From: Candidatus Electrothrix sp. GW3-4
GTDB lineage: Bacteria > Desulfobacterota > Desulfobulbia > Desulfobulbales > Desulfobulbaceae
Length of the DNA stretch: 32,000 nucleotides
Assembly (NCBI RefSeq): GCF_037902255.1
Contig: NZ_CP147990.1
Coordinates: 1,590,001 to 1,622,000 of the forward strand
Direction of reading: 5' to 3'
How positions within the stretch are numbered: position 1 is the first letter of the stretch; every line of letters begins with the position of its first letter. Below are positions 1-32,000 of this stretch, one piece after another. A program made the position numbers and the translations under genes. The notes below the pieces were generated by a model, which was not told the DNA's origin, ran no database searches, and saw nothing but the letters and a program-made list of their open reading frames with translations.

Positions 1-1126
1 GTCGCCTGCGAACTGGTTCCGTAGAGGGCTCCTTGGCTGGGCCCTTGCTTTCTTGACGGGCCGCAGTGGAGACCTGCGGGGTCTGCATCCGGTGCAGGAT
101 CTGACGCAAAGGGCCCTGCTGAAAATCTAACCTGGCCAGGTCCCGCTGCTGCTGTAAGCTGACCATGATCAGTAAGACCAAGCGGGGCAGCAGACCATAA
201 CAGAACACGGAGAGACAGAGAAAGGGCCACCAGGAGGTGAGATCTGCATTTATGAGGTGGTAGATCCCCTCTTTAAGGATCAGGCGAGAGCCTTCGATCT
301 GACTGAGGCTGGGGATAAAGGAGTTGGGGAGCCAGGACCAGGGCAGGGCAATCCCATGCACCAGCTCATGTACGGAGGCAGGTGTGACCTGTAAGGTGCT
401 CTGCCAGCCAAAGGCCAGGTCCGCGCCAATGACCTTGAACAGGGTGGCTGCCAGCACGCCAATATTAAAACTGACCCCAAAGACCTGCACTATGAGAAAG
501 AAGGGGCGAAGAAAGACGAGACCGTAGCGCTGCCGGATCTGCCTGACGCTGGCGGCAGAGGCAGACCATTTGAGCCGGGTTTCCGCAGCGACCTTTTGCG
601 AGGTCTTTTTCCTGACCCTGGCCATGAGCTTTTCCAGGAGGCCGGTAAAGAGACGGCGGAGGAGTCGGTAGAGCAGGGAGGCCTCTATGAAATTCTTGCC
701 CTGGAGTTTACGGAAAAAGGCAGAGCCCACCAGCAGGAGGAAGAGAAAGGCCTGGGCAAGAACAAAGACCGTAAAATAGGCAGCCACGTTCACCGGTTCC
801 TTGCCGGAATAGGCGAGAAAGGAGAAGGCCAACCCTCCTCCAGAGAAGAGACCGGTGAGCAGGGCAAGAGCAAAAAAAAGACAGAGCATCTCCTGCCAGG
901 CGTGTCCGGGGAGAGCGATTTCTCCTTCCTCGGGGTGCAGGGCCTCCCGGCGGGAGGAGAGCCAGGATCGTAAGAGAGCTGGTGGCCTTGCTTCCTTGCT
1001 TGGAGAGGGGAGCTCAGTGTATATCTGCCGGTCACGGGCAGCAAGGCGGTCCAAATCCTCGCCCTCATCATGATTGAGGAGGAATTCCAGGTCAATAAGG
1101 TCTGCGATATTCCAGAGTTTCTTCAT
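1..1126 (-). CDS. Polytopic membrane protein. The N-terminus lies in the window and the C-terminus is cut by the window edge. It is possibly DUF2868-like, but that family name is from memory only.
   Basis: This ORF is absent from the supplied track because it has no stop codon inside the window. I hand-checked it triplet by triplet. The ATG is at 1126-1124 on the minus strand, and the frame stays open to position 2 (375 codons, no in-frame stop). The translation begins MKKLWNIADLIDLEFLLNHDEGEDLDRLAARDRQIY. Several hydrophobic spans follow: LCLFFALALLTGLFSGGGLAFSFLAY, VAAYFTVFVLAQAFLFLLLVGSAFF, FLRPFFLIVQVFGVSFNIGVLAATLF and WWPFLCLSVFCYGLLPRLVLLIMV. Track ORFs 280..480, 596..973, 790..1095 and 855..1073 are in other frames. 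Confidence 0.6.
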   Translation of the reverse strand, partial: MKKLWNIADLIDLEFLLNHDEGEDLDRLAARDRQIYTELPSPSKEARPPALLRSWLSSRREALHPEEGEIALPGHAWQEMLCLFFALALLTGLFSGGGLAFSFLAYSGKEPVNVAAYFTVFVLAQAFLFLLLVGSAFFRKLQGKNFIEASLLYRLLRRLFTGLLEKLMARVRKKTSQKVAAETRLKWSASAASVRQIRQRYGLVFLRPFFLIVQVFGVSFNIGVLAATLFKVIGADLAFGWQSTLQVTPASVHELVHGIALPWSWLPNSFIPSLSQIEGSRLILKEGIYHLINADLTSWWPFLCLSVFCYGLLPRLVLLIMVSLQQQRDLARLDFQQGPLRQILHRMQTPQVSTAARQESKGPAKEPSTEPVRRR

Positions 1127-1329
1127 ACACGATATGCTCGTTGATGACAACGGCAAGAATTGATGTATTGCGCAGGATAGCCAAGGTACTTCGGGATGCT
1201 GTTCTTGTCTGGTGCTATGATACCAGAATTTGTTGAGTTGTGCATCCGTGGAGCCCCCTGGATTCAAATAAGAGATAAGGAGAGTACCTCTATCAGGATG
1301 CGGCAGCAGGAAGGGAAGGGGGAAAAGAG

Positions 1330-1354
1330 GTGAACCTGCTGCGGGCAGGTTCAC
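1330..1354 (-). terminator. Candidate intrinsic terminator downstream of nuoB::C
   Basis: There is a perfect 10-bp inverted repeat, GTGAACCTGC (1330-1339) and GCAGGTTCAC (1345-1354), with a 5-nt loop. It lies about 28 nt past the nuoB::C stop codon. On the minus strand the stem is followed by CTCTTTTCCCCC, which is only a short, interrupted U-tract. Confidence 0.45.
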
Positions 1355-1382
1355 TTATGAGAGCAGAATTTGTGGGGTGTTT

Positions 1383-2636
1383 TTAATAAGGACGTTTTAT
1401 TACCCGAGTAGGATCCTCGAAATCCTTACACAAGGGATGCCCTGGAAAGTCGTTCTTCAGGTAGATCCTGCGCATGTCTGGGTGATGAGTAAAGCGGACG
1501 CCGAACATGTCGTAGACCTCACGTTCATGCCATTCCGCCCCAACATAGAGATCAGAGATGGTTTCTATCTCAGCACCATCCTCGTCTTTTTCCACCTGAC
1601 AGCGAAGGAAAACTTTATGACCGCCTTCAACCGAGAGGAGATGCACCACAATGTCAAAATATTCTTTCCAGTCCACACAGGTAAGCTGAAGCAACATCTC
1701 AAGTCCAAGCTCTTTTTCATCCTTCAGGTATTGCACAACCTCTCTGTACAGCTCTTTTGGGATAACCAGATCAAGGTCATAGTCCGTGCCCAGCTCAGCT
1801 ACTTGTTTCGGGGTCGCATCCGGGTGATCATGGACTGTGATTTCCGGGAACTTCTTTTGGAGGGTCTGGAGCAGCGACCAATTACTGATGCCCTTTGCCG
1901 TTGGTTTTCGTCGGGCAGGGGAGGGCAGCTTTTCCTTTTTCAGGCGAATAGGCCTGGGGGGCTTGTAATCAGGATTTTCTCGTTTAAATTGTTCCCTGGC
2001 CTCTGCCATCTCCTGATCCTTTTTTTCCTCCAGAGTAGCCCATTCTTTCTCTGTCGCTGTAAAGGTGTCAAGGAATGGGCTATTGACCAGTTCACCGATC
2101 TCCCAGGGAATCTCACGACCTTCCTTTTTGATCTTTTCCTGCAGCTGCATGATGCCATAGAACAAGGCCTCTGGTCGGGGAGGACAGCCTGGAATATGGA
2201 CATCCACGGGCACTATACGGTCCGCACCCTTCACCACTGCGTATGAGTCATAATAAAAGGGGCCACCGGAGATGGTACAGGAGCCCATGGCAATAACATA
2301 TTTGGGAGCAGGCATCTGCTCATACAGGGTGATGAGGTTTTTAGCCATCTTTTCCACAACAGTCCCTGCCAGGATGATCAGGTCAGCCTGACGGGCACTG
2401 GCCCGGGCCACCTCAACACCGAAACGGGCCCAGTCGTGTCGTGATGCACCGGTGGCCATCATCTCGATAGCACAACAGGAGGTACCGTAGAGCAGGGGCC
2501 AGAGGGAATTTGCCCGTCCCCAAGCCACCAACAGCTCGACAGAACGGGCTAAGCTGTTACCACCAGGGAGCTTTGCTGCGATTTTTCCTGCCTGATGGGC
2601 AAGGACAGAGGATTCGTTTGCCATTGTTACTCCCAT
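1383..2636 (-). CDS. nuoBC: NADH-quinone oxidoreductase subunit B fused to subunit C (NuoB::NuoC)
   Basis: The N-terminal half has NuoB hallmarks, including the Fe-S cysteines in [25 protein letters not shown] and [12 protein letters not shown]. The C-terminal ~150 aa has NuoC hallmarks ([35 protein letters not shown]). The two halves are joined by a charged linker of about 80 aa ([41 protein letters not shown]...). The start could instead be the ATG at 2624 (MANESS). Confidence 0.9.
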
Positions 2637-3010
2637 ACCAAAACCCCCTTACGCCATGCATAGAGCAGACCTGAAAAAAGAACACAGATAAACGCGGAGA
2701 GTTCTATGAAAACAAGCTGATGTGTTATGCCTGCAATTTCGCCGTTCACCACCGCCCTGAAGATCTTTACGCAGGGGAAGAGAAACAGGGATTCGATGTC
2801 AAAGAGAAGAAAGAGTAGGGCAAAGATGTAGTAGGCCACTTTGAAGCGGATATGTGCGCCACCAATGGGGGCCTCTGAGCATTCAAAGGGCTGTAATTTG
2901 AGCTCAGTATCTGGGGTGCGGAATGCAAGCAGTTTTGACAAGCCAATAACGCCACCGACAAAGATAGCGCCAAGGAATGCCGTGAATCCGATGATTATGT
3001 AGCTGTCCAT
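2627..3010 (-). CDS. nuoA: NADH-quinone oxidoreductase subunit A
   Basis: This is a 127-aa protein with three hydrophobic spans. It carries the NuoA signature [38 protein letters not shown]. It overlaps or abuts nuoB::C on the same strand. Confidence 0.85.
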
Positions 3011-3303
3011 GATACGACTGTGTCGCCTCCTGTGTTTGCCCTGTTGAGCAGATGCCTCTTGTGATTTCAGAGCAGGTTGTGACCTGTCCTGTTGATGGTA
3101 TGAAATATAAAAATTCGTTCATCTAGTGAAGAGCAAATCGGCCCTCTTGTCAAGGAGAATCCGACGGCACCCCTGAATGAATTTTTTTTGTCTTATTCAG
3201 TAGTCGGATAGCCGTCAGGGGTGAGACAATCTTGTCAGAAAGATGACACGGGGCTTCTATATTGTCATGGAAGTGTTACAGTCAGCGCAAGAGAAAATAC
3301 TTT

Positions 3304-4929
3304 CTATTTTTTGGCTGTGCTCATATCAATCAGCATATGTTCCATCATGCCCAGGAGCTCTTTCAAGGTCTCGCTCTCTTGCGCACTGATGCAGAGGCCA
3401 TTTTTTACCTGGGAGGGGAGGTTGTCACGCACCAGATCTATCTTATTATACACACGCAGACAAGGGATCTTGTCGAGCTCAAGTTTTCGCAAAAGCTCTT
3501 CCACGACTCGGGCCTGTTCCTTCCATGCCTGATTTGAAATATCAATGATATGGAGCAAGAGATCTGCTTCAAAGAGCTCCTCAAGGGTCGACTCAAAGGC
3601 CTTGAGAAGTTCTGCGGGCAGCTGCCGGATAAATCCTACCGTATCTGTGATAATGACCTCGGTGTCCTCGGGAAAACGAAGGCGTCGAGAGGTGGGGTCA
3701 AGGGTGGCAAAGAGCATGTCTTCGGCCTGGATATGGGAATGGGTGAGGGTGTTGAGCAGGGTGGATTTGCCTGCATTGGTGTAGCCGACCAGAGAAACCA
3801 CTGGCACATCGTGTTTGCGCCGGCGGTTTCGACGATGATAGCGTTGTTTGCCCACGGCTTTAAGCTCCTTGGCCAAGCGGGCAATGCGGTCATTGATCCG
3901 GCGGCGATCGATTTCCAGTTTTGTTTCACCTGGCCCTCGGGCCCCTATGCCACCGGTGAGTCGGGAAAGGGCATCGTCCTTGGTGGTCAGCATAGGGAGC
4001 ATGTACTTGAGCTGGGCCATCTCTATCTGGAGCTTCCCCTCCCGGGAGCGGGCCCGGGAGGCAAAGATGTCAAGGATCAGCTGGGTGCGGTCGATGACCC
4101 GCAGGTCCGTATTGTTGGTGACTGAGCGGACCTGGGATGGACTCAGCTCCTGATCAAAGATGAGCAGGTTGGCCCCATTGCGGAGGCTCATCAGAACAAT
4201 ATCGATCAGCTTGCCGCGTCCGAGGATGAAACGGGGATGCAGTTGGCGCCGGCGCTGAATAACCCGATCAACTACCTGTACCCCTGCTGCCCGTGCCAGT
4301 TCAGAGAGCTCAATCATGGAGTCTTCGGCCTCAGCCCTGGAGCCTGTACCGACGGAAATCAGGATTGCCCGATCATGCCCTTTGTCAACGGTGCGAATTG
4401 GCCGTGTTTTGGAAAATTCCTGCTCAATGCCTTCGATCAGAGCAAGGCAGGATTGCTGCTGGGCTGCCGGATGGACCGGTTCAAGGAGGTGCCAGTCCCG
4501 TTCGTCTCTTGGCTCTGGAATGAGATGCGCCGTATGGAGGAGGTCTGGATAGCCATCCTTCATGGTCAACACAGATATCATGTCCAGCCGCAGACAGGCC
4601 ATATCCATGATGTCCTCCTCATTGGGTCCGGTGTCGCTGAAGCTGGTATGGACACAGCGGAGCCCGCGTAAGCGACCGCCTGCGGAGCGGATTTTGTTCA
4701 GAACCGGTATCTCGATCCGGTTGTAATCGCCCAGGATAACGAATTCCACCTTGCCGGACCTGTGAATGATGAGGCCTATCTGGCGATTGAGTTCCGTGGA
4801 GAGGGACGTCATAGCACGGGCCAGATCCCGTCCGATAATTTCATCCGGGCTGACTTTTTTTTGCCCCAGGCGTTCCAGTTGCCGGAGCTGTTTTGTCTTG
4901 AGTCCTGATTTATTGCCGATGATACTGAT
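3304..4929 (-). CDS. hflX: GTPase HflX. The 5' end is extended beyond the track ATG at 4812 (see finding).
   Basis: The GTPase motifs are G1 GYTNAGKST, G3 DTVGF and G4 NKID, and an HflX-type N-terminal domain is present. The frame stays open upstream of the ATG at 4812 as far as a TAA at 4950-4948. That extension encodes ISIIGNKSGLKTKQLRQLERLGQKKVSPDEIIGRDLARA and is preceded by AGAGGAGGA. The conservative coordinates are 3304..4812. Confidence 0.85.
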   Translation of the reverse strand: MSIIGNKSGLKTKQLRQLERLGQKKVSPDEIIGRDLARAMTSLSTELNRQIGLIIHRSGKVEFVILGDYNRIEIPVLNKIRSAGGRLRGLRCVHTSFSDTGPNEEDIMDMACLRLDMISVLTMKDGYPDLLHTAHLIPEPRDERDWHLLEPVHPAAQQQSCLALIEGIEQEFSKTRPIRTVDKGHDRAILISVGTGSRAEAEDSMIELSELARAAGVQVVDRVIQRRRQLHPRFILGRGKLIDIVLMSLRNGANLLIFDQELSPSQVRSVTNNTDLRVIDRTQLILDIFASRARSREGKLQIEMAQLKYMLPMLTTKDDALSRLTGGIGARGPGETKLEIDRRRINDRIARLAKELKAVGKQRYHRRNRRRKHDVPVVSLVGYTNAGKSTLLNTLTHSHIQAEDMLFATLDPTSRRLRFPEDTEVIITDTVGFIRQLPAELLKAFESTLEELFEADLLLHIIDISNQAWKEQARVVEELLRKLELDKIPCLRVYNKIDLVRDNLPSQVKNGLCISAQESETLKELLGMMEHMLIDMSTAKK

Positions 4930-5136
4930 AACGTTTCCTCCTCTTAGTTATGATGCGGAAGTGGCCATCTTGCTGATGGAAACAGCGCCTATATCATATG
5001 GCTATATCATATAAGGCACATTATACCTTTATTTTCTGTTTTCTGGCATGAAAAATGAGCTTCACTGCTGATGGATGGGAGGACCCTTTTCTGCCTGGCA
5101 GAGAAAACCAAAAGATCTTGGGAAATACGTTGCGTA

Positions 5137-5148
5137 TTTTTTTTTTTT
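5137..5148. repeat. T12 homopolymer in the divergent hflX / cNMP-protein intergenic region
   Basis: Counted directly: gcgta + 12 T + attgtcataatag. It sits inside an A+T-rich stretch between two divergent genes. Confidence 0.9.
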
Positions 5149-5332
5149 ATTGTCATAATAGATTAAAAATAATGTTTCTGTCATGGAAAAATGGCTGTCC
5201 GAAGGGTGTGCTATAGTCCTGTGCGGTTCTGTGTACTCCTCTATGTTGCTTCTTCTCTCCTTTGTTACAGGGGAGTTTTTTGTCGGTTAGCCAGACGGAT
5301 CTGTACACCTCAGACGTATCAATATATCACAA

Positions 5333-6448
5333 ATGGGACTTCCAAGAGTAATTTTCCGGGTCTGCGAAACAAATAACTGCCCGAAATATCAGTATGGAGA
5401 TGCATTTACCGTTTCCGGGGTAGCCATCATGATGGAAACTGACGGAGACAGTTCTTTTGTCTGTACGACAGCTGTCTACTCGAACCAGAACAGAGATAAT
5501 TGCGAAATACTCTATGGCGACTTGGTCAAAATCGTTATTAAGTATGAGCGGGCTGATCAGATTCCAGACTGTCTCATTGCCTGTTCCGGTTGCGTGGGCA
5601 CCATTCGTCTTGAGCATTCCACCAAGCATCCTTTTGCCTTAGAACATGACAACCTGCAGAGGCAGGGTAAGGAAATGGGCCCTGTGCTCAGTAAAGTAAG
5701 TAAGTTTTCTTTTTTCCGTAATATTAGTCCTAAAAATCTTGCTGAAATTATCCAGAGCGCTAAGCTCCAAGCCTATAAAAAAGATGAAATTGTTTTGCGC
5801 AAGGGAGAGCAGGGGGAAAATCTGTACATTGTAATTAATGGGAAGATCAATGTCTTGAATGAGGCAGGGATTTCTATTTCAACCCTTGGGGAAGGTGAGG
5901 TCTTTGGTGAGATGAGCCTTATCTGTGATCAGGAGGTTGGTTCAACGATCCAGGCCGCTGGAGATGTGCAGATATTGAGTATCCATCGCAAGAATTTTCA
6001 ATTTATCATGGATAAATATCCTTCCTTGCATAGATATTTCAATCGACTGCTTGCCCAGAGACTTGCTCAGTCAAATCAGATCCGTTCTGACGAATATGCC
6101 TCAGGGATGATCGGTAAGTTAGAGGAAATCCCACCTGAGGCCCTGTTCCAAACCCTGCATGCCAATGCCAAGACAGGTATTCTGACTATTACTGAGGTCT
6201 CTGAAGGGACGGCCCGGTTTTCTCTGCGGCAAGGGGCCCTGATCAAGGCCTCCTATGCAGGTCTTAAAGGTAAGCATGCTTTTTTTAAAATACTCCGTGA
6301 GAAAAAAGGCCGTTTTAAGTTTAATCCCGGTCTGTCTTCTGGTGATTTCGATGCGCCGGAAATTGGTTATTTCATGAAGTTGCTCATGGAGGGGCTCCAG
6401 CATATGGATGAGCTGAGGGATGAGGAAGAGAAAGGCAATAAGTCGTAA
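5333..6448 (+). CDS. Three-domain protein: a Cys-rich N-terminal domain, a cyclic-nucleotide-binding domain and a DUF4388-like C-terminal domain
   Basis: The cNMP-binding region reads FFRNISPKNLAEIIQSAKLQAYKKDEIVLRKGEQGENLYIVINGKI...GEGEVFGEMSLI...RKNF. The C-terminal part (GKLEEIPPEALFQTLHANAKTGILTI...GKHAFFKILREKKGRFKF) resembles DUF4388. The first 90 residues contain 7 Cys (11, 16, 44, 57, 80, 84, 87). There is no clear Shine-Dalgarno sequence before the ATG. Confidence 0.7.
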   Translation: MGLPRVIFRVCETNNCPKYQYGDAFTVSGVAIMMETDGDSSFVCTTAVYSNQNRDNCEILYGDLVKIVIKYERADQIPDCLIACSGCVGTIRLEHSTKHPFALEHDNLQRQGKEMGPVLSKVSKFSFFRNISPKNLAEIIQSAKLQAYKKDEIVLRKGEQGENLYIVINGKINVLNEAGISISTLGEGEVFGEMSLICDQEVGSTIQAAGDVQILSIHRKNFQFIMDKYPSLHRYFNRLLAQRLAQSNQIRSDEYASGMIGKLEEIPPEALFQTLHANAKTGILTITEVSEGTARFSLRQGALIKASYAGLKGKHAFFKILREKKGRFKFNPGLSSGDFDAPEIGYFMKLLMEGLQHMDELRDEEEKGNKS

Positions 6449-6492
6449 ACAGTGGTTACGGCCCGAGTCGTGCAAAAAGGAAGAAACAGCGC

Positions 6493-7941
6493 ATGCAGGA
6501 CATGAGTGCTGATCAGTCAGCTCAATACGCCCTAAAGGGGTCTTTTGTCCAGATCCGTTCTGAGAGGAAAAAGAAGAGCTATCTCATCGGTGGGATAGCT
6601 CTTTTTTGCTGCCTGGTTGCGCTTACAGGATGCCGACATAGGGTTCAGCAAAATCCACAGCCGGAGCCTGTGCCGCCGAAACAGTATCCCAGCGGATCAA
6701 CAAGGCAAAGTGAGGCCCGTTCCCCGCAATGGTGGCTCTCGTTCAATGATCCCCTCCTTAGTCAATATATTGAGAAGGCATTGGGCGCTAATTTCACCCT
6801 GAAAGAAGGGGCGGCTCGTCTTAAACAGACAGGCCTTGTTGCCCAGCAGGTGGATGCGGATCAATATCCCGCTCTGGACGCTGGACTTCAGGGCAATACG
6901 GATTGGGAAGACAATGACCTGGTGTTTTCTGAGCGTATCGGCGTGACCTTTTCCTGGGAAGCCGATCTTTGGGGCAGGCTTGCCGCTGCCAGCCAGGCTG
7001 CCGCTCTGGATAGCCAGGCGGAAAAAGAGGCCCTTGCCGAGCTCTCTTTGGCCCTGAGTCTTGAGGTCGCGCAGGCCTATTATGAGCTCATTGAGCAAAG
7101 CCTGCTTTGGGACTTGATCCAACGGCAGATCGCTGTCGATACAACGAGCCATGATTTGGTCAAACTTCGTTTTGCCAACGGGACTGTCTCTTCGGCGGAT
7201 GTCCTTCAGCAGGAAGAACTCCTGGCCTCAGTCAAGGCCCAGCTCCCACCGATTCAGGCTCGCCTTATTGTTCTTCGCCATCGTCTTCATATCCTCCAGG
7301 GCCGTATGCCGGACAGTAAGGTCCTGCCTGTGGCCAAGGTCCTGCCCGAGATTCCGCCTCTGCCTGTTCTTGGTATTCCAGCGGATCTCTTGCTTCATCG
7401 TCCAGATCTGCGCAAATTGGGGCAAGAGGTGGCCGCAGCGGATTATCGGGTTGCCGAGGCTGCTGCGGAGCGGCTGCCCAGCCTGAAGTTGGGTGCTTCA
7501 GCTGCCCTGAGCAGTGGTGATCTTCTTCTTTCCATCTTTGCCGAGGCCCTGGCCACGGTCCTGGACTGGGACCAGAGGAAAAACGAGGTGGAGCGCCGTA
7601 AGGCCCAGGTCGAGGAGAAAATGGCGGCCTGGGCCCAGGCCTATCTTGAGGCGGTGGAAGAGGTGGAAAACTTCCTGAGCCAGGAACAGGAGCAGGGAAA
7701 ACTCATCATTGCCCTTCAGGAACAGCTCCGGGTGGCAGAGGCCCTTTTGGAGCAGACCCGTAACCGCTACCTGCATGGGGTAACCGATTATTTGCCGGTA
7801 CTCACCGCCCTGGTTTCTGTTCAAAAGCTGGAGCGTTCCCTGATCCGACAGCAGTGGGAGCAGCTCAACTCGCGTCTCCAACTCTATCATGCCCTGGGCG
7901 GCAGCCCGGTCGCCCTCCATTCTTTTGCATCTTTGCCCTAA
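6493..7941 (+). CDS. RND efflux outer-membrane factor lipoprotein (NodT/TolC family)
   Basis: A lipobox (LVALTGC) follows a hydrophobic signal sequence. The rest shows the two-repeat coiled-coil and beta-barrel pattern typical of OMF proteins. An AAGGAAG sequence lies upstream of the ATG. Confidence 0.85.
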   Translation: MQDMSADQSAQYALKGSFVQIRSERKKKSYLIGGIALFCCLVALTGCRHRVQQNPQPEPVPPKQYPSGSTRQSEARSPQWWLSFNDPLLSQYIEKALGANFTLKEGAARLKQTGLVAQQVDADQYPALDAGLQGNTDWEDNDLVFSERIGVTFSWEADLWGRLAAASQAAALDSQAEKEALAELSLALSLEVAQAYYELIEQSLLWDLIQRQIAVDTTSHDLVKLRFANGTVSSADVLQQEELLASVKAQLPPIQARLIVLRHRLHILQGRMPDSKVLPVAKVLPEIPPLPVLGIPADLLLHRPDLRKLGQEVAAADYRVAEAAAERLPSLKLGASAALSSGDLLLSIFAEALATVLDWDQRKNEVERRKAQVEEKMAAWAQAYLEAVEEVENFLSQEQEQGKLIIALQEQLRVAEALLEQTRNRYLHGVTDYLPVLTALVSVQKLERSLIRQQWEQLNSRLQLYHALGGSPVALHSFASLP

Positions 7942-7954
7942 TCTTCCCTCATCC

Positions 7955-9196
7955 ATGAAAGTCATTCTGAAAGCGCTCTTGTCGTTGCTGATCCTTGCCG
8001 TTGCAGCTGGCGTGGCCTGGCATTTTTATACCCATAAGCCCCGACCCAAGAAGGCCCGCCCGCAACGAGCCATTCCCCTGGTCCAGGCCATTACGGTCCA
8101 GCCAGGCACAGAGCCTGTGGCCTTTGAGGCCTCGGGTACGGTGATGCCAGCGAGAAGGCTTGTGGTGAGCAGTGAAGTTGAAGGGCGCATTCTGCAACAG
8201 AACACGAATCTCGTGCCGGGTGGTATTATCAGGAAGGATGATCTGCTTATCCGCCTTGATGACCGGGATTATCGTTTTCAGGTTCGAGAGCGCCAGGCCG
8301 AGTTGGCTACAGCAGAATATGAGCTTGCCGTGGAGCAGGGCAAGCAGGTTATTGCCCGTCAGGAATGGCAGATCCTGGCCAAGGAGATGAACAAGGCCCA
8401 GGCGAACCGGGATCTGGCCCTGCGCAAGCCCCATCTTCGCCATGTACAGGCCCAGATTGCCGCAGCAAAGGCGCGTTTGGAGGCAGCTCAGCTGGCTGAA
8501 GCGCGGACAAGCATTCGGGCCCCCTTTACCGCTATTGTCCTGGAAGAAGAGGTGGAAAAGGGCCAGTTTATCGGGAGACAGGTCGATATTGCCACCCTTG
8601 CAGCGACTGAGACCTTTTGGGTCCAGGTGGCAGTGCCCCTCTTTCTCCTGGAGCGCATCCGGTTTCCTGATCAGGCGGGGCAGCAGGGAAGCAAGGTGGA
8701 GATCATCTTAGACCGAGGGCAGGGAAGCCGCCCTCTGCTCCGGGAAGGGAGGGTTTACAGCCTGCTGGCTGATCTTGCTCCCAAGGGACGTATGGCCCGG
8801 CTGCTGGTTAACCTGCCTGATCCGCTTTGTCTTGGGACGGAGGAGATGGCAGAGGAGGTCAAGGCCTCCTGTGCGCCAGAGGAGAAGATCCTTTTGGACA
8901 GCTTTGTCCGGGTGCGGATAGATGCAGGGCAGCTGGAACAGGTTCTTGTCCTGCCAGCAAAGGCCCTGCGCGAGGGCAACCGTCTCTGGGTGGTCAATGC
9001 AGAGGGGCTGCTCTCTTTCAGAGAGGCCCAGGTCCGCTGGCGGCGGGTGGATGAAGTCCTGGTGGAGGCGAAGATCGGCCCGGATGAGCGGGTGATTACC
9101 AGCCGTTTACAGGCGCCGATTCCGGGGATGAAGGTGAGAGAGGAGTCGGAGGAGAATCCCTTGCTGCATCGGGGGAAAATTCTTCCAGAGCGATAA
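7955..9196 (+). CDS. RND efflux periplasmic adaptor (membrane fusion protein, HlyD family)
   Basis: An N-terminal anchor (MKVILKALLSLLILAVAAGVAWHF) is followed by lipoyl-like and coiled-coil segments (RERQAELATAEYEL...AQIAAAKARLEAAQLAEARTSIRAPF). The track start at 7889 would overlap the OMF gene by 53 nt, so I prefer the ATG at 7955. Confidence 0.85.
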   Translation: MKVILKALLSLLILAVAAGVAWHFYTHKPRPKKARPQRAIPLVQAITVQPGTEPVAFEASGTVMPARRLVVSSEVEGRILQQNTNLVPGGIIRKDDLLIRLDDRDYRFQVRERQAELATAEYELAVEQGKQVIARQEWQILAKEMNKAQANRDLALRKPHLRHVQAQIAAAKARLEAAQLAEARTSIRAPFTAIVLEEEVEKGQFIGRQVDIATLAATETFWVQVAVPLFLLERIRFPDQAGQQGSKVEIILDRGQGSRPLLREGRVYSLLADLAPKGRMARLLVNLPDPLCLGTEEMAEEVKASCAPEEKILLDSFVRVRIDAGQLEQVLVLPAKALREGNRLWVVNAEGLLSFREAQVRWRRVDEVLVEAKIGPDERVITSRLQAPIPGMKVREESEENPLLHRGKILPER

Positions 9197-9432
9197 AGAT
9201 TACGTTGAAGCAGGAGAAAGAGGCCCTGAAGCGGGCAGAAACCATCCTGCAGCAGGAAAAAGTCATTCTGTAGTGCTGCAATACTTTTTTCGCCGCCTGC
9301 AGCGGCTTATCTTCCAGGGCATCTTGAGGGATTATCTCGGCGAGAGAACGATGAAGACCTCCTCTGCCTGTCAAGGGAGTTGTATAATGGATACCCACTT
9401 AAGCTAAGCCCATTAATTTCCCCAAAAAAAAT

Positions 9433-12400
9433 ATGCAAACCCCATCTTCCCAACCCTCAGGCCTTCTTGCCTGGATGGCAGGCAACCACGTTGCCGCCAA
9501 TCTCCTCATGCTCCTCCTGGTCATCGGCGGACTGGTGTCAGCCCGCATGATCACCAAAGAAGTCTTTCCCAGCTATGACCTGGACATCGTCGATATCTCG
9601 GTGAGCTATCCTGGGGCCAGTCCGGAAGAGGTGGAACAGGGGATTATCCTGGCCATGGAAGAAGAGATCCGTAGCCTGGAGAACATTGAACGGGTGACCT
9701 CCACAGCCAATGAGGGCTCAGCTACGGTCAGGGTCGAGCTGCTCTCTGGTGCCAATCCGGATAAGGTCCTGCAGGAGATCAAGAACGGGATAGATCGGAT
9801 CACTTCCTTTCCTGATGAGGTGGAGCGCCCTACGGTCAGCCTTGTGAGCAGGCGGCGTGAGGTCCTGCGCCTGGCCCTGTATGGTGACCTGGACGAGTAC
9901 AGCCTGTTCGGCTTGGCCGAGACCCTGCGCGAAGACCTGATCAGGCTGCCGCAGATCAATCAGGTGGAACTGGGTGGTGTCCGGGACCCGGAGCTGGCCA
10001 TTGAGGTGTCGCAGCATGTCCTTCGGGCCCATGACCTGACCCTGGAGGAGGTGGCAGACACCATCCGCAAAGCTGCCGTGGATATCCCGGCAGGCGGGAT
10101 CAAGACCCAGGGTGGTGAGATCCTGCTTCGCACCAGTGAGCGCCGGGAAACAGCCCTGGAGTTCAGTAACCTGACCGTGATCAGTCAACAGGATGGCACT
10201 GAATTGCCCCTGAGCAGCATTGCCACCATTCGGGAGGGCTTTGCTGAGACCGACCGGGAGGCCTGGTACAACGGCAAGCGGGCCGTGTTCCTCTATGTCT
10301 ATCGGACCGGTGACCAGACCCCTATTGCGATCTCCGAGGCGGTCCATGCCTATATGGAGGAGCTCGCCCCGACCCTCCCTGCCGCTGTGCAATTGACCGC
10401 CTATCGGGACAGGTCTGAGATGTACCGGGATCGCCTGGATCTTCTCTTGCGCAACGGTGCTCTTGGTCTGTTCCTGGTTATGATCACCTTGGGCCTCTTC
10501 CTGGAACCCAGGCTGGCCTTCTGGGTCTCCATGGGCATCCCTATTTCCATCATCGGTTCCCTGCTCATCATCTATTTTATCGGCGGCAGCATCAATATGA
10601 TCTCCCTGTTCGCCTTTATCATCACCCTGGGTATTGTGGTGGATGATGCGGTTGTGGTGGGCGAGAATATCTATCATAAGCGGGAGCAGGGATTGGCCCC
10701 ACACCGGGCTTCGGTCACCGGCGTAACCGAGATGTCAGCGCCGGTGTTGATCGCTGTGGCCACCAATATTATCGCCTTCCTGCCCCTGCTCTTTGTCTCT
10801 GGCTCCACAGGGCGCTTCTTTGCGGTCCTGCCAGAGGTCGTTGTCTCGGTCTTTCTGCTCTCCCTGGTGGAATGCCTCTATATCCTGCCTGCCCATCTCA
10901 ACTATCCCCGGCAGGAGAAAAACCACAGAATCTTACAGTTGCTGGGCAGGATTCCGATCTTCTGCGACCGGCTCCTCGACCGTTTTATTAATGGGCCCTT
11001 TACGGCCTTGCTCCGTCTGGCCCTAGCTGCTCGCTACGTGATTGCCGCCCTGGCCCTGGCTGTCTTGCTGATCGGCTATGCCTATTGGGACAGCGGGCGG
11101 ATTAATTTCTCCTTTCGTCCGCGTATCCAGACCGATTCCATTGATGCCGAGATCGAACTCCCCTATGGGGTGAGCATGGACGAGATGAAACGGGTGGTCC
11201 GCCAGGTTGAGCGGGGGGGGATGCGGGCTGTGGAGCAAAACGGGGGTCAGGCGATCCTGGTGGGGATGCGCACCGATATCGGCAGGGGAGGTGGCAATGC
11301 TGCTGAGGTCTCCATCACCCTGGTGCCGCAGAATGAACGGACTGTGACCACTCGTGCATTCAGCACGGCCTGGCGGAAAGAGGCGGGCGAGATTGCTGGC
11401 CTGGAAAAGCTCTTCTTTGATTTTCTGATCGGACCGGGTGGGGCTGCGGCCATTAATATTGAGCTGAGCCATCCTGACCCAAAGACCTTGGAGCTGGCTG
11501 CTGCTGATCTGGCAGAGGCGGTTGCCCATTACCAAGGAGTGACTGATATTAATGACGGCTTTGCCCAGGGCAAACCCCAGTACGATTTCAAGATCCTGCC
11601 CCAAGGTCGGGCCGCTGGTCTGACGGCCAGAGAGCTGGGACAGCAGGTGCGCCATGCCTTTTATGGCGCAGAGGTCCTGCGCCAGCAGCGGGGACGCAAC
11701 GAGCTCAAGGTGGTGGTGCGTCTGCCCGAGGACGAGCGGAACTCGCTCCTTCACCTGGATGATCTGCTCCTGCGTACCCCGGATGGTGGTGAGATGCCGT
11801 TGAATCGGGCTGCCCAGATGATTCAGGGCCGGGCCTACACCAAGATCGAGCGGGTGGATGGACGACGGGTCCTGGATGTGACCGCGAATGTGGTTGCGGG
11901 TAAGGCCAATGAAAATAAGATCATTGCTGCCCTGCAGAAAGATTTTCTTCCTGACCTGGTTGCCCGGTACAGTGGGCTCAGCTATTCCTTTGCCGGTCAG
12001 CAGCGGGAAAAGGGCAAGGCCTTACATGAATTGCTCATGGGGCTAGGCTTTAGTATGGCGGCCATCTTCTGTCTGCTGGCAGTTCTCTTCCGTAGTTATA
12101 TCCAATCCCTGATGGTGATGATCTCCATCCCCTTTGGTCTGCTCAGCGCCCTGCTCGGTCATGTCATTATGGGCTACAGCCTGAGTATTATCTCGCTCTT
12201 TGGCATGATCGCCCTCTGTGGGGTGGTGATCAACGACAGCCTGGTCTTCATGGTCACGGCCAATCGCTATCGAGACCTGGGGATGACCGCCTTTGAGGCG
12301 GCCCTCAATGGGGCGGCCCGTCGCTTCCGCCCTATTATGCTCACCTCACTGACCACCTTTTTCGGCCTTGCTCCGATGATCTTTGAGCAGTCGATCCAGG

Positions 12401-12534
12401 CCCGCTTTCTTATCCCCATGGCCATCTCCTTGGGCTATGGGATCCTCTTTACGACCTTTGTGATTCTCGTGCTTATGCCTGTACTGTATATGATTTATTA
12501 TGATGTGGTGGGAGAGAATGATAAACGTCCATGA
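9433..12534 (+). CDS. RND efflux inner-membrane permease (AcrB/HAE-type)
   Basis: The protein is 1033 aa with the 12-TM, two-large-loop RND layout. The TM4 proton-relay motif is LGIVVDDAVVVGEN. This is the AcrB-like DD type, not the CzcA-like DFG..DGA..VEN type. Confidence 0.95.
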   Translation: MQTPSSQPSGLLAWMAGNHVAANLLMLLLVIGGLVSARMITKEVFPSYDLDIVDISVSYPGASPEEVEQGIILAMEEEIRSLENIERVTSTANEGSATVRVELLSGANPDKVLQEIKNGIDRITSFPDEVERPTVSLVSRRREVLRLALYGDLDEYSLFGLAETLREDLIRLPQINQVELGGVRDPELAIEVSQHVLRAHDLTLEEVADTIRKAAVDIPAGGIKTQGGEILLRTSERRETALEFSNLTVISQQDGTELPLSSIATIREGFAETDREAWYNGKRAVFLYVYRTGDQTPIAISEAVHAYMEELAPTLPAAVQLTAYRDRSEMYRDRLDLLLRNGALGLFLVMITLGLFLEPRLAFWVSMGIPISIIGSLLIIYFIGGSINMISLFAFIITLGIVVDDAVVVGENIYHKREQGLAPHRASVTGVTEMSAPVLIAVATNIIAFLPLLFVSGSTGRFFAVLPEVVVSVFLLSLVECLYILPAHLNYPRQEKNHRILQLLGRIPIFCDRLLDRFINGPFTALLRLALAARYVIAALALAVLLIGYAYWDSGRINFSFRPRIQTDSIDAEIELPYGVSMDEMKRVVRQVERGGMRAVEQNGGQAILVGMRTDIGRGGGNAAEVSITLVPQNERTVTTRAFSTAWRKEAGEIAGLEKLFFDFLIGPGGAAAINIELSHPDPKTLELAAADLAEAVAHYQGVTDINDGFAQGKPQYDFKILPQGRAAGLTARELGQQVRHAFYGAEVLRQQRGRNELKVVVRLPEDERNSLLHLDDLLLRTPDGGEMPLNRAAQMIQGRAYTKIERVDGRRVLDVTANVVAGKANENKIIAALQKDFLPDLVARYSGLSYSFAGQQREKGKALHELLMGLGFSMAAIFCLLAVLFRSYIQSLMVMISIPFGLLSALLGHVIMGYSLSIISLFGMIALCGVVINDSLVFMVTANRYRDLGMTAFEAALNGAARRFRPIMLTSLTTFFGLAPMIFEQSIQARFLIPMAISLGYGILFTTFVILVLMPVLYMIYYDVVGENDKRP

Positions 12535-12862
12535 GTACAGTCTGTTAATTGATGTGTATGATGGGGTAGTAATTTTAACGTCCTGAGTTCGTATAATAAG
12601 TGCAAGAGTCTCAACAGGTATCTTCAGGATATGAAACCAGGTTGCCAGCCCGATTTATCTCGGGAGCAAACAAGTCTTGACATAAATAAAAGTTTGAGTT
12701 TAAGCTGTTACGGAAGTTTTTGCATGTCTGCGTCTCTTACAGCGCTGCACAGGGGGAACTTCCCGAGCAACGAACATACCCGGCTTATCCTTACCGGACC
12801 GATAGCTCTCCCCAGAGCTTCCCTTCCTCCCTATCAACTCGATCAAGGCAAAGGAGATTAAG

Positions 12863-15511
12863 ATGAGCAATCAGGAATTCTTGCGAGAAATCAGCATTCA
12901 TGGAACATCGTACAGGTTCTATAATATTCAGCTGCTGACTGATAAAGGGGTAAATGTCGCCCGTCTGCCTTTTTCCATCCGGGTGCTGGTGGAAAATATC
13001 CTCCGAAATATGAACGGGGGCACCGTGACCGAGAAAGATCTGGAGCAGATCAGTGGCTGGAAGCCCTGGTATATTGAGCCAGTGGAGATTCCCTATCATC
13101 CTGGTCGGGTTCTGATGCAGGATTTCACAGGGGTACCAGCGGTGGTGGATCTGGCCGCAATGCGGGATGCCATCAAAGAGCAGGGAGGTGATCCGCAAAA
13201 GATCAATCCGCTAATTCCAGTCGATTTGGTGGTTGATCACTCAGTACAGGTGGATTATTACGGGACGCCCCAGGCCTTGGAGCAGAACGTGGCTAAGGAA
13301 TATGAGCGCAATAGCGAGCGCTATGCCTTTCTGAAATGGGCGCAGCGAAATTTTGATAATTTTAAGGCCGTACCCCCTAACTCGGGTATTTGCCATCAGG
13401 TAAACCTGGAGTATCTCGCCCAGGTGGTGATGGCCGAACCAAAGCATAATCCGGATGATCCACCGCTGCTCTATCCAGACACCTTGGTTGGTACTGATTC
13501 CCACACCACTATGATCAACGGTGCCGGGGTCATGGGTTGGGGAGTAGGAGGGATTGAGGCAGAGGCGGTGATGCTGGGACAACCCTATTTCATGTCTATC
13601 CCTGAGGTGGTGGGCGTGCGCCTGACCGGCAAGCTCAGGCCCGGTGTGACTACCACGGATCTGGCCCTGACGATCACTCAGCTCTTACGGGAGCAGAAGG
13701 TGGTAGAGAAGTTTGTTGAGTTCTTTGGCCCAGGCAGCAAAAAACTCAATGTCATGGATCGGGCCACCATTGCCAATATGAGCCCGGAATACGGGGCCAC
13801 CATGGGCTTTTTTCCGGTGGATGAGCAAACCATTCAGTATCTGGAGATGACCAACCGGGCAGAACAGGCACGCATCACCGAAGCCTATAGCAGAGAGACG
13901 GGCTTATTTTATACTGGTGAGGAAACGCCTGAGTACAGCAAGGTCATTCATCTGGATTTGTCCTTTGTTGAACCCTGCTTGGCCGGGCCTTCTCGCCCCC
14001 AGGACAGGATTCCCCTGAGCGGGCTCAAATCCACGGTGTTTCCTGAGGAGGAGCAGAAAAGTATCTCCGTGCAGGTTGGTGAGCAGGAGATGACGCTAAG
14101 TAACGGTAGTATTGTTATCGCGGCCATTACCTCCTGCACTAACACCTCAAATCCCTTTGTCCTGATCGGCGCGGCCTTGCTGGCCAAGAAGGCTGTTGCC
14201 AGAGGTCTAACGGTGCCACCTCAGGTCAAGACCTCTTTTGCTCCTGGGTCCACAGTGGTTGCGGATTATCTTCGCAAGGCAGACTTGCTCAGCCCCTTGG
14301 AGAAACTCGGCTTTCATATCGCGGCCTTTGGTTGCACCACCTGTATTGGTAATAGCGGCCCCCTGGATCCCGCTCTTGAGCAGGCCATCACCGATAATGC
14401 CTTGTCGGTGGCCTCAGTGCTTTCCGGTAATCGCAATTTCGAGGCCCGGATTCACCAGAAGATCAAAGGGAATTTTCTGGCCTCCCCCATGCTGGTGGTC
14501 GCCTTTGCCCTCTGCGGTCGCATTGATATGGACCTGGAAAAGGAGCCGCTGGGACAGGATACCAAGGGAGAACCGGTTTTCCTCCGTGATATCTGGCCTG
14601 ATGAGGATAAAATTCAATCGCTTCTCAATAAGCATTTCAGCGATGAACTCTTTCAGCACAACTATGCCACTATATTTGACGGCGACACTCGCTGGCAGGC
14701 GATGCCAGTTGCCGGGGAAAACACCTTTCCCTGGGATGAATCCTCCAACTATATCAAGAAGCCGCCCTATTTTAACGAGTTCCAGCAGGAGATTTCCTCA
14801 GGTGAAGACAGCATAAAGGCACGGGCCCTCCTTCTCTTGACTGACTCCGTGACCACAGACCATATCTCTCCGGCAGGGGCTATCCCGGAGGCCTATCCTG
14901 CTGGCCAGTATTTATTAGGGCAGGGGGTGAACAAGGAGGAATTTAACTCCTATGGTTCACGACGTGGTAACCATGAGGTGATGATGCGGGGTACCTTTGG
15001 TAATATCAGAATAAAAAATCGACTGGTTGCGCCCAAAGAGGGCAGCTTTACCCGAAAATTTCCTGAGAATGAAGAGATGCCGGTTTATGAGGCGGCCATG
15101 AAATATCAGCAGGAAGGAACACCTTTGGTGGTGCTGGCAGGCAAGGAATACGGTACCGGTTCCTCCCGTGACTGGGCTGCCAAGGGAACTCAGCTGCTTG
15201 GGGTCAAGGCGGTGATCGCTGAATCCTACGAGCGAATCCATCGCAGCAACCTGGTGGGCATGGGGGTGCTGCCTCTTCAGTTCAGTGACGGGGAAAATTG
15301 GCAGAGTATCGGTCTGGACGGATCAGAGCTCTTTGTTTTGACTGGACTCCGTGAAGTGAAACCGGGAAAATCTCTGCTCGTGCGGGCGGAAAAGGCTGAC
15401 AGCACTGCCGTTGAATTCACAGTCCTCGCCAAGCTGAATACGAATATAGAGGTGACCTATTATCAACAAGGGGGAATTCTGCCCTATGTGTTGAGGAAGT
15501 TGCTGCATTGA
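12863..15511 (+). CDS. acnA: Aconitate hydratase A
   Basis: The protein is 882 aa. Its aconitase signatures are LVGTDSHTTMINGAGV, ITSCTNTSNP, GCTTCIGNSGP and SGNRNFEARIH. A strong RBS (AAGGAGattaagATG) precedes the start. Confidence 0.95.
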   Translation: MSNQEFLREISIHGTSYRFYNIQLLTDKGVNVARLPFSIRVLVENILRNMNGGTVTEKDLEQISGWKPWYIEPVEIPYHPGRVLMQDFTGVPAVVDLAAMRDAIKEQGGDPQKINPLIPVDLVVDHSVQVDYYGTPQALEQNVAKEYERNSERYAFLKWAQRNFDNFKAVPPNSGICHQVNLEYLAQVVMAEPKHNPDDPPLLYPDTLVGTDSHTTMINGAGVMGWGVGGIEAEAVMLGQPYFMSIPEVVGVRLTGKLRPGVTTTDLALTITQLLREQKVVEKFVEFFGPGSKKLNVMDRATIANMSPEYGATMGFFPVDEQTIQYLEMTNRAEQARITEAYSRETGLFYTGEETPEYSKVIHLDLSFVEPCLAGPSRPQDRIPLSGLKSTVFPEEEQKSISVQVGEQEMTLSNGSIVIAAITSCTNTSNPFVLIGAALLAKKAVARGLTVPPQVKTSFAPGSTVVADYLRKADLLSPLEKLGFHIAAFGCTTCIGNSGPLDPALEQAITDNALSVASVLSGNRNFEARIHQKIKGNFLASPMLVVAFALCGRIDMDLEKEPLGQDTKGEPVFLRDIWPDEDKIQSLLNKHFSDELFQHNYATIFDGDTRWQAMPVAGENTFPWDESSNYIKKPPYFNEFQQEISSGEDSIKARALLLLTDSVTTDHISPAGAIPEAYPAGQYLLGQGVNKEEFNSYGSRRGNHEVMMRGTFGNIRIKNRLVAPKEGSFTRKFPENEEMPVYEAAMKYQQEGTPLVVLAGKEYGTGSSRDWAAKGTQLLGVKAVIAESYERIHRSNLVGMGVLPLQFSDGENWQSIGLDGSELFVLTGLREVKPGKSLLVRAEKADSTAVEFTVLAKLNTNIEVTYYQQGGILPYVLRKLLH

Positions 15512-15624
15512 GCAAGGTATAACATAGCCTTTCAACTTTCGTGGCTTCGTTTGATGTCCGCTTGCAAGTATCTGCGGAGATGGAACAGGCCGTAACCAAG
15601 AGCTGCGGCCCTTCTCCCCAGGGA

Positions 15625-16692
15625 TCAATGTTGCGGATAATGCCTGTACCGATAAACAATATTCGTGAATCTGGAGCAACTGTCGTTTGTGCAGGTGCCG
15701 TTATGCCGCGCTTCGAACTTTTTTTGATCAATCGCGATAAAGAGATCGTGACCGGACAGGGCAACGCCCTCAATGCCTTGCAACACTGTTCCAGCGGGCG
15801 ACAAGGGCTGGGTTAAAAAAATTTGGCTGACCGTACCGTGGGACGACATACCGGTCGGCGGCGTCATCCTGATTTCCTGGAGCAGGAAGGCTCCGTTATT
15901 ATCTTTTCGGTCATATCCCTCATCATATAAGACAAAGAGGGTATCATAGGTCGAGGAGTAAAATAATGCTGAAATGGCTGCTGTTTTCAGTACTGATTCT
16001 GTAATGATTCCGGCACGCATGACCCTGGTCCCGTTTTGTTCCAGGTCGTACGCATATATTTTCCCTTTCCCCTTCTCTGCCTGGGTGGCAGCCAAGAATA
16101 AGCCATTGAAGCCGCCTGTCGAATCAGGAAAGGGGTGTTTTCCATCCGGCACAAAGGTCATCCCCTCCATCCCTCCTTCCCCTCTCTTGCCATTATGGGG
16201 AAGATCAGTGAGCTGCCAATTTTGACCGATATTGGCATTCGACCCTGCTGATAGCCGATTGCTTTTTTTCGGATCAGGGTTGGGATAATACTCGTAGATT
16301 GTTGGCATAATCGAGCTTTCATCTCCTTCAACATTGAGAAAGAGTGCGCCACCAACGGAAGTCATGCCTTCAAAATCGGTATCCACCAGCGAATCGACCT
16401 TATTCATATCCTGGTAATCAAGGGCCTTGCCCGTGTTGTTGTTTGCCCCCAGGCTGACCCGGGCGAGCTTGCCGTTGTCGCTTACTATATACAGATAGCC
16501 GCCTGCCCAGGATAAACCGCTCGGTTCGAAGTCAGTCCCGGAATCCTTTGTAAACAGCAGGGTGTTGCTTGGGCTTACGGGCCACGCGCACGGCCCGGAT
16601 GTGCAGGAAGGGGCCGTGGCGTTTGCAGTCGGAGTCATCAGCAATCCCCCCCAAGCGGCAGCCAACAATACTATAGCACGATTTTTTTTCAT
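15625..16692 (-). CDS. Secreted beta-propeller protein, phytase-like / SdiA-regulated-like
   Basis: I prefer the ATG at 16692 because it has a GGAG 8 nt upstream and gives a signal peptide (MKKNRAIVLLAAAWGGLLMTPTANA). Repeated blade motifs are present: FEPSGLSW..GYLYIVSDNG, FEGMTSVGGALF, MEGMTFVPDG and IEGVALSGHDLFIAID. Confidence 0.5.
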   Translation of the reverse strand: MKKNRAIVLLAAAWGGLLMTPTANATAPSCTSGPCAWPVSPSNTLLFTKDSGTDFEPSGLSWAGGYLYIVSDNGKLARVSLGANNNTGKALDYQDMNKVDSLVDTDFEGMTSVGGALFLNVEGDESSIMPTIYEYYPNPDPKKSNRLSAGSNANIGQNWQLTDLPHNGKRGEGGMEGMTFVPDGKHPFPDSTGGFNGLFLAATQAEKGKGKIYAYDLEQNGTRVMRAGIITESVLKTAAISALFYSSTYDTLFVLYDEGYDRKDNNGAFLLQEIRMTPPTGMSSHGTVSQIFLTQPLSPAGTVLQGIEGVALSGHDLFIAIDQKKFEARHNGTCTNDSCSRFTNIVYRYRHYPQH

Positions 16693-16741
16693 AACGATCT
16701 CCTTTTTTTCTTTGGCTGTCACTACGATCAATTTAAAATTA

Positions 16742-18460
16742 TTAAGAAAAATGAGTGTCCATCGTGTTGATACGACTTTGGATGGGCGGCACGGCTTGGT
16801 CATCGATCCACACATCAAGGACCGTTGGAACCTGTGCGCTCAGGATATCCTCAACCAACGAGGCGGTCAAGGTAACTTTGCCGTCGAGATGTATACCGCG
16901 CGCTCCCAGTCCTTCAGCAATTTTGACATAATCGACCCTTTGAAAACAAGTGCTCATGACATCTGGGATGGTTTCTTTCACGAGATGTCGACCGTGATAT
17001 ATCATGCCGAGCATGGCATTGTTCAAGACCACCCAGATCACCGGAATTTTGTAGTTGACTGCTGTGGCCACCTCGAAACCGTTCATCAGAAAGGAACCGT
17101 CCCCAACCATGGCCACTACCGGACGATCGGGTGACGCTAAACGAGCTCCCACAGGCGCGGCAACGGCATACCCCATGGAGCCGTAGCCCAGGGAAACAAA
17201 AAATGAACCGGGGTGAACAATGCTCATATAACGAATGGCCCAAGCCATAGAGGTGCCGATGTCTGCAAAGAATATACAATTTTCCGGGAAAAATTTTTGA
17301 ATATCAAACATTAATTGTGCAGGATGATAAAGGTCGTTTCCTGATGTGAACGTTTCCTTTGGAGTATGGCGTTGCCGTAGACCTTGCAGATGTTGGTTAT
17401 GGTGGGCGCTGTGATTTTTTTTCAGCGCAACCCCTTCTACCGCCTGGGCAAGCATTTTAAGATTTATTTGTGGATCACCTACCATGTGGTGTGATGCGCG
17501 ATAATTCTTTCCTATCTTTTCGATATCAACATCCAGATGAATCAGATGTTCGCTGGGCTGGAGATGCTCATCCCAGCCGTTAGTCATCATCTCACTGAAA
17601 CTGGTCCCCACTGCCAGAAGGACATCCACATCATTGTCAATGAGATATTCCTTGGCCAGGGGAGAGCCTGCAAATCCCAGAACCCCTAAGGAGAGTTCAT
17701 GGGATTCCGGGAACACTCCTTTGGCCTTTGGAGAAGTGGCCACCGGAATCTGGAGTCGTTCGGCCAGTTGCAGAAGCTCCGGCATGGCTTGAGAAAGATA
17801 GACTCCCCAACCGGCGATGATTGCCGGACGTCGGGCCTCAGCAAGGAGTTCAGCCACCTTATCCACCCGTTCCACGTCGAAAAGGCGTGTTTCTTCGGTG
17901 CCTGTTGATAGGAGAGATTCCCGTAGTTCGACAGGTCGTTTCATAATGTCGGCGGGCAGGTTGAGATGCACAGGGCCGCCTGGATTGCTCAAGGCGAGAC
18001 GAATGGCCTTGAGTAGCATATATTGAGCACGGCCCTCAGAGATCAGTATTCTGCTATATTTTGTAAAACTGCTGAATATCCGCATGAGATCAATCTGTTC
18101 TGATCCAGATTCCTGAAAGGCCCCTTTACCGAAGAGCGATGTGGCCACTTGACCGGTCAGGGCCAGTATCGGAATCTGGTCGACATATGATGATATCAGG
18201 CCGGTGATGAGATTGGAAGCTCCAGGACCGGCTGTGGCATAACATACGCCGAGCCTGCCCGAGACACGGGCATAGCCGTCAGCCATGAAGGCGGCACCTT
18301 CCTCGTGTTTGCTGACAATGGGAATAATATCATACGGGTTGTTGTCCAGGGCGGTATTGAGATCTTCAATGGCAGATCCAGGTACGCCGAACAAGTATTT
18401 TACTCCGGTTCGACCTAATATTTCGACAATCATCTCAGCGGTATTCATGCATTCTTCCAC
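16742..18460 (-). CDS. Thiamine-diphosphate-dependent enzyme of the acetolactate-synthase large-subunit family
   Basis: The N-terminal Pyr domain reads GVPGSAIEDL...HEEGAAFMADGYARVSGRLGVCYATAGPGASNL. The ThDP-binding motif is GDGSF-x24-NN (MVGDGSFLMNGFEVATAVNYKIPVIWVVLNNAMLG). The track start is the GTG at 18460. An ATG at 18448 is an alternative start. Confidence 0.85.
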   Translation of the reverse strand: MEECMNTAEMIVEILGRTGVKYLFGVPGSAIEDLNTALDNNPYDIIPIVSKHEEGAAFMADGYARVSGRLGVCYATAGPGASNLITGLISSYVDQIPILALTGQVATSLFGKGAFQESGSEQIDLMRIFSSFTKYSRILISEGRAQYMLLKAIRLALSNPGGPVHLNLPADIMKRPVELRESLLSTGTEETRLFDVERVDKVAELLAEARRPAIIAGWGVYLSQAMPELLQLAERLQIPVATSPKAKGVFPESHELSLGVLGFAGSPLAKEYLIDNDVDVLLAVGTSFSEMMTNGWDEHLQPSEHLIHLDVDIEKIGKNYRASHHMVGDPQINLKMLAQAVEGVALKKNHSAHHNQHLQGLRQRHTPKETFTSGNDLYHPAQLMFDIQKFFPENCIFFADIGTSMAWAIRYMSIVHPGSFFVSLGYGSMGYAVAAPVGARLASPDRPVVAMVGDGSFLMNGFEVATAVNYKIPVIWVVLNNAMLGMIYHGRHLVKETIPDVMSTCFQRVDYVKIAEGLGARGIHLDGKVTLTASLVEDILSAQVPTVLDVWIDDQAVPPIQSRINTMDTHFS

Positions 18461-18691
18461 CGGTGTTGTGCCGATGGCCTCTTTACAGATTGGCGGTCTT
18501 GATGAACCCGTTCAGGGGATAAACGGAAAGATGCTCTGAAAGATGGTTAATCTTATGTTATCCCTGATGGGAATACAAGGAACATGGTAAAGATGAGAAA
18601 CTGGGTAGAGTTATAAGAAAATGCGAACGAAAAATTCTTGGAGTGTTGTAATGCAGAAGACAAAAAAGGTACTGCATGGGGCAATCCCTGT

Positions 18692-20110
18692 TTAGGGAGA
18701 TTGTTTGTGCAGCAAGTCGGGAATTGTTTCCATTTCTTTTTCAACAGTATCTAGGAGATCACTTAACTTTTTTTCCTCATAGGAGGTTCTGCAAAACCCA
18801 ATAGTTATAGTGAGGGAATTGGCAAATCGCGTTGCGCCGATGAGGAGTAGAGGTGCATATACAACCGGTGCGCTCATAAAGGCGTCCGTTATTTCAAGTT
18901 CACCGAACTCCATATCCTTCCGGTCAAGAAGCCCCATGTTGGTAAACCAAGGGGGGGGGGCTTTCGAACCCAAGAAGCGGTTCAGCCTTAAAACGAAATT
19001 GTGAAATCCTCGTGCCAACGAAATTGGCAACCACTGTATCCTGAATATTGATTTTCTGGTGAGATGAAGACCAAAATAATTTTGTTTGTGGATCGTCATT
19101 TGTCTATGAACGAAAGATATTGTTTCCTCCAAGGTATCACCGAGATGCGTACCTATGTTCAGTAGGAACAGGTTAGCAAGATTGGTCACAGCCTCACCTC
19201 GGCGACCAGGAAGGTAACGGCGCAAATTTATAGTCACACCTAGCCGAAGCGGTGTCTTAAAATCCGGCTGAAGTATTTTATAAAGTCCGCGAAAGAGACA
19301 GGCCGTGAGAATATCGTTAACAGTGAAACCATGATGCGCGGCATATTGCTTGACCGGCCTGAACTGGTCACCAGAAATTCGGCGGATGAGAAAAGTTCGG
19401 TCAATAGTAGATTGCGGCAGAATAAAAGGAAATACCCAGTTTTTCCTGGGATAAAGATCGTCGAACCAGTTCCAAAGACTCAAGCGCAGGATTTTTAGTT
19501 TATCAGACAGATGAAGAAATTCTGTAACCTGTTCATACGAGCGTCTTCCTGTAAGATTTATTTGCGGTTTGAATGCAGCATCTCTCCCGATATTTCGGTA
19601 AATGAAGGCAAGAAGTCGGATGTATTCTTTTAATCCTCCGGCATCGGAAACTATATGATTCGCTTTTATACAAAGGATGTCTGACTCGGCTCGGAAAATA
19701 TGGATTTGGACCATTGGGTCGTTATAAGGATCATAGGGAGCAACCATATAGTTGATGAGAGCTTTTTCTGGACGATCAGTCTTCGTCACTCGACAAAATT
19801 CGAGCTTGTTAATGTCCTCTCGCCGTCGCCAAAACTGACGCCATCTGTTTTCAACAAGCTGGCAGCCCAGTACCGGTTCAGCATCCATGGACAGGCGGAC
19901 TGCTTTTGATAAGCGAACCTGATCAAGTTGACTGGCAAAAGTTATAACGCAATGAAGCTGTAGATCACAAATATGGCGGTTGACAGGAAGCGCCCTATCT
20001 CCTTTAACGGTTTTATACCGCAGAGGAACTGTCCGTAAATAATCTCGATCAACTGAGCGATTGACTTTTTTAGCCCTCTTCATGACTCCCCATGTACGGA
20101 TGATGTTCAC
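18692..20110 (-). CDS. Stand-alone condensation-domain-like acyltransferase (CAT/NRPS-C/PapA5/WS-DGAT superfamily)
   Basis: The protein is 472 aa. The motif NHIVSDAGG (verified at nt 19660-19634) fits the HHxxxDG acyltransfer signature with the first His replaced by Asn. No adenylation or carrier domain is fused to it. Confidence 0.55.
   Translation of the reverse strand: MNIIRTWGVMKRAKKVNRSVDRDYLRTVPLRYKTVKGDRALPVNRHICDLQLHCVITFASQLDQVRLSKAVRLSMDAEPVLGCQLVENRWRQFWRRREDINKLEFCRVTKTDRPEKALINYMVAPYDPYNDPMVQIHIFRAESDILCIKANHIVSDAGGLKEYIRLLAFIYRNIGRDAAFKPQINLTGRRSYEQVTEFLHLSDKLKILRLSLWNWFDDLYPRKNWVFPFILPQSTIDRTFLIRRISGDQFRPVKQYAAHHGFTVNDILTACLFRGLYKILQPDFKTPLRLGVTINLRRYLPGRRGEAVTNLANLFLLNIGTHLGDTLEETISFVHRQMTIHKQNYFGLHLTRKSIFRIQWLPISLARGFHNFVLRLNRFLGSKAPPPWFTNMGLLDRKDMEFGELEITDAFMSAPVVYAPLLLIGATRFANSLTITIGFCRTSYEEKKLSDLLDTVEKEMETIPDLLHKQSP
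18941..18950. repeat. G10 (C10 on the coding strand) homopolymer inside the acyltransferase CDS
   Basis: Counted directly: ccaa + 10 G + cttt. On the minus strand it reads GCC CCC CCC CCT TGG, which encodes A-P-P-P-W (..SKAPPPWFTN..). The tract is in frame in this assembly. Confidence 0.95.
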
Positions 20111-20198
20111 AGCACGTCAAACTCACCGAAAAGCCTGTTCATGCAGATGAATGGTGTGTTTTGCCAGCAGGGGTTAGGTTGCACAAGACCTGTACCGG

Positions 20199-20921
20199 TC
20201 ATAAGATATTGGCACCCCCGTCAACCAGCCAGACACTGCCTGTCACATAGGTTGCTTCCAGCTGGGCCCATACCACTTGAGCAACTTCTTCGGCTCGACC
20301 ATAGCGTTGCAGGGGAATGATCTGCTCCAGCATGGTCCTTCGTCTCGCAAGTTCCTCTTTACTGCGCCCTGTTTTTGCTGCCAAGGGCGTATCAATGGCA
20401 CCAGGGGCAACGGCATTAACGCGAATCTTTTTCGGGGCCAGTTCCAAGGCAAGGCTTCGGGTGGTGGCTTCCAGGGCCCCCTTGGTTGCAGCGTAAAGTG
20501 AACCGTTGAGCAGTCCCCTGTTAACGGCTATGGAAGAAATATTGGTGATGCGTCCCTGTCTTTTTTCCAAAGCCGGTAAGACTTCTCGGATTAATTCCAA
20601 GGGACCTCGAATATTGGTGTTGAAAAAAAATGAATAGTCAGAAGGGGATAATCTACTTAACGGAATAAACTTCGCTATGGCAGCATTGTTTATCAAGACA
20701 TCTAAACCCTCATCCTGAAACGGAAGGGACAAACGCTTAATATCATCAAGTTTAGCCATATCGGCAAGTATATATTCAACCCCTATCTCCGCAGCAGCTC
20801 TCTTTACCCTGTCCCTGTGACGACCGGATATAACAACCGAATATCCCTTTTTCTTTAACAAAGTAGCTGTTGCGTAACCGATGCCGGAGTTGCCACCTGT
20901 TATCAAAGCTGTTTTTTTCAT
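20199..20921 (-). CDS. Short-chain dehydrogenase/reductase (classical SDR)
   Basis: The protein has TGGNSGIGYA (the TGxxxGxG motif), NNAA, and the Ser...YAATK catalytic motif. It is 240 aa long. Confidence 0.9.
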   Translation of the reverse strand: MKKTALITGGNSGIGYATATLLKKKGYSVVISGRHRDRVKRAAAEIGVEYILADMAKLDDIKRLSLPFQDEGLDVLINNAAIAKFIPLSRLSPSDYSFFFNTNIRGPLELIREVLPALEKRQGRITNISSIAVNRGLLNGSLYAATKGALEATTRSLALELAPKKIRVNAVAPGAIDTPLAAKTGRSKEELARRRTMLEQIIPLQRYGRAEEVAQVVWAQLEATYVTGSVWLVDGGANIL

Positions 20922-20996
20922 TTTATACCCGTTTTTTCTCAGGACTATAAGTCTATGGAAACTTCATGATGTAGCTGAGTGCTTAATGAGAAGAGT

Positions 20997-22037
20997 TTAC
21001 GCAGGTTTTCTCCCTGTAATAATAGACCAGTCACCAAAACCGGTCTTTTGGGCTTTTATATCTATAAACCCTACGGTTCTCAGCAGCTCGTTGAGTTCTT
21101 TTGCGGAAAACTGTTGTCCTTTTGCCCACAACAACATGAATATATTATAGGCAGCCACTGGATAGGGACCTGTCTTGTCATCATCAAAGAGCATTTCATG
21201 GATAATAATCCGACCTCCAGGTTTAAGGCTTTCAAAGCTTTTTTCTGTAAGAAATGTACATTGTTTCGGCGTCCAATCATGGAAAATATCACTGTAAAAA
21301 TGTAGATCCGCCTCAGGAAAATTATCTTGCCACATATCGCCAGCATAAGTTCTAATTTTGTCTTGTAGGCGAAATTTGTTGATAAATTCTTTAGCGACAT
21401 CACAAACTACAGCTCTGTCATAAACAATCGCTTGTAATCTGGGCCAGGAAAGAACTGCCCCGATGGAATGCGCTCCTGAGCCCCCCCCAACATCTAACAT
21501 GCATATGTTATCAGTAAGGTCTACAATAGAAGGCCAAGCAGAAGCAGGCCCCATGCTTTTACAGTGCATTGATTTGGTGAACCCCTTAGCGAATTCTGCT
21601 TTCTTTTCATTGGTCTCAAAAAGATCTTCACCTCCATACACTTGGGCTCTATTGGTCATAAGGGCCTTTTTAAAACTTTCAAACGAATAGACCTCACTCA
21701 ACTGCCACCCCCTGTCCAGAATGCTGCCAAAATACGTCGGGCTTTCCTCAAGGAGATAATCTTTTGATATATCGGTCAGAGTATAACGTTTTTCTTTGGT
21801 GAGACCTATGAAGTTTTGACTTACCAGCATAGACAGCATGGCTTGGGCGGCACGAGGAGCAATATTGTATTCCTCGCAAATTTCTACAATGCTTAAGGGT
21901 TTCTTTGAAAGCAATTTAAATAGGTTCATATTATGGGCAACAAACAAGGCTTGTGCCCCTGCAAGGCCATATAAAACATTCAGCAAGGGGCTATCGTCTA
22001 CGCAGGGTTTTTGAATATTTGAAATTTCAAATTTCAA
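20997..22037 (-). CDS. SAM-dependent O-methyltransferase (family-2 type with an N-terminal dimerisation/winged-helix domain)
   Basis: The SAM motif is LDVGGGSGAHS, and the catalytic-base context is SDIFHDW. The overall length (346 aa) and N-terminal helical domain are typical of small-molecule OMTs. Confidence 0.8.
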   Translation of the reverse strand: MKFEISNIQKPCVDDSPLLNVLYGLAGAQALFVAHNMNLFKLLSKKPLSIVEICEEYNIAPRAAQAMLSMLVSQNFIGLTKEKRYTLTDISKDYLLEESPTYFGSILDRGWQLSEVYSFESFKKALMTNRAQVYGGEDLFETNEKKAEFAKGFTKSMHCKSMGPASAWPSIVDLTDNICMLDVGGGSGAHSIGAVLSWPRLQAIVYDRAVVCDVAKEFINKFRLQDKIRTYAGDMWQDNFPEADLHFYSDIFHDWTPKQCTFLTEKSFESLKPGGRIIIHEMLFDDDKTGPYPVAAYNIFMLLWAKGQQFSAKELNELLRTVGFIDIKAQKTGFGDWSIITGRKPA

Positions 22038-22065
22038 GGAATTTCACCTGTAATTATAATAAGAT

Positions 22066-22932
22066 TTATAAAATATTTTTTTGCTGGCTACTGCTTGCCT
22101 GCGGTACCGGCCGAGGCATTTTCCCCTGGTAGTCAATATCCCCGCACCGAAGAGGGAAAAAAGTTTCAGGTGGCGAATCGTTTGCTTCTGTATAACAGGC
22201 AAGAACTCCAGCATGTACGACAGGACTCAATAAACGATAGATTTCTATAGATGTTAGTCCTTGATCCGATAGAAATGCGCACCGATATCCGCCGATATTC
22301 ATGCGTTCATTAAATTTTTCAATCAATACTTCCTCAATCTCATATGCTAAAGCAAGATGTTCTCCAACTTCGAATCCGAGATTCTTTGTGACCCGTTCCA
22401 TAGCAGGAACCCTCTCGTCTCCAATAGCTAATGGTCTAATATAGCCTATAATTTTTGGAGAGGAAGAAGGGGTTCTCTGTTTTTCAGCAATGATTTCTTC
22501 AACCGATATGCCTTTCTTTTTTTTTGTTAAGGCAGTTGTAATAAATTTCGTTGCCTCCATTGTCGTTCTCGGGCCATACATAATGGAATCCGAAGCCAGT
22601 ATTCCGGCTCCAACAGCGGCAAGCGGCGATGTCTGCATGGTACCTGCTAAACTGCCAGCTTGGTTACACCAGATGCGGGGATCTGGCCAGCTCAAGCAGA
22701 TAAAGTAAGCTTCGAGCCAGTCGGTCAATTTTCGTTTGGGCAGGCGACCGGTCACATTAAGAAATAAGACCTGGAAAAAGGAAGCCGTTCCAACGAGGTC
22801 ATCCAGCATGGAATAACCATGGTTATGGATAGCTTCGTTGATGACCCAGCCGCCTTTTTTTGTGTGGATAAAGCCACGACGGCTGTCCCAGAAAGAAGTG
22901 TCATTTTTTACGGGCTTGTTCTGCAATGACAT
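22066..22932 (-). CDS. Citrate synthase / citryl-CoA lyase-fold protein, divergent paralogue B
   Basis: The sequence HGYSMLDDLVGTASFFQVLFLNVTGRLPKRKLTDWLEA matches the family N-terminal pattern GYD..L...SF.E..YLLL.G.LP. Later segments align by eye to the PLHG, PGYGH..DPR and NVD regions, but the catalytic residues are substituted (see finding). Confidence 0.55.
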   Translation of the reverse strand: MSLQNKPVKNDTSFWDSRRGFIHTKKGGWVINEAIHNHGYSMLDDLVGTASFFQVLFLNVTGRLPKRKLTDWLEAYFICLSWPDPRIWCNQAGSLAGTMQTSPLAAVGAGILASDSIMYGPRTTMEATKFITTALTKKKKGISVEEIIAEKQRTPSSSPKIIGYIRPLAIGDERVPAMERVTKNLGFEVGEHLALAYEIEEVLIEKFNERMNIGGYRCAFLSDQGLTSIEIYRLLSPVVHAGVLACYTEANDSPPETFFPLRCGDIDYQGKMPRPVPQASSSQQKNIL

Positions 22933-23728
22933 AATGTTCCTCGTCTAAAAACGGCATAGCGGTTTTAGGTTTATTTGCCAATTCAAGGCCATGTGCCAAA
23001 ATTCCTGGTGCCCGGAGAATTTGAAAGAGCCCTGCCCCGGACCGGGGATGAAAGCCGAGATCACAAAATACTGCGGCAGCAAGACCGGTATCCAGCCAGC
23101 CCATCCCTTGCGGACGAAGTGCTGCAGCAAACTTTTGGCCCCATTTGATAACCTTACCCGCTGCGGAAAATCCAGCCAAAAGGTCGGCAAGCTGTTGCGG
23201 TAGAGGATCAATACCACTGAACCGGCTTCCAAAACCCGGCGCTACATGCCAATCACCCTCATCAGGTCGAGAAAAGGATAACAATTCATCCGCATGTTCC
23301 GTTGTATTTTTTTTAGAATTTTTCCATAAAAATCGCATGGCTGCCGAGACTTCTTCTCCGCCAAGGTATGCTCCACTTAGCACGGCCAGGCCGGTGGGGA
23401 GGATATGGGCTGGGTTAGCCTTACCTACTGCTGCATTCATGGATGCCCTAGTTGCCGGATGTCGGGGGCCGGGATTAACCAGTGCGATCATCAACCGTTC
23501 AAGGAGTTGGGCCTGATTTGGGTCCGGCAGCTCTCCCTGAAACAAGAGAAACAATACATCAACAAAGGAACGTTTTTTTGCCAGTTCCAAAATATCATAG
23601 CCATGGCATCGGCATTTTTCGGCCAGATAGGGATTTTCCGGTAAGGGTTCTTCCTGCCAGATCCTGGTAACTGTGCGGTCGGTGAATTGCTCGTCTCTTT
23701 TGCGCACCTGGAATTTTTGTTTGGTCAT
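22901..23728 (-). CDS. Citrate synthase / citryl-CoA lyase-fold protein, divergent paralogue A
   Basis: Family-like segments are CHGYDILELAKKRSFVDVLFLLFQGELPDPNQAQLLE, APGFGSRFSGIDPLPQQL, GWLDTGLAAAVFCDLGF and FQILRAPGILAHGLE. Its TGA at 22903-22901 lies 32 nt inside paralogue B, whose ATG is at 22932. Confidence 0.6.
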   Translation of the reverse strand: MTKQKFQVRKRDEQFTDRTVTRIWQEEPLPENPYLAEKCRCHGYDILELAKKRSFVDVLFLLFQGELPDPNQAQLLERLMIALVNPGPRHPATRASMNAAVGKANPAHILPTGLAVLSGAYLGGEEVSAAMRFLWKNSKKNTTEHADELLSFSRPDEGDWHVAPGFGSRFSGIDPLPQQLADLLAGFSAAGKVIKWGQKFAAALRPQGMGWLDTGLAAAVFCDLGFHPRSGAGLFQILRAPGILAHGLELANKPKTAMPFLDEEHYVIAEQARKK

Positions 23729-23792
23729 TTTTCTCGCTACCTATCTAGATTATGATGTTTTTGTCAATGACAGGTCGTTGTTAGCTGAGTCG

Positions 23793-25988
23793 TCAAAAAT
23801 GATATATCAACTCTGCATAAAGAGACCTGCTCTCCATCGGTATGTCATAGGGAATATCCGATGGAGTCGGTTCGCGAATATTTTCATTGAGGAGATTACG
23901 AACCCCAACTGCTAAGTTGATGTGTTTGGTGATTTTTTTTCTTTGTATCATCATGTTAACGAGACTATAATTATTGATTTCCTCCCGGTCGTCATTTTCC
24001 GCTCTTTGGCGGTCGCCAATCCAATAATATTGGGCATTGAGATACCAATCCGGCATAAAATTCCAGTTTCCGTTGAGATAGAACTGAATCCCTGGTGCAT
24101 CGGCGACAAGGGCATCTGTATCTTTATCCTTGGACCGTTGATAGGCTAAATTAGTATTTATCTTGAAGGAGGGAGTTAATTCCCATTCCAGCTCGATCTC
24201 AACCCCCTGTCCCTTTTGATTGATAGCGTTTTGTGCAGTTTCGGTGGTAGCCGGAGCTGGGTCGGCAACGTAATCAATGAGCCCGTCAATATCATAGGCA
24301 AAGAGGCTTACAATTGTTCTCAGAGAATGGATGGGGCTGTAGTCAAAGGCAAGCTCATAGGTGTCAATGGTTTCAGGATCAAGATCAGGATTACCCAAAA
24401 AGATTGGATTGTTTTCCAAGTAACTTTCCGCGAAAGAAGGGGGGCGAAATGCATGGCCGTACATAAGCTTGCTGGTCAGATCGTAGCGTGTTTCCCAGAC
24501 CAGAGCGATGCGCGGATTAACCGTATTTCCGAAATCACTGTAATGATCGTAACGTACTCCGGCAGTAAGCTCCCAGTCTTTAGCAAAAGACCATTCATCC
24601 TGGAGAGAGGCATAGAGAACCGTACGGTTTTGATCGGGCATAAATATGTCCTTATCATTTACTGTTGGTCCTATTAATTTTCCATCCGTACTCACGGTGA
24701 GCTCATCGTTGTCTAGAACGCCCGGACCGAAATTTTTGTACTCTTCAGTTGTTTCATCCTGTATTTTTCCTCCAATGCCTATACGCCAGTTCTGCCGGTT
24801 CCACCCATCGTATTTCGTGATAGCATCAAATGTCAGCTGTTGGTCAATAAGAATCGGTTCACCAAGCATACCATCGGTAAAAGTCGTGACTCCTGCTGTT
24901 AGTGAGGTAAAGAGGTTCCCGTCAGCACCGATGGCAACGGTTGATCCGGGTGGTAGAAGTTGGTATAGGACATCATCCTTACGGTAGAGATAGCTCAATT
25001 GCAAGGTGAGACCAAGATTATTGGTCAGCTCATCATCACTCCAAGTTATATCACCTAAAATTTGATCGTTGTTCACCCTGGTTTCTGGCCCTAAGGCCCC
25101 TGCACTGCCGGTCCCCCCTTCATAATCATTCAGGAACCAACCCCAGAGACGAATTGTCCAGTTTTTGCGATTGAAGTTCGCCATGAGATTGTAATTCTCA
25201 AAATCAGTATGCAAGGGACCTGGTGCCAAGGAGGCATTGGTGCCAAAGATCTGATCCAGCTTTGTCTGGAGGTCGGCGTCTATGATCCGTTTATCGTCAC
25301 TGCCACCTCGCCAGTACTCTATTCCGATGCCAACGTCCCAGCCTTTGTACCGCCCTCCGTGTTGTCCCCAAACATCCAGGCCGTCAAAGGAAGAGATGCG
25401 GACACCGGTATACATTCCTTCGACTTCAAAGCGGTCCTTAGTGATAATATTAATAGTGCCAGCAAAGGCGTCAGCACCGTAGAGGGCAGATCCTGGTCCT
25501 CGTACGACTTCAATACGAGATATCATGGAGACAGGAAGGCGAAAGCCTGATGGACGGCTACCGTTATATGGTTTGGTAAAGGGAATGCCGTTCATCAAGA
25601 CTAAGACTTGGGGATTCAGGCTGGTATGGATGCCGCGTATGGAATAGATAGGGTCAAGATGGACATAGGACGGTGTCACATGGAGCCCCGGCACAGTTTC
25701 CAGTACCTCATCCAGGGTGGTGGCACCAAGTTTTTCGATATCCTCCGCTGTGATGACCGAGGCCACAGAAGGGGCGAGGTAGACAGGCTTCAGGCTACCC
25801 GTTGCTGTGAGCAAAAGACGATCATTCCGGTAGACATCCTCTTCCTGGGGGCCCTGTCCGAACATATCTTCAAAGGCCTGAACTTCTTCCTCGCTTATCA
25901 GAGAATTTTCGTTCTCTGATTTGGCGTTTCCTCGCGTATAATTTAATAAGAGGAGGAAAATAACGATAGCGACAGTTATTTTGTCCAT
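23793..25988 (-). CDS. TonB-dependent outer-membrane receptor
   Basis: A signal peptide is followed by a TonB-box-like DRLLLTATG and a plug domain (VITAEDIEKLGATTLDEVLETVPGLHV...IEVVRGPGSALYGADAFAGTINIITK). A long beta-barrel ends in YAELIYHF, with a terminal aromatic residue. Confidence 0.9.
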   Translation of the reverse strand: MDKITVAIVIFLLLLNYTRGNAKSENENSLISEEEVQAFEDMFGQGPQEEDVYRNDRLLLTATGSLKPVYLAPSVASVITAEDIEKLGATTLDEVLETVPGLHVTPSYVHLDPIYSIRGIHTSLNPQVLVLMNGIPFTKPYNGSRPSGFRLPVSMISRIEVVRGPGSALYGADAFAGTINIITKDRFEVEGMYTGVRISSFDGLDVWGQHGGRYKGWDVGIGIEYWRGGSDDKRIIDADLQTKLDQIFGTNASLAPGPLHTDFENYNLMANFNRKNWTIRLWGWFLNDYEGGTGSAGALGPETRVNNDQILGDITWSDDELTNNLGLTLQLSYLYRKDDVLYQLLPPGSTVAIGADGNLFTSLTAGVTTFTDGMLGEPILIDQQLTFDAITKYDGWNRQNWRIGIGGKIQDETTEEYKNFGPGVLDNDELTVSTDGKLIGPTVNDKDIFMPDQNRTVLYASLQDEWSFAKDWELTAGVRYDHYSDFGNTVNPRIALVWETRYDLTSKLMYGHAFRPPSFAESYLENNPIFLGNPDLDPETIDTYELAFDYSPIHSLRTIVSLFAYDIDGLIDYVADPAPATTETAQNAINQKGQGVEIELEWELTPSFKINTNLAYQRSKDKDTDALVADAPGIQFYLNGNWNFMPDWYLNAQYYWIGDRQRAENDDREEINNYSLVNMMIQRKKITKHINLAVGVRNLLNENIREPTPSDIPYDIPMESRSLYAELIYHF

Positions 25989-26014
25989 ATTTTTTCTCCC
26001 TTATCCTGTAAATT

Positions 26015-26965
26015 TCAATCAATGATTTGTGTCGCCATATCAAGGGAAGCTTGGCGGAGTTTCAGTCCTATACGTTGAGCGGTCGTCTGGTTAATGATAA
26101 TCTGCGTCCCCAAAGGGGCCATCACCCCGATAAGATCCGGGCGTTGATGACGGTTGATGATATTTTTTGCCATTGAGGCTGCCTGTGAACCGATATCGCT
26201 GATATCTGGGTTAATGGAAAGTACAAGACCGTGTTCAGCGATGTTTTTTGACTGACCGATACAGGGTAATTTTCCCTTGATACAGCGTGTATTAAGCCAA
26301 TCCATATTGTCGAGAGTGTAGAGAACTGGGTCGTTCAGAACAAAAAAGGCATCAATTTTTCGCCTGATCTTTTTGAAATGAAGTTTAAAATCCGTTGGCC
26401 GGTCGATTTCCTTACCGTACAGTTCAATGTTGAAAATCTCAGCGGCTTCTTTGGCCCGTTGCAGTGTCTCACGGCTGTATGAGCTGTATATCACTCCTAT
26501 TCGTTTGATACCAGGAGACAGTATTGTAATATTCGCAAACTTTGTCCCAGGAGCTATTTCGGCGGCAATGCCAGCCATATTTTTCTGATCAAGGAGGTTA
26601 TATCTCTTCCAATTCAAGACCATAGCAAAGAGCACCGGGATTTCCTGATACTCTCTGGTCCAGAGTTTGGCCGTAAAGGCTGCTTTGGCGCCTAAGGCAA
26701 ATATTAATCGAGGATGGATAGAGAGGAGTTTCTCTTTCAGCAGAGGATCCTTTTTTATATCACCTTGCAAATTAAAGAGAGACACAGGGGAGTCAATTTC
26801 AGCACGAAATGCCTCCACCGGTTCGTTATAAACGGAATCATTATCGGAGAGCAGGACGGCTACCGGAGGGGGATTGTCAGCAGCATGAAGTAATACCGGC
26901 AGTAACCCGTAGATAACCGACAGGGCAAGTGTAATTATTTTAGCGCGAATAGTTATGCCATGCAT
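26015..26965 (-). CDS. Periplasmic binding protein of the ABC_sub_bind type
   Basis: I prefer the ATG at 26965, which gives the signal peptide MHGITIRAKIITLALSVIYGLLPVLLHA. The pattern PVAVLLSD...IFALGAKAAFTAK...IPVLFAMV...NMAGIAAEI...IKRIGVIYSS fits this family. Confidence 0.6.
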   Translation of the reverse strand: MHGITIRAKIITLALSVIYGLLPVLLHAADNPPPVAVLLSDNDSVYNEPVEAFRAEIDSPVSLFNLQGDIKKDPLLKEKLLSIHPRLIFALGAKAAFTAKLWTREYQEIPVLFAMVLNWKRYNLLDQKNMAGIAAEIAPGTKFANITILSPGIKRIGVIYSSYSRETLQRAKEAAEIFNIELYGKEIDRPTDFKLHFKKIRRKIDAFFVLNDPVLYTLDNMDWLNTRCIKGKLPCIGQSKNIAEHGLVLSINPDISDIGSQAASMAKNIINRHQRPDLIGVMAPLGTQIIINQTTAQRIGLKLRQASLDMATQIID

Positions 26966-27770
26966 CGACTTGCAACATCTCCATGAGATCAGCAGAATCA
27001 TCGGAGTGTGTCGCCTCTAAAAATTTTTTTTTCAACTTCATAACTTTTTCACCTGGAACACCCACATTTCCTACGCAAAGTATAGGCAATGGAATGGGCT
27101 GTGACTTAGCCAGCGGATGAACAATTTGTAAGATATGGGGATTGATTTCTCCGATTTTTTGTAAATTATTTTCGGAAACCAAGGCTACATCCACCTGCCG
27201 CATAGCCAAGGCAAACAGGGCATCTGAATCCTTTGGTGTTGTAATAATGTTTAATGCATTTGCTGTGATCTTAAATTGATTAAAAATAATACGGTCCAGC
27301 ACATCAGGGGCGTTGTTGCCCATGGTCGTCATGGCGAGGGTTTTATTGCGCAGACCCTGTAAAGTGAGTTGCGAGTCTTTGGCTGTCAGCAGAACCTTGT
27401 GATATGTTGCCTGTCCCTTACGTACAGGTTGCAGAAGTGGCTGTAGCCCATTTTTTTTATTTTGCCGAAAATACCACTCTGGAAGAAAAACAAATGCAGG
27501 AGAGGTTTTCATCATTTCACGATGAAAATCATGGTATTTGGCAAAGGGTTGAAAAGTGAGGGTAAAAGCGTTTTTTTGCAGAAAACGTTCCATCTCCTGC
27601 TTCAGGCGAACGAGATTGCTTTGTGAGGAGTCGGGATTGAAGTAGTAAAATTTTTTATTGTCATTTTGGGTAGCGTGACCGATACGAGGTATGCATGTTG
27701 CGCCACATAATATAATGAGCAATACTCTGATGATGATAATAATGTCTGTCTTGAAAGATATATTTTTCAC
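26940..27770 (-). CDS. PhnD-like (phosphonate-binding-fold) periplasmic binding protein
   Basis: The start codon is GTG. An N-terminal hydrophobic signal is present. The pattern FQPFAKYHDFHREMMKTSPAFVFLP...YHKVLLTAKDSQLTLQGLRNKTLAM...ALAMRQVDVALVS resembles PhnD-type binding proteins. The gene overlaps the next gene by 26 nt. Confidence 0.5.
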   Translation of the reverse strand: MKNISFKTDIIIIIRVLLIILCGATCIPRIGHATQNDNKKFYYFNPDSSQSNLVRLKQEMERFLQKNAFTLTFQPFAKYHDFHREMMKTSPAFVFLPEWYFRQNKKNGLQPLLQPVRKGQATYHKVLLTAKDSQLTLQGLRNKTLAMTTMGNNAPDVLDRIIFNQFKITANALNIITTPKDSDALFALAMRQVDVALVSENNLQKIGEINPHILQIVHPLAKSQPIPLPILCVGNVGVPGEKVMKLKKKFLEATHSDDSADLMEMLQVDAWHNYSR

Positions 27771-27989
27771 TCGGTCTTATGACGTGCGTTGGTAATCCTT
27801 TCAATACAAAGAGCGCAGAAAGAGGGAGAGCCAAGCCAGAGGATGCAAAGGATAATTAAAGAGAGGCTCGCCTTTCTTTTTTATAGGTCTACAATAGTTA
27901 TATTGAAAAAGCAAGAAACCGATGGCAAAAAAATAGATTTTTTTTCGCTAAAATGGGGTGATGCGTGGTTTTTCAAGAAGGGGCGGGGT

Positions 27990-28020
27990 GTCTTTTTCCT
28001 TCTGTACGAGGGAAAAAGAC
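27990..28020. promoter_or_regulatory. Perfect 10-bp inverted repeat in the long leader of the receptor/biosynthetic locus
   Basis: GTCTTTTTCC (27990-27999) is separated by an 11-nt spacer (TTCTGTACGAG) from GGAAAAAGAC (28011-28020). The repeat lies 220-250 nt upstream of the first gene's start at 27770. Confidence 0.4.
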
Positions 28021-28178
28021 AAAAGAGACGGCAAAGTCTTGCCGATTTGTGGACCTGTTTTTTTTCCAATTTTAACGCGTAGGGAAAAATTGATGGAAAA
28101 CGGGTGGAAATGCAGAGCAAAGGCTGTAAGAAAAGAAACTCATTGACTATGAGAGATTTCTCTTCTGCTGGGCGATAG

Positions 28179-28193
28179 TTTTTTTTGGGGGGG
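28179..28193. repeat. T8G7 compound homopolymer (C7A8 on the minus strand)
   Basis: Counted directly: gatag + 8 T + 7 G + caag. It is intergenic, lying 76 nt past the DUF2301-like stop codon and upstream of the receptor locus. Confidence 0.95.
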
Positions 28194-28268
28194 CAAGAAG
28201 ACAGCTATAAAATGACTGAAGCTGGGTTTGAATTGCTCAAAGCATTATGTTGCACCCCCATGATGTTG

Positions 28269-28835
28269 TTAGAGACCGTAAAGGCTTTTGTCGCCGATAT
28301 CAAAATGAAGGGGCATGCGCCACTTGGCAACACAAAGCCAGGTAAGAAGCAGGGCTGCCGGGAGCAGAAAGTAGGTCTCAGCAGAGGAGGACCCCAGCAG
28401 GCGGTTTAGGATCGAACCGCAGAGGAATAGGGGAACCAGAGGCAGCCCGATAATTCGAAAGCAGAAGGACTCTTTCAGGGCAAACATCCCCGCACCGACG
28501 TAAAACAAGGCCAAGCTCAGGTTGGCCAAGGTATCTGCGAGAGGAGTTGTCCCTTTAAGGGTATAGGCAAAGGCCAGAATGATAAAGCCGATCCAGCTCA
28601 CAAAAGGGAAAAACCATCTGAATTTTGGATCATAAAGATGCACGTCAGCGCTTGCCAGGGCAATGCCAGCGGCAAAGACAGGTAAATAAAAAGCGCCCAA
28701 TATCTGTACGCTGATGAGTTGCTCAATGCTGTAGATCAGGGCAGATACGGATGCAATAGTCAGGCCTGTTCGGTAGAGGGCAACAGTCATGTTATCCAGC
28801 GAATTCATTTCTGGAGTATGTTCGGGGGTAGCCAT
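28269..28835 (-). CDS. Small polytopic membrane protein (DUF2301-like by recollection)
   Basis: The protein is 188 aa with about 5-6 hydrophobic spans. It contains the motifs FALKESFCF and HFDIGDKS. No Shine-Dalgarno sequence is evident upstream (aaaaaaacaaaattATG). Confidence 0.5.
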   Translation of the reverse strand: MATPEHTPEMNSLDNMTVALYRTGLTIASVSALIYSIEQLISVQILGAFYLPVFAAGIALASADVHLYDPKFRWFFPFVSWIGFIILAFAYTLKGTTPLADTLANLSLALFYVGAGMFALKESFCFRIIGLPLVPLFLCGSILNRLLGSSSAETYFLLPAALLLTWLCVAKWRMPLHFDIGDKSLYGL

Positions 28836-29066
28836 AATTTTGTTTTTTTATATGAAAGAACCAACGACTCCTTGGAGTCGTTCGATCAACTTTCATGCTT
28901 TGTTGTCCCTCTCCAGAGGGGAGGGATGGGCGTTATATGAAAATAATTTGTTACTCTGTCTTCTTCAAAGAAGTATTTAACAGCGGGAAGCCTCCAGCCT
29001 ACCTTGCTTTGCTGCCAGCAATGAAATCATTCCAGGGGGAGAAAGTCAACAGATTTTACCGGATCA

Positions 29067-30860
29067 TTACTTCTCTGTAAATCCCCAGAAAGGGTAGTCG
29101 AGCTGATACGAGCCGATCAGGCCCGGCGTGTGTTCCCGGCTGGCCACCAACCAGAGTGCATTTTCGCGCTCCTCTGGCGGGGCATTACTAAAGGGATCCC
29201 ATTGCGGCAGCAGGACCATAGCGTTGTCTGCCGAGTACTCAATATCTCCAGACCCCTTAAAGGCCCCTAACTGGGGCTGTTTGTCATACTGCCCATCATC
29301 ACCGCGTGTCAGTTCGGAAATGACCAAGAAGGAGACATTCAGCTCATCGCGCAGGGCCTCAAGATGGCGGAGCCAGGCGTCTATACCGGTTCTGCGTTCT
29401 GAAAAATCCTTAAACGGCAGTTTATGCAGACTATCGATCACCACCATGGTGTACTCAGACTTACTTTCATGGCGAAGGAAATCAATATGGCTACGCATGA
29501 GCTTCGGATTGAGTTTACGATCGGTGACCACCCGGAGCCAAGGCAGCAGGTTTTGCAACTCCGCCTTGGCTGCTGCGAGTTGTTGTTGTTCCTGTCCCGT
29601 AAGATCATTGCTCTGGAGCTGATCAGCACGCAGCCTACTTAAACGACATAGGGTTCGCTGGTAGATTTTCTGGCGACCGTTTTCAAAATCATAATAGATA
29701 ACCGGGACCTTGCGCCGGGCCATTTCTGTTGCCACCTGGATAAAAAAGCAGGACTTTCCCGCCTTGGGCAGGCCACCCATGATATTGACCCCGTGCAGAC
29801 CACCAAGGGCCTTGTCCATTTTGCCAAAGCCTGAGACCATGGTCTGATAGTTTTCACCTTCTTGGAGATTGAGCTGTTCCTCAAAATGGAGAAATTCCCG
29901 TTCTGGTGAACTAAAGGGAGAAAAGGACTTTGCCTCTTGGATCAGTTTAAAGAATGCCTGCTGAAAGCCCTTGCCCTGTTCTTGAGCCAACTGGATCAAA
30001 TTGAACTGGCGTGGAGCAGTATCTGGCCAGCGGATCATCCTGATTTTGAAACCAATCCGGGTGGCAAGCTCACGGGCAGCGGAAATAGACTCCGGGCTAT
30101 GGTTGACGCAGAGAAAGACGGTATTGAGCCAGGCCAGTTGTTCCGTTGCCAGGTGAGCAAATTCACTGATAGCAGGCAGGGCAATGCCGGGTAGCCCCAT
30201 CTGCCGGACAGCAAGCAGGTTATCTTCGCCTTCTATGATCACCAGGCTGCCGTTCTCACAGCGTTGAATATCCTCCAGATTAAAAATTTGCAATCCGGGC
30301 TGGGCAAAGTCTTCATCGCCATGCCAAAAGCTGTCTTCGGGTTTGTCGGGATGGACACAGCGGGCTGCATAACAGTTGCCGTCTGCCTGAAGATAGGGGT
30401 AGACCAGGTAGCGCCCGTTGTAGCCGATCTTCATTTCCCGGAGGACAGCCCGAGAGACTCCTGATTGGGCAAAGCGCTCAATCAGGTCATCGGTCATCCT
30501 GTCCATGAAGTCTCGTACTTCATGGTTAATATTCTTGACCGGGTAATTGAGCTGACTGGCAGCGTAATCCCGGTCTGGATCAAAACCAGGGGCCAAGCTC
30601 AGGTCAAGATGTGCTTGGCGGGCAAAATAGAGCGGAAAACCACCGGGAGAGCAGCGATTGAGGCAGCGGTAATAGCCATGAAAATAGCTTTCTGGATTCA
30701 GAAAGACGACAAGGGCTTTTCCTCCCTTTTGCCGTTTTTTGTTTGATGACGCACCGGTCCGGGTGCAAAAAGGGCAGTCTGCTGTCAGGACCTTATTATG
30801 CAGCTTTGCTCCTGGGAGTTGGGTCAGATAGAAATCAGTTACCGGGTCAGTACGGTTCAT
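29067..30860 (-). CDS. Primase-helicase-like protein: C4 zinc ribbon, TOPRIM-like domain and RecA/DnaB-C-type ATPase
   Basis: The zinc-ribbon cysteines are C29/C32 (CPFC) and C66/C70 (CLNRC). The TOPRIM glutamate context is LVIIEGEDNLLAV (E210). Walker A is GGLPKAGKS (362-370) and Walker B is YTMVVIDSL (D476). The sequence FLVISELTRG is DnaB/RepA-like. An AAGGA sequence lies 10 nt upstream of the ATG. Confidence 0.7.
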   Translation of the reverse strand: MNRTDPVTDFYLTQLPGAKLHNKVLTADCPFCTRTGASSNKKRQKGGKALVVFLNPESYFHGYYRCLNRCSPGGFPLYFARQAHLDLSLAPGFDPDRDYAASQLNYPVKNINHEVRDFMDRMTDDLIERFAQSGVSRAVLREMKIGYNGRYLVYPYLQADGNCYAARCVHPDKPEDSFWHGDEDFAQPGLQIFNLEDIQRCENGSLVIIEGEDNLLAVRQMGLPGIALPAISEFAHLATEQLAWLNTVFLCVNHSPESISAARELATRIGFKIRMIRWPDTAPRQFNLIQLAQEQGKGFQQAFFKLIQEAKSFSPFSSPEREFLHFEEQLNLQEGENYQTMVSGFGKMDKALGGLHGVNIMGGLPKAGKSCFFIQVATEMARRKVPVIYYDFENGRQKIYQRTLCRLSRLRADQLQSNDLTGQEQQQLAAAKAELQNLLPWLRVVTDRKLNPKLMRSHIDFLRHESKSEYTMVVIDSLHKLPFKDFSERRTGIDAWLRHLEALRDELNVSFLVISELTRGDDGQYDKQPQLGAFKGSGDIEYSADNAMVLLPQWDPFSNAPPEERENALWLVASREHTPGLIGSYQLDYPFWGFTEK

Positions 30861-30875
30861 GGGTAATATCCTTGG

Positions 30876-31460
30876 TTACTCATCAATAAAGATTGAAGAT
30901 AATGCTATTTGGAGCTGATCAAACTGGATTGAGAGCAAGGTGTCATCACGGTCTAAAATCTGTGCTTTGCTGTATTGGCCGTCTTGCTCCAGGGTGTAGA
31001 GCATGGCGATTTTATCTATGGGATGCAACAGCCAGTACTCTGTTACACCGTGCTGTTCATAGAGAAAGCGTTTGACTTTGAGATCCTTGGCTGCGGTGGA
31101 GGGCGATAATATTTCAATCACCAGGTCCGGTGCTCCGACACAGCCACGCTCATCAAGCTTTTTCCGGTCACAGATGACAGAGATATCCGGTTGAACAACT
31201 GTGACGATCTCGGTATCTTCAGCTTCCTCCTTGTCAGGTAATCGGACGTCAAAGGGAGCTACATACACCTCACAGTTTTTTTCTTTGAAATAATCGAATA
31301 AGGCATAAAGAATTCTGGACAGCACAGCTTGATGAAGGCGCGAAGGGGCAGGGGACATAGCCCACACTTCTCCGTTGATCAGCTCCCAGCGTTCCTGATT
31401 ATCCCAGGAAATATAATCAGCATAACTGTATCTGGTCTGGGATTGCTGCGGTAATGCCAT
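30876..31460 (-). CDS. Uma2-family (DUF820) putative endonuclease
   Basis: I prefer the ATG at 31460, which has a GAGG 8 nt upstream. The family pattern is present: YSYADY...WELINGEV..MSPAPSRLHQ...VVQPDISVI...APDLVIEILSPSTAAKDLKVKRFLYEQHGVTEYWLLHP. Its stop codon is 15 nt from the next gene's ATG. Confidence 0.8.
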   Translation of the reverse strand: MALPQQSQTRYSYADYISWDNQERWELINGEVWAMSPAPSRLHQAVLSRILYALFDYFKEKNCEVYVAPFDVRLPDKEEAEDTEIVTVVQPDISVICDRKKLDERGCVGAPDLVIEILSPSTAAKDLKVKRFLYEQHGVTEYWLLHPIDKIAMLYTLEQDGQYSKAQILDRDDTLLSIQFDQLQIALSSIFIDE

Positions 31461-31653
31461 AACACGACCTCTGAGTTGGTATTTTGCTGGATTGTATCGG
31501 ATCGGTTGCCAAATCTGAGCGGGAAAGGTAGTATTGCCTTCGTACAAAGATGATAGATATTTTTTACTCTATTTTCTCAGGAAAAACAATGGAGCTGGTA
31601 TGGATTCGCCTAAGGAATCTTGTGCTAATCCGTGCAGTGCCAAACTGATTCCA

Positions 31654-32000
31654 ATGAAGATTATCTCATTTTCTCTTGCTCTTTTCTTCCTCATCTGCTT
31701 TTCTCCGGCTATTATTGTTCAAGCTGGGCGAAATAAGGTGAGTGAAGATATCAGCGGCGGACTTATTCGGGCAGCGCTGGAGCGCACCACCTATCTGGTC
31801 AGGTATGATGGCAGCTATCGCCAGCTTGCCTATCCCGGCGGGGATGTACCAGGGGATATCGGTGTCTGCACCGATGTGGTTATTCGCTCGTATCGTAAGG
31901 TCGGTATTGATTTGCAAAAAGAGGTCCATGAAGACATGCGGAAAAATTTTTTCCTCTATCCCAAAAAATGGGGGTTGGCTGGACCGGATAAGAATATCGA
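31654..32000 (+). CDS. DUF1287-family secreted protein, 3'-truncated by the window edge
   Basis: This ORF is absent from the track because it has no stop codon in the window. Hand translation in frame with the ATG at 31654 gives MKIISFSLALFFLICFSPAIIVQAGRNKVSEDISGGLIRAALERTTYLVRYDGSYRQLAYPGGDVPGDIGVCTDVVIRSYRKVGIDLQKEVHEDMRKNFFLYPKKWGLAGPDKNI. The YPGGDVP..GVCTDVVIR...VHEDM core is as I remember for DUF1287. Confidence 0.7.
   Translation, partial: MKIISFSLALFFLICFSPAIIVQAGRNKVSEDISGGLIRAALERTTYLVRYDGSYRQLAYPGGDVPGDIGVCTDVVIRSYRKVGIDLQKEVHEDMRKNFFLYPKKWGLAGPDKNI

Follow-up and report, generated by a model that had tools for sequence, protein, structure and literature searches.

A candidate cassette for making, re-importing and sensing a small molecule, combining a ThDP-dependent carboligase, a citrate-synthase-fold protein pair and a TonB-dependent receptor, in a Candidatus Electrothrix-like genome

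A run of ten minus-strand genes, found in the 32,000-nucleotide stretch of DNA that we analyzed (the window), is arranged far beyond chance, and its core is syntenic across several bacterial phyla. The host is a Candidatus Electrothrix-like (Desulfobulbaceae) genome. From comparative genomics, we lean towards reading the run as a variant of a cassette, apparently undescribed, that would make, re-import and mostly sense a small secreted molecule. Nine of the ten genes are part of the conserved system. The initial annotation recognised no described pathway in this gene combination, and we found no publication on it.

All ten open reading frames (ORFs) claimed earlier were recovered, co-directional (Table 1), and the domains then assigned to their proteins match the profile-HMM annotation run here. 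With realistic start codons, the junctions from the PhnD-like gene to the phytase-like gene measure -26, 26, 64, -32, 28, 75, 88, 231 and 49 nt, as first reported except for the second, previously given as 25. The cluster genes have a GC content of 41-50%, against 51-58% in their neighbours. The statement that no NRPS, PKS or NIS core is present was upheld: none of the sizeable ORFs in the window has such a domain, and neither adenylation and carrier domains nor an NIS synthetase were found in the cluster ORFs or their window neighbours. These domains and this synthetase are also missing among the families that recur in 80 related loci.

Table 1. Features of the gene run and of the region upstream of it (positions in the window).
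Feature	Position	Strand	Characteristics
Secreted phytase-like protein	15625..16692	-	PF13449 43-44 bits, signal peptide
ThDP-dependent carboligase, BbmA clade	16742..18460 (probable start 18448)	-	three TPP domains
Stand-alone condensation/WS-DGAT-like acyltransferase	18692..20110	-	PF00668, TIGR02946, NHIVSDAGG motif
Short-chain dehydrogenase/reductase (SDR)	20199..20921	-	PF13561 + PF00106; TGxxxGxG and YxxxK motifs
SAM-dependent O-methyltransferase, variable tailoring gene	20997..22037	-	PF00891 + PF08100 (dimerisation domain)
CSb, CSa paralogue, probable heterodimer partner	22066..22932	-	profile vs 6hxp
CSa, citryl-CoA-lyase/citrate-synthase fold, catalytic His + Asp missing	22901..23728	-	profile vs 6hxp
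TonB-dependent outer-membrane receptor	23793..25988	-	PF07715 (plug) + PF00593 (barrel), signal peptide, C-terminal Phe
ABC_sub_bind periplasmic binding protein	26015..26965 (longest ORF to 27001)	-	PF04392 77 bits, signal peptide
PhnD-like periplasmic binding protein	26940..27770	-	PF12974 75 bits, signal peptide
Upstream intergenic region, ~500 nt	27771..28268	-	DUF2301-gene terminator-like hairpin + presumed cassette promoter

The neighbourhood, whose conservation in other genomes had been set beforehand as a refutation test, proved to be conserved across phyla, which supports the proposed functional tie between the enzyme set and the TonB-dependent receptor. Core synteny extends over Desulfobulbales, Desulfuromonadales, Nitrospirota, Gallionellaceae, Chromatiales and Cellvibrio, and the carriers also include Ca. 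Tenderia. Co-occurrence of the citrate-synthase-fold (CS) pair with the ThDP enzyme and the receptor was borne out in the 40 species genomes that offer 8 kb or more of flanking sequence on either side of CSa (the full-flank set): the receptor was found in 39, CSb in 38 and a ThDP enzyme in 36 of these loci. All 40 encode a periplasmic binding protein (PF04392-type or DUF4154), and sensor kinases or c-di-GMP enzymes adjoin the cassette in 38. The receptor gene lies directly beside the CS pair in 57 of 77 loci. A reverse search anchored on the ThDP enzyme regained this cluster, at identities of 75% and above, and also found a divergent clade with ThDP, CSa', CSb', receptor and ABC_sub_bind genes in that order, whose locus ends in a ~1500-aa HAMP-kinase-Hpt-receiver-GGDEF-EAL protein.

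The cassette would have spread horizontally, the gene run being its cable-bacterial version. In the cytoplasm, the BbmA-related ThDP carboligase would link 2-oxo acids, giving a scaffold of the acyloin or alpha-hydroxy-beta-keto-acid type. CSa and CSb, as a heterodimer of remodelled citryl-CoA-lyase-fold proteins, would act with the ThDP enzyme, probably in contact with it, and most likely extend or process the scaffold from an acyl-CoA or a carboxylate by non-canonical chemistry. The SDR, the O-methyltransferase and the condensation-like acyltransferase may then modify a hydroxyl or keto group. After leaving the cell, the product would be brought back across the outer membrane by its dedicated TonB-dependent receptor, and the two orphan binding proteins would hold it in the periplasm. 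Outside the cable bacteria, in almost every lineage, the binding proteins would feed adjacent sensor kinases, hybrid kinases or c-di-GMP enzymes; the cable bacteria keep the binding proteins but lack a kinase nearby.

On profile evidence, CSa and CSb share a citrate-synthase-type all-alpha fold, common to citrate synthase and to the citryl-CoA lyase (CCL) module of ATP-citrate lyase. Their best sequence and structure match is the CCL of Hydrogenobacter thermophilus (PDB 6hxp), of similar length (~270 aa). The family profiles match 6hxp with E = 1e-26 (CSa) and E = 2e-14 (CSb) and each other with 97% probability (hhalign). The AlphaFold model of CSa is poor (mean pLDDT 64); a Foldseek search with this low-confidence model gave CCL, ACL and CS as top matches, with 6hxp first. 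We judged membership of the citrate synthase/CCL family on PF00285 and the NCBIfam PRK06224 subfamilies. CSa matches PF00285 at 39 bits, CSb has no Pfam match and only sub-threshold NCBIfam matches, and the best NCBIfam scores of both lie under the cut-off (91.6 against 212 for CSa, 52.7 against 245 for CSb).

Whereas CCL and citrate synthase keep the His of GHR and the Asp of VDG (reference residues His320 and Asp375 of citrate synthase, and D1026, the VDG Asp, of ACLY), every CSa and CSb member has these replaced. In the CSa of the window, GHR has become GSR and VDG has become DTG (T/P/V/S-G family-wide); across all 83 CSa sequences the His is S/P/T/N and the Asp T/P/V/S, and across all 76 CSb sequences they are A/G/I/V and N/G/A/L. 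Both families have new invariant motifs: CSa shows CxCHGYD, NPGPRHP and AHGLE, while CSb shows WPDxRIWCNQ, RPxxxGDER and two Cys. Residues R166, D172, E173, R174, C246 and C263 of CSb are invariant. The "Claisen-type" label of the initial annotation holds for the fold, and is doubtful for the chemistry, given that the family has other residues in place of the canonical His and Asp. For the same reason, CSa and CSb might be regulatory or scaffolding partners instead of enzymes. Active sites in the citrate synthase/CCL family lie at the dimer interface, which fits the paired, translationally coupled and sometimes fused arrangement of the two genes: their reading frames overlap by 32 nt, and a natural CSa-CSb fusion exists (P0250). 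In a second natural fusion, ThDP-CSa, a CSb-like gene comes next (P0368). CSa and CSb form an obligate two-paralogue unit tied to the receptor and the ThDP enzyme, unlike CCL, which is tied to carbon fixation.

The ThDP enzyme fits, by domains and motifs, the ThDP-dependent decarboxylase/carboligase superfamily. The N, M and C TPP domains (PF02776, PF00205 and PF02775) all match, and the catalytic Glu ("KHEEGAAF") and the GDG...NN motif ("GDGSFLMNG...VVLNN") can be read in the translation. It had been described as acetolactate synthase-like; the three-domain ThDP type was confirmed, while the nearest relative turned out to be BbmA of Brevibacillus, itself a three-domain, ALS-like enzyme. BbmA (PDB 8x3x) is the best solved relative, at 446 bits and 41% identity, against 248 bits for E. 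coli AHAS I. We rejected a biosynthetic acetolactate synthase, since the score against TIGR00118 is 393.6 with a cut-off of 538, no gene for an AHAS small subunit (ilvN/ilvH-like) is present in the window, and BbmA is closer. In the documented NzsH/CqsB3 logic (PMC7466098), acyloin formation by a ThDP enzyme is followed by the action of another enzyme, which forms C-C bonds and uses an acyl thioester. The cassette resembles such acyloin synthases in pairing its ThDP enzyme with a second potential C-C-forming enzyme; however, the partner is a CS-fold heterodimer here and a KASIII enzyme in the BbmA/NzsH/CqsB3 type.

A chance grouping of primary metabolism, with citrate synthase or citryl-CoA lyase, acetolactate synthase and aconitase beside an unrelated receptor, is what the public annotations of CSa ("citrate synthase") and the ThDP enzyme ("acetolactate synthase") and the adjacent aconitase would suggest. 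We give it almost no credence and regard it as effectively refuted: the catalytic residues are missing in 83/83 CSa and 76/76 CSb sequences, the curated models all score under their cut-offs, the AHAS small subunit is missing, and the tight synteny with the receptor spans phyla. The family is also rare, with 147 clusters at 50% identity among 1.84 billion and presence in 166 of 185,579 species genomes. The refutation set beforehand, orthology to primary-metabolism enzymes, thus applies to no cassette enzyme: every NCBIfam match is under cut-off, the CS catalytic residues are missing, and the ThDP enzyme is nearest to BbmA.

The accessory genes are, from their predicted functions, an anabolic and variable tailoring set. 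The O-methyltransferase is present in only three of the 40 full-flank loci and is patchy even among close relatives. Roughly one cassette in three has an SDR orthologue (55-84% identity), those of Gallionellaceae and Gammaproteobacteria among them. Other loci carry a sulfotransferase with APS kinase, a carbamoyltransferase, B12-radical-SAM enzymes or an ABM monooxygenase. The condensation-like acyltransferase scores slightly under the PF00668 cut-off (28.9 bits against 30.6), its C-terminal half matches TIGR02946 (E = 9e-6), and its NHIVSDAGG motif retains the second His and the Asp of HHxxxDG; most of its homologues carry PF00668 in precomputed Pfam annotation. This is a small family of 29 homologues, mostly within Electrothrix cassettes; in two Desulfurivibrionaceae loci (L019 and L020) the gene sits between the receptor and CSa. 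A G10 run lies inside the gene at 18951-18960, and the frame is broken in three related loci (L001, L002 and L003) and split into two called ORFs in another (L138).

Both ThDP enzymes and citryl-CoA lyase are able to cleave C-C bonds, and a receptor with binding proteins and a sensor is typical of substrate-acquisition loci, so that the cassette could be imagined to capture and sense an external compound and degrade it with the ThDP enzyme and the CCL-fold pair as lyases. We consider this quite improbable: the tailoring functions (O-methyltransferase, sulfotransferase/APS kinase, carbamoyltransferase, acyltransferase and B12-radical-SAM) are anabolic, an 88% homologue of BbmA adjoins a KASIII-like gene, a biosynthetic-type context, and a conserved inner-membrane transporter leading to the cytoplasmic enzymes is missing.

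By its domains and signal sequence, the receptor is a TonB-dependent receptor, with a translation ending in "...YHF"; every substrate-specific NCBIfam model (siderophore, haem, B12) scores under its cut-off. Desulfobulbales retain the PhnD-like protein alongside the cassette, as does every Electrothrix locus examined. We rejected a role as PhnD component of a phosphonate transporter, since it scores 26 bits against TIGR03431 (cut-off 261) and has no PhnC or PhnE neighbours. No ABC permease or ATPase was found in the window, and none is recurrent in related loci. Within 3 kb on either side of the cassette, only nine of 70 loci encode a polytopic membrane protein, and these loci have no conserved inner-membrane transporter, which fits periplasmic sensing over cytoplasmic uptake. 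Solute-binding proteins stimulate signal-transduction receptors as well as transporters, according to a published account (PMC10443332). No conserved exporter was found among the cassette loci, and product release is therefore assumed.

The lack of an evident exporter, the WS/DGAT-like acyltransferase and the best NCBIfam match of the PhnD-like protein, the sterol carrier BstB, would also suit a trafficking system in which binding proteins and barrel move or display a lipid-like product outwards, by analogy with BstB. This seems very improbable, as the BstB match is only 34 bits, far under the cut-off of 350, TonB-dependent receptors normally import, and the near-universal neighbouring kinases favour sensing.

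The locus had been likened to siderophore and metallophore loci. Biosynthesis, receptor and two-component system together are a known siderophore-locus architecture. The kinases and c-di-GMP enzymes beside 38 of 40 loci, the most informative partners, are at least as suggestive of sensing as of metal nutrition. In Pseudomonas aeruginosa, the receptor PfeA imports a siderophore to the periplasm, where the histidine kinase of the PfeS/PfeR pair detects it. The cassette is similar in clustering receptor and sensor with biosynthesis. It differs in lacking NRPS/NIS chemistry and a linked inner-membrane permease, in the interposed orphan PF04392/PF12974/DUF4154 binding proteins, and in its outputs, often hybrid phosphorelays or GGDEF-EAL proteins. 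The receptor-linked histidine kinase is found in 38 of 40 full-flank loci elsewhere and is missing in Electrothrix: no locus examined there, that of the window included, has one within 10 kb of the cassette. The sensing half of our model is therefore extrapolated from other lineages.

A nutritional metallophore would be a hydroxy-carboxylate chelator whose metal complex the receptor imports, with the kinases only regulating, as PfeS/PfeR do for ferric enterobactin. The best (sub-threshold) matches of the receptor are haem and siderophore receptor families, the citrate-synthase fold and nearby aconitase recall citrate-like ligands, and strain-level exchange of tailoring genes is typical of siderophores too. 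Nevertheless, we consider it unlikely. The inner-membrane importer is not conserved, the upstream region (27771..28268) contains no Fur-box-like site, CSa and CSb are without the citrate-synthase catalytic residues, the kinases have receiver, Hpt and GGDEF-EAL domains as outputs in place of DNA-binding regulators, and many carriers (Gallionellaceae, Desulfobulbales of sulfidic sediments) inhabit Fe(II)-rich settings. Aconitase, which adjoins the run in the window, was also seen near the cassette in L002, L003, L056 and L136, its adjacency not being conserved.

If the product is indeed made, re-imported and sensed, it could belong to a new class of self-made extracellular signal requiring a TonB-dependent gate to itself, a suggestion that we put forward tentatively. 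The signal would be built on an acyloin from the ThDP carboligase and a neofunctionalised CS-fold heterodimer, with a kinase or c-di-GMP readout and tailoring modules swapped as "dialects": the CS pair with the O-methyltransferase, B12-radical-SAM enzymes, or a sulfotransferase with an ABM monooxygenase. LuxP/LuxQ couples a periplasmic binding protein for AI-2 to a kinase, and CqsA/CqsS and LqsA/LqsS use alpha-hydroxyketone signals. The proposed system would share with these the binding protein with kinase and the self-made small signal, and an acyloin would likewise be an alpha-hydroxyketone; however, it would be made by a ThDP carboligase, whereas the known systems use the PLP-dependent CqsA or LuxS. 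To our knowledge, no described autoinducer system has a dedicated TonB-dependent gate. Such a signal could coordinate filament, biofilm or motility behaviour in the carriers, among which are cable bacteria, iron oxidisers, Desulfuromonadales and further sediment bacteria.

If correct, our reading would mean that bacteria make secreted small molecules by a biosynthetic logic that is new, based on a ThDP carboligase and a CS-fold pair without its canonical catalytic residues. Genome mining by NRPS/PKS/NIS core rules would probably overlook it. The receptor, orphan binding proteins, kinases and c-di-GMP enzymes beside the enzymes offer a testable route from molecule to behaviour. The carriers (cable bacteria, Gallionellaceae iron oxidisers, Ca. 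Tenderia, Desulfuromonadales) are ecologically important and difficult to investigate, and little is understood of how they communicate chemically or acquire metals. The public labels "citrate synthase" and "acetolactate synthase large subunit" mislead metabolic reconstructions of these organisms.

Within Electrothrix, two binding proteins, receptor, SDR, acyltransferase and ThDP enzyme form a constant spine. In the middle of the locus, the CS pair behaves as an exchangeable module, sometimes together with the O-methyltransferase, and other Electrothrix genomes have different genes in its place. The ThDP enzyme and receptor occur without the CS pair in L115, L116, L085, Ca. E. laxa and Electrothrix sp. 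Rat3; the pair is therefore dispensable. The phytase-like propeller, originally counted in the cassette, did not hold its place: it is confined to this strain, with no homologue in the related loci compared, closest Electrothrix relatives included, and probably adjoins the cassette without belonging to the system. At the other end of the run, the gene preceding the cassette is the DUF2301 gene, to which the terminator-like hairpin belongs, and the intergenic region contains a C7A8 run whose length differs in a sister assembly.

All ten co-directional minus-strand open reading frames (ORFs) that the initial annotation had placed at 15625-27770 are present there, with junctions, in gene order and with realistic start codons, of -26, 26, 64, -32, 28, 75, 88, 231 and 49 nt. 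Profile searches reproduced its domain calls for all ten proteins, which include two paralogues (CSa and CSb) with the fold of citrate synthase (CS) and citryl-CoA lyase (CCL) and a ThDP-dependent carboligase (the ThDP enzyme). The absence of NRPS, PKS and NIS cores was also borne out, with no such domain in any sizeable ORF of the window. Neither an ABC permease nor an ABC ATPase was found among these ORFs, and scans for Rfam families and tRNAs revealed no RNA genes in the window. Promoter and terminator counts did not exceed the shuffled expectation, and the operon boundaries therefore cannot be set from sequence. The cluster genes, compared over 15625-28000, have a GC content of 41-50%, and the adjoining RND pump, aconitase and DnaB-like genes one of 52-58%, consistent with a putative horizontal acquisition of the cluster.

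Location of the cassette genes, neighbouring genes and compared loci (window positions unless a locus is named)
Feature	Location	Strand	Remark
PhnD-like binding protein		-	profile match; signal peptide
ABC_sub_bind binding protein		-	profile match; signal peptide
TonB-dependent receptor		-	profile match; signal peptide
CSa and CSb, citryl-CoA-lyase-like		-	profile matches
O-methyltransferase		-	profile match
SDR		-	profile match
Condensation-like acyltransferase	18692..20110	-	weak match, 28.9 bits against a cut-off of 30.6; motif NHIVSDAGG
G10 run in acyltransferase gene	18951-18960		ORF intact
ThDP enzyme	16742..18460	-	profile match; three domains
Secreted phytase-like protein		-	profile match; signal peptide
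Intergenic run upstream of cluster	~28186		C7A8
AcnA-type aconitase	12863-15511	+	beside cassette
RND efflux operon	5333-12534	+	cNMP-binding/DUF4388 protein, then TolC-like, HlyD-like and AcrB-type proteins
NuoB-NuoC ORF	1383-2636	-	417 aa; Oxidored_q6 and Complex1_30kDa domains
nuoA	2627-3010
DnaB_C/AAA_25 helicase-like protein	29067-31547	-	597 aa; N-terminal 340 aa without domain match
Middle module, Ca. E. laxa (OW818652)	L136 4481-9038		two B12-radical-SAM enzymes, sulfotransferase, ABM monooxygenase
Aconitase, Ca. E. laxa	L136 13346-16018
Middle position, L137	L137 7476-9109		ABM monooxygenase and sulfotransferase only
ThDP-CSa fusion and CSb-like gene	L135 8001-11542		fusion P0368, 885 aa
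Condensation-like gene, Ca. E. marina	L002 12939-14254		frame-shifted
Condensation-like gene, Ca. E. aarhusensis	L003 13645-14951		frame-shifted
Condensation-like gene, closed Ca. E. communis	L138 10001-11653		two ORFs, 389 and 91 aa

A scan anchored on CSa, with one genome for each of 185,579 species, found relatives in 166. The window belongs to a cable bacterium or a near relative within the Desulfobulbaceae, and its CSa shares 84-85% identity with proteins from Ca. Electrothrix and Desulfobulbus sp. US4. We retrieved 80 loci, analysed them by tblastn and ORF clustering, and counted partners in the 40 with at least 8 kb on either side of CSa. The CS-fold pair, the ThDP enzyme and the receptor, whose co-occurrence across genomes the initial annotation had suggested testing, do recur together: 39 of the 40 loci have a TonB-dependent receptor, 38 have CSb and 36 the ThDP enzyme. 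All 40 encode a periplasmic binding-type protein (PF04392, PF12974 or DUF4154), and 38 a sensor kinase, the kinases including sCache and HAMP kinases, a PAS hybrid kinase-receiver and a DUF4154-kinase-receiver fusion. The remaining genes are less frequent: SDR (13/40), sulfotransferase and/or APS kinase (7/40), O-methyltransferase (3/40) and condensation-like gene (3/40). Among the carriers are Electrothrix, Desulfurivibrio, Desulfocapsa, Desulfuromonadaceae, Trichloromonas, Geoalkalibacter, Nitrospirota, Gallionella, Sideroxydans, Sideroxyarcus, Ca. Tenderia, Chromatiales and Cellvibrio. An accidental adjacency of primary-metabolism genes is, in our judgement, a less likely explanation of these neighbourhoods.

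The reverse test, on metagenome contigs with the ThDP enzyme as anchor, located relatives of at least 75% identity in the same cluster; those at 43-45% mostly lack both CS pair and receptor. Many relatives at 32-36% identity form a divergent clade that keeps the gene order ThDP, CSa' (30-40% identical), CSb', receptor and ABC_sub_bind, followed, on contigs that are long enough, by a protein of about 1500 aa with HAMP, kinase, Hpt, receiver, GGDEF and EAL domains. It follows that the linkage of enzymes, receptor and periplasmic sensing is either ancient or has been repeatedly transferred as a unit.

Among cable bacteria, those large or closed Electrothrix genomes whose upstream flank was covered (Ca. 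E. communis, Electrothrix sp. Rat3, L002, L003) all carry the cluster in one slot, after DnaB-like and DUF2301 genes; in Ca. E. laxa that flank lies outside the fetched stretch. All these genomes share a constant spine, made up of the PhnD-like and ABC_sub_bind proteins, the receptor, the SDR, the acyltransferase and the ThDP enzyme. The middle position is a hypervariable slot within this otherwise syntenic locus: it holds CSa, CSb and O-methyltransferase in the window and in Ca. E. aarhusensis, CSa and CSb in Ca. E. communis, ABM monooxygenase and sulfotransferase in Electrothrix sp. Rat3, and a four-gene module in Ca. E. laxa. On L085, a metagenome contig from the Desulfobulbaceae, a sulfotransferase and a carbamoyltransferase take this place. 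The tailoring genes are swappable and anabolic, which argues for diversified small-molecule biosynthesis and makes a catabolic system less likely. Identity to the window is about 66-86% for the receptor, for the binding proteins and for the ThDP enzyme, independently of the middle module. Co-diversification of receptor and ligand is not visible, with receptor identity at 73-81% whichever middle module is present. No kinase was found within 10 kb in any Electrothrix locus.

Both CSa and CSb match best the Hydrogenobacter citryl-CoA lyase 6hxp, as single sequences (E = 1e-19 and 1.6e-8, respectively) and as family profiles (E = 1e-26 and 2e-14), and the two family profiles align to each other with 97% probability (hhalign). 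Starting from a 14-sequence alignment, AlphaFold2 gave a CSa model of poor confidence (mean pLDDT 64), used for fold only, which matched first CCL, ATP-citrate lyase (ACL) and CS structures. In residue-level alignments, two residues are replaced in both CSa and CSb: the His in the "GHR" motif shared by CS and CCL, and the catalytic Asp in "VDG", which is the position mutated in the ACLY-D1026A structures. The replacement extends to 83/83 CSa and 76/76 CSb sequences, the divergent clade included. Other positions are invariant, namely G43, Y44, N85, G87, R89, G165 and E249 in CSa (with C41, H246 and D223 near-invariant) and R86, W88, R166, P167, D172, E173, R174, D223, C246 and C263 in CSb. We conclude that neither CSa nor CSb is a canonical citrate synthase or citryl-CoA lyase. 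The CS-fold family is small, with 147 clusters at 50% identity (E <= 1e-30) among 1.84 billion.

Two natural fusions were found, one joining CSa to CSb (P0250) and one joining the ThDP enzyme to CSa, with a CSb-like gene next to it (P0368); CSa and CSb probably form a heterodimer acting together with the ThDP enzyme. The P0368 locus has no TonB-dependent receptor within 8 kb of the fusion, and therefore the enzymatic trio can occur without it. Other products of this contig are a SET-domain protein and an NMN transporter.

The ThDP enzyme retains its GDG...NN motif and catalytic Glu. With a score of 394 it falls short of the acetolactate-synthase model, whose cut-off is 538, and no small subunit is encoded near it. 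Its nearest solved relatives are CsmA and BbmA, a Brevibacillus enzyme (PDB 8x3x; 446 bits, 41% identity), E. coli AHAS I scoring only 248 bits. A literature search found no description of BbmA or CsmA. An 88% homologue of BbmA has a 105-aa ORF on one side and a KASIII-like gene on the other, an arrangement resembling carbazole pathways with NzsH/CqsB3-type acyloin synthases, where the acyloin is formed by a ThDP enzyme and another C-C-forming enzyme then draws on an acyl thioester (PMC7466098). By analogy, the role of this second partner would fall here to the CS-fold pair, using an acyl-CoA or carboxylate substrate.

A polytopic membrane protein occurs within the cassette +/- 3 kb in only 9 of 70 loci; no dedicated exporter belongs to the system, and no importer of the inner membrane. 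The combination of a receptor with orphan binding proteins and with either kinases or c-di-GMP enzymes fits periplasmic detection of an imported ligand, and stimulation of signalling receptors, not just transporters, by binding proteins has been described (PMC10443332). The best-supported reading, to which we give a modest preference, is that the cassette makes a small molecule, then recaptures and senses it; a role in envelope trafficking appears less likely. Gene content, conservation, fusions and residue patterns are observed; all further mechanistic steps we infer. The product may act mainly as a signal or mainly as a metal carrier, the overall architecture and the receptor family being compatible with a metallophore. 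Against a classical siderophore stand the c-di-GMP enzymes fed by kinase outputs, the iron-rich habitats of many hosts and the lack of a Fur box: the best matches, in a test that is weak for this phylum, have at least five mismatches and lie within coding sequence, and therefore lend no support to regulation by iron. Systems that combine a biosynthetic cluster, a TonB-dependent receptor and two-component sensing are known in kind; a literature search found no description of this cassette, its enzymology or its binding-protein and kinase wiring. That production, recapture and sensing here amount to a new class of receptor-gated autoinducer is a tentative proposal, and a rather doubtful one.

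The window DNA is also present in the Logan assembly of run SRR28154589. L001, a sister assembly of that run, differs from the window over 16 kb at two homopolymers only: the G10 run of the acyltransferase gene is G11 there, splitting the ORF (321 and 61 aa), and the intergenic run upstream of the cluster is C9A8. These differences could reflect slipped-strand variation or assembly error. The G10 run is missing from the other Electrothrix genomes checked; phase variation of the acyltransferase was rejected, the run being specific to this strain and possibly an assembly error. The condensation-like gene is disrupted in other Electrothrix genomes as well, with frameshifts at different positions in L002 and L003 and two called ORFs in Ca. 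E. communis, which suggests that this tailoring gene recurrently decays in genomes with the CS pair.

Some neighbouring genes were set aside. The phytase-like gene, counted by the initial annotation as the tenth member of the cassette, was rejected, since it has no homologue in any related locus and occurs only in this strain. The aconitase also adjoins the cassette in L002, L003, Ca. E. laxa and L056 (2601; an unrelated gammaproteobacterial MAG), where it immediately precedes the ThDP gene on the same strand in the last of these. Its position is occupied by TrpA in Ca. E. communis and in Electrothrix sp. Rat3. Since the adjacency is not conserved, we judged the aconitase to be outside the system; its position may be a coincidence or an occasional functional link. 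The PhnD-like protein, a ThDP decarboxylase, a CS-like enzyme and the aconitase had prompted the idea of a phosphonate pathway, which was discarded, with no PEP mutase in the window or among the annotated recurrent cassette families.

The RND efflux operon lies about 3 kb from the cluster end, with the aconitase gene in between. It is a conceivable exporter of the product, but is not conserved with the cassette elsewhere. Further away, an ORF with NuoB-like and NuoC-like domains is a fused NuoB-NuoC subunit, and adjoins nuoA. At the other side of the cluster, the helicase-like protein is 90% conserved in Electrothrix and adjoins a putative endonuclease of the Uma2 family.

Follow-up and report, generated by a model that had tools for sequence, protein, structure and literature searches.

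Candidatus Electrothrix sp. GW3-4 carries two overlapping genes whose products (A and B below) resemble citrate synthase, and the locus raises the question of whether these proteins belong to central metabolism or have been recruited to another role. In the window (the whole stretch of 32,000 nucleotides that was analyzed), the pair lies among the following features.

15625..16692, minus strand: exported phytase-like protein (PF13449), whose membership of the unit is uncertain
16742..18460, minus strand: ThDP-dependent carboligase of the AHAS-like superfamily (nearest solved relatives BbmA, 1.2e-132, and CsmA)
18692..20110, minus strand: candidate condensation/WS-DGAT-like acyltransferase (weak matches)
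20199..20921, minus strand: short-chain dehydrogenase/reductase (SDR)
20997..22037, minus strand: O-methyltransferase (Dimerisation and Methyltransf_2), 28 nt downstream of B
22066..22932, minus strand: citrate synthase-like paralogue B, 288 aa, starting 32 nt inside A
22901..23728, minus strand: citrate synthase-like paralogue A, 275 aa, citryl-CoA-lyase fold
23793..25988, minus strand: TonB-dependent receptor with a signal peptide, directly upstream of A after a 64-nt gap
26015..27001, minus strand: periplasmic binding protein, ABC_sub_bind (PF04392), with a signal-peptide-like N-terminus
26940..27770, minus strand: PhnD-like periplasmic binding protein (PF12974) with a signal-peptide-like N-terminus

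The positions of the two reading frames on the minus strand and their 32-nt overlap match exactly those given in an earlier sequence-only reading. A GAGGA Shine-Dalgarno-like motif was found within A, 7 nt upstream of the ATG of B, and this internal ribosome-binding site and the overlap are compatible with the translational coupling that the reading had suggested. Its view that A and B are paralogues and not two halves of one gene was borne out by hhalign (probability 96.8, E = 2.8e-10, 21% identity); they are old paralogues. Each family has its own motifs, namely NPGPRHPATRA, GxHLGG (with Tyr121 in the Electrothrix copy), PGFGSR, and APGxLAHGLE in A, and SWPDxRIWCNQ, DSxxYG, GYxRPxAxGDER, ExMN, and FFPLRCxDIxYxGxxxR in B. 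A scan for promoters and terminators gave counts no higher than those of shuffled controls, and an Rfam scan of the window returned no riboswitch or other RNA family that could name the ligand of the receptor.

The citrate-synthase fold proposed for both proteins was upheld by sequence profiles and by Foldseek searches with AF2 models. In Pfam, only the N-terminal part of A matches PF00285 (38.9 bits, cut-off 27), and B matches no family. Both match citryl-CoA lyase models of NCBIfam far under the cut-offs (42-92 bits versus 193-261), the best scores to PRK06224 subfamilies being 91.6 bits for A (cut-off 212) and 52.7 bits for B (cut-off 245). The closest solved relative of both is the citryl-CoA lyase of H. 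thermophilus, 6HXP, which was retrieved in single-sequence searches (E = 1.3e-19 for A and 1.6e-8 for B), in family-profile searches (1.2e-25 and 6.3e-13), and as the top Foldseek hit (5.6e-12 and 1.2e-8). Modules of ATP-citrate lyase (ACL) with citrate-synthase homology (CSH) were also matched, and the Foldseek probability to citrate synthase, citryl-CoA lyase (CCL), and ACL structures was 1.00 for each model. A and B can be aligned end to end with 6HXP and have the size of the short (~260 aa) CSH module.

The residues of the catalytic triad were then read from profile alignments, with column counts for A taken over 82 orthologues and a further alignment (A1) of 26 sequences. Neither protein has a complete His/His/Asp set, as had been claimed, and the details for A need revision. 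At the columns of His274, His320, and Asp375 (pig numbering), A has Tyr, Ser, and Thr: the first His is replaced by Tyr121 and not by Leu, the change of the second His to Ser stands (S/T/C/N across the family), and the Asp of WLDTG that had been regarded as retained is a neighbor of the catalytic column, which holds Thr214 (T/P across the family). This neighboring D213 is limited to the Electrothrix clade in alignment A1, and its column in the 82 orthologues contains T (23), S (19), A (18), and N (5). His is the norm of the family at the first position (70 of 82 orthologues, 85%; Tyr in 8 and other residues in 4); Tyr, Phe, Val, and Pro are tolerated there in orthologues, and the wider family accepts nearly any residue. 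About 50 positions of A are conserved in ≥97% of its 82 orthologues from several phyla or classes; among polar residues, only R89, E26, and E249 are widely conserved in the broad family.

In B, the replacement of all three triad residues was confirmed. Met occupies the first His position, the second (GYI-RP versus PGYGHR) has Ile or Ala, and the Asp position is Gly (NIGG versus NVDG), with Asn in most orthologues and N/G/L/A across the column. The arginine of DPR is retained as GDER. Across 77 orthologues from several phyla or classes, 33 positions are conserved in ≥97%, and the invariant polar residues of the predicted pocket are R86, R166, D172, E173, R174, N212, D223, and R274, of which the four arginines are unchanged even in very distant pairs. 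The acidic and aromatic residues D115, Y119, and E209, which are close to the lost catalytic positions, are also invariant. Judged by sequence alignment only, the columns of the oxaloacetate-binding arginines hold Leu at Arg329 (M/L/I/V in the family) and a variable residue at Arg401 in A, and the invariant R174 at Arg329 and a residue other than Arg at Arg401 in B; the C-terminal R274 of B is a possible equivalent of Arg421'.

The pair is not a degenerate one but represents a large and strongly conserved family under strong purifying selection. We found 150 clusters at E≤1e-30, nearly all without the triad, and the residues at the canonical catalytic positions vary among 119 representatives of the family. 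The gene neighborhood was compared in 81 loci, which come from Desulfobulbales (including cable bacteria), Desulfuromonadales, Gallionellaceae, Chromatiales, and Cellvibrio; the A gene adjoins the B gene in 76 of them, and the start-stop overlap of the two is conserved. Natural A-B fusion proteins also exist (P0252 and P0329), and from the adjacency and these fusions we infer that A and B form a heteromer. Another protein of 504 aa (P0136), examined as a possible A-B fusion, proved to be a B-B tandem. In P0369, the ThDP enzyme is fused to A and the B gene follows directly, and in L091 a gap of 4 nt separates a ThDP gene from the A-B fusion downstream of it, and genes for a TonB-dependent receptor, an SDR, and a histidine kinase lie alongside. 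In addition, A-only homologs (~60% identical) directly follow fadE-fadA-fadB, an acyl-CoA synthetase, and a 4HBT thioesterase, which points to acyl-CoA as a ligand.

The sequence-only reading had placed the pair in an enzyme cluster. Enzymes are indeed present, but the conserved arrangement is better described as a unit of TonB-dependent receptor, A, B, and ThDP carboligase with periplasmic sensors. The receptor is the most constant neighbor (74 of 81 loci), and many of the loci have periplasmic binding proteins and Cache-type sensor kinases. Two of these kinases (in L010 and L021) have sCache_3_2 domains that exceed the Pfam cut-off, a domain which we take to be of the CitA/DcuS carboxylate-sensor type. 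Genes for c-di-GMP enzymes occur near the pair in other genomes. No sensor kinase adjoins the pair in the window, the locus encodes no ABC permease or ATPase to accompany the PF04392 binding protein, and no inner-membrane transporter family is among the conserved neighbors of the 81 loci. The accessory enzymes are more sporadic: SDRs of the same cluster are present in 20 of 81 loci, the O-methyltransferase is found in only some loci and recurs beside the very distant pair of L093, and the acyltransferase candidate occurs solely in a small number of Desulfobulbales loci, those of Electrothrix and of two Desulfurivibrionaceae/Deltaproteobacteria MAGs. The real start of the phytase-like protein is probably an internal Met, which is followed by a signal peptide.

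In 58 of the 81 loci, the pair is accompanied by an acyloin-synthase-like ThDP enzyme that belongs to the same clade as the one in the window. Its gene is absent from the other 23, partly because of short contigs, and was not seen beside the distant pairs of L092 and L093; thus, the receptor-A-B unit may work without it. For both ThDP subtypes that neighbor the pair, the closest enzymes of solved structure are BbmA and CsmA, and the relatives of BbmA include an AHAS-like enzyme of Thermosporothrix. No CS-like genes were found in the native context of BbmA or in the other BbmA-type loci looked up, and the Brevibacillus-type BbmA locus has a KAS III gene in their place. To our knowledge, a partner with the citrate-synthase fold has not been described before for a ThDP enzyme of the BbmA/CsmA type. 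Enzymes of this kind convert two 2-oxoacids to acyloins or beta-keto acids, and pathway-specific partners then act on the alpha-hydroxy-beta-keto acids or acyloins that acyloin-forming ThDP carboligases in general yield (PMC9822442). A literature search on citrate synthase pseudoenzymes, clusters of CS-like, thiamine, and TonB genes, citryl-CoA lyase of Desulfobulbaceae, and BbmA/CsmA returned nothing relevant beyond general acyloin-synthase background.

Comparison with known systems shows what the pair has kept and lost. Like 6HXP and the CSH module of ACL, A and B have a short citrate-synthase-homology fold of ~260-290 aa with the HGY..L N-terminus and the PG(Y/F)G loop; B alone also shares D-x-R and the C-terminal D-x-x-Y-x-G-x-x-x-R, and A, like the CSH module, can form the C-terminal part of a fusion with a larger catalytic module, here the ThDP enzyme. 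Unlike these relatives, both lack the catalytic Asp of NVDG (the residue of the D1026A and D541A trapping mutants) and the His at PGYGH, and the DHG motif has become (N/W)P(G/D)PR. Moreover, 6HXP and CSH are homo-oligomeric whereas A/B is presumably a heteromeric pair, and its partners are a ThDP enzyme and a TonB-dependent receptor, with no citryl-CoA synthetase encoded nearby. Citrate synthase and 2-methylcitrate synthase (PF00285) belong to the same fold superfamily, but A and B are ~100 residues shorter, have an incomplete triad, and lack a TCA or methylcitrate context, and A lacks most of the oxaloacetate-binding arginines. Among acyloin-forming ThDP carboligases (BbmA, CsmA, ScyA, NzsH, and the Thermosporothrix enzyme), that of the locus is nearest to BbmA and CsmA. 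In logic only, the locus resembles autoinducer and siderophore systems with a cytoplasmic synthase, an outer-membrane receptor, and periplasmic-sensing kinases; CqsA/CqsS (alpha-hydroxyketone signaling) and siderophore clusters linked to TonB-dependent receptors pair a synthase with a receptor in this way, but A/B and the ThDP locus have no homology to known autoinducer or siderophore synthases.

The best explanation we can offer for the observed fold, residue losses, pairing, fusions, and neighborhood, to which we give somewhat less than an even chance, is that A/B is a non-canonical heteromeric partner of the ThDP carboligase that binds or processes a ligand and, together with that enzyme, makes or handles a small molecule which is imported and sensed. 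The two diverged citryl-CoA-lyase-fold subunits would form an obligate heteromer, unable to carry out the classical acid-base chemistry of citrate synthase or citryl-CoA lyase and serving as a dedicated cytoplasmic partner of the acyloin-synthase-type enzyme. The ligand scaffold would be kept, in A as the PGFG motif of the adenine loop and in B as an invariant pocket rich in arginine (R86, R166, R174, and R274 with D172, N212, and D223). Most likely, the heteromer would bind a CoA thioester, a 2-oxo or tertiary 2-hydroxy carboxylate, or both, and hand the ligand to the ThDP enzyme or receive it from there. The pathway would run toward synthesis and not breakdown, and its product may be a small carboxylate or a molecule of the alpha-hydroxyketone type, which in Electrothrix the SDR, O-methyltransferase, and acyltransferase could tailor. 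The co-transcribed receptor and the orphan binding proteins would import and sense this product in the periplasm, joined in other genomes by Cache-domain sensor kinases and c-di-GMP enzymes. A more speculative version, which we consider doubtful, holds that the ThDP carboligase and A/B are together the synthase of a new class of diffusible small molecules perceived by the receptor, the binding proteins, and Cache kinases or c-di-GMP enzymes. The product could be an alpha-hydroxyketone, a diketone, or a tertiary alpha-hydroxy acid that acts as a signal or metallophore, and the citrate-synthase fold would have been repurposed to present an acyl-CoA or 2-oxoacid to the ThDP-bound carbanion.

These proposals have to be weighed against simpler ones. 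Going by most database names, the pair would serve central metabolism as an ordinary citrate synthase or citryl-CoA lyase: it is labeled 'citrate synthase' or 'citrate/2-methylcitrate synthase' in the source annotations, and an aconitase gene is adjacent to the pair on the opposite strand in Electrothrix loci (a 52%-identical aconitase also lies ~7 kb from the pair in L067, a gammaproteobacterial MAG). This is scarcely credible. TCA or methylcitrate-cycle genes are not conserved around the pair in the 81 loci, nor is a citryl-CoA synthetase (succinyl-CoA-synthetase-like) or CoA ligase among its conserved neighbors there, and the pair, adjacent in 76 of 81 loci, does not occur in ordinary TCA contexts. 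An ordinary TCA enzyme is effectively refuted by this context, the residues lost from both proteins, and NCBIfam scores far under every cut-off. Uptake and catabolism, with an organic compound entering through the receptor and being broken down in the cytoplasm by A/B and the ThDP enzyme, would fit a receptor gene co-transcribed with cytoplasmic enzymes, the ability of ThDP enzymes to cleave acyloins as well, and the A-only homologs in beta-oxidation operons. We regard it as improbable. Since no inner-membrane transporter is conserved whereas signal-peptide-bearing binding proteins and Cache kinases are, a molecule made inside and sensed outside is favored over an imported substrate; furthermore, the O-methyltransferase and acyltransferase are biosynthetic in character, and many hosts, such as Gallionellaceae and Ca. 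Tenderia, are obligate or preferential lithoautotrophs.

The other two alternatives concern what A/B itself does, for which the sequence-only reading had offered both new chemistry and a non-catalytic role. It may be a pure pseudoenzyme, which would serve the ThDP enzyme, without catalysis of its own, as a core for oligomerization or as a regulatory subunit that binds an effector, by analogy with the CSH core that organizes ATP-citrate lyase or the small regulatory subunits of AHAS. The variable catalytic positions of the 119 representatives, the few conserved polar residues of A, which would suit a purely structural subunit, and the ThDP-A fusion, which mirrors the catalytic-CSH architecture of ACL, all speak for such a scaffold. 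Nevertheless, an invariant and highly polar B pocket retained over very deep divergence is more than a scaffold needs, and the pair is linked more constantly to the receptor than to the ThDP enzyme, so that we consider a mere scaffold rather unlikely. Conversely, A/B could be an active but re-wired C-C lyase or synthase, similar to alkylcitrate or citramalate enzymes and acting on a CoA ester and a 2-oxoacid. As substitute catalytic residues it would use D115, Y119, E209, and C246/C263 of B and the His121 found in most orthologues of A, and its product, a citrate-like polycarboxylate metallophore or signal, would then be imported by the adjacent receptor. Shifted invariant acidic and aromatic residues adjoin every lost catalytic position in B, most A orthologues keep the first His, and the gene sits tightly behind the receptor gene, as in siderophore loci, and overlaps it in L093; the presumed carboxylate-sensor domains of the L010 and L021 kinases agree with such a product. 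Against this, neither protein has an equivalent of the Asp mutated in the ACL/CCL trapping structures, the position of His121 tolerates other residues, and the genes for CoA activation mentioned above are not conserved, and we judge a re-wired enzyme unlikely.

A/B is thus not part of the TCA cycle but probably of a small-molecule system, and this matters for annotation. The 'citrate synthase' label, wrong here, is widespread in MAGs of cable bacteria, Gallionellaceae, Desulfuromonadales, and others, where it can corrupt metabolic reconstructions of the TCA cycle and of its reverse. Under the partner explanation, the family would exemplify a citrate-synthase fold that has lost its catalytic machinery and been reused in a heteromer, to which a ThDP enzyme is fused or coupled. 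In these iron- and electron-cycling bacteria, the steady link of the pair with a receptor in the outer membrane and with periplasmic sensors points to an undiscovered metabolite, perhaps a signal or a metal ligand, and the diffusible-molecule version, if true, would describe a system common to cable bacteria, iron oxidizers, iron reducers, and electroautotrophs. Finally, a metal or Fe-S site formed by four cysteines of B (C79, C89, C246, and C263) was considered and rejected as a general feature, since distant B proteins have lost C79 and C89; C246 and C263 are the more persistent of the four.

The two overlapping citrate-synthase (CS)-fold genes, A and B, were found exactly where the sequence-only reading had placed them, both on the minus strand:

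22901-23728, minus strand: A, ORF of 275 aa
22066-22932, minus strand: B, ORF of 288 aa

The ATG of B lies 32 nt upstream of the stop codon of A and is preceded, at a distance of 7 nt, by a GAGGA motif. In Pfam, A passed PF00285 with its N-terminal segment only and B had no match, and both proteins matched the NCBIfam citryl-CoA lyase models with scores far under the cut-offs. The nearest solved protein of each is the Hydrogenobacter citryl-CoA lyase (6HXP), with E-values of 1.3e-19 (A) and 1.6e-8 (B) for single sequences and 1.2e-25 and 6.3e-13, respectively, for family profiles. Foldseek searches with the AF2 models (pLDDT 81.5 for A and 72.0 for B) also gave 6HXP as the best hit (E 5.6e-12 and 1.2e-8, respectively), followed by the CSH modules of ATP-citrate lyase. 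With an hhalign probability of 96.8 and 21% identity to each other, A and B are ancient paralogues.

The catalytic residues were mapped by phmmer, hmmsearch and MAFFT alignments, which were mutually consistent, and family columns were taken from 82 A and 77 B orthologues:

First His (6HXP motif SAHGG): A has GAYLGG, Tyr121 (A family: H 70, Y 8, other 4); B has Met (B family: M/S/A/T)
Second His (6HXP motif PGYGH): A has PGFGS (A family: S/T/C/N); B is without His, GYI-RP (B family: mostly Ala)
Arg of DPR (6HXP motif DPR): A has Leu (A family: M/L/I/V); B retains it as GDER (B family: invariant)
Asp (6HXP motif NVDG): A has Thr214 (A family: T/P); B has Gly (B family: N/G/L/A)

Thus, the proposal that the His/His/Asp triad is ablated holds in that neither protein has the complete set, but the residue calls made for A need correction. 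In particular, the Asp said to be kept in A is D213, one column away from the catalytic position, which is occupied by Thr214. D213 is found only in the Electrothrix clade (26-sequence alignment), and its column among the 82 A orthologues contains T 23, S 19, A 18 and N 5. In B, R166, D172, E173 and R174 ('GDER' motif) as well as N212 are invariant across the 77 orthologues. In both paralogues a common P-x-P-R motif, whose Arg is invariant (R89 of A, R86 of B), takes the place of the DHG motif. This shared change indicates that A and B split from one another only once they had departed from the canonical lyases. Four Cys residues (columns 79, 89, 246 and 263 in the numbering of the window's B) are nearly invariant in close B orthologues; C246 takes the place of His in a conserved 'AH' motif retained by A and citryl-CoA lyases. 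Unlike C79 and C89, C246 and C263 are still present in most of the distant B proteins.

More than 1000 close homologues were found for each of A and B, and an exhaustive profile search yielded 889 representative clusters (332 at E<=1e-10 and 150 at E<=1e-30). Among 119 full-length representatives examined, N-P-G-P stands in place of D-H-G in virtually all, and the three catalytic columns contain variable residues. Outside these columns conservation is very strong, with about 50 A positions and 33 B positions conserved in at least 97% of the orthologues, which come from different phyla or classes. R86, R166, D172, R174, N212, D223 and F258 are invariant even in a deliberately deep B set (R274 in 14/15), and the few polar residues conserved family-wide in A are R89, E26 and E249. 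Judged by this conservation, A and B represent a family, not decay.

The source organism is a cable bacterium (Ca. Electrothrix-like; 83-85% identity to Electrothrix and Desulfobulbus proteins), in which the minus-strand operon encodes a PhnD-like binding protein, an ABC_sub_bind binding protein, a TonB-dependent receptor, A and B, followed by an O-methyltransferase, an SDR, a WS/DGAT-like acyltransferase, an acyloin-synthase-like ThDP enzyme and an exported phytase-like protein. The genome scan gave 177 loci in Desulfobulbales, Desulfuromonadales, Gallionellaceae, Chromatiales, Ca. Tenderia, Thiogranum and Cellvibrio. Clustering of neighbouring proteins at 81 non-redundant loci found A/B at all 81 (A adjoins B in 76), a TonB receptor at 74, the ThDP enzyme at 58, RR/PAS signalling proteins at 52, an ABC_sub_bind protein at 47, a sensor kinase at 35, an SDR at 20, a PhnD-like protein at 17 and an O-methyltransferase at 4; no conserved inner-membrane transporter family was found among these neighbours. 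The sensor kinases have periplasmic sCache_3_2 or sCache_4 domains, and GGDEF-EAL proteins are partners at some loci. Even the very distant pairs at L092 and L093 directly follow a TonB receptor gene. At L093, the receptor stop overlaps the start of A, and a Cache/HAMP hybrid kinase and an O-methyltransferase of the window's type are present; the B-type partner there (6837-8150) has 437 aa, including a C-terminal extension of ~150 aa.

Gene fusions were also detected. P0252 and P0329 are A-B fusions, and P0369 fuses the ThDP enzyme to A, with a B gene immediately after. At L091, 4 nt separate a ThDP gene from the A-B fusion downstream of it, with a TonB receptor, an SDR and a kinase encoded alongside. 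These Rosetta-stone fusions argue for joint action of the ThDP enzyme, A and B as one unit. Unlike the A-B fusions, the metagenomic P0136 (504 aa) is a B-B tandem, in which the first B is partial and the second complete.

The best solved relatives of both pair-adjacent ThDP subtypes are BbmA (Brevibacillus) and CsmA, and a Thermosporothrix AHAS-like protein is among the relatives of BbmA. Enzymes of the BbmA kind form alpha-hydroxy-beta-keto acids or acyloins by decarboxylating a 2-oxoacid and joining it to a second carbonyl (PMC9822442). At the locus of BbmA itself there is a KAS III gene, and CS-like genes are absent. In Elusimicrobia and in a proteobacterial MAG (L088 and L089), the immediate neighbours of BbmA-like ThDP enzymes are large hybrid histidine kinases and several response regulators; the tie of acyloin-type ThDP enzymes to signalling genes may reach beyond A/B-bearing loci.

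On these data, A/B cannot be an ordinary citrate synthase or citryl-CoA lyase. What the data support is a heteromeric CS-fold module that partners an acyloin-type ThDP carboligase and has kept the adenine-loop motif in A and, mainly in B, a polar ligand pocket rich in arginine. This module might present an acyl-CoA or 2-oxoacid to the ThDP enzyme, or might handle its labile tertiary alpha-hydroxy-beta-keto-acid product, which resembles the tertiary centre of citrate. A scaffold or regulator is another candidate role. The module may instead have a re-wired catalytic site, for which D115, Y119 and E209 of B and His121 of most A orthologues are candidate residues. In four gammaproteobacterial MAG loci (L027, L029, L031 and L033; ~8001-8837 in each), A occurs without B, with ~60% identity to the window's A, directly after fadE-fadA-fadB, an acyl-CoA synthetase and a 4HBT thioesterase; this setting hints that A binds acyl-CoA and can act without B. 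With regard to the system as a whole, the combination of outer-membrane receptor, orphan binding proteins and periplasmic sensors without an inner-membrane importer favours a make-import-sense logic over catabolism, in which the product, a signal or metal ligand, would be made inside, imported to the periplasm and sensed there.

The literature searches found neither the A/B family nor any CS-fold partner of a ThDP carboligase described, and we rate the family as a variant of a known fold family. The value of the finding is partly corrective, since the 'citrate synthase' label is wrong in many MAGs; in part it also offers a lead towards a metabolite system still to be discovered in bacteria that cycle iron and electrons.

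Several further features of the window were observed:

12863-15511, plus strand: aconitase gene, adjoining the cluster on the opposite strand
29067-30860: DnaB-like helicase, flanking the cluster
30876-31547: Uma2-family endonuclease, flanking the cluster
1383-2636, minus strand: NuoB-NuoC-type fusion, one 417-aa ORF with Oxidored_q6 (20-kDa) and Complex1_30kDa (30-kDa) NADH dehydrogenase domains

G+C is ~0.55-0.59 in the left third (1-12000) versus 0.42-0.47 across the receptor/A/B/tailoring cluster (12000-29000), which may have been acquired horizontally. The aconitase gene, the only TCA-related neighbour, also adjoins the cluster in Electrothrix loci L001, L002 and L007, and in a gammaproteobacterial MAG (L067) an aconitase with 52% identity is encoded ~7 kb away from the pair; in the remaining sampled lineages the gene is not conserved as a neighbour. 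The genes of the two periplasmic binding proteins, as called, share 62 nt (26940-27001). Each product has a signal-peptide-like N-terminus, and neither an ABC permease nor an ABC ATPase is encoded near them in the window. As listed, the phytase-like ORF (15625-16818, minus strand) has a start that overlaps with the ThDP gene; translation more likely begins at an internal Met, after which comes a clear signal peptide (MKKNRAIVLLAAAWGGLLMTPTANA), and this start makes the protein an exported one.
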